Assembly (NCBI GenBank): GCA_013298185.1
Contig: JAAFJQ010000003.1
Span: 694 to 64,693 of the forward strand
Reading direction: 5' to 3'
Origin: Deinococcales bacterium
Lineage (GTDB): Bacteria; Deinococcota; Deinococci; Deinococcales; JAAFIG01
DNA length: 64,000 bases
Under the pieces are notes generated by a model. That model ran no database searches. It saw only the letters and a program-made list of their open reading frames with translations, and was not told the origin of the DNA. Shown one piece after another: positions 1 through 64,000 of the stretch. A program made the position numbers and the translations under genes. How positions within the stretch are numbered: the stretch's first letter is position 1; every line of letters begins with the position of its first letter.

Positions 1-655
1 GGGGAGTTTTACTGCCGATGATACCAGGGCTAATTTGCGTTTCGGGAAACGAATTATTTATATGTTCGCTAACAGTTTTGATTTGATTGTGGATGGACAA
101 GACATTCGCCTCAATGCCCCTGTGCTGTTCCAAAATAAGCGCTGGCTTGCCCCTCGAGTCCTCCTCGAGGCATTGCAACTCCGAGCGCCTGCGGCAGTTC
201 CAAGTGCCAATCCTGTGCAGAATTTTGAGTTACCGTGGGAAGAACTCGAGATTAAACCGGGTGTGTTTGGATTGCATTTATTTTATACTTCCGAATTTAA
301 CAGCACTAACGATGCCAGCCTGTTTTTGATGCCTTTTGAACAAGTCTCTAAACTCGAGAATAACTTGCAAAGCAATGTTCAAAAAGTCCTAGCGAACCTC
401 AACCTCGAGCAAGCAGGCAAAATTCTGTATTTCTCGGTGGTGCTAGAAGAAGGCAGCAACCCAATCAACCAACTCGAGTTTATCCAAGGCGCAACCCGTT
501 ACAGCGTCGAGAACGGCGCGGGGTTGTACAGTTTTTCAGGTGCATTCCCCAAAGCCAGTTTGGGCGCAATTAAACTACCAACCAGCTTTAATCTGCGCTT
601 ACCCATTCGAGTGGTTTGGGGCGACTCGAGCGCCGATTACGTGTTTGTGCGCTAA
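1..655 (+). CDS. hypothetical protein, 5' end probably outside the window
   Basis: The frame is open from nt 2 to the stop at 653-655. The first possible start inside the window is TTG at 35. No diagnostic motif recognised. Confidence 0.4.
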   Translation, partial: GSFTADDTRANLRFGKRIIYMFANSFDLIVDGQDIRLNAPVLFQNKRWLAPRVLLEALQLRAPAAVPSANPVQNFELPWEELEIKPGVFGLHLFYTSEFNSTNDASLFLMPFEQVSKLENNLQSNVQKVLANLNLEQAGKILYFSVVLEEGSNPINQLEFIQGATRYSVENGAGLYSFSGAFPKASLGAIKLPTSFNLRLPIRVVWGDSSADYVFVR

Positions 656-743
656 GTATCTCCCGCTTTCATTTTAGAATTTTCAAAAAGCGGCAATTCT
701 TTCATTACAGCGTGAGATACGCTGACCTTACTCCTGTTAGTCG

Positions 744-776
744 GAAATGTTTTAGCAAAAAACGCTAAAACATTTC
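744..776. other. perfect 13-bp stem-loop in the gap upstream region
   Basis: GAAATGTTTTAGC (744-756), a 7-nt loop, then GCTAAAACATTTC (764-776). No T-tract follows, so it is not a classical terminator. Confidence 0.4.
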
Positions 777-937
777 AGGGAGGTACTTAGTGTGTCAGAG
801 AAAAGAAAAAAGGCAAAAGAGGAAAGTGAAACTCTGCACTCGTTTCTCGAGTGTTGCGTAAGTGATTGTAAAAGCAAATCATAGGCTTATTGCCATCAGT
901 CCAGACAACCCAATACAAAAGCCTCACAACTCGGGTG

Positions 938-964
938 TTAGAATACCGTGGTTGTGTATTCTAA
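938..964 (+). promoter_or_regulatory. candidate operator upstream of gap
   Basis: Inverted repeat TTAGAATAC-N9-GTATTCTAA ends 24 nt upstream of the gap ATG, just before the GGAGG RBS. Confidence 0.3.
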
Positions 965-1987
<1,023 letters not shown>

Positions 1988-1998
1988 TCGTATATCTC

Positions 1999-2026
1999 GT
2001 AGGGGCGCAGCGCGCTGCGCCCCTAC
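1999..2026. repeat. perfect 28-nt GC-rich palindrome (GTAGGGG hairpin family) between gap and pgk
   Basis: GTAGGGGCGCAGCGCGCTGCGCCCCTAC is its own reverse complement. Related hairpins occur at 26520-26541, 27833-27850, 36348-36368 and 56735-56817. Confidence 0.8.
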
Positions 2027-2041
2027 GGTAGAGGTGAATGT

Positions 2042-3223
2042 ATGCCTATGAAAACCCTTGATGCCCTCGAGTTAGACGGTAAGCGCGTTCTGGTTCGGGT
2101 GGATTACAACGTCCCGCTCGAGGATGGCGTGGTTTCTGATGACACGCGCATCGTGGCGAGCTTGCCAACCATTCGTAATTTGCTGAGCCGCAATGCCAGC
2201 GTGATTCTGATGAGCCACTTTGGTCGCCCCAAAGGTGTGGATGATAAATTCCGCCTTGCGCCTATTGTGCCTGTGCTGGAAAAAGCCCTTGGTCAGGGCG
2301 TGCAGTACATCAGTTCTAAACCCGCCAGTGCTGAGACGGCTCAAGCCCTGCAAAGCCTCAAACCCGGGCAAGTCGCGTTGCTCGAGAATGTGCGTTTTGA
2401 AAGCGGTGAGGAGAAAAACGATCCTGAATTGAACCGCGCCTTAGCTGCGCTTGGCGATGCCTTTGTGCTGGATGCTTTTGGTAGCGCTCACCGCGCTCAC
2501 TCGAGCGTGTCTGGTGTGGCTGGTTTGTTGCCTCATGCGGCTGGTTTCTTGCTCGAGAAAGAAGTGTCGCAACTTTCTAAGTTGCTGAATGACGCTGTGC
2601 AGCCTTACGCAGTGATTCTGGGCGGTGCAAAAGTCTCGGATAAAATTGCTGTGATTGAAAACCTGTTGCCTCGAGTTCAAACCATGTTGATTGGTGGGGC
2701 AATGGCATTTACGTTTATTAAAGCGATGGGCGGAAAAATTGGTAAGAGCCTTGTCGAAGACGATAAGCTCGACCTTGCTCGAGACATCCTAGCCAAAGCC
2801 AAAGCTCGAGGCGTGAATCTGCTGATTCCCACTGATATGGTGATTGCCCAAGAATTCAAGGAACACGCCGAGAATAAAGTCGTGCCAGCCGGTGAAATCC
2901 CTGATGATTGGATGGGCTTGGACATTGGACCCGCTTCGACGGCTGCGTATATCGCTGCGCTGCAAGGTGCTAAAACCGTGTTCTGGAATGGACCGATGGG
3001 GGTTTTTGAAATGAAACCCTTTGACACAGGCACTTTCGCGCTTGCTAAAGCCGTGGCGGATTTATCCGCGACTGCCTTCACTGTGGTTGGAGGCGGCGAT
3101 AGCGTGGCAGCCATCAACGACTCTGGCAATGCCCCAAAAATTGGGCATATCAGCACGGGCGGCGGCGCGAGTCTCGAGTTGCTCGAGGGCAAAACCTTGC
3201 CTGGTGTGGCGGCACTCGAGTAA
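2042..3223 (+). CDS. pgk: phosphoglycerate kinase
   Basis: 393 aa. Motifs [20 protein letters not shown] and STGGGASLE. The start could also be the ATG at 2048. Confidence 0.95.
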
Positions 3224-3830
3224 AGATTTGTCCGTCAATAACTTCCTGATTTGAAATAAAAATGTAACTCAATCCTAAGTATTTAGGTGCAAAAAACTTA
3301 ACCCCACCTAGCGCCTCGAGTTGCTGCTCGAGGCTGGCTTTATCTTGGCTTGGGCGGCTGTTGGCATCGCCGGGCAGTGTACCAACCAGCACTTCTAAAG
3401 CATCAGGGTAGCCATCGGCGTCGTTGTCTGCTTCGAGTTTATAGTTCTGGTCATAGCGTTTTTGCAAGTCAGCTAATTTTTCACTTGGTTTGTCATCGCG
3501 TGAAGCTGGATTTGTGCCAACCATGCGTTCGATCACATCGGGGTAGCCATCGCGGTCTGTATCGCCGCCGTAACGCACTGCGCTGTAAATCGCATCGGTA
3601 ATGCTTTGTTTCTTGCCGCGCCAAAAACCCACAGCCAAACCAAAATTATTCCAAGGCGCGTCCCCTCGAGCATTCACATGACACATCTGACAATCGGCTT
3701 GTGCCAATGGGCTACTTGCCACCCGCTCGAGTTTGAGGACTTTATAAGCACTGCCTTCAAATCCACTGCGAGCCAGAACTACGCCGCCAGCCACAAAAGC
3801 CAGAACTCCAAGAAAACGCAAGGCAGTCAT
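3150..3830 (-). CDS. secreted protein with a CxxCH haem-c motif and two thrombospondin-type-3-like Ca-binding repeats
   Basis: N-terminal hydrophobic signal ([14 protein letters not shown]), CQMCH, and DTDRDGYPD and DNDADGYPD repeats. The last 24 codons overlap the pgk 3' end on the other strand, so the true C-terminus is uncertain. Confidence 0.55.
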
Positions 3831-3881
3831 ATACTTTTAGATACCCATTCCCCTCGAGAAGTTCCCAAGAAAGTCTAACCG

Positions 3882-3903
3882 CATAGCTCAAAGCTCATAG
3901 CCC
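3882..3903. repeat. heptanucleotide array (AGCTCAT/AGCTCAA type) directly after the kinase stop codon
   Basis: The gene strand reads TAA-A-GGGCTATGAGCTTTGAGCTATGC. Confidence 0.8.
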
Positions 3904-3904
3904 T

Positions 3905-6001
3905 TTATTTCGGACGTACAAACATGGCTAAGCTCTGCACAGGCGAATACGTTTCAATGGTTTGAATCAGGCTGCAATCTGGTGCGAACTTGCGAATCAG
4001 ATGCCCACCGCGTCGCGCCACATAAAGGTTGCCTTGTGGGTCAAGCACCAAATCAAGCACCTGGCTCGAGTCCTCGCCTTGGAGGGATTCAATCACCGCG
4101 TTTGGTCCTTGAGCGCCTTTGGGTGGTAGTAAAGTGCGGATTCTTGAGGCGGTTGAATCAGAAATATAAACCGAGCCTGAAGCCGAAGCGGTCACACCAT
4201 CCAAAACCCGCAGTTCAGGTGCGTCTTTGTTGACCTTAAACGAGTAACGGTTTAGGTATTCACCTTCTGGTGAGAAACGCTGAATGCGTTTATTGCCATA
4301 ATCAAGCACGTAAATCATGCCATCAGCCGCTGCCACCACATTGCGTGGGTCTTCAAATAAGCCTTGGGCTGTGCCACGCCCACCGAAACGCCCAATGTAA
4401 TTGCCATCAAGGTCAAACCGCGAGATGCTGTACGATTCGCCATCCAAGACGTAGAGCTGATTCCAGTGCGCCACGGAAAGCGACATTGGGTAAAGCAGTT
4501 CGCCTGGTTTCATGCCATAGGCACCAAAGGCAAGCAGTTGCTTATGGTCTTTATCAAATTTTCGCAGCAAACGCGCCGTTGGGTCATTGGAGCGGTACTC
4601 GAGGATCGAAACATAGAAATTCATGGCGGAGTCAACACCAATTGCCACGGGCGCTCCGGGCAGTTGCCCTGCGGCGATCTGACCAAAGCTGCGCTCGAGG
4701 TTGCCATTTAAGTCAAGCACCCGAATCGGTCCTTTGCGGGTGTTTAAGCTGACCACCAAATGGGCGGGTCCTTGCAGGTCGGTTTGTTGGTCAAACAATC
4801 CTTTGTCTATTTCTTCGATCACTTCGGTCAGGGTTGGGCGTTTATCAGGGTCTTTGTCAATCATTCGCATGATCAGATCATTTAACTTGGGAGGCACTTC
4901 AAGGTTAATCTGACGCGGTGGTTGAGGCGTTTGGAAAATCTGAGCTTGCACCACGGCTTCGTAACCGCCCTTAAAAGCGGTTTGCCCAGTTGCCATTTCA
5001 TAAAAAACCAAGCCTAAACTGTAAATATCGGTACGATGATCAATTTTGTTACCTCGAGCCTGCTCGGGACTCATGTACACAGGTGTTCCAACCCGAGCGC
5101 CCGTCATGGTCAAACGGGTCAGCACCCGTCCTGCGGCAATTCCAAAGTCCATCAGCTTGACGCTACCCAACTCGAGAACCGCGTTGGGATCGGTTTTAAT
5201 CGCGTTTTTCGTGACCATCACATTACCGGGTTTAATGTCACGGTGAATGATGCCTTGCTTATGTACATAACGCAGTGCATCCGAGACTTGTTTGATGATC
5301 TGCACGCCTTGTTCTAAAGTTAAGCGGCGGGTTTCAATCAGACTCTCGAGCGCTTCGCCTTCGATCAGTTCCATGGCAATAAAGTGCGTGGCAGCTTCGT
5401 TGTTATGCTCAAAAACCCGCACCACATTCGGGTGATTGAGTTTCATTAAGACATCGGCTTCACGGTGGAAACGCCGCACAAAACGCGCATCGGCAATAAA
5501 TTTATCCTGCGGGATTTTAAGCGCCACCATTTTATTGTCATCTTTGCGACGCGCCTTATAGACAGTTGCCATACCACCAATTCCGATTCGATCCAAAGTT
5601 TCGTAACGGGTCAGTTGCGTTCCAGCATCCATGTTTTTCTTACCACCAATACTGGTCAGGGTCGGGGTTTTGGAGGCTTGAGCCGCAGGACCTTTGCGTT
5701 TTGGCTTGCGGCGCACTTGCGGCGCCGCATCAGACTCGAGCGGCACAAGCGAAGCCGCCACCAACAAACCAATCACGGCGAGTATGGCAATGCTTCGTTC
5801 AGGTCGGGCTTTGCCACCACCAAAACTGGGATTGGAATTCAGGACAAAAAGACCAATTGCAACAATCAGCAAAAACCCTGAAACGGTGTAGATTAAAATT
5901 CTGGCAGGCACACGCCAAAAAATAAAAACCGATAAGCCAAAAAGTGCTAGTAACAACGCAAAAGTCAGCAGGCTCACGCGACCACCTGTGCAATGATACA
6001 A
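3905..6001 (-). CDS. Ser/Thr protein kinase with three N-terminal TM helices and a C-terminal NHL-repeat beta-propeller
   Basis: Hanks kinase motifs GIGGMATVY, VALK, HRDIKPGN, DFGIA and GTPVYMSPE. The C-terminal half has repeated YVLD/YVSD NHL-like blades. An alternative GTG start at 5977 gives a GTGA overlap with the PP2C stop. Confidence 0.9.
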   Translation of the reverse strand: MYHCTGGRVSLLTFALLLALFGLSVFIFWRVPARILIYTVSGFLLIVAIGLFVLNSNPSFGGGKARPERSIAILAVIGLLVAASLVPLESDAAPQVRRKPKRKGPAAQASKTPTLTSIGGKKNMDAGTQLTRYETLDRIGIGGMATVYKARRKDDNKMVALKIPQDKFIADARFVRRFHREADVLMKLNHPNVVRVFEHNNEAATHFIAMELIEGEALESLIETRRLTLEQGVQIIKQVSDALRYVHKQGIIHRDIKPGNVMVTKNAIKTDPNAVLELGSVKLMDFGIAAGRVLTRLTMTGARVGTPVYMSPEQARGNKIDHRTDIYSLGLVFYEMATGQTAFKGGYEAVVQAQIFQTPQPPRQINLEVPPKLNDLIMRMIDKDPDKRPTLTEVIEEIDKGLFDQQTDLQGPAHLVVSLNTRKGPIRVLDLNGNLERSFGQIAAGQLPGAPVAIGVDSAMNFYVSILEYRSNDPTARLLRKFDKDHKQLLAFGAYGMKPGELLYPMSLSVAHWNQLYVLDGESYSISRFDLDGNYIGRFGGRGTAQGLFEDPRNVVAAADGMIYVLDYGNKRIQRFSPEGEYLNRYSFKVNKDAPELRVLDGVTASASGSVYISDSTASRIRTLLPPKGAQGPNAVIESLQGEDSSQVLDLVLDPQGNLYVARRGGHLIRKFAPDCSLIQTIETYSPVQSLAMFVRPK

Positions 6002-6756
6002 GTGATGTTATCTAAGCCACCACGCGAATTTGCCATGCCAATAAAGTAATCCACCGCACTGCTTAAGTTCAGCGCCCGACGGCTGAGTTCCTCGAGGAAT
6101 TCGTTATCCTCGACAAAACCATGCAAACCATCCGAGGACAATAAGAAAATATCACCAACTTTAATTGGAACAACACCAATGTCCACCAGCACCTCGGCTC
6201 GAGTGCCAAGCGCTCGCATCAATTGATTACGATTTGGATGATTCTGAGCTTCTTCGGCAGTCAGAATGCCATGCTCAACTTGAAAACCAACCCAAGAGTG
6301 ATCGCGGGTGACTTGGGAAATCTCGCCGCCCCGAATCAAATAGGCTCTGGAATCACCCACATGCCCATAAATCAACTGCCGTTCTTGGGCAATACAGACT
6401 GTAATGGTTGTTCCCATACCACTGTACTCGGGGTTCTCGAGGGCTTCACGGTTGATGCGCTTATTGGCAGCCACTAAGGCTCGTTCTAAGGCTTTATCCA
6501 AAGGAATGGCTTTATTGCCTGCACTGGTAAAATCCACATAATCAGACACGGCTTTGGAAACCACTTCAATTGCAGTTTTACTGGCACGCTCTCCAGCGGC
6601 TGCGCCACCCATGCCATCCGCCACTGCAAAAAAATGCACAGCGTTACGCCCACTTAAAAAAGTCTTCACGCGGTGGTAATCCTCGTTGTGGTCACGAACG
6701 CGCCCGACACTCGAGCCGTGACCAAAGATGACATTGCTTTTCGTTTGCACCACCAT
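5974..6756 (-). CDS. PP2C-family Ser/Thr protein phosphatase
   Basis: 260 aa. Motifs RDHNEDY, AVADGMGG, DGL and DNIT. Overlaps the downstream kinase gene. Confidence 0.9.
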   Translation of the reverse strand: MVVQTKSNVIFGHGSSVGRVRDHNEDYHRVKTFLSGRNAVHFFAVADGMGGAAAGERASKTAIEVVSKAVSDYVDFTSAGNKAIPLDKALERALVAANKRINREALENPEYSGMGTTITVCIAQERQLIYGHVGDSRAYLIRGGEISQVTRDHSWVGFQVEHGILTAEEAQNHPNRNQLMRALGTRAEVLVDIGVVPIKVGDIFLLSSDGLHGFVEDNEFLEELSRRALNLSSAVDYFIGMANSRGGLDNITCIIAQVVA

Positions 6757-6918
6757 AAACTCCTGATTCCGACCGCTATTTAGTCTAGCATGAGACTGTC
6801 ACAACAAACTCACCGCAAATCTACCACAGTTAAGCCTCTGAAAGACAAAATGTGAAAAACTCGGCAGTAAACTCAGCCATAAACGCCTAGAGTAACCTTC
6901 CTTGAGGAGGGGACAGCC

Positions 6919-7260
6919 ATGACTTACGCGGTTCGACTTGATCTGAGTATCAAAAGTGGCAAGCGTCGCAACGACATTGCTGTGCGAGTCGCACCGCACC
7001 TTGGGCTAAGCATCCCCGACTTAGAACGCCAACTCGAACGCCCCGAAAAAAGCATTTTGGTTCGCAGCAACAAACGCAGCGCGGCAGAGTTTATTGCACG
7101 CTGGCTCAGGGCTTACGGCGTTCAAGTGACCGTCTTAGAACTACACGAAGTTGGAACAGTCATACGCTTAAACCGACACTCGAGCCTGACCATCCCACCA
7201 CGCGCCAATGGTTTCACTCGAGTTTCACTGGGGCGGCAACCAGCACCAACCTTGTGTTAA
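6919..7260 (+). CDS. hypothetical protein
   Basis: 113-aa ORF with a GAGGAGG RBS 6 nt upstream of the ATG. No motif recognised. Confidence 0.45.
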   Translation: MTYAVRLDLSIKSGKRRNDIAVRVAPHLGLSIPDLERQLERPEKSILVRSNKRSAAEFIARWLRAYGVQVTVLELHEVGTVIRLNRHSSLTIPPRANGFTRVSLGRQPAPTLC

Positions 7261-7283
7261 GTCAAACCTGTTAAACTAGCCCC

Positions 7284-7610
7284 ATGAGCGAACTCATCTC
7301 AGAAGACACCGTTATCGGCACAGGCGCAACCGCAACCAAAGGCAACATGGTCAAAGTGCATTACACAGGCATGTTCCCCGACGGGCGGATCTTTGACTCG
7401 AGCCTGCCACGCGGCGAAGCATTTAGTTTCCCATTGGGCGCTGGGCATGTGATCAAAGGCTGGGATGAAGGTGTAGCAGGTATGAAAGTCGGCGGTAAAC
7501 GCAAACTGACCATTCCACCGCACTTGGGATACGGCGCTCGCGGCGCTGGCGGAGTGATTCCACCCAACGCCACACTGGTTTTTGAAGTTGAACTGCTCGG
7601 CGTGGAGTAG
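7284..7610 (+). CDS. FKBP-type peptidyl-prolyl cis-trans isomerase
   Basis: 108 aa. Motifs [41 protein letters not shown] and [10 protein letters not shown]. Confidence 0.92.
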
Positions 7611-7678
7611 AATGTTGGTATGACCCAACTCGAGCAAGTCTTATCCAAAAAAGCCTTTGCTGCTTTAGAACAAATTCG
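7602..7678 (+). repeat. copy 1 of a 77-nt identical direct repeat (fkbp 3' end plus antitoxin 5' end)
   Basis: GTGGAGTAGAATGTTGGTATGACCCAACTCGAGCAAG...CAAATTCG is identical to 8213-8289. Confidence 0.95.
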
Positions 7679-7895
7679 ACGATCACGCGGAATTCGTTCT
7701 CGAGCCAAAGCACTGGAAATGTTATTGCTCGAGAATATGCCTGACGAAGATGAAATCAATGGTCAGATTGTCCACAGCCCCGAAGATGCAGCTATTTTTG
7801 CAGCCCGAGTTGCCTCGGCTAAAGCGGGAAATACCATTCCAGCCGAAGAAGTTTGGCGTATGTTGGACGAAAAAATCCGAAAGTCCGAACGGTGA
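7620..7895 (+). CDS. ribbon-helix-helix-like type II antitoxin (copy A)
   Basis: 91 aa. The N-terminal 37 aa are near-identical to the ORF at 8231. Its stop overlaps the GTG of the downstream RelE/ParE-like gene (GTGA). Confidence 0.7.
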   Translation: MTQLEQVLSKKAFAALEQIRRSRGIRSRAKALEMLLLENMPDEDEINGQIVHSPEDAAIFAARVASAKAGNTIPAEEVWRMLDEKIRKSER

Positions 7896-8188
7896 GACGC
7901 TTAGCTGGTGTACCACTACAAATCAGATTTCAGTCTGATTCACCAAAAGAGTTGTTGCAACTTGCGCCACATGACGCTGTTGCCGTTCGAGAAGCGCTTG
8001 GAGAACTGGCTTTGACAGGACTCGGCGATGTCAGACCATTGGCAGGATCAAAAGAATCGTTTCGATTACGGGTGGGCAAAGTCAGGATTGAGTTTTATGT
8101 CGAGCCAGATGTTCAACTTTTGGTCGCAACCCGAATCTTTTACCGTCAGGAAGGCTATAAAACCAAGGGACGCTCGAGACGAAGATAA
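7892..8188 (+). CDS. RelE/ParE-family type II toxin
   Basis: The GTG at 7892 overlaps the antitoxin stop. The pattern FRLRVGKVRIEFYVE...VATRIFYRQEGY is typical of RelE/ParE toxins. Confidence 0.7.
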   Translation: MRRLAGVPLQIRFQSDSPKELLQLAPHDAVAVREALGELALTGLGDVRPLAGSKESFRLRVGKVRIEFYVEPDVQLLVATRIFYRQEGYKTKGRSRRR

Positions 8189-8212
8189 AAGAACATCGGG
8201 TGTATTGACCAA

Positions 8213-8289
8213 GTGGAGTAGAATGTTGGTATGACCCAACTCGAGCAAGTCTTATCCAAAAAAGCCTTTGCTGCTTTAGAACAAATTCG
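8213..8289 (+). repeat. copy 2 of the 77-nt identical direct repeat
   Basis: Identical to 7602-7678. It includes GTGGAGTAG, the last codons and stop of fkbp, so it was copied from the first junction. Confidence 0.95.
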
Positions 8290-8479
8290 TCGTGCCAGAG
8301 GTATCCGCTCGAGAACCAAAGCCCTCGAGATTGCACTGCTCGAAGTGGCTGAGGATGACGAAGTCATCAGTGATGAAGAGCTTGCATTGATTGATGAGCG
8401 TCTAGCGGAAGCAACTCGAGGTGAGGTTATTCCGGCCAGCGTTGTTTATGCAGAGTTTGATAGGTTATATCAAACGTGA
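8231..8479 (+). CDS. ribbon-helix-helix-like antitoxin paralogue (copy B)
   Basis: 82 aa. The MTQLEQVLSKKAFAALEQIRR start is shared with copy A, but the C-terminus diverges. Its stop overlaps the GTG of the next gene (GTGA). Confidence 0.65.
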   Translation: MTQLEQVLSKKAFAALEQIRRARGIRSRTKALEIALLEVAEDDEVISDEELALIDERLAEATRGEVIPASVVYAEFDRLYQT

Positions 8480-9063
8480 AAACGCAGGAAATTACACCAT
8501 TTCAAGAGCAATTACTTTCGCTCATTTCTGGTTTAGTAATTGCTAAAAGTACAGATGTCTCATTCTTGAATAATTTCCATCTCGAAGGATACCTTGATTG
8601 GGAAATCAACAAGTATGAGAAAGATTTTGACTTTACTTTTCCTCGAGTTTACCGTGAATTTCTTGGGATCATTGGTAAATTCAAGAATGAAAGTAATAAT
8701 TACCTCATTAGACATAACGAATACAGTCAAATTTTTAACGCCAATATTTCTCTCAAAGGTATGTTTGACACAAAAAAATTATTCTTTGAATCATTCCAAG
8801 ACGGTCAGAGTATCGGGGTTTCATTTCCTTCTGAGAATCAAAATTTAATGTTTTACTCAGAATGGCAGAATTCAACATGGGAATTTTTTATTGCCAACGG
8901 TGATGACCCACAAGTGTTTCATTTTAATATTTTTGAAGGCATTATTGATTTGCAATGTACTTTTTCTGAACGAATTTGTTTTCTCCTTAAACGTGAAATT
9001 CGACAGGCTTCATTGGGTAAAATTCCAATGAGCGAATCAAAATCCGAAGTGTTCTTGGTATGA
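8476..9063 (+). CDS. SUKH/SMI1-KNR4-like protein in the toxin position of the module
   Basis: 195 aa and visibly AT-rich. FPRVYREFLGIIGKF resembles the LPxxYxxFL core of SMI1/KNR4. The TGA stop overlaps the ATG of the next gene. Confidence 0.5.
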   Translation: MKTQEITPFQEQLLSLISGLVIAKSTDVSFLNNFHLEGYLDWEINKYEKDFDFTFPRVYREFLGIIGKFKNESNNYLIRHNEYSQIFNANISLKGMFDTKKLFFESFQDGQSIGVSFPSENQNLMFYSEWQNSTWEFFIANGDDPQVFHFNIFEGIIDLQCTFSERICFLLKREIRQASLGKIPMSESKSEVFLV

Positions 9064-10298
9064 ACCAGCCCAATCTCGAGCAAAACCAACTGCTGGCTCA
9101 TGCGGTGCGCTTTAGCCGTGAATTGCGCGAGGCGGGGCTTCGGGTCACACCCAATCAAACCGAGGTCTTTGCATTGGCGCTCAGTCGTATTCCGATGCTC
9201 GAGCCAAGGGCTTTTGCCGATGCGGCTCGGGCTTGCTTAGTCTCGAGACGCGAGGATTTAGCCAAGTTCGAGCAGGTTTTTAAGTCCTTCTGGCTCGAGT
9301 TGGGTTTGGGTGGCATCCCAGAAGAATTACTCAACCAAGCCAGCCTACCCAATCAGCAACAAAAACCTCGTCCCGCCGAAGTGCGCGATGGCTCGAGCCA
9401 AGGTGATAAACCGCCTTCTGAGCTTCCACCGCAACCGCTCACCGATCGAGCGCTGACGTACAGCCCAGACTCAACCCAAAAGCACAAGCGCTTTGACCAA
9501 ATGAACCCTGCTGAACTCGAAGCAGCCAAACAAGCCTTGCGGCGTTTTCAGTGGCGGGTCGGTCAGCGTCGCACAAGGCGTTTTGTGGCTGCCAGAAGCG
9601 GCGAGCGCTTGGACTACCGCCGTAGTTTCCGCACTGCCATGCGTTTTGGCGGTGAGTGGATTAAACTCGAGATGCGCCGCAAGAAAACCAAGCCTCGACC
9701 ATTGGTGGTGTTGGCGGATGTCTCGGGGAGCATGGAACGTTATGCGCGGTTGCTGCTGCATTTTATGCACGCCGTGACTCAGCGGTTAGAACGGCGCAAC
9801 ATCGAAACCTTTGCCTTTGGAACGCACCTGACCAGAATCACCAAATCCCTCGAGCGGCGCGATGTTGACGCATCCCTAACCGAAGTTGGCAAAACCGTGA
9901 ATGATTGGTCTGGTGGTACGCGCATCGGTTCGAGTTTGGAGTTGTTCAATCGGGTTCATGCCAAACGGGTGCTTGGGCGCGGCGCGGTGGTGATTCTGAT
10001 TTCGGATGGTTGGGATCAAGGGCAACCCGAAGTTTTGGGTGCAGCCGTCGAGCGCTTGCAAAAAACCTGTCATCGTTTGATTTGGCTCAACCCCCTGATT
10101 GGTACAATTGGTTTTCAACCGCAGACTCGAGGCTTGCTGGCGGCACTGCCTTTTGTGGATGATTTTTTGAGCATTCATAACTTAAATTCCCTCGAGCAAC
10201 TCGCCACGCATCTCGAGGGAATCAGCCATTTGCGCTCGGCTCGGCGCAGTGGTATTAAAGGTTGGGAAATTCAACCAACGCACCAAGCCCCAGAATAA
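9060..10298 (+). CDS. CoxE-like VWA domain protein
   Basis: 412 aa. N-terminal LLAHAVRFSRELREAGLRV, the MIDAS-like motif DVSGSM, GGTRIG and ILISDGWD. Confidence 0.8.
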   Translation: MNQPNLEQNQLLAHAVRFSRELREAGLRVTPNQTEVFALALSRIPMLEPRAFADAARACLVSRREDLAKFEQVFKSFWLELGLGGIPEELLNQASLPNQQQKPRPAEVRDGSSQGDKPPSELPPQPLTDRALTYSPDSTQKHKRFDQMNPAELEAAKQALRRFQWRVGQRRTRRFVAARSGERLDYRRSFRTAMRFGGEWIKLEMRRKKTKPRPLVVLADVSGSMERYARLLLHFMHAVTQRLERRNIETFAFGTHLTRITKSLERRDVDASLTEVGKTVNDWSGGTRIGSSLELFNRVHAKRVLGRGAVVILISDGWDQGQPEVLGAAVERLQKTCHRLIWLNPLIGTIGFQPQTRGLLAALPFVDDFLSIHNLNSLEQLATHLEGISHLRSARRSGIKGWEIQPTHQAPE

Positions 10299-10638
10299 TT
10301 TCATCGAGTGTTTCAGGTTCAAGAACACCAAGACGCTGAATAAAACGCTGTGTGCTGATGGTCATGGCTCGAGTTTGAGCTGTATCTGCTGCCGATTTTT
10401 TCTCAAGACCATTTTGCAGAGTTGGTTCAACTGGGACAATCCAAATTCGGTTTTCATAAGTTTTTGCCCAACCCGTCAAAGGAATAACCAAGCGCACAGG
10501 ATGAAGCAGGAGTGCATCAGAGCTAACAACCACTGCGGGGCGTTGTTTTTGAATTTCAGAGCCTCGAGCTGGATTGAAATTGACGCGCCAAATATCACCG
10601 CGTTTGACAATTGGCGGAATACCATACGTTTCAGTCAT
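10255..10638 (-). CDS. mazF: MazF/PemK-family type II toxin (mRNA interferase)
   Basis: 127 aa. Motifs KRGDIWRVNFNPARGSEIQKQRPAVVVS and LVIPLT. Overlaps the coxE-like 3' end by 44 nt on the opposite strand. Confidence 0.85.
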   Translation of the reverse strand: MTETYGIPPIVKRGDIWRVNFNPARGSEIQKQRPAVVVSSDALLLHPVRLVIPLTGWAKTYENRIWIVPVEPTLQNGLEKKSAADTAQTRAMTISTQRFIQRLGVLEPETLDEIILGLGALVEFPNL

Positions 10639-10828
10639 GAAGTCCTGTCATATCGTCACTTTGCTCTAACCATTCCATTGCTTCAGAATCTGGCGTGTAG
10701 ATAGGCTCACCAATAGCTTGTAGCTCGAGCAAATCACGTCTTTGTTGAATGGATAATCGCATAAAAGCCCGTCTATCCATCAGTGGTGGCTGATGGGCTG
10801 GATCAACGATGTGCTGTGATGAGTTCAT
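10631..10828 (-). CDS. cognate antitoxin of MazF (small acidic-tailed protein)
   Basis: 65 aa from the ATG at 10828. Overlaps the mazF start by 8 nt. The longer ORF reaching 11095 runs antisense into hisA and is rejected. Confidence 0.6.
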   Translation of the reverse strand: MNSSQHIVDPAHQPPLMDRRAFMRLSIQQRRDLLELQAIGEPIYTPDSEAMEWLEQSDDMTGLHD

Positions 10829-10882
10829 ACAAACGAGTTTAGCATTTTCTGACTTTTTAGGTCTTATGTTAGGCTTACCGCG

Positions 10883-11584
10883 ATGGTGCAGATTATTCCT
10901 TGTGTGGACATTCAACGCGGACGTGCAGTGCGTTTGTACAAAGGCGATCCGAAACTCGAGACGGTGTATTTTGATTCGCCCCTTGAAGCCGCGCAGCACT
11001 GGGCGAACCTTGGCGCGAAACTGGTGCATTTGGTGGATTTGGATGCTGCCACGGGCGCTGGCGAAAACCGCGCAATCATCCTCGAGATTGCCCAAAAGTT
11101 ACCCGTGCCAGTCGAGGTCGGCGGTGGTATTCGCAACCTCGAGACGGCTCAAGAACTGCTTTCTGGTGGAGTCAGCCGAATTATCATTGGCACAGCCGCG
11201 ATCACCAATCCAGAATTCTTAGCTGCTGCGCTGCTCGAGTTTGGCGCTGAAAAAGTTGTGGTGAGCCTCGATGCCAAAGATGGTTTGGTGGCGATCAAAG
11301 GCTGGGCGGAACAAAGCACGCAAACCGCCGTAGACGCGGCGGCTCGAGTTTGGGATGTTGGCGTGCGAACCTTGATTTACACCGATATTGCGAGGGACGG
11401 CACACTCGAAGGTTTGAATCCCGAACCTCTAAAACCCATGCGAAGCGCGTGGGCTGGTGAGCTGATTGCTGGCGGTGGCGTGCGTGATGAGCGTGATATT
11501 GCCCTGCTCGAGAATCTGAGCATTGAGGGTGTGATTGTTGGTCGTGCCATTTACGAGGGAACACTGCAATTCAGAGGCGCTTAA
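10883..11584 (+). CDS. hisA: ProFAR isomerase HisA
   Basis: 233 aa. Motifs [30 protein letters not shown] and [11 protein letters not shown]. Confidence 0.92.
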
Positions 11585-12074
11585 TCATTGCGTTCTTGTG
11601 GTATTCCTTGTAGACCTTGGGTGGTAATTCCTCGAGTGAGATTTCGCTGTAACCACAGCGCACAAAAAAAACTGGCTCGAGTGTCCAAGCAAACAAGCGT
11701 AAAATCCCGAGTTCTCGAGCTTCGGGTTCAATTCCGTACACCAGTTGCTTGCCTAAGCCCTTGCCTTGGAAATTCGGGTGAATCGCAAGCGAACGCACTT
11801 CCGCAAGGTCTGACCACAGCACATGCAGCCCGACAATACCTGCTATGCCGTTGTCCATCGTCTCGAGTAAGTAAAAATCGCGGATTTGGCTGTACAGCAC
11901 ATCTCGAGACTTGGGTAGCATCGCCCCACGCCGCGCCCAATGTGCGATCAGTTGCAGCATCGCTTCGACATCGCGCATGGCTGCTTTTCGCATATGCAGA
12001 CTCGAGTTTGGGTCGAGGTCGGGCAAGCTCATACGGGCAGTATAAAACGATTTGAATCGCCATATTTTTGACAC
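11571..12074 (-). CDS. GNAT N-acetyltransferase (ArgA-like amino-acid acetyltransferase family)
   Basis: LAIHPNFQGKGLGKQL is the acetyl-CoA-binding Q/RxxGxG motif. The start may be an internal ATG (12032 or 11993). Confidence 0.75.
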   Translation of the reverse strand: MSKIWRFKSFYTARMSLPDLDPNSSLHMRKAAMRDVEAMLQLIAHWARRGAMLPKSRDVLYSQIRDFYLLETMDNGIAGIVGLHVLWSDLAEVRSLAIHPNFQGKGLGKQLVYGIEPEARELGILRLFAWTLEPVFFVRCGYSEISLEELPPKVYKEYHKNAMIKRL

Positions 12075-12077
12075 AAT

Positions 12078-12093
12078 TTGAAAGGGCTTTCAG
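12078..12093. promoter_or_regulatory. LacI-type operator-like palindrome upstream of the permease-acyltransferase fusion
   Basis: TTGAAAGGGCTTTCAG differs at 2 of 16 positions from the perfect palindrome at 16491-16506. It ends 15 nt before the ATG at 12109. Confidence 0.55.
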
Positions 12094-12108
12094 CGTTCAA
12101 TAGGGTGC

Positions 12109-15100
12109 ATGACTTTTCCGCCTTTCCACCGCCCTCGAGAACGCTTGGTGGGTCGAATTGTGCAGGCACACTCGAGCAGTGCGTATTGGTTTATTGCACC
12201 GTTTTTTGTGCTGTTGGTGTTGTTTGCTGTTTTTCCACTCGCCATGTCTTTGGTGGTTTCGTTCATGGAATGGAATCCCAGTTCTGGTTTGGGCGGTATG
12301 CGTTTTGATGGTCTGTGGGCATTTAATTACACTTTACAAGATGGTATTTTCTGGCAAGGCTGGTGGCGTTCGTTGCGCTTGGCACTGATAACCGCCGTCA
12401 CCCAACACCTGATTGCCATTCCACTGGCGTTTATGCTGCACATTGCTTTTAAGCGGGTTCAAGGCATGATTGCCACGGTTATTTTTGTGCCATTCATGAC
12501 CTCGAGCTTAGCGGCTGGCGCGGTGCTGGCAGCGATTTTTGGTATTTTCTGGGCGCTGCCGATGCAACTTTCTGACATCCTGCAAAGCCTGCCTTTGATT
12601 GGCTCGAGCTTGCCATCCTTATCGGTTTTTTATACCGAAAGCGGCGCGGCGTTCACGCAACTCTGGACAGTCACAGGTTGGAATGTGCTGCTGTACCTGA
12701 TGGTCTTAAACATTGTGCCACGCAGCTTGTACGAGGCGGCACAACTCGATGGTGCTGGTTTTTGGCGTTTGTTCTGGAATGTCGCCCTGCCGATGATGCG
12801 TCCAATGATTTTCGTGGCATTCACCATGAGTTTCTTGCGTGGTACACAGACTTCGGTTGGGCAATGGTTTGGACCGGTCTCCGATATTCGCAACATTGAT
12901 TTACCAACCTATATCATCCGCACCGCTTTTTGGGATACCGATTTTGGTTTAGCCAGCGCTCAAACATGGGTTTTTTTTCTTGGCATTGCGCTTTTTACCT
13001 TTGTGTTTTACTGGTTTTTTGGGCGTAACTTCACCTTGCTCGAGACGACTGCTTTAGGCGAAGCTGACAGCTCACCGTTGCGTTTTCCAGCCGCGTGGCG
13101 GGTTGCGATGAAGTTGTTGCTGCTGGCTGGTTTGGCACTTTGCCTGATTCCGATTTTCAATTTGTTATTGGCTGGCAGCCGAAGTTACAGCGATCAATGG
13201 CTGAGCATCGGTGATGCGTGGTCTGGCAATTATGCCCTCCTACTCGAGGCACAACCGACTTTTTGGCGCAACCTTTGGAATAGTGCTTATATTGCCACGC
13301 TTGCCAGCCTTGGCGCAGTGGTCGTCTCGAGCCTCGCAGGTTTTGCTTTTGCGCTGCTTGAGTTTCGTGGCAAAGCCATTTTGTACGGCGTGGTGCTGAG
13401 CGTGATGCTTTTTCCGAGCCTGATGAACCTGATTCCCACCGCCGTGAATATGGCGCTCCTTGGTTGGATTGACCAAGCTCGAGCCGTTTGGGTTCCGGGT
13501 GTGGTGAGTGCTTTTGGTGTGTTTTTACTGCGCCAATATGTTCAGGGCGCAGTGCCGAAATCCCTGCTCGAGGCAGCGAGAATAGATGGTGCAAGTGATT
13601 TGCGGATTTACTTTTCAATCATGTTGCCACTGGCTCGTCCTGCCCTTGCAACCTTGGGTTTGGTGACGTTTGTTACGGTTTGGAATAACAATTCGGTGGC
13701 GTTGGCGCTTCTGAAAAGCCCTGAGCAGCAAATGGTCAGTCAGATTCTGGCTTATATGAATGCCAGAAATGGTTTGAACGGCGCGTACCTGATAGGAACA
13801 GCCATCTCGAGCCTCGTGCCACTTTTGGCTTTCTTGGTTTTTGCACGGCAAATCAGCTTGGCACTGAACATTGCTGTACCTTCGAGCCAAAGCCCTTGGT
13901 GGTCTCGAGCTTGGGCAGCTTGGCGCAATCGAAGGCAAGTCCAAACACATGTCTCGAGCCAAACTTTGCTCGGCGCAGATGGCATTCGCGCCATTGCTTG
14001 CCTCATGGTGATTTTTCATCATCTCTGGCAACGTTTTGACTCGAGTAACGCTTCAGACACCCTTAAATTCTTTGATGCTTTTCTCGAGCAGGGTAGCGCT
14101 GGCGTGAGTGCTTTTTTTGTGCTTTCGGGAATGCTGCTTGCTACTCCTTTTTGGCGGGCGTATCTGAATCAAAAACCCATGCCGAATATGCTCGAGTACA
14201 CGCGGCGCAGAGCCGTGCGGATTGTACCGGGCTTTTATGCGAGTTTAATTGTGAGTTTTCTACTTGGACTCTTTTTTGCTGTGGACGGCGAGAAAATCTG
14301 GTGGCGTTTGGTTTCGGCACTCAGTTTCACCACGGCGTTTTCGCATGTTACTTTTTTTCCAGTTGAACTGAATGGTCCATTGTGGAGCATTGGTTTTGAA
14401 GTCTTTTGTTATATCCTGATGCCACTTGGTATGTGGGTGTTGTTTACGCAATTTCCAAAACGCGGTTTTTGGTTCGCGCTGCGCTTTTGGCTTTTCTTGC
14501 TTGGCTTGGTCTTTGTTGCCAATCACCTCATTCTCGAGAGTCTTATCCCAGACAACATCAATCGCGGTTGGGATCATGGGCTTTTGGGTGGTGCAAAATA
14601 CTGGATGCCCAACTACAACGCCATTGGTATGTTCGCTCATTATGTGCTTGGTGTGCTGGCGGCTGGTTTTATTGTGGACAGAAAAAACCGTGGGCGTGAA
14701 CCAAGTGCAGCTTTTGATTTGGTGGCACTGATTGTGTTTGTTGGCATGTTTGCACTGCTCTGGTTGTCGAGGGGGGCTGGGGATTTTGGTTTTAGTTTCC
14801 AAAGTCAACCGTACCGTTTCCCGTGGTTTCCAGCCTGTGTTGCTCTTTTACTAATTACCCTGCCATTCTCGAGGGTTTTTGGTCGTATTTTAGACAATAC
14901 TTTTTTTCGGTATACCGCTAAAATTTCCTTTGGTTTGTACATCTGGCACTACCCGATTCTCGAGTGTATTCGCTTGTTGCACAACGAAAATTTTCGTTAC
15001 GCTGGTATTCAAAACCCGCTCGAGTTCTTCTGGTTGGCTGGTTTGGGTTTGCTGCTTGCCTACATCGCTGCTGCCTGGTCGTACAAACATATCGAAGCCC

Positions 15101-15165
15101 CATTTCTTGGAAACCCATCACAGACGGAGAAATTACCGCAACAAACCTCACCTGTGGCTGGATAA
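12109..15165 (+). CDS. fusion protein: MalF-like ABC permease, MalG-like ABC permease and acyltransferase-3 (AT3) domain
   Basis: 1018 aa. Two EAA loops (YEAAQLDGAGFWRLFWNVALPMMRP and LLEAARIDGASDLRIYFSIMLPLARP). AT3 hallmarks GADGIRAIACLMVIFHH, FFVLSG, RRAVRIVPGFY and PLWSIGFEVFCY. Confidence 0.85.
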   Translation: MTFPPFHRPRERLVGRIVQAHSSSAYWFIAPFFVLLVLFAVFPLAMSLVVSFMEWNPSSGLGGMRFDGLWAFNYTLQDGIFWQGWWRSLRLALITAVTQHLIAIPLAFMLHIAFKRVQGMIATVIFVPFMTSSLAAGAVLAAIFGIFWALPMQLSDILQSLPLIGSSLPSLSVFYTESGAAFTQLWTVTGWNVLLYLMVLNIVPRSLYEAAQLDGAGFWRLFWNVALPMMRPMIFVAFTMSFLRGTQTSVGQWFGPVSDIRNIDLPTYIIRTAFWDTDFGLASAQTWVFFLGIALFTFVFYWFFGRNFTLLETTALGEADSSPLRFPAAWRVAMKLLLLAGLALCLIPIFNLLLAGSRSYSDQWLSIGDAWSGNYALLLEAQPTFWRNLWNSAYIATLASLGAVVVSSLAGFAFALLEFRGKAILYGVVLSVMLFPSLMNLIPTAVNMALLGWIDQARAVWVPGVVSAFGVFLLRQYVQGAVPKSLLEAARIDGASDLRIYFSIMLPLARPALATLGLVTFVTVWNNNSVALALLKSPEQQMVSQILAYMNARNGLNGAYLIGTAISSLVPLLAFLVFARQISLALNIAVPSSQSPWWSRAWAAWRNRRQVQTHVSSQTLLGADGIRAIACLMVIFHHLWQRFDSSNASDTLKFFDAFLEQGSAGVSAFFVLSGMLLATPFWRAYLNQKPMPNMLEYTRRRAVRIVPGFYASLIVSFLLGLFFAVDGEKIWWRLVSALSFTTAFSHVTFFPVELNGPLWSIGFEVFCYILMPLGMWVLFTQFPKRGFWFALRFWLFLLGLVFVANHLILESLIPDNINRGWDHGLLGGAKYWMPNYNAIGMFAHYVLGVLAAGFIVDRKNRGREPSAAFDLVALIVFVGMFALLWLSRGAGDFGFSFQSQPYRFPWFPACVALLLITLPFSRVFGRILDNTFFRYTAKISFGLYIWHYPILECIRLLHNENFRYAGIQNPLEFFWLAGLGLLLAYIAAAWSYKHIEAPFLGNPSQTEKLPQQTSPVAG

Positions 15166-15294
15166 CACATTTGTATCTCGTCAAACTTTTGTTCTCGAGC
15201 CATGAGAGGGAATGAGGGAGGGTTGTTTCTTTTTGACTTTGGAAAACCCATCAAATCTCGCCTATTCTCGAGAATGAGTCTAGGACTGATTTTC

Positions 15295-15333
15295 TCATAG
15301 CTCATAGCTCGTAGCTCGCAGCTCATAAGCCCA
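15295..15333. repeat. heptanucleotide array (AGCTCAT, AGCTCGT and AGCTCGC units)
   Basis: TCATAGCTCATAGCTCGTAGCTCGCAGCTCATAAGCCC. Confidence 0.8.
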
Positions 15334-15368
15334 AATCACCATTGAACTGTAGCCTCAAATTCAAAGAC

Positions 15369-15397
15369 TTGACAGCGCTTTCAAAGTTTGTTACACT
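15369..15397 (+). promoter_or_regulatory. lacI-family gene promoter with an overlapping operator
   Basis: TTGACA, a 17-nt spacer, then TACACT. The -35 lies inside TTGACAGCGCTTTCAA (15369-15384), one mismatch from the palindrome at 16491. Confidence 0.55.
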
Positions 15398-15434
15398 TCA
15401 CGAGTCCTAAATTCTCATCTCGGAGGTCTGGCTT

Positions 15435-16442
15435 GTGTCTCAGGCAAGAACATTAAATGATGTTGCAAAACATGCGAATGTCTCGCCTAGCACAGTCTCG
15501 AGGATTCTGAACGGGACAGCTTCGGTCAGCCCTGATAAGCGCAAATCGGTTGAAGAAGCCATTTCACTTTTGGGGTATCGTCCGAATCTCATGGCGCAAG
15601 CGCTTGCAAAAGGTCGTTCAATGACCATTGGAGTGGTGACTCAAGCCATCTCGAGTCCGTTTTATGGTGAAACCTTTGTGGGTATTGAGCAGGGTTTAGC
15701 CAGCAGTGGGTATCATCCGATGTTTATCTCTGGGCATTGGCGTGCCGAAGAAGAACGCGAAGCGGTGGATATTCTCACCTCCCGTCGGGCAGATGCACTG
15801 ATTATTCTTGGTGGTAATCTCGAGGATGATTATCTCTTAAAGATGGCGGAATCCTTGCCGATTGTCACGGTGGGGCGCACAGTTCAGGGTCTCGAGCATC
15901 AGAGCATCAACATCTCCCAAGAAGACGGCGCAATGCTTGGTATGCGGCACTTGCTTGATTTAGGACACCGACGCATTGCCCATATTTCTGGTCCTCCTTC
16001 GCACCGCGATGCCATCGAGCGCTTCACAGGTTATAAAAACGCTTTGGCTGAATATGGAATTGCCTATGACCCAGAGCTGGTTCTCGAGGGCAATTACCAA
16101 GAGCGAGCTGGTCTACTAGCTACTGAACAGTTGCTTTCGCGTCGTACCGATGTCACCGCGATTTTTGCTGCCAACGACCAAACCGCGATGGGTGCAAGGC
16201 TCGCCATGTTCCGCCGAGGAATTCGTGTTCCAGACGATATGAGTTTAATTGGTTTTGATGATTTGTTCGCTTCTGGTTATACCACTCCGCCGCTGACCAC
16301 GGTGCGTCAACCGGGTGAAGACATGGGCTTGGCGGCTGCCAATATGGTCTTTGCTTTGCTCGAGGGACACCGTCCTAAACCGCCTCGGTTATCGGCGAGT
16401 TTAATTGTTCGTGAATCTACTTCTCGCTTGCGTTTTGCTTAG
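15435..16442 (+). CDS. LacI-family transcriptional regulator
   Basis: 335 aa with a GTG start after a GGAGG RBS. HTH LNDVAKHANVSPSTVSRILNG followed by a periplasmic-binding-protein-like sugar-binding core. Confidence 0.92.
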   Translation: MSQARTLNDVAKHANVSPSTVSRILNGTASVSPDKRKSVEEAISLLGYRPNLMAQALAKGRSMTIGVVTQAISSPFYGETFVGIEQGLASSGYHPMFISGHWRAEEEREAVDILTSRRADALIILGGNLEDDYLLKMAESLPIVTVGRTVQGLEHQSINISQEDGAMLGMRHLLDLGHRRIAHISGPPSHRDAIERFTGYKNALAEYGIAYDPELVLEGNYQERAGLLATEQLLSRRTDVTAIFAANDQTAMGARLAMFRRGIRVPDDMSLIGFDDLFASGYTTPPLTTVRQPGEDMGLAAANMVFALLEGHRPKPPRLSASLIVRESTSRLRFA

Positions 16443-16490
16443 AGAATTTGCTTTTTAGAAGGAGGAACTACGTTACCCGTCGGAAGTGTT

Positions 16491-16506
16491 TTGAAAGCGC
16501 TTTCAA
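16491..16506. promoter_or_regulatory. perfect 16-bp LacI-type operator upstream of the sugar ABC operon
   Basis: TTGAAAGCGCTTTCAA lies 39 nt upstream of the solute-binding-protein ATG. Confidence 0.7.
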
Positions 16507-16544
16507 ATCTTTAGCCCTCACTCAATCCATTTTGGAGGAACACC

Positions 16545-17804
16545 ATGAAAGCACGTACATTGATTGCATTCGGTTTAGCTGCTGCCGCGATCACCGGTTT
16601 GGTCGCCGCACAAGGCGGTATGAAAAAAATCTCGATTGCTGCATTTCCTAGCTTAGACGAAGCTGTGAAGATCGCTATGCCCGCCCTGAAAAAGAAGTTT
16701 CCAAATTACGAAATCGAATTGGTTGCTTTGCAATACGGCGACCACCACCAGGCATTGACCACTGCTTTGGCAACTGGGCAAGGCTTGCACGACATCGAAG
16801 CTGTGGAAATTGGTTTTGTTGGTAAATTCGCTGAAGGCGGCGGCTTGGAAGACTTGAACAAAGCCCCATACAATGCCAAAGCCCTGAAAGCCCAATTCGT
16901 AGATTACACCGTCGGTCAAGCCACTGCCTCCGACGGACGCTACATTGGTCTACCCGCCGACATCGGACCCGGCACCACTTTCTACCGCAAAGATATTTTG
17001 GACAACGCAGGAGTCAATGCCAGCGAACTGACCTCATGGGAAGGCTACATTGCCGCCGGTAAGAAAATCCAAGCCAAGAATCCAAAAATCTTCTTGATTA
17101 ACTCTGCTGCCAGCGCCGCAGGTTTGATCTGGCGCTCGAACATTCCAGCCGGCGAGGGTATTTTCTTTAGTAAAGACAACAAAGTCTTGGTTGGACCAGA
17201 CAGCGCCCGTTGGGTCAAAGCCTTTACGGTGGCTAAACAAATTCGTGATGCTAAACTCGATGCCAAAATCGGCGAGTGGAGCAACGAATGGTACGAAGGT
17301 TTCAAAGGCGGCACGGTTGCCACCCAATTTAGCGGCGCATGGTTACAAGGTCACTTCCAAAACTGGATGGCACCAGAAACCAAAGGCTTATGGCGCGTTC
17401 AAGACTTGCCAGATGGCGCATACGCACCTTGGGGTGGTAGCTTCTACACGATTCCAACTGCCAGCAAGAACAAGAAAGAAGCATGGGACATCATCCGCTT
17501 CTTAACCACCGACCGCGCCCAACAAATTGCTGCTTTCAAAGGCAACGGCGCATTCCCAGCCTTAAAAGCCGCTTGGTCAGATACCAGCTTTAACGAAGCC
17601 GTGCCTTTCCTTGGTGGTCAAAAAGCCCGTCTGCTCTGGAAAGCTGCTGCCCAAAAAATCAAGCCACTTGATGTCAACAAGTACGATAGCGTGGCACAAA
17701 CCATTGTCGAAACTCAACTGACCGCCGTGCTTGACGAAGGCAAAGACATCAAAGCCGCTTTGTCAGAAGCTCGAGCCGAAATCGAAAAACGCGCCCGCCG
17801 ATAA
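16545..17804 (+). CDS. ABC transporter extracellular sugar-binding protein (family 1)
   Basis: 419 aa. Signal peptide MKARTLIAFGLAAAAITGLVAAQ. Heads the permease operon. Confidence 0.88.
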   Translation: MKARTLIAFGLAAAAITGLVAAQGGMKKISIAAFPSLDEAVKIAMPALKKKFPNYEIELVALQYGDHHQALTTALATGQGLHDIEAVEIGFVGKFAEGGGLEDLNKAPYNAKALKAQFVDYTVGQATASDGRYIGLPADIGPGTTFYRKDILDNAGVNASELTSWEGYIAAGKKIQAKNPKIFLINSAASAAGLIWRSNIPAGEGIFFSKDNKVLVGPDSARWVKAFTVAKQIRDAKLDAKIGEWSNEWYEGFKGGTVATQFSGAWLQGHFQNWMAPETKGLWRVQDLPDGAYAPWGGSFYTIPTASKNKKEAWDIIRFLTTDRAQQIAAFKGNGAFPALKAAWSDTSFNEAVPFLGGQKARLLWKAAAQKIKPLDVNKYDSVAQTIVETQLTAVLDEGKDIKAALSEARAEIEKRARR

Positions 17805-17815
17805 GACTTCTTCAT

Positions 17816-17885
17816 GTGGTGGGTTTAACCACCCACCACCCTCCTCCGAACAAAAAAGGCTCGAGCAGTTTTGTCTCGAGCCTTT
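17816..17885 (+). promoter_or_regulatory. two intercistronic stem-loops between the binding-protein and permease genes
   Basis: A 9-bp stem at 17816-17839 and an 11-bp stem AAAGGCTCGAG/CTCGAGCCTTT at 17855-17885. Neither has a strong T-tract. Confidence 0.5.
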
Positions 17886-17898
17886 ACATAAGGAAAAC

Positions 17899-18870
17899 GT
17901 GAATAGCCAAACCACCATAAAACAAGAATTTCATTTTGGACGTTTTTATACCCGTTGGCAACGAATTTTAGCGCCTTATGTTTTTATTAGTCCATTTTTT
18001 ATTTTGTTTCTCGTCTTTGGTTTATTTCCAATGCTATTCTCGATTTACGTTTCCATGACCAGTTGGGATGCGATTTCTGGCTTGGGCGGCATGAAATTTG
18101 TGGGCTTAGATAATTACCGCTTTTTGTTTCTCGAGGACACGGCGTTTTGGAATTCGGTCAAACAAACTGCTTATATTGCCCTGATTTCTGGCTTACCTCA
18201 GCACCTGATTGCCATTCCTTTGGCATTTATCATCCATACGGGCATGAAAAAAATGCAAGCCTTTGTGACCGCGATTTACTTTGCGCCATTCGTAACTTCG
18301 GTGGCAGCGATTGCGGCTGTTTTCGGCACGCTGTATTCGGAACGAAGTGGCGTTTTGAATTGGCTGGTTCTCGAGGTGTTTAATAAAATCCCACTTCTGA
18401 ACAGCATCATCCCCGACGATCCAATTCGTTGGTTGGGAGATCGGCATTTGGTTCCGATTTCCATTTCAATTCTGGTGATCTGGCGTTACACAGGTTGGAA
18501 TACCGTGCTGTATTTGGCGGGTCTACAAGCCATTTCACAAGATTTATACGAAGCTGCCGAAGTGGACGGCGCATCGCGTTTTGAGCGTTTTCGCTACATC
18601 ACCTTGCCGCTTCTACGCCCAACCATGTTCACAGCTTTTACCTTCACGATTATTGGCAATATGCAGTTGTTTGCTGAGCCTTTCTTATTGGTCAACACTT
18701 CAGGTGGTGTCGCCAATTCAGGGCGAACCTCGGTGATGTACCTCTGGGACAATGCTTTCAACAATTTGCTGTTCGGTGATGCAGCTACCCAGACTTGGGT
18801 TTTGTTCGCCATCATCATTACCCTCACCATCATCAACAATCAAATCTTTGCCCGACTGAGGAATGATTAA
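17899..18870 (+). CDS. ABC sugar permease (MalF/UgpA type)
   Basis: GTG start after AAGGAAAA. EAA loop YEAAEVDGASRFERFRYITLPLLRP. The ORF-track start at 17731 overlaps the upstream gene. Confidence 0.9.
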   Translation: MNSQTTIKQEFHFGRFYTRWQRILAPYVFISPFFILFLVFGLFPMLFSIYVSMTSWDAISGLGGMKFVGLDNYRFLFLEDTAFWNSVKQTAYIALISGLPQHLIAIPLAFIIHTGMKKMQAFVTAIYFAPFVTSVAAIAAVFGTLYSERSGVLNWLVLEVFNKIPLLNSIIPDDPIRWLGDRHLVPISISILVIWRYTGWNTVLYLAGLQAISQDLYEAAEVDGASRFERFRYITLPLLRPTMFTAFTFTIIGNMQLFAEPFLLVNTSGGVANSGRTSVMYLWDNAFNNLLFGDAATQTWVLFAIIITLTIINNQIFARLRND

Positions 18871-19720
18871 GATGCAAAAACTTACCCTTGGCAATGCCTT
18901 GATTTACGGTCTGATTTTATTTGGTGGTCTGCTGATGGCATTCCCCTTGTACTTTATGCTGGTTTTTGCCACGCAAAGCCGCGAAACGATTTTTTCCTTT
19001 CCACCACCACTTGTACCGGGTAGCATTGACCAGATTGTCAGCAACTACAACGCCTTGATGAAAATGACCGACAACACCTTCTGGCGCGTCTTTTACAATA
19101 GTTTTTACCTCGCCAGCATGGCAACCATCACCACCTTATTTTTCTGCTCACTGGCAGGATTTGGTTTTGCGATGTACGACTTCAAAGGCAAGAATGCACT
19201 CTTTGCTGTGGTCGTTGCCACCCAAGCCATTCCTGCGGCGCTGAATTTGATTCCGTTTTACCTCGTCATGAACTTAATCGGCTGGATCAACCAACCTCGA
19301 GCCTTATGGTTTCCGGGCATGGCAAGTGCCTTTGGCATCTTTTTAACCCGACAATACATTCAAAGCGCGATTCCTCGAGAACTGATGGACGCAGCTCGAG
19401 TAGACGGCAGCACCGAATTTGGCATGTTTTGGCGAATTATTTTACCGCTGATTCGTCCTGCACTTGGCACATTGGGCTTAATTACTTTTATTGGCGTTTG
19501 GAACGAATTTGTACTGCAAAGCCTGATTTTTAGAAGCCCCGAAACCCGCACCCTGCAAACCCTGATTCGCGCTATTTCAGGCGGAACAACTGCCACCAAT
19601 GTTGACTACGGCGGATTGATGATGGGAACAGCGATTACGGTTTTACCACTCTTGATTATCTTTATTTTCACCTCGAGACAACTGATAACAGGTTTAACGG
19701 CTGGGTCGGTGAAGAACTAG
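18863..19720 (+). CDS. ABC sugar permease (MalG/UgpE type)
   Basis: 285 aa. EAA loop LMDAARVDGSTEFGMFWRIILPLIRP. Confidence 0.9.
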   Translation: MIKMQKLTLGNALIYGLILFGGLLMAFPLYFMLVFATQSRETIFSFPPPLVPGSIDQIVSNYNALMKMTDNTFWRVFYNSFYLASMATITTLFFCSLAGFGFAMYDFKGKNALFAVVVATQAIPAALNLIPFYLVMNLIGWINQPRALWFPGMASAFGIFLTRQYIQSAIPRELMDAARVDGSTEFGMFWRIILPLIRPALGTLGLITFIGVWNEFVLQSLIFRSPETRTLQTLIRAISGGTTATNVDYGGLMMGTAITVLPLLIIFIFTSRQLITGLTAGSVKN

Positions 19721-19736
19721 CTTTGAGCTTTGAGAC
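19721..19736. repeat. heptanucleotide units directly after the permease stop codon
   Basis: TAG-CTTTGAG-CTTTGAG-AC. Confidence 0.7.
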
Positions 19737-19829
19737 GGTTTTCTCGAGGGTTGCTTTGGTTCAGGATAGAGATAGACATTCAGCTAAAGGGTTTTCTTAT
19801 GGTTCATTGAAAGAGAGCGATGCGTTAGA

Positions 19830-19949
19830 ACTCCCCCTCGCTTCGCTCGACCCCTCAAAGAGGGGTGCTAAGTTCAAGAGCAAAGGCAGGGTTTTTGGTT
19901 TTTAAGTCCCCCTCTTTGAGGGGGAACGCGAGGAACGAGCGTGGGGAGT
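19830..19949. repeat. inverted pair of a roughly 40-nt dispersed element
   Basis: 19830-19869 is the exact reverse complement of 62721-62760. A diverged inverted copy lies at 19907-19949. Each copy contains a CCCCTC-N3-GAGGGG mini-hairpin. Confidence 0.85.
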
Positions 19950-20082
19950 CCGTAAGAGCTTGCGTCTTTTCTCGAAAACCCTAAAGCACTCACTCGAGAC
20001 CAACCAACAACGCACCTCGAGCCACCGTTTTTGATCTTTCCTTCGACCTTCGACCTTCGCCTTTCGCCCTGCTGGAGTCCCC

Positions 20083-23000
20083 ATGAAGCGCTTCCTCTTT
20101 CCTCTCCTCACCCTTAGCGCTTTTGCCTCAGCGCAAGAAAACAGTTTGCAGCTCGGGCAGCCTCGAGCCATGATTCAGCCCGAGGCAGTGTCTGGTTTTA
20201 ACTTGGGCAACATGATGAACATTGTCGAGAACCAAAAAGCCTTGCAAGCCCTGAATCCAAAAATTGTGCGTTTTCCTGCTGGCAATGTCGGCGATGACCA
20301 AGACCTGAACGCCTCGAGCATGAGGATATTTGGGATTAACTTGCGCCTTCTCGAGCAAAAAGGGGTTCGCCCCAAAGTAATTATTCAAACGAGGGCTTTT
20401 CAGGGCGCTCGAGGAAATGGGAAAAACCGCGCTGAGGATGCGGCTGAGGCGGCTCGGCTAGCGATTCAGAATAAGATCAAAGTGGCTTATTGGAGCGTAG
20501 GCAACGAGCCAAATTTGTATGCCGTGACTCGAGGCGATAAGAGTTGGACGGTTGAGAAATACTGCGATACCTTTAAGGCACACCGAACTGCGATTTTAGG
20601 CGTGCAACCCGATGCGAAGTTCGCGGGTCCAAGTACCACTGGTGATGCGGCGTTTCTCGAGGGTTTTGTGCGCTTGTGCGGCGATCAGATTGATGTGTTG
20701 ACTTGGCATGTGTACCCCACAGACGGACGAGCCACCAACGAAGCCGCGATTGCCACCATCGAGAGGGTTGATAATGAACGCGAGCAGTACATGAACCTCT
20801 GGAAAGACCCTGAGAAAAACCCGCTTGCGTATCAAAAACAAATTGGGTTTGGTTTGACCGAGTACGGTTTGTCGTACCGCACCGAAAGCAATCGTCATAT
20901 TGCCGATCAATTGGCGGGTTTGTGGGCAGCCGAAACCACTTTGCGGATGGCGAGTGCTGGTGCGACCCTGAACACGTATTTTGCTTTGCAGGGCATTGGT
21001 GGGCATGGCACACTGGATATTTCAGGTGTGCCTCGAGCCACGTATTATGCTTTTCGGCATTTGCAGAACTTTGCTGGGCAGGCGTTTCAGGTTAGCTCGA
21101 GCAACCAAAAAGTCTGGCTTCATGCGGCGCAAAAAGACAATTTGCTGACGGTGATGGCGATCAACCCCTTTGATGAGCCTCAGAATCTCGAGACAACACT
21201 GGCTGGTTGGCAACTCATTGGTGTGAAGGGCTTTACCAATGCTGTGGTGCAAGCCGAAAAACCCGATTTGGCGCTCAAGCTCGAGGCACAAATTGCACTG
21301 CCAGCCCAGAGTTTTTGGCGCTTGGTGTATCGCCGCCCGACCACTGCCCAAAAACCCAATGTGCCACTGGCATTGGCATGGCGCGAGGGCAATTACCGCG
21401 CTCCTCCTGCGCCAGAATTCAAAACGGCTCGCTATGCCCCGCCTTACCCGACCAATGTTTGGTGGGGTTCGCTCTTGTGGGAAAAATTCTCGAGCGCATT
21501 GATGGCACAACCCCTTGCCCTGCAAGCCACGGCATCTGGGATGGCACTCAATTACCCTAAGCTCGAGGTCGGCACAGAAGGCTTCGCCACGCCGTTTTCG
21601 CCTGATGTCACGGTTGGACTCGAGGGGGTGGTTTTCCCCGATGCTCGAGTGGATGCTGCTTCAGAATTTTTGGTACGGGCTGAATTTAAACAAGGTAGTA
21701 ACACCCTCCACAGCACTTTTGGGCGCGGTTTACCGTTTGCTTGGTTTAAGAGCAGTGGCAAAACCTTTAAGCTCTCATTTCTCGAGACTCCACAAACTTG
21801 GGCGTTGCCGTGTCAAGGCATTCCCTGCGAGGCTCGAGGTTTACGTTTCGGTGGGCGGGATTATGTTTTATTCAGCTCGAGCCAAAGCAGTTGGCGTGGG
21901 AATGAACGAGAATGGACTATTTCTGGTGAGGATTTAAGCGTTGCAGCATTGCCAGAAGAAGCCCAACAAAATCCAGATTTACGTTTATCTGCCACGGCGT
22001 TTCTTGCAGCGCACCAAGTCATGCCAACCAATTCAAAAGTGACGATGCAATACCTCCCTGCCTCGAGCCAAGTTCAAACAACGCATCAACTCGAGACAGG
22101 CAGCCTCATGGGTTTATACCCGCATCAATGGAAAAATACCCAGACGAAACTCGAGCCTTGGAGCTATATTTCAGCTCGAGGGCAAATTCGTTTAGCAGCA
22201 AGCAATTCTTTTGAAACGATCACCAATTACACGGGCATTCTGCCTAATTTGCCGCTCAGTGCAGACCAAGCGGCTCGAGATTCACTTCGTACAGCGTTGC
22301 TCGAGTTTGTGGCTCTGAAACGCTTCTTTCCGCTCTCGCCCGAGAGCATTCGGATTACCGATTCCTACACCGATGCTCGGAATTTTGGGCGCTTGAGCCA
22401 AATGCTCGAGGTGGCTGACCAATTGGGTGAAAAAGAAGCTGCTCAGACGATTCTGAATGCCCTCAGAGAACGGTTGGATGAATGGTTTGACCCTGCACCA
22501 CCTCATGCGCTTTTGTGGGACGGGCGTTGGGGAACTCTGATTCCTGTGCCAGCTTCGCACGGGGCAGATTATCAATTGAATGACCATCACTTTAATTTTG
22601 GGTACTTTTTGCAAGCAGCTGCCAGTGTCGCCGAACGCGACCCAACTTGGCTCGAGAAAAACCGAGCTTTGCTGGATGTATTAGCTCGAGAAATTGCTGC
22701 GCCTGACAATGACCCTGCTTTTACGCAGCACCGAAATTTTGATGCCTATGCAGGTCATTCATGGGCAAGCGGCGACACCCGAGGGCAAATGCGTGGCGCA
22801 AACCAAGAAAGCTCGAGTGAAGCCGTGAATGCTTGGGCGGGTCTGATTCGCTATGCCCAAGTCAGTCAAAACACTGCCCTGCTCGAGCATGGCATTGGCA
22901 TGTATGCCCTCGAGACCAACGCGGTTTGGCAGTATTGGTTTTCGGCTGGTGGGAATTTCCCGAGCGGTTATCCAAAAACCACGCTTGGTATCTTGTGGGG

Positions 23001-23475
23001 CAACGGCGGTGAGTACAACACATGGTGGACGAATTCTCGAGGGGCGATTCATTTGATTCAAGCCCTGCCGCTGACTGGCTCGAGTTTGTATTTGGCACGG
23101 GAAACCGATTTTGTGCAGAAGAACTTTGCGATGATTGGCGACCAGCGTTACTTCAATGATTTATCAGCGATGTACTTGGCACTCTCTAACCCAGATCAGG
23201 GGTTTTCGCTCTGGAATCAAGAATTGCGTCCTGAATTTGGGAATTCACTGACCCAAACCAAAAACTGGTTCTCGAGTTTGCAGTTTTACGGTTCACCTAT
23301 GCAGAGCATCAGCGCCAATGTGCCGCAATTCGCGGTTTTTCAAAAAAACAAAACCAGAACCTATGTCGCTTATAACCCAAGCCAAAGCACTCAAATCGCC
23401 ACCTTCTCCGATGGTACGACCCTTTCCATGCCAGCCCATCGCTATGCCCAAATCCAACTCGAGGTTCAACCATGA
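20083..23475 (+). CDS. secreted two-domain glycoside hydrolase: clan GH-A TIM-barrel domain plus GH81 endo-beta-1,3-glucanase domain
   Basis: Signal peptide MKRFLFPLLTLSAFASAQE. The N-terminal half has VRFPAGN, GNEPN and TEYG (acid/base and nucleophile Glu). The C-terminal half has the GH81 signatures NDHHFNFGYF, GHSWASG and NQESSSE. Confidence 0.8.
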   Translation: MKRFLFPLLTLSAFASAQENSLQLGQPRAMIQPEAVSGFNLGNMMNIVENQKALQALNPKIVRFPAGNVGDDQDLNASSMRIFGINLRLLEQKGVRPKVIIQTRAFQGARGNGKNRAEDAAEAARLAIQNKIKVAYWSVGNEPNLYAVTRGDKSWTVEKYCDTFKAHRTAILGVQPDAKFAGPSTTGDAAFLEGFVRLCGDQIDVLTWHVYPTDGRATNEAAIATIERVDNEREQYMNLWKDPEKNPLAYQKQIGFGLTEYGLSYRTESNRHIADQLAGLWAAETTLRMASAGATLNTYFALQGIGGHGTLDISGVPRATYYAFRHLQNFAGQAFQVSSSNQKVWLHAAQKDNLLTVMAINPFDEPQNLETTLAGWQLIGVKGFTNAVVQAEKPDLALKLEAQIALPAQSFWRLVYRRPTTAQKPNVPLALAWREGNYRAPPAPEFKTARYAPPYPTNVWWGSLLWEKFSSALMAQPLALQATASGMALNYPKLEVGTEGFATPFSPDVTVGLEGVVFPDARVDAASEFLVRAEFKQGSNTLHSTFGRGLPFAWFKSSGKTFKLSFLETPQTWALPCQGIPCEARGLRFGGRDYVLFSSSQSSWRGNEREWTISGEDLSVAALPEEAQQNPDLRLSATAFLAAHQVMPTNSKVTMQYLPASSQVQTTHQLETGSLMGLYPHQWKNTQTKLEPWSYISARGQIRLAASNSFETITNYTGILPNLPLSADQAARDSLRTALLEFVALKRFFPLSPESIRITDSYTDARNFGRLSQMLEVADQLGEKEAAQTILNALRERLDEWFDPAPPHALLWDGRWGTLIPVPASHGADYQLNDHHFNFGYFLQAAASVAERDPTWLEKNRALLDVLAREIAAPDNDPAFTQHRNFDAYAGHSWASGDTRGQMRGANQESSSEAVNAWAGLIRYAQVSQNTALLEHGIGMYALETNAVWQYWFSAGGNFPSGYPKTTLGILWGNGGEYNTWWTNSRGAIHLIQALPLTGSSLYLARETDFVQKNFAMIGDQRYFNDLSAMYLALSNPDQGFSLWNQELRPEFGNSLTQTKNWFSSLQFYGSPMQSISANVPQFAVFQKNKTRTYVAYNPSQSTQIATFSDGTTLSMPAHRYAQIQLEVQP

Positions 23476-24851
23476 CACAAGTAAAAGAAAAACCTGCCCT
23501 CCTCCGCCAAGCCTTCCCCAAGAATTTTGTTTGGGGAACAGCCACCGCTTCTTATCAAATCGAAGGCGCAGCCAACCTCGAGGGGCGCAGTCCGAGCATC
23601 TGGGACGTGTTTGCTAAAATGCCTGGTAAAGTCAAAAATGGAGACACGGGCGATGTGGCTTGTGACCATTATCATCGTTACGAATCGGATTTTGATTTGA
23701 TGCAGAGCCTTGGTTTCAATGCGTATCGCTTTTCGATGTCGTGGTCGCGGGTGCTGCCCAATGGTCGTGGGCAAGTCAACCAAAAAGGCGTGGCATTTTA
23801 TGACCGTATTGTGGATGCACTGCTGGCTCGAGGGATTGAACCGTATGTGACGCTGTACCACTGGGATTTACCACAAGTTCTCGAGGAGACTGGCGGCTGG
23901 CTCAACCGTGATACGGCTGATGCTTTTGTCGAGTATACCGACCTCATGACCAATGCCCTTGGCGACCGCCTGAAGAACTGGGCAACGCTGAATGAACCTT
24001 GGTGTTCGGCATTTTTGGGGCATGGTGTTGGGATTCATGCCCCGGGCAAAACCGATTTTGCAGCTTCGCTGCAAGCTGCTCATCATTTGCTGCTGGCGCA
24101 CGGACAAGCCATGCCAATCATTCGCCAAAATGTGCCTGATGCCAGTGCTGGGATTGTGCTGAATCCAGCGCCAGTTTATCCAGCTTCGGACTCGAGCGAG
24201 GATTTGGCTGCGGCGCATCGCGCCGATGGCTTCCAGAACCGTTGGTACTTCGACCCTGTGTTTGGCAAGGGTTACCCAGAAGATCTATGGCAAGCTTATG
24301 GAAAACATGCACCCAAAATCCAAGACGGGGACCTCGAGAAAATCGCTGCACCACTGGATTACATCGGCATCAATTACTACAGCCGCACTGTGGTCAAAGC
24401 TGCACCGATCCAAGACACTCCTTTTCCTTGGGCATTGTTGGGTTATGAGCATATGCAACTCGAAAATGTGCCACGCACTTTTTTTGACTGGGAGGTCTAC
24501 CCACAAGGGCTGACCGATTTCTTGGTGCGTCTACAAAACGAGTACCAACCCAAAAGTATCTTGATTACTGAAAACGGCGCGACCTACCAAGACCAACTGC
24601 ATAACAGTCAAATCAATGACCTCGAGCGGACTGCATATTTTGAGCAGCACCTCAGTGCCAGCCTCAAAGCCATTGGGCAGGGCGCGAAGTTGCACGGTTA
24701 TTTTGCATGGAGTTTTTTAGATAATTTTGAATGGGCAGAAGGGTATGAAAAACGCTTTGGCATGACCTACGTGGACTTTCAGACCCAAAAGCGAATCGTG
24801 AAGCACTCAGGGCGCTGGTTTCAGGCATTTTTGGGGGAGAAATCCTTATGA
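23472..24851 (+). CDS. GH1 beta-glucosidase
   Basis: 459 aa. Motifs FVWGTATASYQIEGA, TLNEPW and ITENGA. ATGA overlap with the upstream gene. Confidence 0.93.
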   Translation: MTQVKEKPALLRQAFPKNFVWGTATASYQIEGAANLEGRSPSIWDVFAKMPGKVKNGDTGDVACDHYHRYESDFDLMQSLGFNAYRFSMSWSRVLPNGRGQVNQKGVAFYDRIVDALLARGIEPYVTLYHWDLPQVLEETGGWLNRDTADAFVEYTDLMTNALGDRLKNWATLNEPWCSAFLGHGVGIHAPGKTDFAASLQAAHHLLLAHGQAMPIIRQNVPDASAGIVLNPAPVYPASDSSEDLAAAHRADGFQNRWYFDPVFGKGYPEDLWQAYGKHAPKIQDGDLEKIAAPLDYIGINYYSRTVVKAAPIQDTPFPWALLGYEHMQLENVPRTFFDWEVYPQGLTDFLVRLQNEYQPKSILITENGATYQDQLHNSQINDLERTAYFEQHLSASLKAIGQGAKLHGYFAWSFLDNFEWAEGYEKRFGMTYVDFQTQKRIVKHSGRWFQAFLGEKSL

Positions 24852-26470
24852 CCCAAACCCTCGAGCCTCCTCAAACCCTAGCTTTGATTGAAAACCCGAT
24901 TCTGCCGGGTTTTCATGCCGACCCAAGCATCTTGCGGGTAGGACAGGATTATTACATTGCCACCAGCACCTTTGAATGGTTTCCGGGGGTGCGGATTCAT
25001 CACAGCCGCGACCTTGTGCATTGGCGCACGATCAAACCGCCTTTGCGCCGCTCGAGCCAGTTGGACATGATCGGCAATCCGAACTCGTGTGGCATTTGGG
25101 CGCCTTGTTTAAGTCATGATGGTGAGCAGTTTCATTTGATTTACACCGATGTCAAAACATGGGGCGTACAAGAAGTGTTTAAGGACACCCACAATTATTT
25201 GGTCACCACCACCGACATCGAAGGCGAATGGTCAGAGCCGATTTACCTCAACTCGAGTGGCTTTGACCCCAGCTTGTTTCATGACACCGATGGGCGCAAG
25301 TGGTTGGTCAACATGCGTTGGGATCACCGTGCAGGCAAGAATCCTTTCTCTGGGATTTTGCTGCAAGAATACGACCCCAAAGCCAAAAAACTGGTTGGGG
25401 AAATCAAAAACATCTTTCTTGGCTCGCCGCTTGGTTTGGTCGAAGGCGCACACCTGTACAAACGCAATGGTTGGTATTACTTGCTGACCGCCGAGGGCGG
25501 CACCAGTTACGAACACGCCGCTACCCTGGCTCGCTCGAGAACTTTGGATGGAGATTACGAAATTCACCCAAAAAACCCACTGATCAGTTCATGGAAACAA
25601 CCTCATCTCGAGATTCAAAAAGCTGGTCATGCCAGTTTGGTCGAAACCCAAACTGGCGATTGGTACATGGCGCATTTGTGTGGTCGCCCGATTGAACCCA
25701 TCGGTGAGCGCGGTTTCTGCCCACTTGGGCGCGAAACCAGCTTACAAGCGATGGAATGGCAAGATGACTGGCTGTACGTCAAGGGCGGCGGCAACAGCCC
25801 CAAAGCGCAAGTGCCACATCCAAACCTGACCCCACATCCTTGGAAAGTCGCGCCTGCTCGAGACGACTTTGACTCGAGTGAGTTGTCGTTGGATTGGCAG
25901 AGTCAACGCATCCCAATAGATAATACTTGGCTGAGTCTGACTGAACGCCCAAGTCATGTGCGCTTGTTTGGTCGTGAGAGCCTACAAAGCCACCATCATC
26001 AAAGCCTGATTGGACGACGCTTGCAGCACTTTCATGCCACCGCCAGCACCAAACTCGAGTTTCACCCGAAGCATTTTCAGCAGATGGCGGGTATGGCAGT
26101 GTATTACGACACCAAGCACTGGGTCTATTTGCGTGTCTCGAGAGACGAAGTGCTTGGAAAAACCTTGAACATCTTGGTCAATGATGCCAATCGGTACTCT
26201 GAACCACTGCCGCAAGAGGTCTCCATCGAAAGTCTCGAGGCTGTCCATTTACAAGTGCAGTTCAAGCGCAAAACTTTTTCTTTTGCTTACTCGAGCGACG
26301 GAGAGAATTGGACACCGATTGGTGAAGATTTTGAATTGTATAAGCTCTCTGATGACTACTGCAATGGCTTGTCGTTTACAGGTGTGTTTATTGCCCTGTG
26401 CGCTCAGGACTTGGCAGGGACAAGATTAGCAGCAGACTTTGATTACTTTGAATATCACTCAGGGGATTAG
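24848..26470 (+). CDS. GH43 glycoside hydrolase (beta-xylosidase/arabinofuranosidase type) with a C-terminal beta-sandwich
   Basis: 540 aa. NPILPGFHADPSI and YYIATSTFEWFPG. ATGA overlap with GH1. Confidence 0.88.
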   Translation: MTQTLEPPQTLALIENPILPGFHADPSILRVGQDYYIATSTFEWFPGVRIHHSRDLVHWRTIKPPLRRSSQLDMIGNPNSCGIWAPCLSHDGEQFHLIYTDVKTWGVQEVFKDTHNYLVTTTDIEGEWSEPIYLNSSGFDPSLFHDTDGRKWLVNMRWDHRAGKNPFSGILLQEYDPKAKKLVGEIKNIFLGSPLGLVEGAHLYKRNGWYYLLTAEGGTSYEHAATLARSRTLDGDYEIHPKNPLISSWKQPHLEIQKAGHASLVETQTGDWYMAHLCGRPIEPIGERGFCPLGRETSLQAMEWQDDWLYVKGGGNSPKAQVPHPNLTPHPWKVAPARDDFDSSELSLDWQSQRIPIDNTWLSLTERPSHVRLFGRESLQSHHHQSLIGRRLQHFHATASTKLEFHPKHFQQMAGMAVYYDTKHWVYLRVSRDEVLGKTLNILVNDANRYSEPLPQEVSIESLEAVHLQVQFKRKTFSFAYSSDGENWTPIGEDFELYKLSDDYCNGLSFTGVFIALCAQDLAGTRLAADFDYFEYHSGD

Positions 26471-26519
26471 TGGCTGCTCGAGGGTTTGTTTAGGATATTT
26501 TGGTTTATGTTCTCTTACA

Positions 26520-26541
26520 GGGCAGACCCCTGTGTCTGCCC
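26520..26541. repeat. GC-rich hairpin of the GTAGGG family between the convergent GH43 and argR genes
   Basis: GGGCAGAC-CCCTGT-GTCTGCCC followed by CTAC. Same family as 56735-56765. Confidence 0.6.
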
Positions 26542-26561
26542 CTACAAAATGCTTTATATTT

Positions 26562-27053
26562 TCACCCCGCCAAATAATCTTCAAACTCGAGCATCACGGC
26601 TTTGGCTTGTTCAGCTGAACGCACTGCCACAAAAATCGTGTCCTGCCCTGCCAAAGTCCCAACAATGTCATCTCGAGATAACTGGTCTAAGGTCAGTGCC
26701 ACGCCCATTGCATAACCATCGCTGACTTTGAGAACCACGATGTTTTCGGCGCGGTCAATGTCGCGCACAAATTGCTTGAATTGAATTCGCAGTTCTTCGT
26801 AAGGGTCGGCTGACATGCCATATGGCGAGAGGGCATAACGGTATTTATTTTTACCAAAGGGTTGGCGCACCAGCCTGAGTTCTGAAATATCGCGGCTGAC
26901 GGTGGCTTGGGTGACTTGAAAACCCTCCTCGAGTAAGCGCTTGGCAAGGTCGCCTTGGGTTGCCACAAATTCTTTGCCAATGATCTCTTGTATTCGGCGC
27001 TGGCGGTACTCTTTGCTTTGCATAATGGTGCAGTATAACGCATATTCATGCAC
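26562..27053 (-). CDS. argR: arginine repressor
   Basis: QATVSRDISELRLVR winged-helix region and a C-terminal GTLAGQDTIFV oligomerisation core. The likely start is the second ATG at 27023. Confidence 0.88.
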   Translation of the reverse strand: MHEYALYCTIMQSKEYRQRRIQEIIGKEFVATQGDLAKRLLEEGFQVTQATVSRDISELRLVRQPFGKNKYRYALSPYGMSADPYEELRIQFKQFVRDIDRAENIVVLKVSDGYAMGVALTLDQLSRDDIVGTLAGQDTIFVAVRSAEQAKAVMLEFEDYLAG

Positions 27054-27078
27054 GCCTGAAATCAGTTACAATGCCCTT

Positions 27079-27822
27079 ATGCAACATTTTGGTTTTACCC
27101 GCACCAGCGTCCAGCGCGAGCATTCGCTTCTCACCCCTGATTCGTTTATCCGAGCGCCATTTCCGGGCGATCAAAACGGTACTCGAGTGGTGCATATCAA
27201 CCCTGCCATCGGCGCGGGTTTTACGATGTTCACACTCGAGGCAGCTTCCAACGCCACCTTTGCGCCTGCTTTGGATGGTTGCTCGAGTCTAATTTTTATT
27301 CTCGAGGGGGCGTTTAGTTTACAAATTGCCAAGAAAAAACACAGCTTAAAAGTTGGGGATTATGCTTTTTTACCACTGACTGCCGATTACACCCTGAGCA
27401 GCAAAAATGGTGGTCGTGCCATTGTTTTTGAAAAGCCTTATAACGCCATTGCTGGCACAAACCTGCCCGAAATCATCATTGGCAACAGCCAAAGCCTGCC
27501 GAAAAACCCTGTACTCGGCGACCCTCGAGTTTTGGTGCAGACCTTACTACCAGACCAACCGAGTTTTGATTTTGCGGTCAACATCATGAACTTTGAAACA
27601 GGCGCACACTTGAGCTTGGTCGAAACGCATGTGATGGAACACGGGCTGCTGATGCTCTCAGGCGGTGGGATTTACCGCCTTGGCAATGACTGGTATCCCG
27701 TACAGACTGGCGATGTGATTTATATGGCACCATACTGCCCACAATGGTTTGGGGCGCTAGGCAGTGCCTCCTCGAGCTACCTGATTTACAAGGACTGGAA
27801 TCGGCACTCCCTCGAGTCATAA
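27079..27822 (+). CDS. allE: (S)-ureidoglycine aminohydrolase-like bicupin
   Basis: 247 aa from the ATG at 27079. ETHVMEHGLLMLSGGGIYRLGNDWYPVQTGDVIYM closely matches my recollection of E. coli AllE/YlbA. Confidence 0.75.
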   Translation: MQHFGFTRTSVQREHSLLTPDSFIRAPFPGDQNGTRVVHINPAIGAGFTMFTLEAASNATFAPALDGCSSLIFILEGAFSLQIAKKKHSLKVGDYAFLPLTADYTLSSKNGGRAIVFEKPYNAIAGTNLPEIIIGNSQSLPKNPVLGDPRVLVQTLLPDQPSFDFAVNIMNFETGAHLSLVETHVMEHGLLMLSGGGIYRLGNDWYPVQTGDVIYMAPYCPQWFGALGSASSSYLIYKDWNRHSLES

Positions 27823-27856
27823 AAATTGTAGAGGCGCAGCGTGCTGCGCCCCTTTT
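27821..27856. terminator. bidirectional intrinsic terminator candidate
   Basis: AAAAA, then GGCGCAGC-GT-GCTGCGCC, then CCTTTT, between the convergent allE-like and pilT genes. Confidence 0.5.
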
Positions 27857-27870
27857 GGCAACCCGTTTTC

Positions 27871-28995
27871 CTAAGAGATATGGGCGTTGTTTTTGTCGCT
27901 AAAGGAATTGGCGGCGGTTGAGCCTTTGGTAATCATCAGCACGTACTCGTCGCGGCTGGTGGCTGCCGATAAGCCTTCTTCGTAAGAAATCATGCCCGAG
28001 AAGTACAGTTCAACCAAGTGCTGGTCAAAAATTTTCATACCACGGTTGTTGTCTTCGGACATGGCATCGCGGATTTCAGGGGTTTTGTTTTCGTCTTTGA
28101 TGTAGCTTTGAATCAGTGGGGTGTTGATCATCACCTCGAGCGCCAAAACCCGCCCTGAACCATCGGCTCGAGCCAATAGACGCTGCGATAAAATACCAAT
28201 TAAGGACTCGGCAAACAAAATCCGAATTTGGTCGCGTTCGTGCGGCGCAAAAAAGTCAATGATACGGTTGACGCTGCGAATGGCATCTTGGGTGTGCAAA
28301 GTGCTTAAGACCAAGTGACCTGTTTGCGCGGCGGTGATGGCGGTTTCGACGGTTTCTTTGTCGCGCATCTCACCGATCATGATCACATCAGGGTCTTGAC
28401 GCATGGCGTACTTCAGAGCGCTCTTGAAGTCCGAAGTATCCGAGCCAACTTCGCGTTGCACCACAAGGCTGCGTTGGTTGCGGTGCAGGTATTCGATCGG
28501 GTCCTCGATGGTGATGATGTTATGGGCGTAGCTGCGGTTGATTTTGTCAATGATGGCTGCCATGGTGGTGCTTTTACCTGAACCTGTTGGACCAGTGGTG
28601 AGGATAATGCCGCGTTCTTTGCTGCAAAAATCTTCCATGATCATGGCGGGCAAACCCAGACTTTCAAAGCTGGCAATCGCGTCTGGAATAACACGCATGA
28701 CCAAACCAATGCTGCCGCGTTGCCTGAAAATATTGCAACGAAAACGAGCCACTTTTGGTACGAGGTAAGCAAAATCGAGTTCATGACGGTACTCGAATTC
28801 TTCCCATTGTTCGGTGGTCAAAAGCGTGCGCCCAATCATCTGGGTTTGCTCTGGTTTTAACGCCTCGCTGTGAAAAGGGGTCAGTGTGCCATGAACCCGA
28901 CCCATTGGGGGCGAACCGACCTGCAAATGCACATCAGACACGCCTCGAGCGACCATCGTCCGTAATAAGTCAACAATTGTGAGGCTTTGCGCCAT
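27871..28995 (-). CDS. pilT: type IV pilus retraction ATPase PilT
   Basis: 374 aa. Motifs SDVHLQVGSPP, Walker A GPTGSGKSTT and GEMRD. Confidence 0.92.
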   Translation of the reverse strand: MAQSLTIVDLLRTMVARGVSDVHLQVGSPPMGRVHGTLTPFHSEALKPEQTQMIGRTLLTTEQWEEFEYRHELDFAYLVPKVARFRCNIFRQRGSIGLVMRVIPDAIASFESLGLPAMIMEDFCSKERGIILTTGPTGSGKSTTMAAIIDKINRSYAHNIITIEDPIEYLHRNQRSLVVQREVGSDTSDFKSALKYAMRQDPDVIMIGEMRDKETVETAITAAQTGHLVLSTLHTQDAIRSVNRIIDFFAPHERDQIRILFAESLIGILSQRLLARADGSGRVLALEVMINTPLIQSYIKDENKTPEIRDAMSEDNNRGMKIFDQHLVELYFSGMISYEEGLSAATSRDEYVLMITKGSTAANSFSDKNNAHIS

Positions 28996-29038
28996 GATTA
29001 TTTCTCCTCGAGTACCTACAGTCTACACCCAAATTGGC

Positions 29039-29848
29039 TCAACCTTCTGGTTTTAATAAAACATTGCCTCCGGCACGCAAATTAAAGCGAGTCAAAGCAT
29101 TGTTAGAAAAAAGCGCATACGCACCTAGATTTGGCGCACTGATCGCCTCAAAAATGAACTCGCGTCCAGATTCGTCACGCATTCGCACTTTTTTAACCGG
29201 ACGACCATGTTGCCGATCCCAAGCCCGCAGAATCACATCATCTACGCAAACCTGCATTCCTGTCATTTCCCGAGACAAACCCAGCACCAAACGCGCCACC
29301 CGAGCTTTGCGCTTATTGACCTCGAGCAAACCCATGCTTGCAAGGCGCACCAAGGTTTTCTGCACCGCCTCGAGCGGCTGCGAAGTGGCTTGCGACAACG
29401 AAACCACGCTGCGTTCACCATCAATTAGTTGCACAATTGCAAATTCATCAGCTGACATCGTCAGCGCACTAACCCGAGCCACATCAAGGATTTTTGGCGT
29501 ATCCAATTCCTCAGGCACAGGGATTTGTTTTTCAATCGTACTCGAGCCATCATCCAAACCACGAATCACCTCGAGCATGAGGTTATCAAACGCCTGATCA
29601 ATGGTTTTTTTAGCAGGCGCTTTAGAAGGCTGAAACTCAAAATTACCACGTTCGTCTTTCAGCATCGCATGAAGCGCATCGCTATCGGTGGTTGTTCCAA
29701 AAGCAACATGGGTAATTCGTCCAGCTTCAAAGAAAACCCGTCCCTCACGTTCTGAAGGATGATAAACCACCAAACAGCCTTTGGACTGATTCTGCGATAA
29801 AAGCTGCAACAAATCCAGTAAATTAAAAACGCCAAGTGAACCACGCAC
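29039..29848 (-). CDS. DUF4388 (PatA-N-like) domain protein
   Basis: The N-terminal GSLGVFNLLDLLQLLSQNQSKGCLVV is the DUF4388 signature. The gene ends 43 nt upstream of pilT. Confidence 0.65.
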   Translation of the reverse strand: MRGSLGVFNLLDLLQLLSQNQSKGCLVVYHPSEREGRVFFEAGRITHVAFGTTTDSDALHAMLKDERGNFEFQPSKAPAKKTIDQAFDNLMLEVIRGLDDGSSTIEKQIPVPEELDTPKILDVARVSALTMSADEFAIVQLIDGERSVVSLSQATSQPLEAVQKTLVRLASMGLLEVNKRKARVARLVLGLSREMTGMQVCVDDVILRAWDRQHGRPVKKVRMRDESGREFIFEAISAPNLGAYALFSNNALTRFNLRAGGNVLLKPEG

Positions 29849-29892
29849 GAGGACATTCTACAACCTCTGTTCAAAAAAAGAGTGATGGTTTG

Positions 29893-30047
29893 GGAAGAGC
29901 AGAGGAAAGAGAAAAGGCAAAAGAGGAAAGAAATAACCTAGTGACGCCAAAACATCTGAATAGCTCGAGAACCAATATTCTCGAGTTGCCTTTGACCTTT
30001 GACCTGTGTTTTTTAACCTTTGTCCTTTAACCTTTCACCTTTCCTCT
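29893..30047. repeat. long imperfect inverted repeat of purine-only and pyrimidine-only heptamer arrays
   Basis: The left arm GAAGAGCAGAGGAAAGAGAAAAGGCAAAAGAGGAAAGAAATAACC faces the right arm TTGCCTTTGACCTTTGACCT...TTAACCTTTCACCTTTCCTCT. The centre holds two CTCGAG sites. Confidence 0.75.
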
Positions 30048-30059
30048 ATACACTACCTT

Positions 30060-30815
30060 GTGAATCAAAAAAATATTCTCATTGCCAACGACGACGGCAT
30101 TTACAGTCACGGACTGCGAGCCTTAGCCAATGCCCTTAGCGAGCTTGGAAAAGTCAGTGTTGTTGCCCCAGAATTCGAGCAGAGCGGCGTTGGACATGGA
30201 ATCACAGTGCGTCGCCCGCTGCGTTTTAAGCCAACCAAACTCGAGGGCTTGGATGCTCGAGTGCAGGCTTTTCGGGTGGATGGCACACCCACTGATTGTG
30301 TGGTCATGGGCGTTCACCGATTTGGCAAACCCGATTTGGTGGTCAGTGGCATCAATTACGGACCAAATCTGGGTTATGACCTGACCCACTCTGGAACATT
30401 TGCTTGTGCGATTGAAGGTACGCACATGGGTATTCCGAGCATTGCTTTTAGTCAGTCATTTGCTGACCAAATGGATTACAGTCACAGCGCCGCTTTTGCC
30501 CGTAGCCTCGCAGCCCAGATTCTCGAGCGTGGATTGCCGTCAAAAACTGTGCTGAACGTCAATGTTCCGACTGGAATCCCCAAAGGTGTGCGTGTCACCG
30601 TTCAAGGCACGCATCATTACGAAGAAAACATTTCAGAACGCTTTGACCCCGAAGGCAAAACTTATTACTGGGTTGGTGGAATCCCCACAGGCGACAGCGA
30701 AGCTGATTCCGATTACACTGCGCTCGAGCAAGGTTTTATTTCCGTGACGCCATTAAAACTGGATTTTACGCACCGCGAGTACCTCGAGACACTGCGCGGG
30801 TTTTTAGGGACGTGA
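30060..30815 (+). CDS. surE: 5'/3'-nucleotidase SurE
   Basis: GTG start at 30060. ILIANDDGIYSHGLRAL and GTPTDCV. Confidence 0.9.
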   Translation: MNQKNILIANDDGIYSHGLRALANALSELGKVSVVAPEFEQSGVGHGITVRRPLRFKPTKLEGLDARVQAFRVDGTPTDCVVMGVHRFGKPDLVVSGINYGPNLGYDLTHSGTFACAIEGTHMGIPSIAFSQSFADQMDYSHSAAFARSLAAQILERGLPSKTVLNVNVPTGIPKGVRVTVQGTHHYEENISERFDPEGKTYYWVGGIPTGDSEADSDYTALEQGFISVTPLKLDFTHREYLETLRGFLGT

Positions 30816-30855
30816 AGCGTCAAGGCTTTGACCTTTAACCTTTTCTCTTTGACTT

Positions 30856-31566
30856 TTATTTCAGCGCTGCTAAATCCGTTTTCGCTCGAGCCAAATCCAA
30901 TTGCTCAGCAGCGTCCTTGGGTTTTAGAATAACGGCTTCCTCGAGCAGGTTTACGGCTTTCTCAAGGTATTTTTTCTTATCAACCAGCACCAGTGCATAG
31001 GCATACTCGACTTTGGGTATGATCATTTTCGGCTCGAGTTTGATCGCACGTTCAAAGTACCCAATTGCCGCTTCAAAATTCGCGCCGTACAACCAACCCA
31101 CGCCTTTGGCAACAATTTCACTGTGCCACAGACCATATGCCACCAGACTCTGCACATGCTTAGGTTCAAATTGCAAAGCACTGTCCAAAGCCTCACGGAT
31201 TTGACTACCAAGCCCTTGGGATAAGGCTGCCAGCACACCACGCAACTGACTTAAACGCCCCAAAGCTCGAGCCAGTTCAAAATACGCATCCGAGTTTTTA
31301 TTGTCCAAAGCAATGGCTTTACGAGCGTACTGTTCGGCTTTTACATAAATCGGTTCTTGTTTACTTTCAGGCATGGTCAACGCATAGGTGTTGGTGGCTT
31401 TAGCTGCCAGTGTCTGCCCATCGGAGGTTGGCAGATCATCTGCCATTTCGGCTGCGCCCTTAAAATCGCCTTTGCTGTACAAGGCTTTGGCAGCCTCGAG
31501 CGAACGGTTCTGAGCAAGGCTCAAACCAAGAAAAAGCATCAAACAACAAGCCAAAAAGTTCTTCAT
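30856..31566 (-). CDS. secreted TPR/Sel1-like repeat protein
   Basis: 236 aa. Signal peptide MKNFLACCLMLFLGLSLAQ followed by repeated A/Y/G helical-pair patterns. Confidence 0.6.
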   Translation of the reverse strand: MKNFLACCLMLFLGLSLAQNRSLEAAKALYSKGDFKGAAEMADDLPTSDGQTLAAKATNTYALTMPESKQEPIYVKAEQYARKAIALDNKNSDAYFELARALGRLSQLRGVLAALSQGLGSQIREALDSALQFEPKHVQSLVAYGLWHSEIVAKGVGWLYGANFEAAIGYFERAIKLEPKMIIPKVEYAYALVLVDKKKYLEKAVNLLEEAVILKPKDAAEQLDLARAKTDLAALK

Positions 31567-31659
31567 GCAAAGATTTTACTGCTCAAAGCCAAAAAATTCT
31601 ATTGGGTGATTTTATCCCGTCCTCTTGTTCCCATGACAATCTCGAGCTATGCTTATTAC

Positions 31660-33186
31660 ATGAAAAGTTCACAAGTCATGACGGCACTGGCAATTATTTT
31701 TGGACTTGGTGCAATTGGAGTGGCATTGCGCTCGGCTGGAGCGGGTGAAACACGCCCGATGCGCCCCACAAGTTTGCATGGCGCTCATATGAGTCTGGCT
31801 AATCCAGCCACCAGTGGCAAAGTCCCAGCGCTGCTGGATTACATTCCTAATTATTACCAGCATGTCAAACCAATCCTCGAGGCAAATTGTGTTTCGTGTC
31901 ATGTCAAGGACGGCATTGCACCTTTTGCCTTAACCAGTTTTGAAGATGCCAAAGCCAATCATCGGCAAATTTATTTGGACACCCGCGCTCAAAGAATGCC
32001 GCCTTTTCCACCCAACGGTGAAAGCCCTAAGTTTAAGCACGAATTGCGTATCAGCCAAGAAGAAATTGCGATTCTTGCCAATTGGTCATGGAGTGGCGCT
32101 CCGGCTGGCGATAGTAAAAAAGCGGTTTCAGCGGTTTCAAAAGTCTCGAGGGTCAATATCCGTCAGGACTTGAAGCTCTCAATGCCCAAAGTTTTTATGC
32201 CAAACGACAAGTTATCCGATGAGTACCGCTGCTTTATTGTTGACCCAAAACTCGAGGGTGAACGGTTTATTACGGGGTACGACATCCTACCCGGCAATGC
32301 AGCCGTGGTACATCATGTGCTGATGTTTGAACTCGAGAACAGCCTGATTCCCGAGGCTCAAAAACTTGAACGTGAAGAAGGCGACAACCGCGATGGTTAC
32401 ACCTGCTTTGGTGGACCAAGGGTAGCCAATGGCTTGCAACCTATTGGTGCTTGGGCGCCTGGTAGCCCAGCTGTAAAATTTCCTGAAGGCACTGGTATTC
32501 GCCTGAAAACTGGTTCGCAACTGTTGCTGCAAGTGCATTACAACCTTGCCAACGGCTCAAAACCAGATCAGAGCGCAGTGAAACTCGAGGTTGCACCAAT
32601 TGGTACTCGCTTAAAAGCGATTCTCAATTTTGCCCCAACTGCCCCGGTTGAACTGCCCTGCCCGGGGGCTTACCCAAGCGATCCGAAAAATCCTTGTAAC
32701 CGCGAAGCTGCTTATGATCGTGTTCTTGCCTTGAATAACTCGAGTGGCAACCGCAACCGCAAAGGAGGCAGTGTCTTACGCAGTTGTGTTCGTAACTTGG
32801 AGCAGTACATCAATGGTTCGGACGCAACCAACATTGAAACCGTTTGCGAATACCCAGTTCCAGCCAATTTAACGCTGCATGGTTTAGCTGGTCACATGCA
32901 CTACCTTGGTAAAAGCATTAAGCTCGAGATCAACCCAAACCGAGCCAATCGCACGGTGCTGCTTGATATCCCCAACTGGGATTTCCACTGGCAAGGTTTT
33001 TACTGGTTTGAAAAACCAGTAGCGGTTCAACCCGGCGATGTTTTCCGAATCACTTGTGTTTTTGATAACAGCCAAGCCAACCAACCGTACCTTGGCGGCG
33101 AGCAACGCAAACCCAAATACTTGGTTTGGGGCGAAGGCACAGAAGAAGAAATGTGCTTGGGCTATATCCAAACCACCCTAAATTAA
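31660..33186 (+). CDS. membrane-anchored CxxCH-motif protein fused to a PHM/DBH-like type II copper monooxygenase
   Basis: N-terminal anchor VMTALAIIFGLGAIGVAL and haem motif CVSCH. Motifs VVHHVLMF, LLLQVHYN, GHMHYLGK and EEMCLGY align with the PHM copper ligands (HH, H, HxH, M). The start could also be the ATG at 31633. Confidence 0.75.
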   Translation: MKSSQVMTALAIIFGLGAIGVALRSAGAGETRPMRPTSLHGAHMSLANPATSGKVPALLDYIPNYYQHVKPILEANCVSCHVKDGIAPFALTSFEDAKANHRQIYLDTRAQRMPPFPPNGESPKFKHELRISQEEIAILANWSWSGAPAGDSKKAVSAVSKVSRVNIRQDLKLSMPKVFMPNDKLSDEYRCFIVDPKLEGERFITGYDILPGNAAVVHHVLMFELENSLIPEAQKLEREEGDNRDGYTCFGGPRVANGLQPIGAWAPGSPAVKFPEGTGIRLKTGSQLLLQVHYNLANGSKPDQSAVKLEVAPIGTRLKAILNFAPTAPVELPCPGAYPSDPKNPCNREAAYDRVLALNNSSGNRNRKGGSVLRSCVRNLEQYINGSDATNIETVCEYPVPANLTLHGLAGHMHYLGKSIKLEINPNRANRTVLLDIPNWDFHWQGFYWFEKPVAVQPGDVFRITCVFDNSQANQPYLGGEQRKPKYLVWGEGTEEEMCLGYIQTTLN

Positions 33187-33196
33187 AGTTTCTCGA

Positions 33197-33245
33197 GGCA
33201 CACGCCCTGTTTTCCAGCAGGGCGTGTGCCTTGGTTTTATTTGTG
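33197..33245 (+). terminator. intrinsic terminator
   Basis: 13-bp stem GGCACACGCCCTG/CAGGGCGTGTGCC followed by TTGGTTTTATTTG. Confidence 0.75.
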
Positions 33246-33276
33246 TTGCGCTTTATGATTGTACTAAACTGATTCC

Positions 33277-34752
33277 ATGCCCGAAGAAACCAAATCCGCT
33301 ACGCCACTCGAGGATAAAATCGTTACCACCCAGCATAGCCTGATGCTGCGCGGTAAAAAACTCGAATACACAGCTCGAGCTGGCACAATTGTGCTGCGTG
33401 ATGAAAAAGAAAAAGATGGTGTCTCGGAAGGAAACCAAGACCAAGCACAACTCTTCTTCGTGGCGTACACCTTAAATGGGGTTAAAGACCTCGGTAGCCG
33501 CCCAATTACCTTTTGTTTCAATGGTGGTCCTGGCAGCTCGAGTGTTTGGTTGCACATGGGCGTGTTCGGTCCGCGCAGGGTCGTCATGGGCGATGCTGGC
33601 GCACTACTACCCGCACCGTTTGGACTCGAGGATAATCCACAAACCATGCTCGAGCATTCGGATATGGTCTTCATAGACCCTGTTGGCACGGGTTTCTCGA
33701 GGGTGGCGCAGGGCGGTAAAGCCAAGGATTTTTATGGGTTTACGCGCGACATCGAATCAGTTGGGGATTTTATTCGGTTGTTTGTCAGCCGTGATGGGCG
33801 CTGGCTATCGCCGAAGTTCTTGGCTGGCGAGAGCTACGGTACAACTCGAGCCAGTGGTTTAGCGGGGTATTTGCAAGAGCGTCATGGGATGTACTTAAAC
33901 GGTATCACGCTGGTTTCGACGGTGCTGGATTTTTCAACCATTCGTTTTTCACTTGGCAATGATTTACCACACACGTTGTACTTACCAGCTTTCGCGGCGA
34001 CTGCTTATTATCATGGTGTAACCAGAGGCGCATCGTTAGAAACCCATTTGCGTCAAGCCGAGGAATTTGCCCAAGGCGCGTACATGAGCGCCTTGTTTAA
34101 GGGACATCGGCTCGAGGGTAATGACCAAACCCGAGTGGTGCGCGAAGTGGCACGTTTAACTGGAGTCTCGAGGGATTTTGTGGAGCGTTCTAACCTTCGC
34201 CTCGAGATCATGCGTTTTTGCAAAGAATTGCTGCGCCACAAGGGTCTGACCGTTGGGCGCTTAGACTCGAGATTCACCGCCACAGACCGAGATTCAGCCG
34301 GAGAGACTTTTGAATTTGACCCAAGTTACGCCGCGATTTATGGGGCATACACCGCCGCTTTTAATCAGTATGTGCGCTCTGAGTTGGGTTTTGAAACTGA
34401 TACAACTTATGAAATCCTGAACTTCAAGGTTTTCCAGCCGTGGAGTTACAAAGAATTCGAGAACCGCTACGTCAATGTCTCTGAAACCCTGCGAAAAGCC
34501 ATGACCATGAATCCAAGTCTGCGGGTACTGGTCTTAAATGGTTATTATGACCTTGCCACACCATACTGGGCTTCGGATTATGTGTTTGACCACTTGGGTA
34601 TTCCGCAGCACTTGCGCGAAAACCTAGAAACCAAGTACTACCAAGCGGGTCATATGATGTACGTGCATCAAGAAAGTTTAGAGCAGATGGCAACCGACAT
34701 CAAAGGTTTTATTGGACGCAGCGTACCAAGCAACAAGAAACGCAAAACCTAG
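33277..34752 (+). CDS. serine carboxypeptidase, peptidase family S10
   Basis: 491 aa. NGGPGSSSVWLHMGVFGP and the catalytic-Ser motif GESYG. Confidence 0.85.
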   Translation: MPEETKSATPLEDKIVTTQHSLMLRGKKLEYTARAGTIVLRDEKEKDGVSEGNQDQAQLFFVAYTLNGVKDLGSRPITFCFNGGPGSSSVWLHMGVFGPRRVVMGDAGALLPAPFGLEDNPQTMLEHSDMVFIDPVGTGFSRVAQGGKAKDFYGFTRDIESVGDFIRLFVSRDGRWLSPKFLAGESYGTTRASGLAGYLQERHGMYLNGITLVSTVLDFSTIRFSLGNDLPHTLYLPAFAATAYYHGVTRGASLETHLRQAEEFAQGAYMSALFKGHRLEGNDQTRVVREVARLTGVSRDFVERSNLRLEIMRFCKELLRHKGLTVGRLDSRFTATDRDSAGETFEFDPSYAAIYGAYTAAFNQYVRSELGFETDTTYEILNFKVFQPWSYKEFENRYVNVSETLRKAMTMNPSLRVLVLNGYYDLATPYWASDYVFDHLGIPQHLRENLETKYYQAGHMMYVHQESLEQMATDIKGFIGRSVPSNKKRKT

Positions 34753-35012
34753 CGAATGGTTGAAATCGCTGTGCCTGCCCAAAGTTTTAAGAGGGTTTCA
34801 ACTTGAACTTCGCTAATTCGCAGGTTCTCCGAGCCACTGCTGACATACCAAGCCTCGAGTGGTTCGTTGCGCCTGCCATTGGTGCGAATAAAAACAATTT
34901 CTAAGCCAGTTTGAAGCGCCACTCGAGCATAAGCTCGCGCTCCTTTTTGCGGCATGATACAAGCGGTTTGCAGTGCTTCTAAGGTGGGTGGGTTCATCGT
35001 TGCACGATACAC
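34749..35012 (-). CDS. small hypothetical protein downstream of the VWA gene
   Basis: The GTG at 35012 directly follows the VWA stop codon (alternative ATG at 34997). No motif recognised. Confidence 0.35.
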   Translation of the reverse strand: MYRATMNPPTLEALQTACIMPQKGARAYARVALQTGLEIVFIRTNGRRNEPLEAWYVSSGSENLRISEVQVETLLKLWAGTAISTIR

Positions 35013-36239
35013 TTATTTCTTGCTTCTTTGATAGCGCTCCGATAAAGCCTGTTTGCGAGCCGAAGCGGTTTCGTTGCGGCGCAGACGGTCAGCTAAGCCC
35101 TCGAGTTGACTTTTTTCTTCAAAGTACATCGGACTGGCTGGTATGGCGGATAACAGCAACAAGTCGCTTTCCACTTGCTGTAGGGCTTCTTCGGTTTGTC
35201 CAGCATCAATGTTTTGCGCTGTTTTGAGTTTATTTCGTGCCACCTCGAGAATGGTGCTGTATTCGCGCACCATGCTTTGTTCTGGTAACTGCTCGAGTTC
35301 TGATTGTCCTAGGCTGAGCAGGTGCTTAATCACCATGCGCTGATTGTCGGTTTGGGTGTAACCAAGGCGAAGCTCGAGGATTTCATTGGTTTTGCGTTGC
35401 TTAGGAATTTCGAGGCGCACCACCACCTCGAGGGTTTTGCCGTAACGCAATTGATCGAGTTTGTACCGCCCTGTGTTGGTTTTATCAAAATCGTTCAGAA
35501 CATCCAAAACCTGCACATTGTTTTTGCTTTCTAACCCAAGGCTGACCAAACGCCCAAAGGTGGAAAGTAAACCGTTTAGTTCAGTGGCAAAAATTTGCTC
35601 GAGTGCCGAAGGGTGTTCAATAAAATGATAATTGCCATCGCCTGCCATTGCCATCGCCTCGAGCAAATCCTCGTTAAAGCCAATCCCCACACCAAGGGTG
35701 CTGGTGCTGATGCCTTTGCTGGCTAAGCCCGAAACTTGTTGGCAAATGGTTTTTTGATCGGTGATGCCCGTGTTGGTTTCACCGTCGGAAAGCAGCAAAA
35801 CGCGGTTCAGGCGCTCAGGTTCAAGTCCCCGTGCAGTTTGTGTGCCACCCTCGAGCCAACCTGCTTGTAAATCGGTATTGCCTCGGCTTTCAATGCTTTG
35901 AATGCGCTGATTGATTTTGTCTGGCTGATGCGCGTTTTGATTCGGGATAATCGTTTCGACTTCATGATCAAAAATCGTGACACTGATTCGGTCTGTCGGT
36001 AAAAGCTGCGACACTGCGTACTTCGCAGCCGCTTTAGCATACTCGAGCCGGTCGCCTGCCATTGAACCACTTCGGTCAAGCACCAAGCCTAAGTTCAGCC
36101 GTGGACGGGTTGTTGCTTGATTGGCGGGTCGCTTGGGAGCATGAATGCGAATCAGCAACTCGAGTTGGTGGTTGGATTCATGGTTTTGGCTTGGCATTTT
36201 GCTGGGAATGATTTCGATGCTTGGACGTGGGTTGGACAT
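35013..36239 (-). CDS. von Willebrand factor A domain protein
   Basis: The ATG at 36239 follows a GGAGA RBS. MIDAS motif LVLDRSGSM, LLSDGETN, then a roughly 190-aa uncharacterised C-terminal region. Confidence 0.8.
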   Translation of the reverse strand: MSNPRPSIEIIPSKMPSQNHESNHQLELLIRIHAPKRPANQATTRPRLNLGLVLDRSGSMAGDRLEYAKAAAKYAVSQLLPTDRISVTIFDHEVETIIPNQNAHQPDKINQRIQSIESRGNTDLQAGWLEGGTQTARGLEPERLNRVLLLSDGETNTGITDQKTICQQVSGLASKGISTSTLGVGIGFNEDLLEAMAMAGDGNYHFIEHPSALEQIFATELNGLLSTFGRLVSLGLESKNNVQVLDVLNDFDKTNTGRYKLDQLRYGKTLEVVVRLEIPKQRKTNEILELRLGYTQTDNQRMVIKHLLSLGQSELEQLPEQSMVREYSTILEVARNKLKTAQNIDAGQTEEALQQVESDLLLLSAIPASPMYFEEKSQLEGLADRLRRNETASARKQALSERYQRSKK

Positions 36240-36262
36240 GATGGTCTCCTTTTTTGGGTGTG

Positions 36263-36312
36263 AGAAGGCGAGAAAGGACGTAGGTAAAAGGTAAAAGAGG
36301 AAAGAGATAACC
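36263..36312. repeat. purine-only heptamer array
   Basis: GAGAAGGCGAGAAAGGACGTAGGTAAAAGGTAAAAGAGGAAAGAGATAACC shares the AAAAGAGGAAAGA-ATAACC end with 29919-29937. Confidence 0.7.
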
Positions 36313-36605
36313 TGATGAATAATCTGGTTCACTGGGGAAGCAAAATTGTAGGGTGGGCAAAGCCCACCTGAAGCTCAAGAAACGGTATACGCTGCACAAG
36401 CTCGGGCTAAAATCAGGTCAAACGAAAGGCTCGAGAAACGCCAAAAACGGGCTGCTCAGGGTGGGCGAGGCAGCGACCCTGCCCGTCAGGTGCGCGTTTA
36501 GGGTCAAGACAGCCTCGCCCCTACGGCTGGATTGCTAAAGTTCTGTGCTGGACTGTTTTTCGAGTTTAAGTTGTAATCCACATGAAGCTCGAGAAAACAG
36601 GTAAG

Positions 36606-36628
36606 TCATAGCTCATAGCTCATAGCCC
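36606..36628. repeat. heptanucleotide array 5 nt after the stop of the MerR-like gene
   Basis: The gene strand reads GGGCTATGAGCTATGAGCTATGA. Confidence 0.8.
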
Positions 36629-36633
36629 AACAC

Positions 36634-37374
36634 CTAACTCTTCAAAATCGTTTCTATTGCCCCTAATAACCGTTGCCGCTCGAGTTCCGTGCGGGGTTTT
36701 TGGGCATCTTGGCGCAGCCAGAGTTCAATGCCAGTCTCGAGTTGGTATTGTTGCCAGTGTTGGCTGGGCTGTGGGGCTTGGATTTCTCGTCTGCGCGGCG
36801 CGGATAAGCTGGATAAGTAATCGAGGGCTTCGCGTTGGGCTGGGTTGGGCGTGGCTTCTTCTCGAGCTAAATCTTGGGTTTGGCTGGGTGCAGCGGCGAC
36901 TCGAGACAGTTGTGGGGCTGGGCTGGCGGATAAGAGACTCGAGGCAACTCTGTTTTGGCTTTGATAGGCTTCAACACTGCGGTTTTGGCTGATGCGCTCG
37001 GGTTTTTCTAAGCTGGGTAAGTCGCCGTTGAGTAAGCGCTCGAGGTGATTGGTGTCTTGTTGCAAGATGCTGTACATCAATTTGTTGGTGTAGCCTTCAG
37101 CACTGGCTCGGCGGATCAGCAGGACTTGAATCAGGTGGCGGTAGCTGTACCGAGCTTCTTTGCCAGCTTTGAGTGGCTCGTCAAGTAGGTTTTCCGAGGC
37201 GTAATGGCGGATGTTGCGGCTGCTGATTGGTTCTTTGGCTCGAGTGCCTTGGTAGTTTTCGGGCAGGTAGTCTCGTAACCAGCGGTTGCAGATCACCACA
37301 AATTCCTCGAGGTTGAAAATGTGGTCTTGTAGCATCTCCAAGGTTGGTTGTGCGGCTAATCTTCGGAGTGCCAT
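36634..37374 (-). CDS. MerR-like HTH protein with a low-complexity Q/S/P-rich linker
   Basis: NIRHYASENLLDEP...ARYSYRHLIQVLLI resembles the MerR recognition helix and wing. The assignment is weak. Confidence 0.45.
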   Translation of the reverse strand: MALRRLAAQPTLEMLQDHIFNLEEFVVICNRWLRDYLPENYQGTRAKEPISSRNIRHYASENLLDEPLKAGKEARYSYRHLIQVLLIRRASAEGYTNKLMYSILQQDTNHLERLLNGDLPSLEKPERISQNRSVEAYQSQNRVASSLLSASPAPQLSRVAAAPSQTQDLAREEATPNPAQREALDYLSSLSAPRRREIQAPQPSQHWQQYQLETGIELWLRQDAQKPRTELERQRLLGAIETILKS

Positions 37375-37499
37375 GCGATTACATTAACAGATTTTTTTGA
37401 AAATGTCAAGTAAAGTTGAATTTGTTTTCGGCTGGCTTGTCCTCGAGCTTCAATTTAACTTCATCTTACTCTTACTTCTCTTAAAATTAAGTCTTTAAG

Positions 37500-39605
37500 A
37501 TGACGAGCGTGAAATCGCGCATTTTAACCGCCGCCATAGCTGTGGCCGCTTTGGCAGGGGTCGCCAATGGTCAACGCATTGGCATGTACCCACTCGAGAC
37601 AACCGATCAGGCTTTGGCTTTGGCAGTACCAACTGCCGTAGGACGCAGCTTAGAAACCATTGATGGCGCGATTTTCCCAGCCCCACAGGATTTATTTACT
37701 GCGGTGCGGACCCGTCCGGCTTTTCAAGCCACGCTTGATAAAGTGTTTTCCTTGGATGCCTTGGTCAGCGGTAAACTCGAGGGAACAGCCGGTGCTTACA
37801 CAGTTACCTACACCATCAGACGCGGCACAGCCACCCAGAACATCGTGGCTCGAGGCGCGGATTTTGCAGCTTTGGTACGCGCCAGCAACCTTGGGCTGGT
37901 TGGTGCATTGGGCTTAAAGCCAACAGCTCTGGACAGTCAAGAACTGGCTTCTGTGGAACGTGCTTTACCAGCAGCTGATGTGGTCACTGCCAGCACTGCA
38001 CCGGGGGTTGACGCCAATAAAGCCATCCTCGAGAAAGCAGGCGCAAACCCTTGGGCGCTGGCAGCTCGGGCTTTGGTTTTGGTTGGTTCAGGCAAAAACG
38101 ATGATGCGATTACCCTGATTCAACCAGCCGTGCGAGCTGCTGCCAACGATCCTTTTGTTCAAGCCAGCAATATCGTGGCACTGGTTTCGGCACGTAAAAA
38201 CCCAGAAACCAAAGCGGCATTGGCGGCTGCCTTTAAGATCAATCCTGCCAAACCAGAACTGCATTATCTTAATGGGCGTTACTTATTGCGCTCGGCAACA
38301 CCTGTCACCCAAGCCATCGCCCAAAGTGCTTTGGATGCGTTGCAACTGGCATTGCAATACAACCCACGTTACTTTGAAGCCGCTGTTTCTGCCGCCGATA
38401 TTCTCGAGCAGTACGGCAATGCCGAACGAGCCGTGAATGTTCTGACTGGCATGGTGGCTCGGATGCCCGACGATGCTGGTCTGCACAACCGCGTGCTGGA
38501 TACCTTGCTTGACACCGACCGCGATGGTGCGGTCAGTTACCTCCAAGAAGTGATTAAAACCTATCCCGATGTTCCAGATACGGTTTACGGGCTGAGTCAG
38601 CGTTTACTGGACACCGATGCTGCCAATGCCTTGGTTGCGGCTGGGGAGCAACGCTACCCGCGCAGTGCAGTGCTGGCTTTGGTGCGAGGTTTCTTGCTCG
38701 AGCGGGTTGGTAGTTACGATTTAGCCATAGCAGCGTATCGTCAAAGTGTCGAACGCGACCCAAGTCTACTGCGAGCCAACCTGAACATGGCTGGAGCATT
38801 TTCTAAACTCGGGCGTTTTGATGATGCCGAAGCTGCGCTTAAATTGGCTTCGCCAAGCAACGACCAAAAATTACTGGCGCGAATGTACTTACAAACAGGT
38901 CGGCTTGACCGCGCCAAAACAGTTCTGGCAAAATTACCACAAACCGATTTTGACGTGGTTTACATGAACGGTGTGATTGCCCTGCGCGAATACCGCGCCG
39001 ATGATGCAGCTCGGCTTTTGGATGCGGCTTCTAAAATTGCTGGCATCAGTGCCGGTCAAACCCAGCAAGTCAGGGCATCCCTGACCGAAGTACCTGATTC
39101 GCGTCGTTTAGGAGCGCCAAAACTCACCGGAGACGCACTGTATCAATTTCGTTTAGGACAGGCATTGATTGATGCAGGCAACATGCTCGAGGCGGTCAGT
39201 GCCTTTAACCGCGCTGTGAAAACCGCACCAACCGATGTTCACACGCTTTTGTACCGAGGCATTGCGCTCTTAGCCACCGCCGACCCTGATGATGCTCGAG
39301 ATGCCTTTGTTGATTTGGCAAAAATTGCGCCAAATAACCCAATGGTGCAAACCTATTTGGCAGTCGCAGAATTAGGACGAGGACGTTTTGACCTCGCCAT
39401 AGAAGCTGCCCAAAAAGCCATTGCACTGGATAAAAACTATGCTCGAGGTTTTTATATTTTAGGCACAATTTACTTTCAGCAATGGGCGCTATTCGGTACA
39501 GCTTCGGATGTCACTGCTGCTCGAGATGCGTTTCAGCGTTGTGTCGCAGCCGATAGCAATTTCCGTGGACTGGTTGAATTACGTTTAAGTGTTATGCCGA
39601 AGTAA
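37500..39605 (+). CDS. secreted TPR-repeat protein
   Basis: 701 aa. Signal peptide ILTAAIAVAALAGVANGQ and many TPR-like A/L/Y/G/P repeats. Confidence 0.7.
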   Translation: MTSVKSRILTAAIAVAALAGVANGQRIGMYPLETTDQALALAVPTAVGRSLETIDGAIFPAPQDLFTAVRTRPAFQATLDKVFSLDALVSGKLEGTAGAYTVTYTIRRGTATQNIVARGADFAALVRASNLGLVGALGLKPTALDSQELASVERALPAADVVTASTAPGVDANKAILEKAGANPWALAARALVLVGSGKNDDAITLIQPAVRAAANDPFVQASNIVALVSARKNPETKAALAAAFKINPAKPELHYLNGRYLLRSATPVTQAIAQSALDALQLALQYNPRYFEAAVSAADILEQYGNAERAVNVLTGMVARMPDDAGLHNRVLDTLLDTDRDGAVSYLQEVIKTYPDVPDTVYGLSQRLLDTDAANALVAAGEQRYPRSAVLALVRGFLLERVGSYDLAIAAYRQSVERDPSLLRANLNMAGAFSKLGRFDDAEAALKLASPSNDQKLLARMYLQTGRLDRAKTVLAKLPQTDFDVVYMNGVIALREYRADDAARLLDAASKIAGISAGQTQQVRASLTEVPDSRRLGAPKLTGDALYQFRLGQALIDAGNMLEAVSAFNRAVKTAPTDVHTLLYRGIALLATADPDDARDAFVDLAKIAPNNPMVQTYLAVAELGRGRFDLAIEAAQKAIALDKNYARGFYILGTIYFQQWALFGTASDVTAARDAFQRCVAADSNFRGLVELRLSVMPK

Positions 39606-39684
39606 GTTCGGTTTTTTTTGTGATTGAAATAAATTTTCAAATCAGAACACCAAATCCCAAGCATTTGCACATGGATTTGGTGTT

Positions 39685-41181
39685 TTGTCTTATGCTAAAC
39701 CCATGATTGGCAAATTGGTGATGGTGGATATTCCCGATCCACAGCTTAGCGAAGCAACCCGAATTCATCTAAGTCGTTTTCAACCTGGCGGAATTATTTT
39801 ATTTCGCAAGAACCTAATTGATGCTGCCCAAGCCCAAAATTTGGTTCTCGAGTTAAAAGCCTTACTTGGCAACGACCTGCTGATTGCGATTGACATGGAA
39901 GGCGGCGGAGTTTGGCGTACCAATTTTTTGCCGTATGCGCCAAGTGCCATGAATTTAGGAGCTTCCAATGACCCAGCTTTGGCTCGAGCCATTGGTGCTT
40001 TGGTAGGACGCGGTTTACGCAGCTTGGGCATCAATTGGAATTTTGCTCCTGTGCTGGATGTAAACAACAACCCTGCCAATCCCGTGATTTCTGATCGCAG
40101 TTTTGGCGAGAACCCAAAACAAGTCTCGGCGCTTGGCATGGCTTGGGCAGAAGGGCTGATGGAAGCTGGTGTGGCAGCTTGCGCTAAGCATTTCCCCGGG
40201 CATGGCGACACACACCTGGATTCGCATTTGGCATTACCCACCGTGACCAGAAACCTCGAGGGTCTGGAAGAATACGAACTCGTACCCTTTCGAGCAGCTG
40301 TGGCACAAAGCCTGCCCAGCATCATGACAGCACATATTATTTACCCTGCCATAGACCCAGATTTCCCCGCGACCTTATCGAAAAAAATCTTAACTGGTTT
40401 GCTGCGTGAACGCGCCAATTACCAAGGCGTGATTGTCACCGACAGCATGGGCATGGACGCGATAGATAAAAACTATGGGCGCGGCGAAGCGGCTGTGCTG
40501 AGCATTCAAGCTGGTGCGGACATGATCGAAGCCCTTGGTAGCCAAGCCTCGCAGGAAAAAACCTTTTTGGCACTCGAGGCGGCAGTGCAGAACAATGAAA
40601 TTTCAAAACAACGCATCGAAGAAAGCCTTGCACGCCTACAAAAACTGGCTCAGCGCTTTCCAATTGCGCCGCTCGAGTATAGCCAAAATCAGCAGGATTT
40701 GGATTCTAAAACCATGCAAGCTGCGTGGCAACGCGGCATTGTGGCGTATCAAAACCCAAGTCTGCCTGAGCTGGGTACAAACCTAACATTGCTGGTTGCC
40801 ACCGAAGAGCAAAGCCATAATGTCTCTGAACTTGGCATCAGCGGCTCGAGCTTAGCAGCTGCTCTAGGCAATCTGTACCAACTCGAAACGATTTTGTATG
40901 ACCACAAAAACCCATTGGCTGCCCTCGAGTTGCTTCAAAATACCAAGCACCCGATTATTTTTGCCAGCACCAGCCGTAGGCGCTTAAGCGAGGAGGTCAA
41001 AACCTTGGTGAAAGCCGCTCATCCGACGCTGCACTTGGCACTTTGGAATGCCTATAACGTGCTGGATGTTCCTGCCCCAGCTTTAATAACCTTTGGCTAC
41101 CGCCCAGAAGCCATTGCTGCCCTGCTCGAGGTGTTGCGCGGACAGGCACAAATCACAGGTCAAGCGCCAATTCAACTTTAA
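39685..41181 (+). CDS. nagZ: GH3 beta-N-acetylhexosaminidase (NagZ-like) with a C-terminal extension
   Basis: IDMEGGGVWR and KHFPGHGDTHLDSH. The start may be the ATG at 39703. Confidence 0.85.
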   Translation: MSYAKPMIGKLVMVDIPDPQLSEATRIHLSRFQPGGIILFRKNLIDAAQAQNLVLELKALLGNDLLIAIDMEGGGVWRTNFLPYAPSAMNLGASNDPALARAIGALVGRGLRSLGINWNFAPVLDVNNNPANPVISDRSFGENPKQVSALGMAWAEGLMEAGVAACAKHFPGHGDTHLDSHLALPTVTRNLEGLEEYELVPFRAAVAQSLPSIMTAHIIYPAIDPDFPATLSKKILTGLLRERANYQGVIVTDSMGMDAIDKNYGRGEAAVLSIQAGADMIEALGSQASQEKTFLALEAAVQNNEISKQRIEESLARLQKLAQRFPIAPLEYSQNQQDLDSKTMQAAWQRGIVAYQNPSLPELGTNLTLLVATEEQSHNVSELGISGSSLAAALGNLYQLETILYDHKNPLAALELLQNTKHPIIFASTSRRRLSEEVKTLVKAAHPTLHLALWNAYNVLDVPAPALITFGYRPEAIAALLEVLRGQAQITGQAPIQL

Positions 41182-41188
41182 CTTGGTG

Positions 41189-42358
41189 TTAAAAACGCTT
41201 CAACCATTCTCGAGCAATAATCACTTGCTGAATTTCACTCGAGCCTTCGCCAATTCGCATCAGGCGAGCGTCACGCCAGTAGCGCTCGACAGGATATTCT
41301 TTGCTATAACCATAACCGCCATGAATCTGAATCGCATGGTCGCAGGCTGCCACAGCCACTTCGGAGGCGTAGAACTTGGCTTGGGCTGCCTCGAGGGTGT
41401 ATGGGCGGTGTGCGTCGCGCAGACTGGCGGCTTTCAGGGTCAGCAATCTGGCTGCCTCGAGTTGAGTTGCCATCTCGGCAATCTTAAAAGCAATACCTTG
41501 AAATTCAGCGATGGGTTTATCAAATTGTTTGCGCTCGAGCGCGTATCTGCTGCTGGCTTCGAGGGCAGCTCGTCCTAAACCAAGGCTGATGGCGGCAATG
41601 CCAATGCGCCCGCCATCCAAAACCCGCATCACATCCTTAAAACCTTGTCCCCTTGTGCCAAGCAAGGCGTGAGACGGCACAAACATCTCCTCAAAGATCA
41701 GCATGGCGGTGTCTGAGGAATTTAAGCCCAGTTTTTCTTCTTTGCGCCCAATCACCAAGCCCTTGGTTTCTCGAGGTAACACAAAAGCGCTTAAGCCATC
41801 GGTTTTGCTTTTATCTGGTCTTGGTGGGTCGGTGCGGGCATTGATCACATACGTACCTGCCACGCTGCCTTGGGTGATGAAAATTTTTGAGCCATTTAAT
41901 ACAAAGCCACCCTCAACTTCTTTGGCATGGGTTTGCATGGCTCCGCTGTCCGAGCCACTGCTTGGTTCGGTTAAGCCCCAAGCCCCCAAAGTCTTGGCAC
42001 TGGACAGGTCTGGTAGGTATTGGGCTTTTTGTTCGGCTGTTCCAGCCAGCAGAATATGCCCTGTGCAGAGCGAATTATGCGAGGCTACCGTCAGCGCCAA
42101 GCTACCATCTGCCGCCGCGATTTCCTCGAGCAGCAGCGCAAAAGTGGTGCTGGGTAAGTTGCTACCGCCGTACTCTTCGGGGGTTTGTGCGCCCATGATG
42201 CCAAGTTCAGCCAGTTGCTTCACCAGCTCAAAGGGAAATTCATGGGTTTTGTCTCGAGTGGCGGCGCTTGGAGCGACTTCGCGGCGCAGAAAATCACGCA
42301 GGGTTTGCAGCATGTCTTGCTGCTCTTGGCTGGGTTCAAAGAACAAAGGTTGGGTCAT
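41189..42358 (-). CDS. acyl-CoA dehydrogenase
   Basis: 389 aa. [10 protein letters not shown], the FAD-binding region and C-terminal IGEGSSEIQ. Confidence 0.92.
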
Positions 42359-42527
42359 ACCAAAAGCATAACACTTTTTAAGTGCATCTGTAAAAAATCG
42401 TCATACGATAAACTCGATTCCTGCATAGATTTGGTCTAATTCAGGCTCGTTTCAAAACATGGAATATCGAACTCGCCTGTATTTTTGATTTTGTGTTTTC
42501 TATAGACTTTTGCGGTAAACTCTGCAC

Positions 42528-43769
42528 ATGGCGCATCGTGTCGTGATAACTGGACTTGGACCTGTAACCCCAATTGGGATTGGAGCAACCGCTTTTCATC
42601 AAGCGCAACTGGCTGGCAAAAGTGGCGCTGGGTACATCAAAAAATTTGATACCAGCAAACTGCGTTGTCATTTTGCTGCCGAAGTGGACATTAACTTCAC
42701 CGATTATGGTTTGGATCTCAGGGAACTCAAACGCATGGATCGGTACGTGCATCTGACCCTTGTGGCAGCCGAACTGGCGCGGCTCGACTCGGGTCTCGAG
42801 TTATCGCAACTCGAGGGTTCAGAGGTCGGCACACTGATTGGCACAGGCATTGGTGGCATGGAAACCTTTGAAAACCAAACTCGAGTCATGGTTGAACGTG
42901 GCGCAGACCGCCTTAGCCCATTTTTTATTCCAATGATGATTGCCAACATGGCTTCTGGACAAGTCGCCATGCGCTATGGCAGCACAGGAGTCTCGAGCAG
43001 TGTGGTCACGGCATGTAGCACCAGCACGGTTGCTCTGCACGATGCCTACCACTTCCTCAACCGAGGCGACTGCCAAGTGATGATTGTTGGCGGCGCAGAA
43101 GCCGCCGTGACCCCACTGTCAATTGGTGCATTCGGCAACATGGGAGCGCTCTCTACCCGCAATGACGACCCCGCCACTGCCAGCCGACCATTTACCAAAT
43201 CTCGAGATGGCTTTGTCATGGGCGAAGGGGCTGGGGTACTGATTCTCGAGACGTTAGAACACGCCCAAAAACGCGGTGCAAGAATTTATGGCGAAATGCT
43301 CGGGGCTGGGCTTGCCGCCGATGCCTTTCACATCACTGCCCCAGCTCCCGAAGGGCGAGGCTATGTGATGGCAATTGAACGTGCGCTTAGAAACGCCAAA
43401 GTCAATGCTGACCAAATTGGTTATGCCAACCTGCACGGCACCAGCACCCCAATGAATGATTTGGCAGAAACCCAAGGGGTCAAAACCGTCTTTGGTGAAC
43501 ATGCCAAGAAACTGGCGACCAGCAGCACCAAATCCATGACCGGACACCTCCTCGGCGCGGCTGGCGCAGTCGAAGCGATTGCTACCCTTCAAGCCCTGCA
43601 CACGGGCATCCTGCCCCCAACCATCAACTACATTGACCCAGACCCAGAGCTTGATTTGGACTACATTCCCAACACCCCAAAAGAACAGCAAGTCGAATAC
43701 GCCATTTCAAACTCCAACGCCTTCGGCGGTCAAAACGCTGTCGCGGTGTTTAAGCGCTTCGCGCAGTAA
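42528..43769 (+). CDS. fabF: 3-oxoacyl-ACP synthase II
   Basis: 413 aa. Active-site ACSTS, HGTSTP and NSNAFGGQN. Confidence 0.95.
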   Translation: MAHRVVITGLGPVTPIGIGATAFHQAQLAGKSGAGYIKKFDTSKLRCHFAAEVDINFTDYGLDLRELKRMDRYVHLTLVAAELARLDSGLELSQLEGSEVGTLIGTGIGGMETFENQTRVMVERGADRLSPFFIPMMIANMASGQVAMRYGSTGVSSSVVTACSTSTVALHDAYHFLNRGDCQVMIVGGAEAAVTPLSIGAFGNMGALSTRNDDPATASRPFTKSRDGFVMGEGAGVLILETLEHAQKRGARIYGEMLGAGLAADAFHITAPAPEGRGYVMAIERALRNAKVNADQIGYANLHGTSTPMNDLAETQGVKTVFGEHAKKLATSSTKSMTGHLLGAAGAVEAIATLQALHTGILPPTINYIDPDPELDLDYIPNTPKEQQVEYAISNSNAFGGQNAVAVFKRFAQ

Positions 43770-43779
43770 AAAGGTCAAA

Positions 43780-43819
43780 GGTAAAAGAGGAAAGCAGCTC
43801 AATGCTTTCCTCTTTTACC
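43780..43819. terminator. 16-bp hairpin built from purine/pyrimidine heptamer arrays between the convergent fabF and terC genes
   Basis: GGTAAAAGAGGAAAGC, loop AGCTCAAT, then GCTTTCCTCTTTTACC, followed by a T-rich tract. Confidence 0.6.
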
Positions 43820-43840
43820 TTTCTTCTTTCCTCTAATCTC

Positions 43841-44848
43841 TCAATCGCCTGCGTGTGGTTTTTTCTCGAGACTCGAGTCACCAGGGCGCTTGGCGGTCTT
43901 AATCAAGCTGGCAATCACACTGATGGCAAGGATGCTGACAATCACACCAAGCGAAACGGCGGTGGGGATTTTGATGCTTTCACCAAGAATCCATTTGGAG
44001 ACATCGGGCATCAAGAGCTTGACACCAACAAAGCTAAGAATCACAGCCAAACCAGTTTTCAGGTAAACAAAGCGATCCACAATGTCGGCTAATAAGAAGT
44101 ACAAGCTGCGTAAACCAAGAATTGCCATGACATTTGATGTAAAGACAATAAACGGGTCTTGGGTGATCGCAAAGATGGCAGGAATGCTATCCACCGCAAA
44201 AATCAAATCGGTGAACTCAATGAACACCAGCACCAAGAACAGTGGAGTTGCCATACGAACGCCATTTTCGACGGTAAAGAACTTTTGACCATCGTAGTTA
44301 TCAGAAACCTTGAAAAAGCGCTTGGCGAGCTTAATGGCTGGGTTTTTGTCCATATCCACATGGGCTTCGGATTCTTTTTGGGTCAGCATCTTGATGCCCG
44401 TGTACAGCAAAAACACACCGAAGACAATCAAGATCCAGTGGAATTCTTTAATCAGCGCCGAACCCAAGCCAATCATCGCACCACGCATGACGAGCGCACC
44501 CAAAATGCCCCAGAACAAAACACGGTGGCGGTATTGCGGTGGCACTTTGAAATAACCAAAGACCAGCACAAAGACAAAGATGTTATCCACCGCCAAGCTA
44601 TACTCGACCACATAGCCAGTCAGCCATTCAAAGCCTTTTTGTTGCCCCTGCCAAAGAAAAATAACTGCCGCAAAAGCCAAACCAAGCGTCACCCAGACGG
44701 TTGTCCAAATGGCAGCTTCTTTGACACTGACGACATGGGCTTTTTTATTAAAAACCCCTAAATCAAGTGCCAGCACACCCAGCACACCCGCTAAAAAAGC
44801 CACCCAAACCCAGAGTGGCACGACGATATTGGCAACAGCGTTTTCCAT
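43841..44848 (-). CDS. TerC-family integral membrane protein
   Basis: The ATG at 44848 follows an AAGGGG RBS. The protein has multiple TM segments, with DNIFVF and AVDSIPA TerC motifs. Confidence 0.85.
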   Translation of the reverse strand: MENAVANIVVPLWVWVAFLAGVLGVLALDLGVFNKKAHVVSVKEAAIWTTVWVTLGLAFAAVIFLWQGQQKGFEWLTGYVVEYSLAVDNIFVFVLVFGYFKVPPQYRHRVLFWGILGALVMRGAMIGLGSALIKEFHWILIVFGVFLLYTGIKMLTQKESEAHVDMDKNPAIKLAKRFFKVSDNYDGQKFFTVENGVRMATPLFLVLVFIEFTDLIFAVDSIPAIFAITQDPFIVFTSNVMAILGLRSLYFLLADIVDRFVYLKTGLAVILSFVGVKLLMPDVSKWILGESIKIPTAVSLGVIVSILAISVIASLIKTAKRPGDSSLEKKPHAGD

Positions 44849-44864
44849 CAAAGACCCCTTTTCT

Positions 44865-44970
44865 TTGATGAGTCTCGCCCTTTTCTTGCGCGCCGGAATT
44901 CTGACCCCATAGAAAGAATTCGTACTGACGACCACGCAAACCCCGTTTGGGGTGGCTACTCCCTCAACAA
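44865..44970 (-). promoter_or_regulatory. candidate yybP-ykoY (Mn2+) riboswitch in the terC leader
   Basis: The gene strand reads UUGAGGGAGUAGCC...GGGCGAGACUCAUCAA. The GGAGUAG and GAGAC conserved cores are flanked by pairing UGAG/CUCA, with two internal hairpins. TerC genes are classic targets of this riboswitch. Confidence 0.55.
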
Positions 44971-45210
44971 CTTATGTATTGTGACTTATTGGCTATACTT
45001 TGCAGTTGATAAACAGACATTTTTGTTCAGAGCCTGACTTTATACTGTGACAGACGAATTGAATCAATATCCAAAAAAAGTACAGCATATCCTCGAGACA
45101 AGCTATTTCTCTCGAGCCTAACAAATCAAATTCAATTTTTTCAACCTCGAGTTTTGGTCTGTCACTGGCTGCGTACACCCTTCTCGAGAACACCGTCTGC
45201 AATTGCTTTT

Positions 45211-45262
45211 CTCAAAGCTCAAAGCTCAAAGCCCATAGCTCATAGCTCATAGCTCATAGCCC
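45211..45262. repeat. longest heptanucleotide array (7 units); it supplies the last two codons and the stop of the GH1 gene
   Basis: The gene strand reads GGG-CTA-TGA-GCTATGAGCTATGAGCTATGGGCTTTGAGCTTTGAGCTTTGAG. Confidence 0.9.
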
Positions 45263-46666
45263 AACAATAAAATCCCGATACCACGCCCCACTGCTTTTCA
45301 ACGTTCGCTGCTGCGTGGCAAAATCCACATGGTACAAACCAAAGCGCTGGCTATAGCCTTCTGCCCATTCAAAATTATCGAGCAATGACCAGCAAAAATA
45401 TCCCTCGAGTGGAATACCTTGTTCAATCAGCAAAGCACACTGCTCGAGGTGAAGTTCTAGGTAACGCCTGCGTTCAGGGTCGTGAACAGCCCCATCGCGC
45501 ATTTCGTCTGGATACGCCGCGCCGTTCTCGGTAATGAAGATGTGTTTTGGCGCATAATCCAAATGCACTTTCTCGAGTTGCTGGTATAAACCTTTTGGGT
45601 AGACCTCCCAACCAAACCCTGTGGTTGGGTTTCCTCGAGCGGCTTCGGGAATAATTTCTACGGGCATTCCTGCAAATTGCAACAAAGCCGCCACGCCTTC
45701 TGCGGTCGAATTGGCTTTTGGGGTTTGTACCAAGTAGCGAAAATAATAGTTGACGCCCAGAAAATCCAGTGGCTGAGCAATAGTTGGTAGGTCATCAGTG
45801 AAGTTTTCTGGCAAAGCTGGCAAAAAAGCCTCGAGTTCAGGTGGGTAATGTCCTTTGTAAATCGGGTCGGCAAACAGTCGGTTCATCAGCGCATCAAGGG
45901 CATTAGCTGCAAAAACATCTTCACTCGAGTCGGTGACAGGTTCAACGTAACTCATGGACAAGGCAATGCCCACGGGGGTCTTACAAGCCTCACGGATACC
46001 CTGCACTGCCAAGCCATGCGCCAGAAGTGCATGGTGCGCCACCCGAAACGCCAGACTTAAATCCGTATGTCCGGGTGCGTGCTGCCCAGTCACATGCCCA
46101 AGCATGGTAAACACCAAAGGCTCGTTAAGGGTAATGATTCCTTCGACTCGAGAACCAAAGTGCTGTGCCATCAGATGCGCGTACTCAGCAAAACGCAACG
46201 CCGTATCCCGATTTGCCCAGCCGCCGCGTGATTCCGAATCTCGAGTCTCCTCGAGGGCTTGAGGTAAATCCCAATGGTACAAAGTCATGAACGGCGCTAT
46301 TCCCGCCTCGAGCAGCGCATCGAGCAGTTGGTCATAAAAAGCAATGCCTTTCGGGTTAGGCTTACCCTTGCCGTTTGGTTGGATTCTCGACCACGCCGCG
46401 CTAAAACGATACGCATTGGTGTTCAGGGCTTGCATCAGGCGGACATCATCTTTGAAGCGGTGGTAATGGTCGCAGGCAAAGTCGCCCGTATCGGCATTGT
46501 GGATTTTGTTTTTGGTGTGGGCAAAGGTATCCCAAATCGAAGTGCCTTTGCCATCCTCGAGAACCGCACCTTCGATTTGATAAGCAGCTGTGGCAGTTCC
46601 CCAGAAGAAGTTTTTCGGAAATTTTTCTCGCATGGTTTTATTGTACTCGAGTGGCGTGGTTTTCAT
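45254..46666 (-). CDS. GH1 beta-glucosidase (second copy)
   Basis: The ATG at 46666 lies just after the slpA terminator. FFWGTATAAYQIEGA, TLNEPL and ITENGA. Confidence 0.9.
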   Translation of the reverse strand: MKTTPLEYNKTMREKFPKNFFWGTATAAYQIEGAVLEDGKGTSIWDTFAHTKNKIHNADTGDFACDHYHRFKDDVRLMQALNTNAYRFSAAWSRIQPNGKGKPNPKGIAFYDQLLDALLEAGIAPFMTLYHWDLPQALEETRDSESRGGWANRDTALRFAEYAHLMAQHFGSRVEGIITLNEPLVFTMLGHVTGQHAPGHTDLSLAFRVAHHALLAHGLAVQGIREACKTPVGIALSMSYVEPVTDSSEDVFAANALDALMNRLFADPIYKGHYPPELEAFLPALPENFTDDLPTIAQPLDFLGVNYYFRYLVQTPKANSTAEGVAALLQFAGMPVEIIPEAARGNPTTGFGWEVYPKGLYQQLEKVHLDYAPKHIFITENGAAYPDEMRDGAVHDPERRRYLELHLEQCALLIEQGIPLEGYFCWSLLDNFEWAEGYSQRFGLYHVDFATQQRTLKSSGAWYRDFIVGL

Positions 46667-46680
46667 GTACTCGAGAATTG

Positions 46681-46704
46681 AAAAACCCCCGCTTTTGGCG
46701 GGGG
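46681..46704 (-). terminator. intrinsic terminator of slpA
   Basis: The gene strand reads CCCCCGC-CAAAA-GCGGGGG-TTTTT, 20 nt after the TAA stop. Confidence 0.8.
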
Positions 46705-46724
46705 TCTTGAACTCGAGTTCTGGT

Positions 46725-49700
46725 TTAGAACTTGAGGGCGTAGGTGATACGGAAGCGTTGACCGAAGATTGGTTGTGCCAAGCTGAAGTCACTGAACGCA
46801 AAGATACCGTATTCAAAGTTCAAACCATAGTAGCCAAAGTTAGCGTAGATACCGCTGACGTTTGCGCCAGCAGCGGTGCTATCGCTACCCCATGAGCCAA
46901 CACCGACTGGTGCGGCGAAGCTAGGTCCAAAGCCTGAACCGTTACGGTTTGTATCGGTACGTGAAGCAAATTGGATACCAAAGGTGCTTGGAGCGCCAAA
47001 TGGTCCAACTGCCCAGTTCAAGCCAAGCAAGAACCAACCAGTGCTTGCAGTGAAGTTGGTGGCTGCGGTGTGGCTGGTGGTGTCATATGCCAAACCGAGG
47101 GTGATTGCCGAACCGAACAAGAAGTTACCGCTGGCTGTGACCGCACCACCGAAGTTGGTTGGGTCGTCAGCGCCGAATGCAGCACCGTTGCTTGGTGTGG
47201 AAATGGTGCTGAAGTAGGCTTTTGGTGCAATGTCGAAGCCAGCCAAGTTGAACTTGGTGTCAACATACGCATAGAAGCGGGTATCAGTTTCAACGCTAAA
47301 GCTGTCACGGACACGCACACCCAAGGCGATATTCACGCCACCGATAAGCGCTCCAGCTTTTGTGCCATCGTGAGCAGCGGTGAATTCGAGTGTGCCACGG
47401 CTACGGACAGCTGTTGCGCCAGCGATTTCGTTCTCAAAGTCGTACTTCAGACCAAAGTCAAAGCCGAGCAGTCTAAAGCCAGTCAATGAGAAGCCGTAGT
47501 CGGTTTCAGCAGTGGCTGAAGCAACATTGGTGTCTGATTTTGGACCGTTGCCCAAAGCAACGCCTGGGTCGAGGCGACCACGGGCATCGTAGTACAAGGC
47601 AAAGCTGAACAAGCCAAAGATGTTCTTGATACCCAAGTCAACACCAAAGCCAGTTTGGTTCTTGGCGTACTTGCCATCTGAACCAAGTCCGTTGAAGTGA
47701 CCGTCAACAAAGCGGTAGTTAATACCGACGGTGAATGGATCGAGGTTAGCACCAACTTCAACAAAGGCAGCTGCGCTGCTTGCAATGGTTGGGGTGTCGC
47801 TCTTGTTCAATTCGCCCTTGAGATCCAAGAAGCCGAACAATTTACCGCCGAAATCCAAACCGTAAATGGTTGTGGTGTTGTTTGGCGAACCGAGGACATC
47901 TTGACCTTCGTAGCCGTAGTAAACGCCGCCACGGAAGCCTGGGATCAAGCTGGCAGTACCACGCACACCGGCGAAGTAACGGAAGTCACCGTTGTTGGAA
48001 GTACCAGCACTTGCCCCATTTGCCTGTGCAGCGGCAGTGATAGCGGTAACCGTACCGACGCTGGTTGGCAAGCTCAGATTTGTGCTTGTATCTGTGCCAA
48101 AGTCAACCGTATAGTTTGTACCATTGACGTTAATACGGAAGATTGTTGCAGTCGCATTACCAGTTACAGTACGCAAGTTAGCCAAGCTCAAGCTGACACG
48201 ACTGCTACCGTCTGAGCCAGTAATCAACTGGGTAACGGCAGCACCTGGGTTGTTGCCCGGGGTGTAAATTGAAACAGCAGCTCCGAAAGTCTGACCAATT
48301 GCACCATTCCTCGAGCCGTAAACAAAGGTCAAAGCCATATCGAGTGGCAACAAGCCTGCGCCGCTGAGTTGGGCAACAAAGCCTGCACCGCGTCCGCTGG
48401 TGTTCTTGAAGCCGTAGTCGGTAAAGCTGAAACCTGGTGTGTAACCAAAGTTAATCAGCAATGGTGCGCTACCAACATTGAACAAGGTTTGGAAAGCGGA
48501 AATACGGATGACTGGGTTAAAGCCAAAGGCATTGCTTGGATCGGTGAAGTTGCGGGTGCCACCATCGGTGAACGACAACACAAGGTTGAAGTTCGGGTAG
48601 GTGTTCCAGCTGTTGCTGCTCTCGATCAAGTTGCGTGGACGGAAAGTAAACGCCAAGTTCAGACCGTAGGTAACAACGCCTTCGGTACGGACGCCTGCTG
48701 CGGTGCTTAGAGTTCCACCTGCTAATGGACGTACCAATCCGTTCGTAACAGCCAAGCTGTTTCCGAAGTCGGAAACCGCAGTACCACCTGAAGCATAGCC
48801 AACTCGAGCCAAACCAAGGCGGTCAATATCGAAGTCGTTAGCGCCAACGTTTGCGCCACCAGCGGTGGTCCAAACTCGAGCTGTGTTGTAGGTCAAGCTG
48901 ATTGTTCCACCAATGGTGAAAGCACTTGCCTCGAGGGTAGCAACGCGACCTTCGACAGCTGTAACACGTCCTGCGACTCGAGCCAAGTCTGCTTCAACAG
49001 AGCCAACGCGGTCAGCAAGGGCGGTTTGGTCGCGGCGGAGGAGCGTGGTGAATTCGCGCAAGGATTCCAAGTCGTCTTGGCTTGCAGCGCTGTCAGCCAA
49101 GTCAGCCAAACCAGCATTGGTCACGGACAAGCCGCGCTCGAGTTGGGTTGTGCGGTCTTGGAGGCTCAGCACGTCTTGGTTCAAAAGAACAACAAGGTCG
49201 TTTAGAGCAGCAATGCTGTCGGCTTGACCTTCGACGGTTGCGCCGAGTTCGCCGAGTTGGCTCTCGAGGTCGTCAATGCGACCATTGAGTTCGTCGTAAC
49301 GGTCTTGGAGTTCACGAGCTTGAGCAAGTGCGGTGTCAGCAGCGATGCTGGTTGCTTCGACTTGATCGGTCAAGTCGGCAAATGCGGCTGGGTCAACACC
49401 GGCTGGCAAGTTCTCGAGGGCAGAAGCGACTGCTTCGGCAAGGTCACGGGCTTGGTTGGCGGTTTCTGCAACAGCAGCCAAGTCGTCGTTGGTGGCGTAA
49501 TCGCCAGCTGGTTGGGCTTCTTGGGCAAGTGCCAAGGCATCATCAGCAGTTTGTTGTGCAACTTCGGCAGCAGCCAAAGCAGCAGCAGCAGCGTCGGCGG
49601 CGTCCATGGCAGCTGCCATAGCGTCGTCGGCGGTTTCCTGTGCATTTGCAGCAGCGCCTAATGCGTCATCGGCGCTTTGTTGTGCAACTTCAACACCAGC

Positions 49701-51122
49701 AGCAGCATCGTCGGCGGTTTGTTGCGCGGCGGCAGCAGCAGCCAGTGCATCGTCGGCGGTTTGTTGCGCGGTAGCAGCAGCAGCAGCGGCAGCGTCGGCA
49801 GAATCTTGAGCAGCCATTGCCATTTGTGCAGCATCAGCAGCAGCTGCCATAGCGTCATCGGCGGTTTGTTGTGCGTTTGCAGCAGCGCCTAATGCGTCGT
49901 CGGCGCTTTGTTGTGCAACTTCAACACCAGCAGCAGCGTCGTCGGCGGTTTGTTGCGCGGCGGCAGCAGCAGCCAGTGCATCGTCGGCGGTTTGTTGGGC
50001 AGCCATGGCAGCAGCCATTGCATCATCAGCGCTTTGTTGGGCGTTGGCAGCGGCGTTGATTGCATCGTCGGCGGTTTGTTGGGCAGCACTTGCACCAGCA
50101 GCAGCGTCATCGGCAGCTTGTTGGGCAGCAGCAGCAGCAGCCAAGGCGTCGTCGCCTGTTTGTTGGGCAGCAGCAGCAGCAGCAGCGGCAGCGTCGGCGC
50201 TTTCTTGAGCGGCGGCAGCGGCAGCCATGGCGTCATCGCCTGTTTGTTGGGCAGCAGCAGCAGCACCTAATGCGTCGTCGGCGGTCTGTTGAGCAGCAGC
50301 AGCGGCAGCAGCAGCGTCATCGGCTGCTTGTTGTGCAGCAGCAGCAGCAGCCAGTCCGTCGTCGCCTGTTTGTTGGGCAGCGGCGGCAGCAGCGTTGGCA
50401 GCGTCGGCAGCAGCACCAGCAGCATCAGCGGTTTGTTGAGCGCCAGCAGCGGCAGCACCGGCTGCATCAGCTGCTTGTTGTGCAGCAGCAGCGCTGTCGC
50501 TTGCAGCTTGGGCAGCGCCAGCAGCAGCTTCGGCGAGGTCGCGGGCTTGGGTGGCAATTTCTTCAACGCGAGCCAAGTCGTCGGCAGTGACTGCGTTGTC
50601 CTCGAGTTCGGCAACGCGAACACCGAGTTGGGCAAGGTCAGCAGCCAATTCTTGGATGGCGTTTTGCAAAACAACCAAGTCAGCGGCGGTCAAGAAATTC
50701 TTAAGGTCGTCTTTGGTCGCGACATTGGTTGGCAATGGAGCAGTTCCGCCAGTTTGTGCAGCTTTGATAGCAGCATCCAAGTCAGCTTTGGTAGCGTAAC
50801 GTGGAATGCCACATTCGCCGTTGCGGACAGCGTCGAGCAAACGAGCAACAATAGCGGCGGCTTGGTAACGGCTCACTGGTTCGTTACCACGGAAAGTGCC
50901 ATCTGGGAAACCACGAACGATACCGCAGTTCGCAGCGACTTGGATGGCGGCGGATGCCCAGTGACCGGCTGGAATGTCTTTCAATTCAGCTGGTTTCTGG
51001 TTTTGAGTCTGGGCGGTTGCTGGATCTACTTGCCCAGTTGGGTTGGTGCCTGTTTGCGCGAACGCGGTAGCTCCCGCACTGAGCGCAGCAGTCAACAACA
51101 TTGCAGCCGTGATTTTCTTCAT
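46725..51122 (-). CDS. slpA: giant SlpA-type envelope protein: SLH domain, Ala-rich coiled coil and C-terminal beta-barrel
   Basis: 1465 aa. Signal peptide MKKITAAMLLTAALSAGATAFAQ. SLH motif DIPAGHWASAAIQVAANCGIVRGFPDGTFRGNEPVSRYQAA. The C-terminal part is rich in alternating G/S/T/aromatic beta-strand patterns and ends YALKF. Confidence 0.85.
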   Translation of the reverse strand: MKKITAAMLLTAALSAGATAFAQTGTNPTGQVDPATAQTQNQKPAELKDIPAGHWASAAIQVAANCGIVRGFPDGTFRGNEPVSRYQAAAIVARLLDAVRNGECGIPRYATKADLDAAIKAAQTGGTAPLPTNVATKDDLKNFLTAADLVVLQNAIQELAADLAQLGVRVAELEDNAVTADDLARVEEIATQARDLAEAAAGAAQAASDSAAAAQQAADAAGAAAAGAQQTADAAGAAADAANAAAAAAQQTGDDGLAAAAAAQQAADDAAAAAAAAQQTADDALGAAAAAQQTGDDAMAAAAAAQESADAAAAAAAAAQQTGDDALAAAAAAQQAADDAAAGASAAQQTADDAINAAANAQQSADDAMAAAMAAQQTADDALAAAAAAQQTADDAAAGVEVAQQSADDALGAAANAQQTADDAMAAAADAAQMAMAAQDSADAAAAAAATAQQTADDALAAAAAAQQTADDAAAGVEVAQQSADDALGAAANAQETADDAMAAAMDAADAAAAALAAAEVAQQTADDALALAQEAQPAGDYATNDDLAAVAETANQARDLAEAVASALENLPAGVDPAAFADLTDQVEATSIAADTALAQARELQDRYDELNGRIDDLESQLGELGATVEGQADSIAALNDLVVLLNQDVLSLQDRTTQLERGLSVTNAGLADLADSAASQDDLESLREFTTLLRRDQTALADRVGSVEADLARVAGRVTAVEGRVATLEASAFTIGGTISLTYNTARVWTTAGGANVGANDFDIDRLGLARVGYASGGTAVSDFGNSLAVTNGLVRPLAGGTLSTAAGVRTEGVVTYGLNLAFTFRPRNLIESSNSWNTYPNFNLVLSFTDGGTRNFTDPSNAFGFNPVIRISAFQTLFNVGSAPLLINFGYTPGFSFTDYGFKNTSGRGAGFVAQLSGAGLLPLDMALTFVYGSRNGAIGQTFGAAVSIYTPGNNPGAAVTQLITGSDGSSRVSLSLANLRTVTGNATATIFRINVNGTNYTVDFGTDTSTNLSLPTSVGTVTAITAAAQANGASAGTSNNGDFRYFAGVRGTASLIPGFRGGVYYGYEGQDVLGSPNNTTTIYGLDFGGKLFGFLDLKGELNKSDTPTIASSAAAFVEVGANLDPFTVGINYRFVDGHFNGLGSDGKYAKNQTGFGVDLGIKNIFGLFSFALYYDARGRLDPGVALGNGPKSDTNVASATAETDYGFSLTGFRLLGFDFGLKYDFENEIAGATAVRSRGTLEFTAAHDGTKAGALIGGVNIALGVRVRDSFSVETDTRFYAYVDTKFNLAGFDIAPKAYFSTISTPSNGAAFGADDPTNFGGAVTASGNFLFGSAITLGLAYDTTSHTAATNFTASTGWFLLGLNWAVGPFGAPSTFGIQFASRTDTNRNGSGFGPSFAAPVGVGSWGSDSTAAGANVSGIYANFGYYGLNFEYGIFAFSDFSLAQPIFGQRFRITYALKF
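49490..50530 (-). repeat. tandem 42-nt (14-codon) repeats inside slpA, with a 231-bp higher-order duplication
   Basis: At least 18 units of the type QQTADDAxAAAAAA. 49646-49766 is near-identical to 49877-49997 (2 mismatches seen). Confidence 0.85.
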
Positions 51123-51324
51123 TACTACCCCCTAAAGGTATGCGCGGCTTTGTGGCTTTGGTGGTTCTTGGGGGGACTCGAGGCGAGTTACCGTGTTTCC
51201 TCTCTCGGGTTTGACCTTAAAAAACCATGTCCAGCGTAGGCGTTGCACGTTGCAGGCACTCGAGAACCGTTTGGGGTTTTCGCTATCGCGAAGAGGTTCT
51301 GTTGTGACGCTGCTCCAGTTCTAG

Positions 51325-51355
51325 ATTTTAACACAATGAGAGCAGGTAAAGTCAA
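51325..51355 (-). promoter_or_regulatory. candidate slpA promoter
   Basis: The gene strand reads TTGACT, about 18-19 nt, then TTAAAAT, roughly 200 nt upstream of the ATG. The spacing is longer than ideal. Confidence 0.3.
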
Positions 51356-51566
51356 ATCTAAGAATTGATGCGGCTCATGAGACACCAAAAGCGGCTTTGC
51401 TGTTGTGTGAGAGCAATTGTAAGCCTATCGAGCATGTATCGCGTTTGTTCTCATGAAGCTACCATAGTAACAAGATGAGCATAAAAAATCAGAATCTCGA
51501 GTCATCTGTGCTAAAAGCATCAATGAAGTCAAAAAAGACCGATTGTATTTTTTTATTCTCATGAAA

Positions 51567-53000
51567 CTATTGGAGTAAACTACCTCGAGCTTGCATCGGT
51601 TGAGAAAAAATTAAAATCGTCAGGATGTTCAGTAACAACAACAACAGCACTTGAGGCAGCATCCTCAGAACCACACCTCGAGTATCCTTGGCTTGGCTCG
51701 AGGCTTTTTGGTACGTGATGTACAAACCAGCAAAAAAGGCGAGGTATGTCACCACCACCTGAAAAGGAAAAATCGCATCCAAACGCGGCGTGACCGCCAA
51801 AGGCGCTGGCTCGAGCGGCAACCCTAGGCGCATGAAAGCGGTGATGATGTTGGGGTACAAGGTGTTTGCCCCAGTCACAAAATGAAATAGGTAATGCCCG
51901 CCCCAAATCGAGAGTAGAATCGGATACAAAACCCCGACCCAATCGCGCAGATGACCCGAGGCTCGAGCCGCCAAGACCGTCAGACCAACTCCTAAACCCA
52001 GTGCAACCACAAAAATCAAAGCCAACAGCAGCGCTTCATCTCGAGTACCGAGCAGACCAGATAGCCAATTTGCCAAGTTATAATACGGCGGAATCATCGC
52101 AAAGGCATTCAGCAGCCCCGCCCAAGTCAGCAGCAGCACAAACCAAGTCCAATCGGTTTTGGGTTTGCTATGCAATGCTTCACGCAACGGATTTCTGACC
52201 TCGAGCGCGACATTGTCATACGGGCAGGCCCGAACGCAGTTCAGGCAGAGCGTGCAATCTTCGTTGCTGCTGATACTCGGCACAAACAAATTGGTTTCGC
52301 AGCCCGAGAACGCCCCAAGTGGTTTGGCGTTCATTGGCTCGAGTTGCAACAGCACATGCTCGGCGCGGTTGCCAAGCATCGGCGCTCGAGTGCTGGCAGT
52401 CTCGAGCCGACCATTGAGACAGTACTTGCCTTCGCAACTCGAGCAGACGTTATGGTCTTTGGCAGTAATTTGGGTTGGGCTAACCGTCGAGAGCGCAAAG
52501 TTGAAGTTACCCAGTGGGCAAACATATTTGCAAAATGTTCCCACCGGAAAAAGTGCATCCACAAAAAACGCTGCCACAAAATACCCAACAATCAGCCAAG
52601 CCGTCAGCCAAGGACTTGCCCAGAGGTCAAAGTGTTCATAAGAAAATAGGAATACAAGTGTGGCAGCCAGCACCAAGTACTTGTTTTTTAGCGCTCGAGG
52701 GAAAGAAAATTCGGGCAGGAAACGCTTCGCCAGTTTGGTCGCACCTCGAGTCAGCATCAAAGGGCAAGCGGCGCAAAATAAATTACCAAACACAGCAATT
52801 GCCAAAGCCACCAGCCCACGATAATGCACCCAAACCGCCACGGTTGCGGTGTTGGTTGGCGCGAGTTGTCGCCCAGAAAAACCATCGTAAATTGCAAGAA
52901 GTGCGATTGCCAGCAGCGGCACTTGCAGCACAAACCTCGAGTAACGCCAGCGCAGAAAACCACCCAGAAGTGGAACACGCAAAACGTCTAAACGGGTCAT
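51567..53000 (-). CDS. integral-membrane polyferredoxin (CcoG/FixG/NapH-like 4Fe-4S protein)
   Basis: 477 aa with multiple TM helices. Cys clusters CAACP, CKYVCP, CSSCEGKYC and CTLCLNCVRACP. Confidence 0.8.
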   Translation of the reverse strand: MTRLDVLRVPLLGGFLRWRYSRFVLQVPLLAIALLAIYDGFSGRQLAPTNTATVAVWVHYRGLVALAIAVFGNLFCAACPLMLTRGATKLAKRFLPEFSFPRALKNKYLVLAATLVFLFSYEHFDLWASPWLTAWLIVGYFVAAFFVDALFPVGTFCKYVCPLGNFNFALSTVSPTQITAKDHNVCSSCEGKYCLNGRLETASTRAPMLGNRAEHVLLQLEPMNAKPLGAFSGCETNLFVPSISSNEDCTLCLNCVRACPYDNVALEVRNPLREALHSKPKTDWTWFVLLLTWAGLLNAFAMIPPYYNLANWLSGLLGTRDEALLLALIFVVALGLGVGLTVLAARASGHLRDWVGVLYPILLSIWGGHYLFHFVTGANTLYPNIITAFMRLGLPLEPAPLAVTPRLDAIFPFQVVVTYLAFFAGLYITYQKASSQAKDTRGVVLRMLPQVLLLLLLNILTILIFSQPMQARGSLLQ

Positions 53001-53007
53001 GGATGAT

Positions 53008-53403
53008 TCATGGGTTCACCCCAAGCCTCGTTTCGCCAAGCAGGGTTTTGGAATTGGTCTTGGCGGTGATGCTCAGCACCCAATCACCCGACATGGTGAA
53101 ATGAAACGCCTCGAGCCGATAACGCCCATTGCCGATTGCCTTAGCGGTTTGTTGGACAGGTGCCATACCCGCATGGGTCATATCACCACGCACAATCACT
53201 TCGGCATTCTCGAGGGGCTTATTTTGATAGAGCAAGGTCAGGGTGATTGGGGCAAAACCAACTTTGGGATTCGTGACCTCGAGTTTGACGGTCAGGTCGT
53301 TTTGTTGGGGTGGGGCGCAAGCGATCAGGAAAACAAACAGGCTTTGAGCTATGAGCTTTGAGCCATGAGGGGGAACTCGAGAAGGGTAGCCCGAGAGCTT
53401 CAT
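53008..53403 (-). CDS. YtkA/FixH-like lipoprotein
   Basis: Lipobox LFVFLIAC. DMTHAGM and FTMSGDW are typical of the YtkA-like domain. Confidence 0.65.
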   Translation of the reverse strand: MKLSGYPSRVPPHGSKLIAQSLFVFLIACAPPQQNDLTVKLEVTNPKVGFAPITLTLLYQNKPLENAEVIVRGDMTHAGMAPVQQTAKAIGNGRYRLEAFHFTMSGDWVLSITAKTNSKTLLGETRLGVNP

Positions 53404-53906
53404 GGCTGGACTTCCTTATTCTTGGGGCGGGTGAATAAGACCAATGCCAAGGCAATCAAGGCAATCACCACGGGCAATGCAGCCAAAATGATTAAGAGGG
53501 TGATGTCGGGTTGACCAACTTTTGAAGGCGGTAAAACCAAACGCACTGGTTCTTTCAGTGGAAACTGCACAGTGGCAGCCACCTCGAGGGCTTCTTGTGG
53601 GAAGGTGGTATCGCGGAATTTCAGGGTGTACGTACCACTTGGGATTTGCACTGGAACTCGGTACTCACCGTCGGCAATGGGTTTGACTGTGCCACTCGAG
53701 ATTTCGCCAGCATCGGATAAAAAACTGTAGGCAAGGGTCGCACCGTTGATGGGTTCGCCTTGGACACCGTTCATCAGGACGACAAGGTCTTTGCCTTCGG
53801 TGAAGGTATCTAAATTCACAGCAACAGCATGGGCAAGGGCAGAGGAAAGGGGAAAGAGGAAAGAGGAAAGAAAAAGCAGTAAGTAGAGGAAACGCATCGA
53901 GCGCAT
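53400..53906 (-). CDS. secreted Ig-like protein with a predicted N-terminal His and a C-terminal TM anchor
   Basis: The ATG at 53906 starts signal peptide MRSMRFLYLLLFLSSFLFPLSSALA, followed by HAVAV. C-terminal anchor ITLLIILAALPVVIALIALALVLF. ATGA-type overlap with the next gene. Confidence 0.6.
   Translation of the reverse strand: MRSMRFLYLLLFLSSFLFPLSSALAHAVAVNLDTFTEGKDLVVLMNGVQGEPINGATLAYSFLSDAGEISSGTVKPIADGEYRVPVQIPSGTYTLKFRDTTFPQEALEVAATVQFPLKEPVRLVLPPSKVGQPDITLLIILAALPVVIALIALALVLFTRPKNKEVQP
53838..53892. repeat. purine-only heptamer array lying inside coding sequence (it encodes the signal peptide on the other strand)
   Basis: GCAGAGGAAAGGGGAAAGAGGAAAGAGGAAAGAAAAAGC. The reverse strand encodes FLYLLLFLSSFLFPLSSA. 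Confidence 0.8.
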
Positions 53907-54072
53907 GGCAAAATTGTAGCGCAGATTCTTATAGACGTTTGCCTGTCTCAAGTTGTACGGCACAAGTACGCCAAATAGCCCAAGGCAAAAAAAACGATTC
54001 TCGAGTAGGCTAATAAGAGAACTCGAGGAAGGAGGAAAGAGGAACGAAAAATTCAAAACCGTTTCGTTTTAT

Positions 54073-54894
54073 ATGTTTACTTTCCTTGATTTCCTCGATA
54101 TTGCGCTGGTCACGGTACTGCTCTACCAAGCCTACCGTCTGATGGCGGATTCACGCACACTGAACTTGGTGCGCGGTTTGGTGGTTTTTGGCTTGACTTT
54201 GTACGCGGCTCGGTGGTTGGGTTTGACCACGCTGTACGCGATTCTCGAGCGGATCGCAGCGATTGGTGTGTTTGCTTTGATTGTGATTTTTCAACCTGAA
54301 CTCCGCGCTGTTCTCGAGCGGGTTGGCAGACCACGACAAACCGAGGATACCCCGCAGTTCTTGGCGCTGAACGAAATCACTCGAGCTGTGGAATGGTTGG
54401 CAGAACGTAAAATTGGGGCGCTGATTGCCTTGGAACGCCAAACGCCGCTGGGCGATTACGCTGGCAGTGGGATTAAACTCGATGCTGAAGTTTCAAGTGG
54501 TTTACTCGAGACCATTTTTGCTCGGAACACACCGCTACACGATGGCGGGGTGATTGTGCAGCACGGACGGATTCGGGCAGCGGGTTGCTTATTTCCACTG
54601 CAAAGCGATTCAAGCGGGGTGCAGCGTTTTCTTGGCACGCGCCACCGTGCAGCGTTGGGTTTATCTGACCAGACCGATGCTTTAATTGTTGTGGTTTCCG
54701 AGGAACGCGGTTCGGTTCGCTTAGCCGAAAGCGGGGTTCTTAGCCCAGATTTAACCGTCCTCGAGTTGCGCGAACGGCTTCGCACATCCACCGTGCAGAA
54801 AACCGCACCCAGCAAAATTCGGCGTTTTGGTTTAACCAGACAAAAACTCCAAGAAAGTCGTCAAAATCCTTCTGAGGTTGGCAATGCAAGCTAG
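54073..54894 (+). CDS. cdaA: diadenylate cyclase CdaA (DisA_N domain)
   Basis: Three N-terminal TM helices, then TPLHDGGVIV and GTRHRAALGLSDQTDALIVVVSEERG. Confidence 0.9.
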   Translation: MFTFLDFLDIALVTVLLYQAYRLMADSRTLNLVRGLVVFGLTLYAARWLGLTTLYAILERIAAIGVFALIVIFQPELRAVLERVGRPRQTEDTPQFLALNEITRAVEWLAERKIGALIALERQTPLGDYAGSGIKLDAEVSSGLLETIFARNTPLHDGGVIVQHGRIRAAGCLFPLQSDSSGVQRFLGTRHRAALGLSDQTDALIVVVSEERGSVRLAESGVLSPDLTVLELRERLRTSTVQKTAPSKIRRFGLTRQKLQESRQNPSEVGNAS

Positions 54895-54902
54895 TTCTGA
54901 GG

Positions 54903-55523
54903 TTGGCAATGCAGGTTAAACTGCTCGAGCAGTTACGGCGTTATGGTTGGTTTGAAAATTGGTTGGCTAAACTTGGGGCGTTACTGATTGCGATTGTCTT
55001 GTGGTTTGCTGCCACCACCGAGCGCCGCACCACAGCAACCCGAAGCATCGAAGTGCCACTCGAGGTGCGAGGCTTAAGCGAAAACCGCGTGATCCAAGAC
55101 TTACCCAAAACCGTGCGCTTACAAATCCAAGGCGCTCGCAGTGAACTCGAGCAAATCCAAAGCAGCAACCTTGAAGCCAGCATCAACATCTCGAGTCGCC
55201 CCGATGGTTTTTTCTCGAGCGATGTTCGGGTTGACGCCCCAACCAACGTCAGCGTGATTTCTTATGAACCACGCCGCATTTCCGCCACCCTAAAAAGCGT
55301 GGTGCAAGAAAGTGTGCTGGTCAGAATTGCTTCGGATAACCCAGCTCAGACCTTCCCCTCGAGTTTCACAGTCCTAGCCATTGGTACAAGCGAACAAGTC
55401 AGCCAAGTTGCTTTTGCAGTTGGTATTGCAGGCAGCGCCCAAACCACCCTGACCCCAGTGGACAAGGACGGAAAATTTGTCGAAGGCGTGCGCCTCGAGC
55501 CAAGCAGTGTACAAATTAGGTAA
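54903..55523 (+). CDS. cdaR: YbbR-domain protein (CdaR-like regulator of CdaA)
   Basis: Has an N-terminal TM anchor followed by repeated YbbR-like beta modules (IEVPLEVRGL, VRLQIQG). Sits directly after cdaA. Confidence 0.7.
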   Translation: MAMQVKLLEQLRRYGWFENWLAKLGALLIAIVLWFAATTERRTTATRSIEVPLEVRGLSENRVIQDLPKTVRLQIQGARSELEQIQSSNLEASINISSRPDGFFSSDVRVDAPTNVSVISYEPRRISATLKSVVQESVLVRIASDNPAQTFPSSFTVLAIGTSEQVSQVAFAVGIAGSAQTTLTPVDKDGKFVEGVRLEPSSVQIR

Positions 55524-55596
55524 AAGAGAAAAGAGAAAAGAGGAAGGGTGCGTAAAGATTTTTACTTTTCTCTTTAACCTTTCCTCTTTCCTCCTC
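55519..55596. repeat. purine/pyrimidine heptamer inverted arrays between the convergent cdaR and lipA genes
   Basis: GGTAAAAGAGAAAAGAGAAAAGAGGAAGG...TTTTACTTTTCTCTTTAACCTTTCCTCTTTCCTCC. Confidence 0.7.
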
Positions 55597-56533
55597 AGCC
55601 CTTCAACACCTGTTCTGCCTTGTAACTCGAGCGCACCAACGGACCCGCCACAACCTCGAGGAAACCATACTCGAGGGCTTCAATGCGAATTTCATCAAAT
55701 TCGGCAGGTGGAATATAACGCTCCACAGGCAAGTGGTTACGGGTGGGGCGCAGGTACTGCCCAAAGGTGACAATATCCACGTTAGCAGCTCGAATATCAC
55801 GCAATGCCTCGCGGATTTCTTCTCGGGTTTCGCCAAGTCCGAGCATCAGGCTGGTTTTGGTATACACACTGGGCTTATAGGCTTTTGCGCCTTGAAGCAC
55901 ATGCAGGGTTTGCTCGTAACTTGCCCTCGAGTCTCGGACTGGATGGGTTAAGCGCCGTACCGTCTCGAGGTTCTGGGCATAGACTTCGACACCGCTATCA
56001 ATCACGGTGTAAACACCCTCGAGATTGCCTTGAAAATCTGGGGTCAGGGCTTCGACTTTGGCAGTTGGCACTCGGGTTTTAATAGCCTCTACAGTTCGGG
56101 CAAAATGAGCTGCGCCGCCATCGGGCAGGTCATCGCGGTCTACGCTGGTCAGAACAACGTACTTTAAGCCCATCAGTTCAACCGATTCGGCAATATGATC
56201 TGGTTCGGATTCGTCTATTCGCCCTTGAGGGTTGCCTGTGTTGACCGCACAGAACTTACAGGCTCTGGTACAAACACTTCCCAACAACATAAACGTAGCT
56301 GTACCTGCGCTCCAGCACTCCGCGATATTTGGACACATCGCTTCTTGGCAAACCGTGGCTAAACCATGTCGCCCAACAATATCCTTGATGCTCGAGTAAC
56401 CAATCCCGCTCGGCAAGGAAACTTTTAACCAATCGGGTTTACGTTCACGCACAGGTAGCGGTGCATCTTTAAGACGCACTCCATCTTTCACCACTGGAAA
56501 ATCGTATTCACGGGCAGGTTTAATCACCATCAA
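55595..56533 (-). CDS. lipA: lipoyl synthase
   Basis: 312 aa. Radical-SAM CTRACKFC plus the auxiliary cluster [12 protein letters not shown]. Confidence 0.95.
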
Positions 56534-56700
56534 ATCTTAAAGCATTTTGGCTTCGATGATTGTGTGCTTAGAGACGCGGTACTCTCACCCCGTGCTACGC
56601 ACGACCCTCTCTCGCAAATTGCGAGAGAGGGTGACTTTTGCGAGAGCATTTTGCGACAGCAAAATGCGGGTGAGATTACCACCCGCTTAAACAACACATA

Positions 56701-56875
56701 GAGCCTCCGAAAGAATGCCATTTCATCGTAAGTTACAGGACAGACACAGGGGTCTGTCCCTACATTCAAGGCATGAAAAATGCGTGAGGTAGGGGCGAAC
56801 CCCCGTGTTCGCCCTGTTTTTCCATTTACGTATTTAATGATAAATCTGTAAGAATTTTGGACCTTTCGGAGGCTC
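56701..56875. mobile_element. MITE-like non-autonomous element in the lipB-lipA spacer
   Basis: Perfect 13-bp terminal inverted repeats GAGCCTCCGAAAG/CTTTCGGAGGCTC. Flanked by the direct repeat AAACAACACATA (56689-56700 and 56877-56888). No ORF. The interior carries two GTAGGG-family hairpins. Confidence 0.75.
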
Positions 56876-56903
56876 TAAACAACACATACAAGTCAAGCAA
56901 AGC

Positions 56904-57575
56904 TCATAGCTCGTAGCTCACCGCTCGCTCCTCGAGCCATTTGTACTCAGCAAACTCGAGCCGAAAAGCCCGCTCGAGATGGGCTTTGGCTTCAGGCATT
57001 GGTATGGAGTGTCCAAGGATTTTTTCTAAACTGGTCATTCGGGTGTCGGTTAAACCACATGGGATGATCAAATCAAAGTCCGCAAGATTGGTGTTGATGT
57101 TCAATGCCAAACCATGCAGGGCAACATTTTGGCGAATCGCAACGCCAATGCTACCGATTTTATCGCTTTCCACGTACACGCCAGCGTACCCCGGGTTGCC
57201 TTGGGCGAGAACACCATACTGCTCGAGCAGCCGAATTTGCACTTGCTCGAGACGACGCAGGAAATCACGCACTTTGCGTCCAACAGGAAAAATCGGATAC
57301 GCCACCAACTGCCCAAGCCCGTGATACGTGGCAGTGCCGCCGCGTTCGGTGCTGATCACATCTATGCCGAGCTTGGCAAGTACCTCGAGCGGGGTGACAA
57401 GGTTGGTGGTTTCAGTGTCTTTGCGCCCGTGGGTGATCACCCTAGGATGCTCGAGCAGCAATAAGGCTGGGGTTGCACCAGCCACCACCCGAGCATGTGT
57501 CTCGAGTTGCAAAGCATAGGCTTGTTGGTAGGGCATGACCCCGAGGTCTTTGGTGATGAACATCTCAAGCTCCAA
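56904..57575 (-). CDS. lipB: octanoyltransferase LipB
   Basis: LLLLEHPRVITHGRK and GGTATYHGLGQLVAYPI. The C-terminal VSYEL and the stop are encoded by a heptamer array. Confidence 0.92.
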   Translation of the reverse strand: MELEMFITKDLGVMPYQQAYALQLETHARVVAGATPALLLLEHPRVITHGRKDTETTNLVTPLEVLAKLGIDVISTERGGTATYHGLGQLVAYPIFPVGRKVRDFLRRLEQVQIRLLEQYGVLAQGNPGYAGVYVESDKIGSIGVAIRQNVALHGLALNINTNLADFDLIIPCGLTDTRMTSLEKILGHSIPMPEAKAHLERAFRLEFAEYKWLEERAVSYEL

Positions 57576-57578
57576 TCA

Positions 57579-58142
57579 TTAGAAACTGACCAGAGGCTCG
57601 AGTTTTTTCAGCATACTCGGTCCAATGCCTTTGACTGCATCTAAATCCTTCAGGCTCGAGAGTGGACGGGCTTCTATAATCCGCGCTGCCATTTTTGGTC
57701 CAACACCTGGTAAACCCTCGATTTGGGCTTGGGTTGCGGTGTTGAGGTTGATTCGTTGACCGGATAGGAGCGGCTGACTCGAGCTTGCTGCACCAGTTTG
57801 GCTTGAGGGGGCGCTACTCATCTGGCTTGAGGGGGCAATTGATTTACTTGGAACACGAACTTGGTCGCCATCGGTCAGGATTTGAGCCGGATTAACAAGG
57901 CTCATTTCGGCTTTGCTGGTTGCACCACCCGCGATCTGAATAGCAGATTCGGTACGAGAACCCCAAGGTAATTGATACACCCCCGGCTTATTGACCTCTC
58001 CTGCCACAGAAACCCGAATAGGTAGGCGCTCGAGTGCATTTTGCGCCGCAGGGATTTCATTGGGGCGCAAAGCAAAAAAACTGGCTCCACCGACAATCGC
58101 CAGTAAACCTGTGAACACCACCATCTCGCGCTTGGCTGCCAT
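57579..58142 (-). CDS. comEA: competence protein ComEA (DNA receptor)
   Basis: Has an N-terminal anchor, an SLBB-like region and the C-terminal helix-hairpin-helix INLNTATQAQIEGLPGVGPKMAARII. Confidence 0.88.
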   Translation of the reverse strand: MAAKREMVVFTGLLAIVGGASFFALRPNEIPAAQNALERLPIRVSVAGEVNKPGVYQLPWGSRTESAIQIAGGATSKAEMSLVNPAQILTDGDQVRVPSKSIAPSSQMSSAPSSQTGAASSSQPLLSGQRINLNTATQAQIEGLPGVGPKMAARIIEARPLSSLKDLDAVKGIGPSMLKKLEPLVSF

Positions 58143-58162
58143 ACTTAAGTCAGTCTAGCATT

Positions 58163-58645
58163 TCAATCGTTTTCTTGGAGTTGCGGCACCAAAAAAGACA
58201 ACAATTCCAGCCTCGAGCGACCAATCACAAAAGCCACCAGACTCGAGGCAAGTAAACCCAGCACACCCCAAGAAAAACCCTCGAACAAAAAAGCCAAAGC
58301 TGCCAGCATCGCAGGAATCGCACTCGAGACAGCCGTTAAAATACAAAAACGCATCAGAACAGGAAAACTGGGTTCTTCTCGAAAAGCCCGTTCCGAAAAA
58401 ACCGCTGCAAAAACATGCAAAGAAACACCAATCACCAAAAACCAAGTCCAAACCTCAACCACCCGACTCGAGCCTCGAGTCAGTAAAATACCAAGCATCA
58501 CCAAAAAAATCAGTCCGACCTGCACAACAAACATGGCTATTTGCAATTGGTGTAAACCTTGGGCAACACGCACCCCGCGCTCTGGGTTGGCTAGACGCAG
58601 CACGGTTTTTTGTTCAATCAGTAAGCGCTGGAGTTTCTCGAGCAT
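58163..58645 (-). CDS. hypothetical integral membrane protein
   Basis: 160 aa with about four hydrophobic segments. Preferred over the overlapping Cys/Phe-rich ORF at 58155-58451. Confidence 0.5.
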   Translation of the reverse strand: MLEKLQRLLIEQKTVLRLANPERGVRVAQGLHQLQIAMFVVQVGLIFLVMLGILLTRGSSRVVEVWTWFLVIGVSLHVFAAVFSERAFREEPSFPVLMRFCILTAVSSAIPAMLAALAFLFEGFSWGVLGLLASSLVAFVIGRSRLELLSFLVPQLQEND

Positions 58646-58658
58646 GGGGTAGTTTAAG

Positions 58659-58770
58659 GGGCTGTGAGCTGTGAGCTATGAGCTTTGAAGGTTAAAGGTC
58701 AAAGAGGAAAGAGGAAAGGTTAAAGATGATTGGTTTACTTTCCTCTTTAACCTTTCCTCTTTTCTCTAAT
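58659..58770. repeat. heptamer array (GCTGTGA type) followed by a 16-bp purine/pyrimidine hairpin
   Basis: GGGGCTGTGAGCTGTGAGCTATGAGCTTTGAAGG, then AGAGGAAAGGTTAAAG...CTTTAACCTTTCCTCT. Confidence 0.8.
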
Positions 58771-59840
58771 TACTCACTCAAACTAAATGGTTGTGCTAAA
58801 CCAGCTTGTGCCACAGTCCTTGCCTCGAGTGGACAAAACGATAGGGCTAGGGCGGCGGTGTAGGCTCGTTTGGCGCGGTCACGCTCGAGCATCAAGTCTC
58901 GGACTTGTCCAAGGCGAGCAAGGACGTAACCTGCTAAGTAACTCGGGCGCTCGAATTGCCCTTGGGAGACTGCCTCGAGTAAATCTCTGGCGCTTGCCCA
59001 GTCGCCCACAGCGAGGTACAAACCACTGGCGGCGAACCGCGCCTCGAGAGCCATTCGTGCTAAAGATGTGTCGGCAGGAGCATCCAAGGCAAGCAATTGA
59101 TGCACCAGTGCATCCAAGTCATCGTGATCTTCTAAGCGGTATGCCCTATCTATGATGGCGCGAAAGCGGCTGGCTTCGCTTGGGGCAAACCCAGTCAGGT
59201 CTGGTAACTCGAGTCCCATTTCAAGCAGCACAGGCACATCATCCAAAGTTGCCAGCAGCACCGCATCTGGCTCGAGGGCAGCCACGACTTTTTGTAGGCG
59301 CTCGATTCGATGAGCTGTGCCAGGACCTTCCTCGAGAATTTGTGTAGTGCGTTGATGATGGGCTGTGACCGTCTCGAGCAAACTGCCATGCACAGTTTGG
59401 GCATCGAGTGGAATCTCGAGTGCGGTTTTCAGGTCGCGTTCGGCGGTGTTAAATTCGGCAAGGCGCTTTTGACCTTGGGGAAACTGCTGCAAAAACTCGA
59501 GCATTTTTTGTTGTTCGGCTTCTGCCCACGCCCAATCTGGGGCAATACCAAAGCAATTGATCCGCGCATCCTCGAGGGCGAACAGCATAGGGTCATCAAG
59601 GTCGCGCCAAGTACCTGATTGCCAGCTTTGGGCGGTGGTGTTCGCCAGCAGCACTTTTTTAGCACCCAAGAAATTCAGTAGCTCAAGAACCGTTTGGGCA
59701 TTGTAAAGCGGGGACTTGGCGTGGAGTGCGCCGAGGGTAGCAATGACGTTCACAGTGCGATGAGTGGCAACAACATTCACAAGGCAATGTATCTTTTTTC
59801 TCGAGGGAATGACAAGGGTTTCTATTTGCAGTTCAGTCAT
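58770..59840 (-). CDS. hypothetical protein with a TPR-like C-terminus
   Basis: 356-aa ORF with native-like CTCGAG density. No family recognised. Confidence 0.5.
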   Translation of the reverse strand: MTELQIETLVIPSRKKIHCLVNVVATHRTVNVIATLGALHAKSPLYNAQTVLELLNFLGAKKVLLANTTAQSWQSGTWRDLDDPMLFALEDARINCFGIAPDWAWAEAEQQKMLEFLQQFPQGQKRLAEFNTAERDLKTALEIPLDAQTVHGSLLETVTAHHQRTTQILEEGPGTAHRIERLQKVVAALEPDAVLLATLDDVPVLLEMGLELPDLTGFAPSEASRFRAIIDRAYRLEDHDDLDALVHQLLALDAPADTSLARMALEARFAASGLYLAVGDWASARDLLEAVSQGQFERPSYLAGYVLARLGQVRDLMLERDRAKRAYTAALALSFCPLEARTVAQAGLAQPFSLSE

Positions 59841-59862
59841 TTTTTTGAAGTATCAATGCGTT

Positions 59863-62527
59863 ATGCTTTGTAATGTGAAAAAAAGTTTACTGATTGGTTT
59901 GCTGGTTGGCGCAGCTTTGCTCCTGCCTCGAGCTGGTGCGCTCGAGCTGAAAACAGAGCGCTACACACTGAAAAACGGTTTGACGGTGATTCTCCACGAG
60001 GACAACCGCAGCCCCAATGTGACCGTGAATTTCTTGGTCAAAGTTGGTTCAAAGGATGAGCCAGACCGCCGCTCTGGTTTTGCCCATTTGTTTGAACACC
60101 TGATGTTCATGGGAACAAAACGTGTTCCTCAAGGGCAATATGACCAGATCATCGAAAGTTACGGCGGCACGAACAATGCTTTTACTGCGCCCGACATGAC
60201 TTTGTACTACTCGAGCGCCCCTGCCAAAGCCCTGCCAACGCTGCTCTGGCTCGAGGCTGACCGGCTCGAGGCGTTGGGTGAGAACATTGACCAGAAAAAA
60301 TTGGATTTGCAACGGGCTGTGGTGTTGAATGAACGGCGGCAAAACACCGAAAACACCCCGTATGGCGAAGCTGATGAAGCGATTAACCAACTGATTTACC
60401 CAAGCGATCACCCATATTATCGAGGCACGATTGGTTCACCCATCGATTTGAATGCGGCGACGGTCGCGGATGTCAAAGCCTTTTTTGCCACGTATTACGT
60501 GCCGAACAACATTTCGCTCTTGGTGGCAGGTAATTTCAAAAGTGGCGGATGTCAAACCACAAATCGAAAAACTCTTTGCTGGTTTAGCCCGTAAAAACGA
60601 TACACTGCGAAAAACCGTACCAGCCAAGGTTTCGATGGGTGAAAAACGCGCTACTTTTGTGGATCGGGTTTCACAACCTCGAGTCAGCATGGTTTGGCGC
60701 GTACCAAAAATTGGTTCGGATGATTACTTAAAACTTGATGTCGTGACCACGATTTTGCAAAACCGTATCAACGAACAACTCTTGGATGAGGGCATTGCCT
60801 CGGATGCCTATGCGTATGTCCAAGGCGGCATCCTCGAGTCTCAGGTGAACTTCACGGCTTTTCCGGGCGAAGGGGTCAGCTTAAGTGCCTTGGAACAAAA
60901 AATGAATGCAATGCTGCAAGAATTTCAGCAAAAAGGTGTCACGGCGGCGGAACTCAGCACAGCTATCGCTGCGACTGAAAAGAATTTACTTGGTGGTATG
61001 CAAGAACTGGTTGGTCGGGCGCAAACCATGAACATAGATGCGTATTATTATGGCAACCCCAACTACACTTTGCAGAGTTTGGAGAAGTACAAGAAACTCA
61101 ACATCAACGCCGTGGTTGCCTCGAGCCGCACTTTTTTACCAAGCAATGACCGCCTGATTTTAACGGTGTTACCAGCCAGCCCAAGCACCGATGCTACCAC
61201 TCGAGACACCCGCCCAAGCGATGCCAGCAGCGCTGCTTTTGCCTTCCCAAAGAACACTGAATTTAAGTTATCCAACGGTATTCCTGTGTCCTACTGGCAA
61301 TCTGGACAATTCCCCATGACTTACCTTGGAGTCTCGAGCAGCCAAGGCACAGGCTCGGAAAGCGTGCTTGGTAGCACGCAGCTCTTGGCAGGATTGCTGG
61401 ATAAGGGCAGCAAAACCAAGAATTTCTCGAGGGTGTTAAGCAGTCTGGGCGCAGATTTAAGTACCAGCGCCGATGTTAAACAACTTTCAATCAACAGCAA
61501 AACCTTATCTCGCAACCTCGAGCCGAGTTTGAAACTGCTGACCGAAGCCATTGCCTCGCCGCTCCTGACCCAAGATGAATTTGAGAATGAACGGGCAGGT
61601 CTGAATTTTGAACGCGAATCCCTGCCCGACGACCCGCGCCGTTTATCGCTCGAGATTGCCATGAATGCCTTTCATGGTGCGAGTCACCCAATGGGGCGTT
61701 TTGTCAGTCCAGCCCAAGTCAAAAAACTGACCTTAGATCAAGTACGAAATCGTTATCGTGAAATCATCAATCCAGCCAACTTAAAAATTTTTATGGCAGG
61801 TGATTTAAGTGTGCAGCAAGTGCGCTCCATCCTCGAGAAAACCATCGGTGCATGGAAAGGCACAGGCGCAACCAAAGCCATGCTGCCGATGCCCGCGCCA
61901 AGCCTAAGTAAAGCCCGTTTACTGATTGTGGATCGCCCAGATTCACCACAAACCTTTGTGCGGGTTTTTACGCCAAGCATTGGGTATAACAGCAATTACC
62001 TCGAGTACGCCACGCTCGGCACGGTTTTGGGAGGGACATTCACCAGCCGACTGATGTCCAATTTACGCGAAGACAAGGGCTACACCTACGGCATTGGCTC
62101 GAGTTTTATATTTGAAAACACTTACGGCATCCTCAACACCCGCAGCGCCGTAGACAGCACCGTGACAGGTGAATCGATCAAGGAAATCCTCAAGGAATTC
62201 AAGTTGATTTCCGAACAAGGCATCACCGATGCGGAAACGCAAAAGGCAGTACAAAGCCAGCTGAGCGGTATTTATGACAGTCTCGCAACGCCAGAGTACA
62301 TTGTGTTTAGCGCATCGTCCTTGAGTGCCGAAGGCAGGAGCTTTGCCAATTTAGCTGCCGAAAGCGCTGCGCTTGGCAGAATCAGCACTGCCAGTGTCAA
62401 TGCCATAGCCAAGAATGCCATTCAACTCGAGAATGCGATTTGGGTCTTGGTCGGCGATAAGAAAACCATTGTGCCGCAACTCGAGGGGTTGGGTTTACCA
62501 GTGCCAGAGGATGTTGTACCGCAGTAA
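59863..62527 (+). pseudogene. M16 (insulinase/pitrilysin) zinc metallopeptidase interrupted by a 1-nt frameshift
   Basis: The HxxEH motif AHLFEHLMF is in the first ORF. The reading GNFK|VADVKPQIEKLF continues in the +1 frame after an A4 run at 60538-60541. The joined length is about 887 aa. Confidence 0.75.
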
Positions 62528-62720
62528 GGAATTCCTTTACGATTGGTCAACAGATCATCTTAACAGCAAAAACCTCTCGAGTACATGTAAAATTGCAGTC
62601 AGTCAGCCCCTCACCCGACTTCGTCACCCTCTCCCAAAGTACGCGCTTCGCGCAGGGAGAGGGGTTCGGGTTCGCTTTTCGTTCCAGTTATGTAACTCGA
62701 GAAGCCAAGTTCATAATACC

Positions 62721-62760
62721 AGCACCCCTCTTTGAGGGGTCGAGCGAAGCGAGGGGGAGT
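62721..62760. repeat. dispersed 40-nt element
   Basis: AGCACCCCTCTTTGAGGGGTCGAGCGAAGCGAGGGGGAGT is the exact reverse complement of 19830-19869. Confidence 0.9.
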
Positions 62761-62884
62761 ACGTAAGGCATTGCGTTTTTACGATTTGATCCTCGAGAAA
62801 ATTCCTTAAGTTAGTGCGAACGTGGCACAGTGTGCTTTGCCCAACGATTCACGGATTTCATTGATGAACAGTTTCTAAGAAACC

Positions 62885-63265
62885 TTATCCAAGCGCCACC
62901 AGCAATGAGCAGCTGAGCAGCCCAACCACATGTGGTAGCCAAAGTACCCGTTCCCAATAACTTGGTGTGATGATGTGTAGCCCCACACCTAAGCCGCAGT
63001 AGGCAACCACAAACCAAATCAGGACTCGAGCCACGCCCAACAAATCTGGAAAGACCACATTGGCTCGAGTCAGTACCACCAGTGCCAAAAACACCAAGAG
63101 CAGCATCGAGACTGCCACCACACGGCGCATGGCGATGGGCAGCACGCCTTGGTGCGCTCCGCCCATGGTCAGGTGTCCCCATGGCGCTCCGAACAAAAGG
63201 GCTGTTTGAAAAAGTAAAGCTATTCCGATTAAAACTGCAAAGCCGTAAGCTGCTAAAAGATTCAT
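62885..63265 (-). CDS. small hypothetical membrane protein
   Basis: 126 aa from the ATG at 63265, with four hydrophobic segments. Confidence 0.5.
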   Translation of the reverse strand: MNLLAAYGFAVLIGIALLFQTALLFGAPWGHLTMGGAHQGVLPIAMRRVVAVSMLLLVFLALVVLTRANVVFPDLLGVARVLIWFVVAYCGLGVGLHIITPSYWERVLWLPHVVGLLSCSLLVALG

Positions 63266-63318
63266 GGTTTGAATTTTGGCGCAACTTGGCTCAGCAAAAC
63301 AGCCTAAAATCTGAGTGG

Positions 63319-63981
63319 ATGATTCCAGACTTTCCAGAGCCACCATTTCAAATTGTTCTCGAGCCGAGTGCCATTGCTTTGCTGTACAAAGAAAAATACC
63401 GTCAATTGCTCGGGGTTTTCATGCCGCAACCAAGAAGCGTTTCTGAAGCTGCCAAGCTACTGACTCGAGACTTAAAACGCACCTTTAACGATGTGCAAAC
63501 ACTTGTGAAACACGGATTACTCCAAGAAATGCCAAGCGCTGGACGGATGCGTTTCTACCAAGCGGTGGCTCAGAATTACTTTATGCCATTTGCTGCCTCG
63601 AGTTTTACTGGTTATGGCGAATTGCTGCAAGACCAATTGCAAGACCTGCAAAAAGCCATGCTTCACAGCCTCGAGCAGTTTTTAGAACAACGCCACCCAA
63701 GCCTTTGGGGGACACGGTTTTTTCTTGACCCAGATGGAAAAACCCATTTTGCTTTAACCCCCAAAGACAACTGGCAACAACAGTGGTTACTCAGTGAATT
63801 GCTGCAAGCCGATTCACCTGCACTGATGCACTTTTTTGGCAGGTTGCAGCTCTTGCCAAGCCAAGCCAAAGACTTGCAACTCGAGTTGGCGCAACTTTGG
63901 CAACGGTATTATTTTCTATCACTCGAGCCTGATGAGCAAAAAACGACTTTTGGCTTGGGGTTGGGACTCGCCCCCATCTGA
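63319..63981 (+). CDS. hypothetical protein
   Basis: 220 aa from the ATG at 63319. The upstream part of the ORF-track call overlaps the membrane-protein gene on the other strand. Confidence 0.45.
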   Translation: MIPDFPEPPFQIVLEPSAIALLYKEKYRQLLGVFMPQPRSVSEAAKLLTRDLKRTFNDVQTLVKHGLLQEMPSAGRMRFYQAVAQNYFMPFAASSFTGYGELLQDQLQDLQKAMLHSLEQFLEQRHPSLWGTRFFLDPDGKTHFALTPKDNWQQQWLLSELLQADSPALMHFFGRLQLLPSQAKDLQLELAQLWQRYYFLSLEPDEQKTTFGLGLGLAPI

Positions 63982-64000
63982 ATAGAGCATGTTGTACTAA

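Follow-up and report, generated by a model that had tools for sequence, protein, structure and literature searches.

The slot between the fkbp and VWA_CoxE genes of a 64,000-nt stretch of Deinococcales DNA (the window) holds two units head to tail, AT_A-toxA followed by AT_B-p195 (Table 1). With moderate confidence, we explain this arrangement as a polymorphic slot to which a second allele was added, with AT_B-p195 as a toxin-less cassette of immunity type.

Locus layout and the shared repeat

Table 1. Coordinates of the features in and around the fkbp/VWA_CoxE slot, numbered from the first letter of the window
Feature	Position	Strand	Description and evidence
fkbp, 108 aa	7284..7610	+	left border of the cassette slot; FKBP_C E=5.8e-38
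Repeat copy 1, 77 nt	7602..7678	+	fkbp tail, TAGAAT and first 19 codons of AT_A
TAGAAT, -10-like hexamer	7608..7613	+	6 nt 5' of the AT_A ATG; candidate leaderless promoter
AT_A, 91 aa	7620..7895	+	A-type RHH-like antitoxin
toxA, 98 aa	7892..8188	+	RelE/ParE-superfamily toxin (predicted); GTG start
Unit 1/unit 2 junction, 24 nt	8189..8212	+	unique sequence; sequence comparison
Repeat copy 2, 77 nt	8213..8289	+	second TAGAAT at 8219-8224
AT_B, 82 aa	8231..8479	+	B-type RHH-like antitoxin; RHH_1 E=0.015, ParD E=0.039
p195, 195 aa	8476..9063	+	predicted divergent SUKH (SMI1/KNR4) fold protein; GTG start
VWA_CoxE gene	9060..10298	+	right border of the slot; VWA_CoxE E=9.9e-63
MazF/PemK toxin	10255..10638	-	PemK_toxin E=7.5e-22
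MazE-like gene, 65 aa	about 10631-10828	-	beside MazF/PemK

Unit 1 has the layout of a type II module, that is, two small, co-oriented and overlapping genes of which the antitoxin leads. The GTGA overlap that had been described for both antitoxin/partner pairs was present at 7892-7895 (AT_A/toxA) and 8476-8479 (AT_B/p195). Synteny with fkbp was kept in L007, L010, L014, L021 and L022. On the opposite side the cassette overlapped the VWA_CoxE start by 1-4 nt in the window, L007, L010, L014 and L021; a 1-nt gap separated the two in L022, and the VWA start called for L019 gives an overlap of 89 nt with the toxin. The first 10 or so codons of VWA_CoxE (9060-9089) form an N-terminal extension common to SUKH-carrying loci only. 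Outside the feature proper, MazF/PemK and the MazE-like gene constitute a second, convergent TA slot, which is occupied by HigB/HTH in L014 and by Uma2 in L019.

The two repeat copies were identical at each of the 77 nt, exactly as originally predicted, and no further copy was found within the window. Each copy comprises 18 nt of upstream sequence followed by 19 codons and 2 nt of the respective antitoxin. Its first 9 nt, GTGGAGTAG, equal the final codons of fkbp together with the stop codon, meaning that copy 2 does carry the end of fkbp as claimed. Beyond the 77 nt the in-register identity falls abruptly (131 nt, 85% overall), and over codons 1-40 of AT_A and AT_B the synonymous sites were near saturation (pS 0.52) even though 19 codons are identical. 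Chance is ruled out by 77 consecutive matches amid roughly 60-65% identity. We infer a very recent event or gene conversion, leaving a sharp recombination or conversion tract.

The TAG stop of fkbp is at the same time the first half of TAGAAT, which sits 6 nt ahead of the ATG in both AT_A and AT_B. This placement had been considered compatible with leaderless transcripts and further comparison was consistent with that reading. The hexamer is kept in L007, L021, L022 and L010 and at the internal junction of L019, and TANNNT was observed 5-7 nt before the first start codon in 8 of the 46 long ORFs of the window, as opposed to a background of 2.3% (p about 9e-6). A simple sigma-70 scan called neither TAGAAT a promoter and found no -35 element at 16-18 nt. 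This was not counted against a promoter since Deinococcus-type promoters are -10-only. Data from D. deserti provide a precedent for the leaderless reading (PMC4007540), and the TAGAAT units would probably yield leaderless transcripts.

The tandem could also stem from misassembly, or from the merging of two strains in a metagenome-assembled genome, one contributing fkbp-AT_A-toxA-VWA and the other fkbp-AT_B-p195-VWA. Such an origin would agree with a Logan contig (L004, from SRR9948932) that joins fkbp straight to AT_B-p195, with the breakage of most other contigs within the repeat, and with the fact that the exact toxA protein is on record from the NCBI contig only. L004 may, however, equally represent low-coverage tip-clipping, a real deletion or a parent variant. 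The 8189-8212 junction followed by GTGGAG (8189-8218) is unique, occurs in neither hypothetical parent and shows no k-mer overlap with sequence on the fkbp flank. In six public short-read assemblies the contigs end precisely 30 nt short of the end of the repeat (k-1 nt before 8290), as would be the case if both continuations exist. This shows that all six samples contain sequence that matches through the whole repeat and departs at 8290 in the way AT_A does. A comparable tandem is also found in two independent assemblies, L019 and L020. An artefact is in our judgement unlikely as the source of the tandem and is given only the slightest credence.

Alleles of the slot in related genomes

The slot between fkbp and VWA_CoxE was found to be polymorphic in related genomes. 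It contains AT_A and toxA in L007, a B-type antitoxin followed by a 97-98-aa RelE-like toxin (toxB) in L021 and L022, and a single fused RHH::SUKH gene in L010 and L014. In L019 and L020 the slot holds a tandem of AT_b, a toxin remnant and then AT_a with toxA, so that AT_b is kept beside an internally deleted toxin. L007 and L021 have 95% VWA identity yet carry different cassette types. Every cassette opens with a shared, putatively DNA-binding RHH-like module 9 nt after the fkbp stop, and the parts that vary between cassettes are the C-terminal half of the antitoxin and the downstream gene. Over the first 120 nt the two L019 antitoxin genes, L019a and L019b, are 84% identical, as compared to 60-70% for same-type genes elsewhere. 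Judged from these alignments, the locus is a mosaic: similarity in the N-terminal module tracks the genome, and similarity in the C-terminal half tracks the cassette type. Exchange would accordingly affect the specificity half and its partner, with the promoter and DNA-binding module remaining tied to the genome.

Collinearity between the window and L007 is interrupted only at 8182-9089, with homology resuming at 9090. Homology to L021 takes in AT_B as far as 8474 and picks up again at 9094, and from this gap p195 is seen to replace toxB precisely. AT_B is 85% identical to the L021 antitoxin and 81% identical to the L022 antitoxin, both of which precede toxB. Because AT_B orthologues are paired with a RelE-like toxin elsewhere, the SUKH protein would have taken the toxin's place. 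For the partner swap, the original prediction had offered a new antitoxin-partner combination or capture of the toxin slot by an immunity gene. The latter fits best in view of toxB in L021 and L022, but the SUKH partner is not a one-off since RHH::SUKH fusions hold the same slot in L010 and L014. A survey of the neighbourhoods of p195 homologues returned these fusions at the slot as well as standalone proteins (P0014-16).

Remnants of the fkbp tail lie 5' of both L019 antitoxins, and the homologous junction of L019 clearly preserves the 3' end of a toxin gene together with the VWA ATGA and an fkbp tail. In the window, AAGAACATC within the junction may be a decayed VWA start, which reads ATGAATCATC in L021.

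Tandem duplication of an antitoxin module had initially been proposed as the origin of the arrangement. Such an event would have duplicated fkbp tail, antitoxin and toxin in situ, after which copy B diverged and later captured a foreign gene. An fkbp tail within the repeat is what a local event is expected to leave, and AT_A and AT_B show homology from end to end (58% identity across 83 aa). Against this, the close counterparts of AT_B stand alone with toxB at the L021 and L022 slot, and AT_A is closest to the L007 antitoxin. The near-saturated synonymous divergence past the 77 nt, set against zero differences within them, means that a duplication would further need a later conversion. We therefore hold an in-situ duplication to be very improbable, and A and B to be old alternative alleles that each occur alone in relatives.

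Antitoxins, toxA and p195

The partner in copy A had been predicted to be RelE/ParE-like, and this was borne out by several matches. toxA matched PHROG 1213 'RelE-like toxin' over nearly its full length (E=2e-5), and the RelE-like toxins of both types matched PHROG at E=2e-5 and 2e-8. Rv2866/RelG (3g5o) was matched at E=0.034 by the single sequence and at 0.006 by a profile, and Pfam ParE_toxin matched 2 of 5 orthologues at 0.006, with no Pfam match for toxA itself. A single-sequence AF2 model of toxA was poor (pLDDT 53). On the basis of these matches toxA is assigned to the known RelE/ParE toxin superfamily. Its pI is 10.6, and toxA and toxB together range over 10.6-11.2. AT_A gave a weak RelB-like match and a dN/dS of 0.06 against L007; its 91-aa orthologues precede toxA-type genes in L007 and L019. 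AT_A-toxA would act as a normal type II module.

The RHH-like character ascribed to AT_A and AT_B agreed with sub-threshold matches, as RHH_1 was detected in 8 of 30 members of the antitoxin family (best E=0.0019) and in AT_B scored 15.6 bits at a cutoff of 20.5. A RGIRSRAKALE pattern is nearly invariant across the family. No Pfam or NCBIfam model matched the family above threshold, the NCBIfam matches being at noise level only, and a PDB sequence search with the family returned no match. The PADLOC assignment of AT_B to AbiEi (E=0.0017) was judged to be noise, with nothing meaningful otherwise. AT_B is intact and under purifying selection (dN/dS 0.07, about 0.03 for the C-terminal half), although such selection could simply reflect a recent swap. 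The net charge is -10 for the C-terminal tail of AT_B and -8 for p195, and direct TA-like binding between these two acidic partners is accordingly doubtful. Their cooperation is something we infer from the operon structure and the RHH::SUKH fusions only. A -1 frameshift fusing AT_B to p195, which lies in the -1 frame, was considered and rejected as there is no slippery heptamer at 8465-8480.

p195 itself scored below threshold against the Pfam SUKH families (E=0.0015-0.006; 19.6 bits at a cutoff of 25.4). Its relatives P0011 and P0015 passed the Pfam cutoffs, P0017, P0019 and P0020 scored 58-103 bits, and P0011 matched p195 at E=2e-35. An AF2 model of p195 (pLDDT 80.2, pTM 0.80) was searched against the PDB with Foldseek, and the top 18 matches were all Knr4, YobK or BF1740 (probability 0.93-1.0). 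The query-normalised TM scores spanned 0.39-0.61, with Knr4 entries at 0.55-0.61. The SUKH identity proposed for the protein was thus upheld and, going by its predicted structure and its relatives, p195 is a divergent SUKH-superfamily protein.

The gene is AT-rich, as had been noted, with a GC content of 0.333 (33%) as compared to 50% for the window and a GC3 of 0.30 as compared to 0.55-0.56 in fkbp and VWA. A low GC content (34-39%) is common to the SUKH segments of all the genomes, and this is left unexplained by in-locus history. A very recent foreign insertion does not account for it on its own, as the SUKH parts of L010, L011, L014 and L015 are equally AT-rich and the SUKH-VWA junction is homologous between loci. 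CTCGAG occurs once in the SUKH segments where 13.5 occurrences are expected, or about 5 after correction for base composition, which is marginal.

Identity among the four SUKH parts was 41-52%, as opposed to 78-88% between the flanking genes of the window and those of L010/L014. SUKH sequences diverge far faster than their flanks, as conflict-system proteins do. The fusions P0011, P0012 and P0013 were 42-46% identical to p195, and their N-termini were 46-57% identical to AT_B; P0012 and P0013 are without the C-terminal tail of the antitoxin. Standalone P0014-16 have no adjacent antitoxin of the AT_A/AT_B family, and P0012 and P0014 occur without a VWA neighbour. The neighbours recorded for the family were fkbp, RHH antitoxin, VWA_CoxE, helicase or HEPN/MNT, and in five contexts no polymorphic-toxin gene adjoined a family member. 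p195 lies neither directly 3' of a multidomain secreted toxin nor in a polyimmunity array. The large window ORFs tested encode SlpA, glycosidases and similar proteins, and no other copy of toxB, AT or SUKH was found in the window.

Sampling of the family was thin, with four SUKH-bearing loci recovered. A word-seeded protein search with p195 returned p195 only, at a sensitivity so low that the absence of other matches is uninformative. The same type of search with the family alignment returned 4 proteins and missed P0011-14 even though these were in the query. A scan of genome contigs gave only a 25-residue Streptococcus fragment; scans of metagenome contigs with the SUKH and antitoxin alignments and of viral contigs gave nothing, and tblastn of p195 against a plasmid collection gave no match.

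One alternative is that p195 represents a novel type of toxin, with AT_B as its antitoxin, which would make unit 2 a genuine new type II pair. Its layout is identical to that of AT_A-toxA including the GTGA overlap, and AT_B is intact and under purifying selection. Fused toxin-antitoxin proteins, such as CapRel, are known in other systems. The SUKH fold, however, is without a catalytic motif and its known roles are in binding and immunity (PMC3113570, PMC3482391). p195 is also acidic (pI 4.9, or 4.3-5.0 with its relatives) whereas the toxins it replaced are basic. Neither the fusions without the neutralising tail nor the standalone homologues without an adjacent antitoxin fit a toxin that requires AT_B. 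We consider a new toxin-antitoxin pair improbable. p195 is for these reasons unlikely to be a toxin, and unit 2, as predicted from sequence and model, would have something other than a toxin as its downstream partner.

A second alternative is that the RHH::SUKH proteins and AT_B with p195 are transcription regulators unrelated to toxins, in which a domesticated antitoxin DNA-binding domain is combined with a SUKH sensor or adaptor that tunes VWA_CoxE. This could account for the overlap of the cassette with the VWA_CoxE start, for the specific VWA N-terminal extension that SUKH alleles have in common, and for the finding that none of the loci has a toxin partner for SUKH. SUKH is moreover also a general protein-binding module, as in Knr4 and FBXO3 (PMC3113570). 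The slot otherwise houses bona fide RelE-type TA pairs, however, so VWA does not need SUKH, and P0012 and P0014 are without any VWA neighbour. An identity of 44-47% for SUKH where VWA is 78-85% identical would also be unusual for a housekeeping regulator. A regulatory role is on the whole unlikely, though less so than a new toxin-antitoxin pair.

Proposed mechanism and comparison with known systems

AT_B-p195 is most likely a toxin-less, autoregulated cassette of immunity type. The alternative allele of a related strain would have been added next to the resident allele without replacing it, with homologous recombination in VWA making one junction and illegitimate joining at 8212/8213 the other. 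Each unit would depend on the -10-like TAGAAT for its expression, and since the TAG of the fkbp tail supplies half of that hexamer, the tail would have been kept. AT_B would autoregulate the shared promoter and still be able to bind a B-type toxin, while p195 would serve as a protein-binding module of immunity type, the two together corresponding to an RHH::SUKH fusion split over two genes. Their likeliest task would be to neutralise a basic toxin whose gene lies elsewhere or comes in by gene transfer, which would make AT_B-p195 an antitoxin-only, or 'anti-addiction', allele of the TA locus.

A more tentative and on balance doubtful proposal is that SUKH was co-opted by type II TA systems to neutralise intracellular RelE-type toxins. 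RHH::SUKH and AT_B-p195 would then be toxin-free 'anti-addiction' alleles that contend with RelE-type TA alleles for one chromosomal slot and are able to displace these by disarming the resident toxin, and the tandem in the window would be a displacement intermediate.

The locus links SUKH, associated with immunity to secreted polymorphic toxins, with RHH antitoxins, the partners of intracellular toxins. This link is threefold, as the SUKH gene lies exactly where sister genomes have a RelE-like toxin, is under the same antitoxin promoter module, and in other relatives is joined to the module as one fused gene. Should the SUKH domain prove to neutralise a toxin, the locus would offer a natural case of an immunity-only allele taking over a TA locus, and three allele classes at one slot would provide a compact, testable system for the exchange, addition and disarming of TA cassettes by recombination.

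SUKH proteins are known to confer immunity in polymorphic toxin systems (Zhang, Iyer & Aravind 2011/2012; PMC3113570, PMC3482391). The accessible portions of these two papers contain no mention of RHH or ribbon-helix-helix domains, and those of the 2011 paper none of HTH or DNA binding; no RHH-SUKH association was found in the literature searched. p195 resembles proteins such as B. subtilis YobK (PDB 2prv) in fold, acidity and rapid divergence relative to its neighbours, and the group resembles them in having 'orphan' copies and fusions to other neutralising modules, with P0011 resembling a polyimmunity protein. It differs in that no LXG, Rhs or CdiA toxin adjoins in the five contexts and in the RHH antitoxin module, which either drives the SUKH gene or forms part of the same protein.

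On Acinetobacter plasmid pAC1530 a relBE pdif module lies next to a SMI1/KNR4 pdif module (PMC7885321). There too relBE is directly followed by a SMI1/KNR4 ORF and both vary between sister plasmids, but there each of the two is a module of its own, mobilised by Xer, and neither a dedicated RHH gene nor a fusion is present.

In comparison with type II modules of the RelBE/ParDE kind, AT_A-toxA and, in relatives, AT_B-toxB have a small RHH-like antitoxin in first place, a basic RelE-like toxin of about 98 aa, a 4-nt overlap, a candidate promoter directly upstream and loci that are polymorphic between strains. Unit 2 departs from these modules by having a 195-aa acidic SUKH-fold protein in the toxin position, and the antitoxin family by having no above-threshold Pfam or NCBIfam model.

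Orphan antitoxins acting as anti-addiction modules were reportedly described by Saavedra De Bast et al. in 2008. The present locus is similar in having toxin-less antitoxin genes at a chromosomal TA locus, as with AT_b and its deleted toxin in L019/L020, and L010 likewise retains a MazE-like gene without MazF. The difference is that loss of the toxin was accompanied here by the gain of an additional binding domain in its place.

Modular shuffling of the DNA-binding and toxin-binding parts of antitoxins has reportedly been noted by Leplae et al. in 2011 and is said to occur in Panacea-domain antitoxins. The fkbp/VWA_CoxE slot resembles this in its conserved N-terminal DNA-binding module, its varied C-terminal parts and partners, and a breakpoint inside the antitoxin gene, but differs in that the variants are alleles of one chromosomal slot in close relatives and one of the partners is a predicted non-toxin.

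Sequence layout and evidence for the tandem

Two copies of a 77-nt tract were identical throughout, and no third copy was found within the 64-kb window. The 19 antitoxin codons in the tract begin proteins of 82-91 aa. Directly past the tract the two copies differ strongly: an in-register alignment extends over 131 nt at 85% overall, and pS between the antitoxins AT_A and AT_B is 0.52 already over the first 40 codons, though 19 of these are identical. The partner of AT_B, p195, has a GC content of 0.33 (GC3 0.30), whereas fkbp and the VWA gene that follows p195 have 0.55-0.56 (GC3 0.57-0.59). The features read in the original prediction, namely the 77-nt identity, fkbp tail, GTGA overlaps and AT-rich p195, were all present in the sequence.

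Coordinates and contents of window features and related loci (window positions unless a locus is named)
Feature or locus	Position or source	Description
77-nt tract	7602-7678; 8213-8289	in order: last three fkbp codons (GTG GAG TAG), TAGAAT, 6-nt spacer, antitoxin's first 19 codons
fkbp	7284-7610	FKBP_C, E=5.8e-38
AT_A	7620-7895	unit 1 antitoxin; overlaps toxA as GTGA
toxA	7892-8188	98 aa; GTG start
AT_B	8231-8479	unit 2 antitoxin; overlaps p195 as GTGA
p195	8476-9063	195 aa; GTG start
VWA extension, window	9060-9089	MNQPNLEQNQ
VWA extension, L010	L010:8882-8915	MNHFHLEPTNH
VWA extension, L014	L014:4379-4415	MNNSSLESPPQY
MazF/PemK toxin	10255-10638 (-)	convergent on VWA_CoxE
MazE-like gene	~10631-10828 (-)	65 aa; convergent on VWA_CoxE
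S-layer protein	46725-51122 (-)	1465 aa; SLH + SlpA beta-barrel
TANNNT gene starts, examples	33277, 42528, 10883 (+); 42358, 29848, 37374, 31566 (-)	
B-type toxin remnant	L019:1089-1168; L020:3697-3776	start codon fused to last ~15 codons; internal deletion
L007	GCA_031414595.1	AT_A (91 aa) + toxA (97 aa)
L021	GCA_031388325.1	AT_B-type (82 aa, 85% identical to AT_B) + B-type toxin (98 aa)
L022	GCA_965184975.1	AT_B-type (82 aa, 81% identical to AT_B) + B-type toxin (97 aa)
L010	JGI metagenome	single 294-aa gene, P0011
L014	JGI metagenome	single 252-aa gene, P0013
L019/L020	JGI metagenomes	tandem: AT_b, toxin remnant, AT_a, toxA

Among the Logan assemblies of the SRR99489xx series, six contain p195, and in all of these the contig begins at 8260, 30 nt (k-1) before the repeat end. 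Such a break is expected if a sequence identical through the repeat end and diverging at 8290 like AT_A is also present. One Logan contig, L004 (SRR9948932), joins window 7533-7601 to 8213-9164 and thereby leads from fkbp into AT_B-p195, skipping AT_A-toxA. It could be a single-cassette parent, a deletion product of repeat recombination or a low-coverage artefact of tip clipping or graph simplification. The exact toxA protein was recorded only from the NCBI contig, which may simply reflect the shortness of the inter-repeat contig (~600 nt). We take the tandem to be real, possibly alongside a variant with a single cassette, because mis-joining of two alleles cannot make the unique 24-nt junction and because L019 and L020 independently show the same architecture. 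The assembly artefact allowed for in the original prediction is accordingly disfavoured.

toxA searched alone against Pfam gave no match. Almost all of its length aligned to PHROG 1213 'RelE-like toxin' (E=2e-5); its B-type orthologue in L021 matched the same family at E=2e-8. The best-scoring PDB entry for toxA was M. tuberculosis Rv2866/RelG (3g5o), with E=0.034 for the single sequence and 0.006 for a profile of five sequences. Pfam ParE_toxin was matched by two of five orthologues, up to E=0.006. These matches agree with the RelE/ParE-like toxin proposed from the sequence. toxA is strongly basic (pI 10.6), and the B-type toxins are ~50% identical to it, the C-terminus FYRQEGYKTKGRSRR being common to both. 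Unit 1 is a type II module of the ordinary RelE kind and falls in a subfamily that has no annotation. AT_A and AT_B belong to a small family (36 clusters) with a nearly invariant core, R-x-x-RGIR[ST]RAKALE. Since profile matches were sub-threshold throughout (AT_B to RHH_1 at E=0.015 and to ParD at E=0.039; among 30 family members, eight to RHH_1, best E=0.0019, and three to Unstab_antitox), the predicted label of RHH-like antitoxin is plausible but not proven. AT_B is not in decay, with a dN/dS of 0.07 against L021 (~0.03 for the C-terminal half).

TAGAAT lies 6 nt before the antitoxin ATG, and the fkbp stop TAG is its first half. The hexamer is conserved in L007, L021, L022 and L010, and in L019, where fkbp is not a neighbour of either antitoxin, each of the two is preceded by TAGAAT or TAAACT. 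In 8 of 46 long window ORFs a TANNNT precedes the first start codon by 5-7 nt, against a background of 2.3%, calculated from all ATG/GTG in the window (binomial p ~9e-6). The SlpA-type S-layer protein, together with an antitoxin homologue that carries a Deinococcota label, places the window in Deinococcota. The TANNNT enrichment suggests that leaderless transcripts may be widespread in the window, as in Deinococcus deserti, and the hexamer conservation, TANNNT enrichment and Deinococcota setting make the earlier suggestion of leaderless transcription a reasonable one. If so, any functional copy must carry the last fkbp bases, and the fkbp tail would travel with the cassette since its TAG supplies the start of TAGAAT.

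Alleles of the slot and their recombination history

Related loci were recovered by exact-protein look-ups from several related genomes and metagenomes and share the gene order Ser/Thr kinase, PP2C, small ORF, fkbp, slot and VWA_CoxE. L007 and L021 have VWA and FKBP proteins that are 95% and 99% identical, respectively, yet differ in cassette type, and L010, with a VWA protein 92% identical to both, carries a fusion allele. Different cassettes between flanks this similar indicate that the slot is multi-allelic among close relatives. In L019 and L020 an intact orphan AT_b stands upstream of the A-type pair, a second case of a tandem whose B cassette lost its toxin. The slot beyond VWA_CoxE is also variable, holding MazEF in L007, HigB and an HTH gene in L014, a Uma2-family gene in L019, a MazE-like gene only in L010 and nothing in L021.

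Window and L007 align collinearly, with ~77% of nucleotides identical, apart from 8182-9089, which stands in place of 12 L007 nt. Because homology to L021 runs through AT_B to 8474, one codon before the stop, and resumes at 9094 inside VWA, the SUKH ORF and ~10 extra VWA codons occupy the exact place of toxB, the B-type toxin of relatives. This N-terminal VWA_CoxE extension (~8-10 codons) was found in the three SUKH-bearing loci and was absent from toxin-bearing loci, so the SUKH allele has its right-hand recombination boundary inside VWA. Nucleotide homology between the window and L010 is continuous across the SUKH-VWA junction; given the shared extension, the SUKH allele is therefore old at the slot.

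In the window, the toxA stop is followed by 24 unique nt and the fkbp tail. At the internal junction of L019, the 3' end of the toxin, the ATGA of the VWA start and a remnant of the last fkbp codons (CTT GGT GTA GAA TAA, LGVE-stop) are clearly present, and tandems in the clade thus consist of whole slot units, from fkbp tail to VWA start, set head to tail. Antitoxin C-terminal halves group by type across genomes while 5' parts group by genome: both L019 antitoxins begin MTQLERSMSKTAFAALERIRR and both window antitoxins MTQLEQVLSKKAFAALEQIRR, and over the first 120 nt L019a and L019b are 84% identical compared to 60-75% for same-type genes of the other compared genomes. The exchanged unit is hence the antitoxin specificity half plus its partner, with one crossover falling within the conserved RHH-coding part. 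The 77-nt tract is the sharpest example of this mosaic. Its zero differences beside near-saturated synonymous divergence mean that it must stem from very recent recombination or gene conversion, and a remnant of an old duplication was rejected on the same grounds. The tandem duplication originally proposed is therefore replaced by recent recombination or conversion between cassette types that are alternative slot alleles in relatives. We regard this evolutionary picture as solid.

The VWA start region 9070-9083 (CCAATCTCGAGCAA), at the right-hand edge of the inserted unit, is similar to the start region of the antitoxins, 7624-7637 / 8235-8248 (CCCAACTCGAGCAA), probably as a by-product of CTCGAG abundance. 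The 64-kb window has 404 copies of CTCGAG (XhoI site), where base composition predicts ~16. The motif is three times as frequent as the next hexamer, has a median spacing of 112 nt and falls in all three codon phases (211/78/75, CTC-GAG preferred). It is likewise hyper-abundant in L007, L010, L011, L014, L019, L021 and L022. The pattern is similar to the cyanobacterial highly iterated palindrome HIP1 but differs in sequence; no description of it was found in the literature searched.

Fold and probable role of p195

Against Pfam, p195 matched three SUKH families, with sub-threshold scores in each case (E=0.0015-0.006). When 1.84 billion representatives were searched exhaustively with HMMER, ten relatives emerged, of which P0011 and P0015 are above the Pfam gathering cutoffs for SUKH and P0017, P0019 and P0020 are unambiguous SUKH proteins. 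An AF2 model built from seven sequences reached pLDDT 80 and pTM 0.80, and its best 18 Foldseek PDB matches were all SMI1/KNR4 proteins (yeast Knr4, B. subtilis YobK, Bacteroides BF1740) at query-normalised TM of 0.39-0.61 (Knr4 entries 0.55-0.61). p195 is a divergent SUKH-fold protein, as originally predicted.

P0011 is a complete AT_B-like antitoxin joined by a linker to a SUKH domain 45% identical to p195. P0013 comprises the RHH module only, a linker and SUKH, and P0012 is a third RHH::SUKH fusion, from an unrelated context (GCA_965189485.1); neither has the antitoxin's neutralising tail. P0014-16 are standalone SUKH homologues, and HEPN/MNT genes adjoin relatives of p195. p195 is read in frame -1 with respect to AT_B (8465-8480), its natural relatives are in-frame fusions, and their conserved PWDxxxPTG linker is missing from the window. 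Programmed frameshifting joining AT_B to p195 seems unlikely, as no slippery heptamer is visible at 8465-8480. SUKH-coding segments of the window, L010, L011, L014 and L015 have 33-39% GC compared to 51-58% in the flanks and almost lack CTCGAG; their low GC persists without amelioration, and the SUKH-VWA junction is homologous across loci.

p195 is unlikely to be a toxin: the SUKH fold comes with no catalytic signature, p195 and its relatives are acidic (pI 4.3-5.0) unlike the toxins replaced (10.6-11.2), the fusions P0012 and P0013 have no neutralising tail and P0014-16 stand alone. A TA-like complex between the AT_B tail and p195 is doubtful because both are acidic. Of the alternatives originally offered, the new TA pair is consequently not supported, while an immunity-type gene in the toxin's place fits best. 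A binding role in conflict is argued for by the divergence of the SUKH parts (four are mutually 41-52% identical), far exceeding that of the flanking genes (78-88%, window against L010/L014), by the TA slot that p195 occupies and the HEPN/MNT genes beside its relatives, and by P0011, a single chain in which a RelB-like tail is combined with a SUKH domain. It is also argued for by the known role of bacterial SUKH proteins, which protect as immunity proteins against toxins of very many kinds (PMC3113570, PMC3482391).

Most likely, AT_B-p195 is an immunity-type cassette that lacks a toxin, is autoregulated through its RHH protein and corresponds to RHH::SUKH in split form. It would act by neutralising a basic toxin, either encoded at another site or arriving by gene transfer, with the RelE-like toxins of competing slot alleles as candidate targets. 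No cognate toxin was identified, and no polymorphic toxin gene was found near the loci of SUKH family members or among the large window ORFs. The constant AT-richness of SUKH segments, at 34-39% GC in four genomes, is not accounted for by the immunity-cassette reading. Its main rival, regulation of VWA_CoxE by the cassette, draws on the fact that this gene is always overlapped by the cassette. The function of AT_B-p195 is directly testable.

Comparison with known systems

AT_B-p195 differs from a TA pair in that p195 is very probably not a toxin, and p195 differs from polymorphic-toxin immunity genes in having no adjacent secreted toxin. No RHH-SUKH operon or fusion was found described in the literature searched; the available text of the two foundational SUKH papers (PMC3113570, PMC3482391) has no mention of RHH or ribbon-helix-helix, and that of the 2011 paper (PMC3113570) none of HTH or DNA-binding. 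Of the published arrangements found, the closest is on an Acinetobacter plasmid (PMC7885321), where a relBE pdif module precedes a SMI1/KNR4 pdif module that is distinct from it. By fold and sequence p195 belongs to the SUKH superfamily, and P0011, with a RelB-like tail and SUKH in one chain, resembles the 'polyimmunity proteins' of PMC3482391.

Follow-up and report, generated by a model that had tools for sequence, protein, structure and literature searches.

A single polypeptide joining two CUT1-type ABC permease domains to a stand-alone-type AT3 acyltransferase in Deinococcales

The window analysed here is a 64-kb stretch of DNA (64,000 nucleotides) from a Deinococcales bacterium. At positions 12109-15165 (plus strand) lies a single uninterrupted open reading frame (ATG start, 1018 codons plus stop, no internal stop codons), whose 1018-aa product consists, in order, of a MalF/UgpA-type permease, a MalG/UgpE-type permease and a stand-alone-type AT3 acyltransferase. 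Domain 1, a MalF/UgpA-type membrane domain of type-I ABC importers with six transmembrane (TM) helices in the AF2 model, is encoded at 12166-13023 (residues ~20-305). Domain 2, a MalG/UgpE-type membrane domain also with six TM helices, occupies 13114-13863 (residues ~336-585), and is followed by a variable, positively charged linker (13864-13971, residues 586-621; four K/R and no D/E) that is predicted to be cytoplasmic. The AT3 (Acyl_transf_3) domain, of the stand-alone type with ten TM helices and without an SGNH domain, is located at 13972-15108, all on the plus strand. In a Pfam scan of the whole protein, BPD_transp_1 was matched in two stretches (72.3 bits) and Acyl_transf_3 at residues 622-988 (E 1e-33, 117 bits against a cutoff of 31), and no match to an SGNH domain was detected. 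When the parts were scanned alone, residues 1-320 (E 9e-11, 42.3 bits) and residues 321-600 (E 7e-13, 49.2 bits) each matched BPD_transp_1 (Pfam cutoff 26.4), and residues 601-1018 matched Acyl_transf_3 over profile positions 3-325 of 326 (E 8e-35, 120.8 bits; cutoff 31). All three domains are above the Pfam gathering threshold, and the scans of the whole chain and of its parts agree with the original prediction of a single three-domain polypeptide.

By NCBIfam comparison, residues 21-303 of the fusion are UgpA/MalF-like and residues 336-580 are UgpE/MalG/GlcU-like. The best equivalog score was 90.8 bits against a cutoff of 297 (UgpE), the others being also far under their cutoffs, and for this reason the permease halves are considered to show family resemblance, not orthology, to UgpAE, MalFG or GlcTU. 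Paralogy to the separate permeases encoded downstream had been claimed; it is real yet moderate, with 35% identity between domain 1 and the ORF at 17731/17899-18870 (E 5e-50) and 43% identity between domain 2 and the ORF at 18863-19720 (E 4e-63).

The EAA-X3-G-X9-I-X-LP coupling loop, the ATPase docking site, is present in each permease half of the fusion. Loop 1, YEAAQLDGAGFWRLFWNVALPMMRP, lies at 12730-12804 (plus strand, residues 208-232) and loop 2, LLEAARIDGASDLRIYFSIMLPLARP, at 13564-13641 (plus strand, residues 486-511); among 44 homologues E209, A210 and G215 are invariant in the former and E488, D493, G494 and A495 in the latter. In AT3 enzymes, the R/K-X10-H motif in TM1 (with an essential His; R14 and H25 in OafA), an FFxISG-type motif and RxxR have been defined (PMC7448272). 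The fusion carries GADGIRAIACLMVIFHH (residues 622-638), FFVLSG (residues 669-674), RRAVRIVPGFY (residues 700-710) and PLWSIGFEVFCY (residues 757-768), so that every motif quoted in the original prediction, both EAA loops included, was found in its place. The spacing of R627-X10-H638 is exact; in the same 44 homologues R627 is invariant, H638 is conserved in at least 90%, and each of R700, R701 and R704 is either invariant or kept in 90% or more, RxxR being R701-A-V-R704. Judged from the sequence, the AT3 domain has its catalytic motifs and its CoA-binding motifs intact. A further, subfamily-specific loop between TM5 and TM6 of AT3, PDNINRGWDHGLLGGAKYWMPNYN (14548-14619, plus strand), has R819, W821, G827, G828, A829, K830, W832, Y836 and N837 invariant in the 44 homologues, and its motif is common to the fusions and to stand-alone AT3 orthologues. 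The helix order in the AF2 model would place this loop on the periplasmic side, which makes it a candidate acceptor site. Mean pairwise identity is 48, 50 and 57% in domain 1, domain 2 and AT3, respectively, which points to equal constraint on the three, and 20% in the linker.

The AF2 model of the whole chain (pLDDT 81, pTM 0.76) contains 6+6+10 TM helices, with low pLDDT in the linker. Ten membrane-length helices were found in the AT3 part at residues 623-1000, and the chain ends 18 residues past TM10. The best Foldseek match was the single-chain FbpB of Thermus thermophilus (PDB 9j4r), with a TM-score to target of 0.72 over 571 aligned columns. MalG and SugA/B came next (TM-score to target 0.7-0.8), MalG and SugB being matches for domain 2, and the probability was 1.00 for all of these. 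A weak match to HGSNAT (8vli_B, E 0.08) was also obtained, whereas the AT3 part, compared by sequence, had no match among solved structures. We conclude that the fusion is a genuine single-chain membrane protein of ~22 TM helices and that it contains a complete heterodimeric type-I CUT1 membrane module, with F and G halves arranged head to tail as in FbpB. The statement in the original prediction that such membrane domains are normally separate subunits therefore needs qualification, since fused double permeases have a precedent in FbpB. The N-terminus of the AT3 part, preceded by 12 helices and the K/R-rich linker, is predicted to be cytoplasmic, and the global pTM is the single value that points to a possible interface between AT3 and the permeases.

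The same three-domain architecture is kept full-length in ~60 cluster representatives (38-100% identity) from NCBI, JGI, ENA and Logan assemblies, among them three cultured Deinococcus species, D. yunweiensis (complete chromosome), D. sonorensis (complete sequence, CP158296) and D. rufus (isolate draft). Deinococcales MAGs encode proteins 81-86% identical to the window protein. Because dozens of independent assemblies show no interruption at the domain junctions, an assembly artefact is excluded. That three adjacent genes were joined by mis-assembly or sequencing error, or that a decaying gene carries a dead domain, is extremely improbable: some MAG copies are broken (L011 is split within domain 2; L069 and L080 are fragmentary) and in a divergent paralogue (L034) both the catalytic His and RxxR are missing, but against this stand the uninterrupted architecture, the invariant catalytic and coupling motifs, and a dN/dS of 0.05-0.14 in every one of the three domains. 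Purifying selection acts on each of them.

A LacI-family operator-like palindrome, TTGAAAGGGCTTTCAG (12078-12093, plus strand), is located 15 nt before the ATG of the fusion gene, as originally predicted. It differs by two mismatches from the perfect palindromic operator TTGAAAGCGCTTTCAA (16491-16506, plus strand), which precedes a binding-protein gene. Another operator, TTGACAGCGCTTTCAA (15369-15384, plus strand), overlaps the -35 element of a promoter-like site of lacI, and the window has no operator match beyond these three, each of which stands in a 5' region of the locus (before the fusion gene, lacI and the binding-protein gene). A sigma-70 promoter scan found none for the fusion, the sole match being the lacI promoter that overlaps its operator. 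The genes downstream, all on the plus strand, encode a LacI-family repressor (15435-16442; Pfam LacI plus Peripla_BP_3/1), a CUT1 solute-binding protein (SBP) with an N-terminal signal-like sequence (16545-17804; SBP_bac_1), a separate F-type permease (17899-18870; GTG start with AAGGA upstream) and a separate G-type permease (18863-19720) that form a canonical pair, a secreted GH81-like protein (20083-23475), a cytoplasmic GH1 (23472-24851) and a cytoplasmic GH43 beta-xylosidase-like protein (24848-26470). Given the GH43 gene, and sister clades in xylan- or mannan-type loci, the locus is not purely the beta-glucan locus that had been described. A divergent GNAT gene (11571-12074) upstream of the fusion was considered as its partner and rejected, because the upstream gene differs in orthologous loci.

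The operator is kept upstream of orthologues (L007, L008, L009, L018 and L019), including orphan fusion genes in D. yunweiensis and D. rufus. Its retention in genes that lie apart from the sugar locus strengthens the predicted co-regulation. With the operator of the LacI repressor encoded next to it, the fusion gene belongs to a glycan-oligosaccharide utilisation regulon in Deinococcales. The absence of an adjacent binding-protein gene is narrowly true: none is in the fusion's own unit, and the nearest (16545-17804) is only 1.4 kb downstream, with lacI alone between, in a neighbouring operon with its own permease pair. The absence of an adjacent ATPase gene was borne out, as the ABC ATPase signature LSGGQ/E is missing from all frames of the 64-kb window. 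In this phylum it is common for CUT1 systems to depend on a shared ATPase whose gene lies elsewhere.

Flanks were usable in 17 distinct loci (the window counted, and one locus cut at a contig end included), and in 13 of them the fusion adjoins a cluster of LacI, SBP, two permeases and GH1; the clusters are either of the beta-1,3-glucan/xylan type or of the mannan type. Immediately before the fusion stands a cytoplasmic GH43 in xylan-type loci and a cytoplasmic GH2 in mannan-type loci; in four related mannan-type loci the order is GH2, CE7, fusion, with the CE7 stop overlapping the fusion start. The window's operator was not found before clade B and C fusions, which are probably co-transcribed, with GH2, CE7 or GH43 closely upstream; the clade B LacI is only ~30% identical and must use another site. 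The permease domains of the fusion form one family, whereas the SBPs and permeases encoded nearby vary strongly from one locus type to another; it is thus unlikely that the fusion simply shares the SBP of its locus.

The same AT3 subfamily is joined to CUT1 permeases in at least four arrangements (F-G-AT3; F-AT3 with a separate G; F-AT3-G; separate F with AT3-G) belonging to three sequence lineages, whose permease parts are no closer to each other than to canonical permeases. Such recurrence argues for a real functional coupling and reinforces the proposal, made from the sequence alone, that acylation may be physically coupled to oligosaccharide transport. Within the same transcription unit, no SBP or ATPase gene was found in any of the four architectures, and classical binding-protein-dependent import is for this reason unproven. 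That finding also speaks for a LacA-like role in detoxification or efflux, in which the permease pair would export non-metabolisable or excess glycosides without a binding protein and AT3 would cap them outside, so that they are not taken up again by the canonical binding-protein-dependent importer of the same regulon. In favour of it, too, the fusion always occurs alongside a complete canonical importer and never as its replacement, the AT3 acceptor site is expected at the outer face, and sugar operons with a presumed detoxifying acetyltransferase are established (LacA in the lac operon, Maa). Such a role is nevertheless improbable, as type-I BPD_transp_1 modules are as a rule importers, the operon partners are cytoplasmic catabolic enzymes, and the cytoplasmic CE7 esterase adjacent in clade B fits better if acylated sugars arrive inside.

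Stand-alone AT3 orthologues (45-51% identity) with the same periplasmic loop motifs occur in Meiothermus, Trueperaceae and Demequina. No ABC permeases were found beside those checked in Meiothermus hypogaeus, Trueperaceae, Demequina and an Actinomycetales MAG, the neighbours being housekeeping or unknown genes, so that the stand-alone genes lend the coupling no support. Acetyl-CoA synthetase was the only recurring neighbour (two Demequina). Because these orthologues occupy unrelated neighbourhoods, the acceptor need not be a transported nutrient. AT3 might instead acylate an envelope or periplasmic glycan, possibly protecting the cell's own polymers while the secreted GH81, GH5 or GH10 endo-glycanases are induced, and the permease pair, with an ATPase and possibly an SBP, would then be a sensing, gating or anchoring module and not the carrier of the acceptor. 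Members of the subfamily fused to envelope-type domains (Wzy_C, VanZ, DUF2141), the occurrence of stand-alone orthologues outside sugar loci, the co-regulation of secreted, signal-peptide endo-glycanases and the fact that most characterised AT3 targets are surface glycans (PMC9558356) are in favour of this. We consider it unlikely, since four independent domain orders with both transporter halves, strictly conserved EAA loops and strong purifying selection are hard to reconcile with a mere anchor, there are no linked envelope-biosynthesis genes, and the acceptor would need to be common to very different cell envelopes.

The best explanation of the whole, to which we give about an even chance, is acyl-CoA-dependent O-acylation of a sugar coupled to the attached permease pair; import is favoured because the genes beside it in the operon encode exo-glycosidases of the cytoplasm, joined in one sub-lineage by a CE7 acetyl-esterase. 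Both conserved EAA loops would dock a shared MsiK/MalK-type ATPase encoded elsewhere. AT3 would take up acyl-CoA (probably acetyl-CoA) on the cytoplasmic side, thread it to a site that faces the periplasm and there O-acylate a beta-linked oligosaccharide or glycoside translocated by the attached permease pair, modification and translocation being physically coupled one-to-one. The modified sugar would be imported, either with a binding protein borrowed from the locus or with substrate captured by the AT3 loops, and CE7 could remove the acyl tag in the sub-lineage that has it. Acylating and then de-acylating a nutrient costs energy, and the benefit is not obvious. A more specific version, which we regard as possible but rather doubtful, is a new class of group-translocating ABC transporter, in which AT3 captures an oligosaccharide at the periplasmic face, O-acylates it with acyl-CoA from the cytoplasm and hands it to the fused permeases; the attached AT3 might then replace the binding protein, and the sugar would come in as an acyl-ester, from which esterases of the cytoplasm, for instance the neighbouring CE7, would take off the acyl group.

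In work on AT3 it is asked how enzymes without an SGNH partner recognise and modify the acceptor, and at which face of the membrane they do so (PMC9558356). As the fusion fixes partner and stoichiometry and names a likely acceptor class, the oligosaccharides of the co-regulated locus, these questions become directly testable. Genetics is feasible because three cultured Deinococcus species carry the gene. For ABC transporters, the fusion would add an enzyme-coupled importer, or an exporter of importer fold; group translocation, if true, would be the first known case of sugar acylation coupled to transport, and would offer a natural experimental handle on acceptor recognition by stand-alone AT3 enzymes. 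For glycan ecology, the data suggest that fragments of beta-glucan, xylan and mannan are tagged chemically by Deinococcales during uptake.

An AT3-ABC fusion, or this domain pair, was not described in the literature found, AT3 reviews included, and the original prediction that no transporter-acyltransferase fusion has been characterised agrees with the AT3 literature accessible to the analysis. AT3 and ABC permeases are each well known, but their union as one protein is undescribed. Conserved as it is, and co-regulated with genes for the breakdown of plant and fungal glycans, the fusion gene suggests a possible new means of tagging sugars chemically during passage through the membrane. The CUT1 importers (MalFGK2, UgpAEC, LpqY-SugABC) share with the fusion the F and G BPD_transp_1 domains, the canonical EAA loops and the predicted fold (MalG, SugA/B), and the gene lies in a LacI-regulated sugar locus; unlike them, the fusion has both halves on one enzyme-extended chain and no binding-protein or ATPase gene of its own. 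FbpB (FbpBC, PDB 9j4r), from the same phylum, also has both membrane halves in one polypeptide, but it is an iron importer with 18% identity to the fusion and has no acyltransferase domain. The stand-alone AT3 enzymes (Oac/OacB, WbaK, Lag1, NolL, OpgC/Cgm, CmmA, TmaT) have the same ten TM helices, R/K-X10-H, FFxxSG and RxxR motifs, likewise have a TM1-TM2 loop that is long and divergent, and likewise lack an SGNH partner; for some the substrate is an oligosaccharide or a periplasmic glucan. Fusion to an ABC importer, or cooperation with one, is known for none of them. The subfamily of the fusion is set apart by invariant periplasmic motifs of its own, and none of its close relatives has been characterised. 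The AT3 literature puts the acceptor outside the cytoplasm, with acyl-CoA as the donor (PMC9558356, PMC9833829). AT3-SGNH proteins (OafA, OafB, OatA) and the AT3-alanine racemase VanT also use AT3 as a module in multidomain proteins; there an 11th helix leads into a soluble partner domain at the C-terminus, whereas here the partner is an N-terminal 12-helix transporter, and, unlike AT3-SGNH proteins, the fusion lacks the 11th TM helix and the GG-F/Y-xGV-D motif in the long TM1-TM2 loop. LacA and Maa offer an analogy as acetyl-CoA-dependent sugar acetyltransferases encoded and regulated with a sugar transport and catabolic system, although they are soluble cytoplasmic left-handed beta-helix enzymes with a fold unrelated to AT3 and are not fused to a transporter. 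The HGSNAT/TmAT superfamily uses acetyl-CoA on one side of the membrane and a sugar acceptor on the other (PMC12423673), without a transporter fusion. PTS group translocation, although it works by phosphorylation and with unrelated proteins, is a precedent for chemical modification coupled to sugar uptake.

The original prediction, made from sequence alone, was that one uninterrupted polypeptide joins two ABC sugar-permease domains to an acyltransferase-3 (AT3, Acyl_transf_3) domain. The fusion gene is indeed a single open frame of 1018 codons on the plus strand (ATG at 12109, stop codon at 15163-15165), all peptide motifs quoted for its product lie where they had been placed, and Pfam scans recovered BPD_transp_1 twice plus Acyl_transf_3, with each third scoring alone. 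Scanned whole, the protein shows two BPD_transp_1 stretches and Acyl_transf_3 at residues 622-988 (E 1e-33); the separate parts gave BPD_transp_1 for residues 1-320 (E 9e-11) and 321-600 (E 7e-13), and Acyl_transf_3 for residues 601-1018 (E 8e-35). By NCBIfam, the first permease half is of the UgpA/MalF type (F) and the second of the UgpE/MalG/GlcU type (G), with scores far below the equivalog cutoffs, and the fusion is therefore placed in the CUT1 sugar-permease family as an orthologue of no named system. With 44 homologues as input, AlphaFold2 gave a model (mean pLDDT 81, pTM 0.76) that contains the anticipated membrane domains as 6 + 6 + 10 membrane-length helices and has low confidence only at the termini, in the two linkers and in a few short loops; such a pTM for a three-domain chain suggests that the mutual arrangement of the modelled domains is defined. 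Among PDB structures the model most closely resembles FbpB of Thermus thermophilus, a single-chain double permease (571 aligned columns); MalG, SugA/B and the importers of alginate and spermidine come next, and HGSNAT, the solved relative of AT3 proteins, was matched weakly. Since the helix number is even in each permease half and the linker between the second permease half and AT3 is K/R-rich with no acidic residues, the AT3 N-terminus should be in the cytoplasm, the orientation needed by AT3 domains (PMC9833829).

The motifs for coupling and catalysis are intact. EAA loops are the docking site of the ABC ATPase, and in an alignment of 44 full-length homologues both loop cores are invariant (E209-A210...G215 and E488...D493-G494-A495). 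In the AT3 part of the same alignment, R627, the VLSG of FFVLSG, R700 and R701 show no variation; H638, spaced from R627 exactly as R-X10-H requires, and R704 each reach a conservation of at least 90%. Counterparts of these AT3 residues are essential in OafA and Oac (PMC7448272). The AT3 domain carries no SGNH partner, 11th helix or GG-F/Y-xGV-D motif and thus counts among the stand-alone AT3 enzymes, for which direct binding of the acceptor has been proposed (PMC9558356). Conservation is even across the three domains (48, 50 and 57% mean pairwise identity), with the second linker varying freely (20%), and all three domains are under purifying selection: dN/dS against four close orthologues is 0.05-0.14 in every domain, values that are rough because dS is saturated.

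The homologue survey also bore out the architecture, which recurs in 63 representatives of 38-100% identity from NCBI, JGI, ENA and Logan assemblies, a few of them incomplete (word-indexed search of 5.8 billion proteins). When one genome per species was scanned, the full-length gene was found only in Deinococcales; the carriers are many metagenome-assembled genomes (MAGs), further MAGs from Meiothermus, Deinococcus yunweiensis KCTC 3955 (complete chromosome) and D. rufus (a draft isolate genome). A further copy was found separately in D. sonorensis (CP158296.1), and several genomes hold two paralogues. The window protein is 81-86% identical to Deinococcales MAG copies, and no more than a few MAG copies (homologue loci L011, L069 and L080) are split or truncated. 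That the reading frame is an assembly artefact or a decaying gene is extremely improbable. Individual copies depart from the common form. In the most divergent full-length paralogue (L034, 9947-13075, 38% identity), the catalytic His is lost (VLFSSL vs FHHL), RxxR is replaced by RRRFTQ and FFVLSG is degenerate; this paralogue lies away from sugar loci beside FabH-like and cytochrome P450 genes and may be AT3-dead or re-purposed. The D. sonorensis protein (L001, 10001-13435) is 1144 aa long with a C-terminal extension of ~130 residues after AT3 that is missing from the other copies aligned, and L023 (9938-13162) carries a ~40-residue Thr/Ser/Lys-rich insertion in AT3 between TM4 and TM5. L023 belongs to the clade B defined below, in which several fusion proteins measure 1058-1093 aa vs ~1010 otherwise.

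In the window, the fusion gene is followed by lacI (15435-16442), a solute-binding protein (SBP) gene (16545-17804), canonical, separate F and G permease genes (17899-18870 and 18863-19720), and genes for a secreted GH81-like endo-beta-1,3-glucanase (20083-23475), a cytoplasmic GH1 enzyme (23472-24851) and a cytoplasmic GH43 beta-xylosidase-like enzyme (24848-26470). The fusion gene shares an operator-like element with this locus. The 64-kb window contains exactly three matches to the palindrome TTGAAAGCGCTTTCAA: before the SBP gene (no mismatch), over the -35 element of lacI (one mismatch) and 15 nt before the fusion gene (two mismatches). At three or fewer mismatches 0.87 matches are expected by chance and three were reached in 5 of 100 shuffles; the weight of the case is carried by placement, as all three matches lie in 5' regions of one locus. 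The same site is found ~33 nt upstream of the fusion gene in L007, L008 and L009 and, with a single mismatch, just upstream of the fusion gene in D. yunweiensis and D. rufus, where that gene is an orphan, which suggests that regulon membership outlasts loss of linkage.

Other features of the window were also recorded. The 1130-aa GH81-like protein matches the GH81 catalytic domain only at residues 756-1018; its signal peptide is followed by ~700 N-terminal residues with only a weak GH39-like match, and the whole may form a secreted glucanase of several domains. Four tandem heptamers TAGCTC[A/G], one of them the variant CAGCTCA, occupy 15298-15325 in the intergenic stretch that separates the fusion gene from the lacI promoter/operator. 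A perfect hairpin, GGCTCGAG-CAGTTTTGT-CTCGAGCC, whose stems are made from two CTCGAG copies, lies between the SBP and F permease genes (17858-17882) and may serve as an intra-operon attenuator or mRNA stabiliser. The ORF at 31357-33186 (609 aa) matches both halves of the copper type II ascorbate-dependent monooxygenase family (PHM/DBH-like), a family unusual in bacteria.

The fusion gene adjoins an oligosaccharide-utilisation cluster in 13 of 17 distinct loci with usable flanks, a count that takes in the window and one locus ending at a contig end; the other four are L001, L018, L019 and L034. The loci fall into three context clades, listed here with their percent identities. In clade A (at least 71%; the window and L007-L010), the fusion gene lies upstream of lacI in L007-L009, with L008 and L009 continuing through SBP, F, G, GH81 and GH1, and downstream of GH81, GH1 and GH43 in L004/L010. 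Some 5.5-10 kb downstream of the fusion gene in L004, a Deinococcales MAG locus, is a Cas gene set (18558-23063; Cas5d, Cas_CT1975-family Cas7/Cse4, Cse1 and CRISPR_assoc-family Cas6e/Cse3), and an adjoining TniQ gene suggests a CRISPR-associated Tn7-like transposon. Clade C (52-57%; L005, L013, L021, L027, probably also L012 and L040) has the order lacI, SBP, F, G, GH10 or GH81-like, GH1 in some loci, GH43 and fusion, the last lying 17-275 nt downstream of the cytoplasmic beta-xylosidase gene on the same strand. In clade B (41-46%; L003/L026, L006/L031, L023, L025, L032 and the partial loci L020, L022, L036 and L043), GH1, G, F, SBP and lacI are on one strand, with GH5 in L023 and L032, and in most loci the opposite strand carries a GH2 beta-mannosidase gene and then the fusion gene; in L003/L026 the fusion gene directly follows lacI. 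A CE7 acetyl-xylan-esterase gene (AXE1, E 7e-117), whose stop codon overlaps the fusion start, intervenes between GH2 and fusion in L022, L023, L025 and L043. Signal peptides are present on GH81, GH5 and one GH10 protein, and absent from GH1, GH2, GH43 and CE7.

AT3 enzymes use a cytoplasmic acyl-CoA donor and extracytoplasmic acceptors (PMC9558356). The fusion might couple O-acylation, one to one, with the passage of a beta-linked oligosaccharide or glycoside across the membrane, driven by a shared ATPase whose gene lies elsewhere; we hold such transport-coupled acylation to be an evenly balanced proposition. Import is favoured, at roughly twice the likelihood of export, because the co-transcribed partners are cytoplasmic exo-glycosidases and, in one sub-lineage, a cytoplasmic acetyl-esterase is encoded immediately upstream. 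The lack of a binding protein in cis keeps alive a LacA-like role in which the fusion would efflux and cap its substrate; it also leaves room for an acylase of envelope glycans in which the transporter module would serve for gating, a reading we consider unlikely. The permease halves of the fusion form one family across the clades (about 40-45% identity), with 34-48% identity to the A/C-type canonical permeases vs 25-34% to the clade-B neighbours, so that it cannot be taken for granted that the fusion simply shares the local binding protein.

The AT3 part was run with HMMER against the full set of 1.84 billion representatives and matched 129 at E <= 1e-30, most of them stand-alone proteins of ~400 aa. 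Among the others, fusion of this AT3 subfamily to CUT1 permease domains recurs in different orders: an F-AT3 chain of ~740 aa with G as a separate gene behind it (AT3 relatives P0064-72; loci L087 and L088), an F-AT3-G single chain of 1008 aa (P0119, L089), and F on its own with AT3-G after it (P0109, L090/L091). By sequence, the fusions with this AT3 subfamily make up three lineages, whose AT3 parts are 32-42% identical from one lineage to another and whose permease parts resemble canonical permeases at least as much as one another; we read them as probably at least two or three independent events. No binding-protein or ATPase gene was found beside the F-AT3, F-AT3-G or AT3-G loci, and despite this the EAA loops are present. 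No stronger argument is available than these independent fusions in permuted order that this AT3 subfamily works physically with a type-I permease pair. Counted against it, however, are stand-alone orthologues (45-51% identity) in Meiothermus hypogaeus, Trueperaceae, Demequina and Actinotalea, which have the subfamily's invariant, predicted periplasmic motifs PDxxxRGWxxGxxGGAKxWMPxYN and QPYxFPxFP in common with the fusions and lie in unrelated neighbourhoods. Two of these orthologues lie next to, and divergent from, an acetyl-CoA synthetase gene (L046, 7459-9456, Demequina oxidasica; L052, 7556-9610, D. aurantiaca), a weak hint at acetyl-CoA as donor that may be mere genus synteny. In L090, the gene after AT3-G (10066-11652, overlapping it by a few bases) encodes a 528-aa AGE/GlcNAc-2-epimerase-fold protein that is probably extracytoplasmic given its lipoprotein-like signal (LLISC), and that might be a binding or processing partner in its lineage. 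The same subfamily is also fused to Wzy_C (O-antigen-ligase-like; P0219), VanZ + PHP (P0197/P0228) and DUF2141 (P0107).

A separate feature of this DNA is an excess of CTCGAG, present in 404 copies in the 64-kb window (6.3/kb), where base composition predicts ~16 and Markov-1 simulations gave ~10, with no flanking-base preference and a median spacing of 112 bp; 25 of 64 palindromic hexamers are wholly absent, including GAGCTC, CTGCAG, GTCGAC, GGATCC and TTCGAA. Among loci L003-L041, independent Deinococcales MAGs have 4-6/kb and Trueperaceae 2.2/kb; Meiothermus, including cultured M. hypogaeus, has 1.6-3.1/kb, and the genus Deinococcus lacks the excess (<0.2/kb). The fusion ORF contains 19 sites in all three codon phases, 9-13 of them at identical aligned positions in orthologues despite dS>1. 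No paper on this excess was found in the literature, the closest analogy being cyanobacterial HIP1 (PMC5861425); it is unrelated to the fusion but may merit separate study.

As for the fusion itself, annotation pipelines had already labelled such proteins (at JGI, and as "acyltransferase family protein" at NCBI), and no mention of an AT3-ABC permease fusion was found in AT3 reviews, structural papers or full-text searches. The AT3 fusions named in those reviews and structural papers are to SGNH, alanine-racemase and eukaryotic NRF domains only. The present protein is an undescribed combination of two modules that both come from known families.

Follow-up and report, generated by a model that had tools for sequence, protein, structure and literature searches.

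A putative haem c-tethered copper monooxygenase of the PHM/DBH type in a Deinococcales bacterium

A gene in a 64,000-nucleotide stretch of DNA from a Deinococcales bacterium (hereafter the window) probably encodes an exported, membrane-anchored enzyme of three modules, in which an anchor helix is followed by a mono-haem cytochrome c and by a non-coupled binuclear copper core of the PHM/DBH type. In the same reading the gene is transcribed on its own and has no link to the S10 peptidase gene downstream of it, and the substrate is something other than peptidylglycine. The positions of the gene, its modules and its neighbours are collected in Table 1.

Table 1. Features of the monooxygenase gene and its immediate surroundings (positions in the window; aa numbers refer to the 508-aa protein)
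Feature	Position	Strand	Basis or remark
Whole gene, haem c-tethered PHM/DBH-like copper monooxygenase	31660..33186	+	508-aa ORF
N-terminal hydrophobic helix, aa 3-22, signal anchor or signal peptide	31666..31725	+	AF2 helix and hydropathy
Low-confidence linker, aa 23-54	31726..31821	+	pLDDT <50 for aa 18-50
Mono-haem cytochrome c-type domain, aa 55-150, four helices	31822..32109	+	relatives' alignment, AF2, profiles
Haem c-binding CVSCH (C77, C80, H81), invariant	31888..31902	+	
Invariant M113-P114-P115, with M113 as putative distal haem ligand	31996..32004	+	
CuH (electron-entry) domain, aa 172-298	32173..32553	+	Pfam Cu2_monooxygen
CuH ligand codons, H218 and H219; H293	32311-32316; 32536-32538	+	sequence alignment
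Interdomain family-specific insertion, mostly helical, aa ~326-386	32635..32817	+	
CuM (O2/substrate) domain, aa 387-503	32818..33168	+	Pfam Cu2_monoox_C
CuM ligand codons, H412 and H414 (invariant HMH); M498	32893-32901; 33151-33153	+	
Intrinsic-terminator-like hairpin, 19-bp stem, 4-nt loop, T-rich tail	33193..33244	+	between monooxygenase and S10 genes
Peptidase_S10 gene, chance neighbour in this genome only, outside the system	33277..34752	+	Pfam Peptidase_S10
TPR protein, secreted, divergently transcribed	30856..31566	-	adjoins the monooxygenase only in closest relatives

The start of the gene is placed by NCBI at an ATG at 31633, 27 nt upstream of the start of the ORF, which gives a protein of 517 aa. 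All motif strings on which the earlier note had based its reading were present in the translation, namely CVSCH (aa 77-81), VVHHVLMF (216-223), LLLQVHYN (288-295), GHMHYLGK (411-418) and EEMCLGY (496-502), together with the cysteine-containing strings YRCF (189-192), CFGGP (249-253) and ITCVF (464-468). The membrane anchor was likewise recovered, as a helix of the AF2 model and as a Kyte-Doolittle maximum of 2.5 at aa 9-23, and it is predicted to place the remainder of the protein outside the cytoplasm. In the linker behind it lie a conserved ETRP and H40-G-A-H43-M44, a stretch rich in His and Met; HxH-type motifs were found at this position in about one third of the relatives. No NCBIfam model matched the protein.

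The copper core was assessed by profile searches, sequence alignment and structure prediction. Both expected Pfam domains scored above their cutoffs (Cu2_monooxygen, PF01082, with E 4e-10 and 40.3 bits versus a cutoff of 30; Cu2_monoox_C, PF03712, with E 5e-12 and 45.9 bits versus a cutoff of 23). In a phmmer search against the PDB sequences PHM was matched at 7.5e-7 and DBH at 2e-5, the HH, QVHY and HxH motifs being aligned in register, and the family profile matched DBH (E 2e-9) with every ligand motif in register and with EMC lying on the EEMC of DBH, which contributes the Met ligand. The AF2 model (pLDDT 87.9, pTM 0.83) was matched best by DBH in Foldseek (4zel, E 1.1e-15); about 30 PHM entries were found at about 1e-15 to 1e-12, with TM scores of 0.64-0.68 normalised to PHM. 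On these scores the similarity to PHM and DBH is far above chance level.

At the level of single residues the by-eye alignment of the earlier note proved accurate. The trio H218, H219 and H293 aligned with the CuH ligands H107, H108 and H172 of PHM, H412 and H414 with the CuM ligands H242 and H244 of PHM, and M498, the counterpart of M314 in PHM, with the methionine in the EEMC of DBH. All six ligands were invariant in an alignment of 56 sequences of 36-82% identity. Moreover, the equivalents of Q170 and Q272 of PHM (Q291 and Q445) were invariant, and the equivalent of Y79 (Y189) was Tyr in 55 of the 56 sequences. By its sequence, the protein is therefore a homologue of the PHM/DBH-type two-copper monooxygenases with a complete ligand set, for which the binding of two coppers and an O2-dependent C-H hydroxylation are predicted. 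Between the two copper domains lies an insertion for which phmmer and family-profile alignments gave no counterpart in PHM, and in which E331, C334, C346, R348 and C376 were invariant.

The substrate of PHM itself appears not to be that of the bacterial protein. The column of R240, one of the residues that anchor the substrate carboxylate or backbone in PHM, held Ala, Gln, Leu or Ile and never Arg in the 56 sequences, that of N316 held Leu, Val or Ile and never Asn, and that of Y318 held Tyr in 10 sequences, including Y502 of the monooxygenase. A PAL partner was looked for as a lyase domain in the protein and among the flanking genes, and was found in neither. The lack of conservation in these columns indicates that the substrate is not peptidylglycine. 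The best available lead to its nature is a YceI-like domain fused to the N-terminus of the enzyme, which occurs in three phyla (11 of the top 150 representatives; 6 of 85 loci); these fusions belong to relatives at 30-40% identity, and neither a YceI gene nor a second monooxygenase copy occurs within the window. They may point to a substrate of lipophilic or isoprenoid nature in the envelope, but such a domain could equally bind a quinol donor. The wider proposal that the family consists of ascorbate-independent monooxygenases wired to the respiratory chain and hydroxylating a lipophilic envelope molecule (isoprenoid, quinone or polyprenol) is accordingly put forward as a tentative one, possible but doubtful in its present form.

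Rather unlikely, though less so than the other two alternatives, is a protein that has no organic substrate and acts as an oxidase or detoxifier, passing electrons from respiration on to O2, superoxide or peroxide, or that serves in copper handling. This would fit the position of the gene alone among housekeeping genes, where the loci searched contained no conserved partner or substrate-related gene; the His/Met-rich motifs of the linker suggest copper traffic, and uncoupled consumption of O2 is known for enzymes of the PHM type. Against it stand the complete CuM site with its Met, the strict conservation of the Q170 and Q272 equivalents and the nearly strict conservation of that of Y79. Additionally, the large disulfide-rich insertion with its invariant E331 and R348 is located at the interdomain cleft, as expected of a substrate pocket, and the fusions to the ligand-binding YceI domain point to an organic ligand.

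The earlier note had described the CxxCH motif as a fused haem-c-type motif and the module around it as a plausible built-in electron donor. In the 56 aligned sequences the CxxCH (C77, C80, H81) and M113-P-P were invariant. The CxxCH was present in 118 of 120 family matches, the two sequences lacking it being short (296 and 432 aa), and among 144 further cluster representatives at 50% identity it was found in 137 and the MPP in 138, so that the haem module is carried by about 95% of the family representatives. In the AF2 model M113-P-P sits between the helices 101-109 and 133-144. The HMM scan suggested earlier held for the two copper domains but not for the cytochrome in the monooxygenase itself, since its own Pfam match reached 16.2 bits versus a cutoff of 27; Cytochrome_CBB3 was nevertheless detected in 44 of the 56 relatives at E ≤ 0.01 (best 4e-6). 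A profile of the N-terminal domain matched the haem region of hydrazine synthase alpha (5c2v) at 1e-5 and PccH (4rlr) at 3e-4, with weak matches to cytochromes c552 and c6.

An independent connection between the two halves of the protein came from five Deinococcota genomes, where two neighbouring genes, one for a cytochrome c and one for a monooxygenase, together make up a paralogue. There, a secreted cytochrome c of 122-147 aa, equipped with its own signal peptide, is encoded directly upstream of an anchored monooxygenase of about 410 aa. One of these paralogues (L042) matched the query with its cytochrome piece at aa 62-154 (E 1e-26) and with its monooxygenase piece at aa 168-503 (E 2e-87), so that the split falls exactly at the domain boundary of the fused protein. 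The haem module is, as far as gene organisation and conservation can tell, a dedicated partner of the monooxygenase core, and the idea of a built-in donor is strengthened because the split paralogues again pair a cytochrome c with a monooxygenase. The cytochrome c module thus probably feeds electrons to the copper core, and from its occurrence in both fused and split form we infer a protein donor rather than ascorbate. The family is annotated automatically as 'monooxygenase' or 'Copper type II ascorbate-dependent monooxygenase, C-terminal domain', and the latter annotation probably names the wrong reductant. A few family members have no haem domain, and therefore the copper core can presumably work with other donors.

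Those few members, the subthreshold Pfam score and a non-significant Foldseek result for the isolated N-terminal model (best match cytochrome c-551, E 0.68) would also suit a CxxCH region that is a haem-free structural, disulfide or metal-binding remnant, the reductant of the copper core then being a small molecule or another protein. This reading is very unlikely in view of the invariance of both Cys, the His and M-P-P across diverse sequences, the Cytochrome_CBB3 hits in the relatives and the profile matches to genuine haem c domains. Moreover, beside the split monooxygenase gene the module is found on its own, as a secreted protein the size of a cytochrome c, and in the fused protein it is located after the export signal, as the attachment of haem c requires.

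The surroundings of the gene consist of genes for SurE, the TPR protein, the S10 peptidase, a VWA protein, a T2SS ATPase and a cupin. The distance of 90 nt to the downstream gene given in the earlier note and the assignment of that gene to S10 (Pfam Peptidase_S10) were correct; its description as secreted was not, as no signal peptide was seen when one was looked for in the S10 protein. The monooxygenase and the S10 protein would therefore reside in different compartments. The hairpin between the two genes has a dG of -36.1 kcal/mol (z -7.3), and none of 200 shuffled sequences folded as well. Co-occurrence of the two genes across genomes, which had been proposed as a check, was not found in any related locus: tblastn gave no S10 match in any of 80 related genome loci, each taken with 10-kb flanks, and S10 was absent beside all seven close relatives (76% to at least 90% identity), where the downstream gene differed each time. 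Relatives of at least 90% identity in the collection numbered 15 for the monooxygenase and none for the S10 protein.

The other neighbours were no more constant. The TPR, SurE and VWA genes and two further neighbours gave no tblastn matches in the 80 related loci, and the TPR gene was also absent from some close relatives. The candidacy of the TPR protein as a CcmH/CycH-like apocytochrome chaperone was rejected, since it reached 33 bits versus a Pfam cutoff of 42 and an unrelated TPR protein of the window scored similarly. When the ORFs lying up to 6 kb from the gene in these loci were clustered, no conserved neighbour emerged; the genes found there are lineage-specific housekeeping genes, such as those for glycosyltransferase, methylmalonyl-CoA mutase, SDR and aldo-keto reductase. 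Because a terminator lies behind the gene and no neighbour is conserved, the gene stands alone, is monocistronic and belongs to no operon.

Least probable of all, and largely refuted, is therefore a hydroxylase of peptide C-termini or peptidyl-glycine for which the adjacent S10 carboxypeptidase would make or trim the substrate, as the earlier note had hinted: it could draw on the homology to PHM, the same-strand S10 gene nearby, an M42/M20 peptidase downstream in one 80%-identical relative and the alignment of Y502 with Y318 of PHM, but the absence of S10 from the related loci and from beside close relatives, including orthologues of at least 90% identity, its lack of such relatives of its own, the strong terminator, the missing export signal and the unconserved PHM anchors led to the rejection of a functional link.

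For the preferred reading of an exported cytochrome c-copper monooxygenase, a mechanism can be proposed from the anatomy of the protein and the established chemistry of PHM and DBH. Periplasmic or respiratory electron carriers would reduce the haem, for which M113 is the probable sixth ligand, in place of the ascorbate of eukaryotes. Single electrons would then pass from the haem to CuH, the tether between the haem and CuH domains comprising only about 20 residues, and would cross the cleft to CuM, where bound O2 would abstract a hydrogen from a substrate C-H to give the hydroxylated product.

The monooxygenase is an ordinary member of a large family, found at E ≤ 1e-30 in at least 581 species genomes and at least 1,624 clusters of 50% identity, from phyla that include Deinococcota, Chloroflexota, Actinomycetota, Myxococcota and Gemmatimonadota. 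Among the loci checked, a true tandem duplicate was present only in L049; apparent upstream paralogues in Gaiellaceae loci were spurious high-GC ORFs without any motif. A full-text literature search returned no published study or experimental characterisation of bacterial family members. The wide spread implies that an oxidative reaction is common at the surface of bacterial cells. PHM and DBH, the animal enzymes behind amidated hormones and noradrenaline, are textbook examples of copper enzymes, in which the crossing of electrons over the solvent gap of about 11 Å between the coppers is still debated, and a bacterial homologue with all catalytic residues and a tethered haem would combine easy expression with an optical handle for timing electron entry. 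If the members were indeed lipophilic hydroxylases wired to respiration, they would represent a prokaryotic counterpart, and possibly an ancestor, of the animal enzymes that make hormones and neurotransmitters, and a natural system with a built-in spectroscopic donor for electron transfer from CuH to CuM.

In comparison with PHM, the core of PAM (1PHM, 1OPM, 1SDW), the bacterial protein shares the two-domain beta-sandwich fold (Foldseek about 2e-15), the CuH His3 and CuM His2Met ligands, and counterparts both of Y79, Q170 and Q272 and of the cysteines C81-C126 and C293-C315. It differs in that identity is only 16-20%, an N-terminal helix anchors it in the membrane, a fused haem c domain is the presumed donor instead of ascorbate, a helical Cys-rich insertion of about 60 residues separates the domains, and the CuM motif is HMH where PHM has HTH; the R240 and N316 anchors and a nearby PAL are lacking. 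The best structural and profile match is the group of DBH, tyramine beta-monooxygenase and MOXD1 (4ZEL). In DBH an extra N-terminal domain also precedes the copper core, but this is a DOMON domain and not a c-type cytochrome; furthermore, the bacterial protein has no C-terminal dimerisation domain, and the substrate pocket is not conserved. Family members of the same architecture occur in Deinococcus yavapaiensis (P0056) and Sorangium cellulosum So ce56 (L070).

For the N-terminal module, the closest sequence relatives are the haem c of hydrazine synthase alpha (5C2V) and PccH (4RLR), with which it shares the pattern (T/Y)Y..D(V/I).PI(L/F)...C..CH and a later L(S/T)..E...(L/I)..W helix, although the similarity is limited to short segments (E 1e-5 and 3e-4) and the catalytic contexts are unrelated. 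The tethering of cytochrome c to a copper enzyme is known from the three-domain copper nitrite reductases and from subunit II of caa3 oxidase. These are designed on the same principle, with a class I cytochrome c as the built-in periplasmic donor of single electrons, but they carry cupredoxin type 1/type 2 copper or CuA instead of the PHM fold and reduce nitrite or O2 instead of hydroxylating C-H bonds.

The monooxygenase gene lies in a single long open reading frame in the ORF list of the window, and two start codons have been proposed for it, the one chosen in the earlier note and, 27 nt upstream, the one used by NCBI for the identical protein P0001; an obvious ribosome binding site was seen at neither. 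All motif strings quoted in the earlier note were found in the translation at the positions assigned to them, and the resemblance to PHM, first noticed by eye, was borne out by Pfam, by phmmer against the PDB and by a profile of 56 family members. Both domains expected from an HMM scan were detected above their gathering scores: Cu2_monooxygen (aa 172-298, E 4e-10, 40.3 bits, gathering score 30) and Cu2_monoox_C (aa 387-503, E 5e-12, 45.9 bits, gathering score 23). PHM (7.5e-7) and DBH (2e-5) were the only matches by phmmer among all PDB sequences, with VHH, QVHY and HxH of the query aligned to PHM H107/H108, H172 and H242/H244, and in the 56-member profile the family motif (D/E)EMC corresponds to EEMC of DBH, which contains the Met ligand.

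An AlphaFold2 model was made from an alignment of 56 family members with 36-82% identity to the query (A1). The model reached a pTM of 0.83 and a mean pLDDT of 87.9, and low confidence was limited to residues 18-50. In a Foldseek search of the PDB human DBH ranked first (4zel, 1.1e-15), ahead of some thirty PHM entries (about 1e-15 to 1e-12); the matches spanned the whole PHM catalytic core with TM-scores of 0.64-0.68, normalised to PHM, and all later matches were unrelated proteins weaker by at least 5 orders of magnitude. From N- to C-terminus the protein consists of an anchor, the haem c module, the CuH domain, an insertion and the CuM domain. There is good support for the core reading of the earlier note, namely a PHM/DBH-like enzyme whose donor is haem c.

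Coordinates of features in the window and in loci of relatives
Feature	Position (strand)	Product or remark
ORF holding the monooxygenase gene	31357-33186 (+)	
Start codon, earlier note	ATG 31660	508 aa
Start codon, NCBI	ATG 31633	517 aa
His/Met-rich motif HGAHM	31777-31791	aa 40-44
Interdomain insertion	32635-32817	aa about 326-386
Hairpin past the stop codon	33193-33244 (+)	19-bp stem, then T-run
Peptidase_S10 gene	33277-34752 (+)	
TPR gene	30856-31566 (-)	secreted, 236 aa
Second CxxCH ORF	3150-3830 (-)	226 aa
Glycoside hydrolase cluster	20083-26470 (+) and 39685-41181 (+)	GH81, GH43 beta-xylosidase-like, GH3
Split-gene paralogue, Thermaceae	L030:517-2138	
Split-gene paralogue, Deinococcales	L036:669-2316	
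Split-gene paralogue, Deinococcales	L042:162-1853	
Split-gene paralogue, Deinococcales	L046:4720-6359	
Split-gene paralogue, Meiothermus	L077:9899-11530	
Tandem copies, Myxococcales MAG	L049:9797-12842	complete gene twice

More than 2,000 relatives were found by a word-index search. Among the best 120, CxxCH, HH, HMH and (D/E)MC were present in all 118 proteins of at least 458 aa, the remaining two being short (296 and 432 aa) and without CxxCH. All metal ligands are kept in the family: invariant in A1 are C77, C80, H81 and M113-P114-P115 of the N-terminal module, H218, H219 and H293 of the CuH site, and H412, M413, H414 and M498 of the CuM site. The same holds for Q291 and Q445 (PHM Q170 and Q272) and for eight cysteines, of which C191, C249, C466 and C499 correspond to PHM C81, C126, C293 and C315, while Tyr occupies the position of Y189 (PHM Y79) in 55/56 sequences. 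The three peptidylglycine-binding residues of PHM are not conserved in A1: R240 is replaced by A, Q, L or I and N316 by L, V or I, and Tyr is found at the position of Y318 in only 10/56 members, the query among them. Since the copper ligands are kept and the peptidylglycine residues are not, the catalytic machinery is that of PHM/DBH, whereas the substrate pocket differs.

The cytochrome-c-like domain proposed in the earlier note, located after the export/anchor helix, was scored below the cutoff in the query alone (Cytochrome_CBB3, 16.2 bits, cutoff 27), but sequence evidence at the level of the family argues strongly for a cytochrome c. Cytochrome_CBB3 was matched in 44 of 56 relatives at E<=0.01 (best 4e-6), and CxxCH is present in 137/144 further 50%-identity cluster representatives. 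A profile of the isolated module (A2) matched hydrazine synthase alpha in its haem c region (1e-5) and PccH (3e-4); with marginal E-values it also matched the full length of cytochromes c552 and c6. The predicted secondary structure has the class I four-helix pattern, with helix 1 ending at CxxCH and the invariant Met in the loop preceding the last helix; the best Foldseek match of the isolated module's model, cytochrome c-551, was not significant (E 0.68). Just past the anchor helix, where a conserved ETRP is also found, lies a His/Met-rich motif which may serve in copper capture; HGH, HAH, HSH or HxxHM occupies this position in about a third of the relatives, and NHAHR or NHMHR in split-gene monooxygenases. 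The second CxxCH ORF of the window matched no Pfam family at E<=1e-5.

The cytochrome and the copper core are a pair. Deinococcota have a second group of paralogues in which the two modules are encoded by separate adjacent genes, one for a secreted cytochrome c of 122-147 aa with its own export signal and one for a monooxygenase of roughly 410 aa with its own anchor helix. In L042 the cytochrome aligns with query residues 62-154 (46% identity, E 1e-26) and the monooxygenase with 168-503 (39% identity, E 2e-87), so the split coincides exactly with the query's domain boundary. The coexistence of fused and split forms is a classical type of evidence for a functional pair, and together with the frequency of CxxCH among the cluster representatives the adjacent genes argue for the cytochrome as a dedicated partner of the copper core. 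In two Deinococcales MAGs a fused copy and a split-gene paralogue occur on separate contigs (L003 with L036; L004 with L046), and a Myxococcales MAG carries the complete haem-copper monooxygenase gene twice in tandem.

The query gene is unremarkable within its family, which is very large, database-detectable and apparently unstudied. When 1.84 billion cluster representatives were searched exhaustively with HMMER, 10,094 matches were obtained at E<=1e-3, 5,042 at <=1e-10 and 1,624 at <=1e-30. Of the best 150 alignments, nearly all start near residue 60 and thus include the cytochrome module. With one genome scanned per species, relatives were found in at least 581 species. Among these are Deinococcota (Deinococcales, Thermaceae, Meiothermus), Anaerolineae, Phototrophicaceae, Thermoflexus, Gaiellaceae, Thermoleophilia, Microthrixaceae, Myxococcota (among them Sorangium cellulosum So ce56, Nannocystis and Polyangium), Gemmatimonadota, Oligoflexus and Bradymonadaceae. 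The family is trivially found by Pfam and is not rare; its members are named 'monooxygenase', 'Copper type II ascorbate-dependent monooxygenase C-terminal domain', 'mono/diheme cytochrome c family protein' or 'hypothetical protein'. NCBIfam has no model for the query protein, and a full-text literature search found no paper on bacterial members.

A peptide substrate had been suggested in the earlier note from a supposedly secreted S10 carboxypeptidase. The S10 gene (Pfam Peptidase_S10, E 7e-16) indeed starts 90 nt past the monooxygenase stop codon, but its link to the monooxygenase did not hold. The 80 related genome loci (flanks up to 10 kb) gave no tblastn match to S10, and the downstream gene differs from S10 in all seven close relatives examined: an alpha/beta-hydrolase in P0002 (85% identity to the query) and P0266 (at least 90%), a sugar-binding protein in P0003 (84%), an erythromycin esterase on the opposite strand in P0004 (82%), an M42 peptidase in P0007 (80%), GatB in P0008 (76%) and a CoA-binding protein on the opposite strand in P0272 (at least 90%). 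In the collection, 15 relatives of the monooxygenase and none of the S10 protein were found at >=90% identity. The two genes are separated by an unusually long hairpin with a perfect stem (dG -36.1 kcal/mol, z -7.3, 0/200 shuffles as stable), likely an intrinsic terminator. Furthermore, a hydrophobic segment is missing from the first 60 residues of the S10 protein (maximum Kyte-Doolittle 0.04), which presumably stays in the cytoplasm, in contrast to the exported monooxygenase. The absence in relatives, the hairpin and the compartments refute the S10-based peptide substrate.

The monooxygenase gene stands alone, surrounded by housekeeping and glycoside-hydrolase genes, the glycoside hydrolase cluster being unrelated to it, and no conserved operon was found among the related loci. 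The only recurring neighbours among close relatives are SurE (three of the closest relatives) and a divergently encoded secreted TPR protein (four), and neither was found in relatives at 76-82% identity. The order SurE-TPR-monooxygenase is repeated in L083, L084 and L086; L087 also has the TPR gene, but its contig ends there, with SurE out of view. The match of the TPR protein to the CcmH/CycH TPR domain was weak and sub-threshold and looks like a generic TPR cross-match.

Domain fusions are the only functional hint. Among the top 150 representatives, 11 (P0131, P0136, P0137, P0151, P0154, P0161, P0183, P0197, P0201, P0204, P0207) have a YceI-like domain (PF04264) ahead of the cytochrome and copper modules, as do 6/85 loci from Chloroflexota, Actinomycetota and Gemmatimonadota (L009, L018, L022, L071, L072, L074); the window contains no YceI gene. 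YceI-like proteins resemble lipocalins and bind polyisoprenoid or lipid ligands in the periplasm. Together with anchoring at the membrane surface, the fusions may point to a lipophilic, possibly isoprenoid, substrate or to a quinol donor, which is the best lead and only a lead. Other variants are secreted members without the haem domain (P0143, P0160, P0175, P0180, P0200), proteins of about 830 aa with two cytochrome-type domains (P0208, P0218) and one of 1,064 aa with EF-hand motifs (P0178).

By analogy with PHM/DBH chemistry, the haem would be reduced by periplasmic or respiratory carriers and would pass electrons one at a time to CuH; a linker of about 20 residues ties the CuH domain to the haem module. 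Electrons would then pass from CuH to CuM, where O2 would be activated, and the activated O2 would take hydrogen from the substrate, which would subsequently be hydroxylated. The query gene offers a tractable bacterial model of a classic copper enzyme with the electron donor built in, and its family implies a cell-surface oxidation of evidently common occurrence. Compared with the characterised PHM/DBH enzymes, the query is a variant form. The CuM motif is HTH in PHM and HMH, with invariant M413, in the query family, and the two copper domains are joined by a mainly helical insertion of about 60 residues (E331, C334, C346, R348 and C376 invariant in A1), a candidate lid or substrate pocket, which has no counterpart in PHM.
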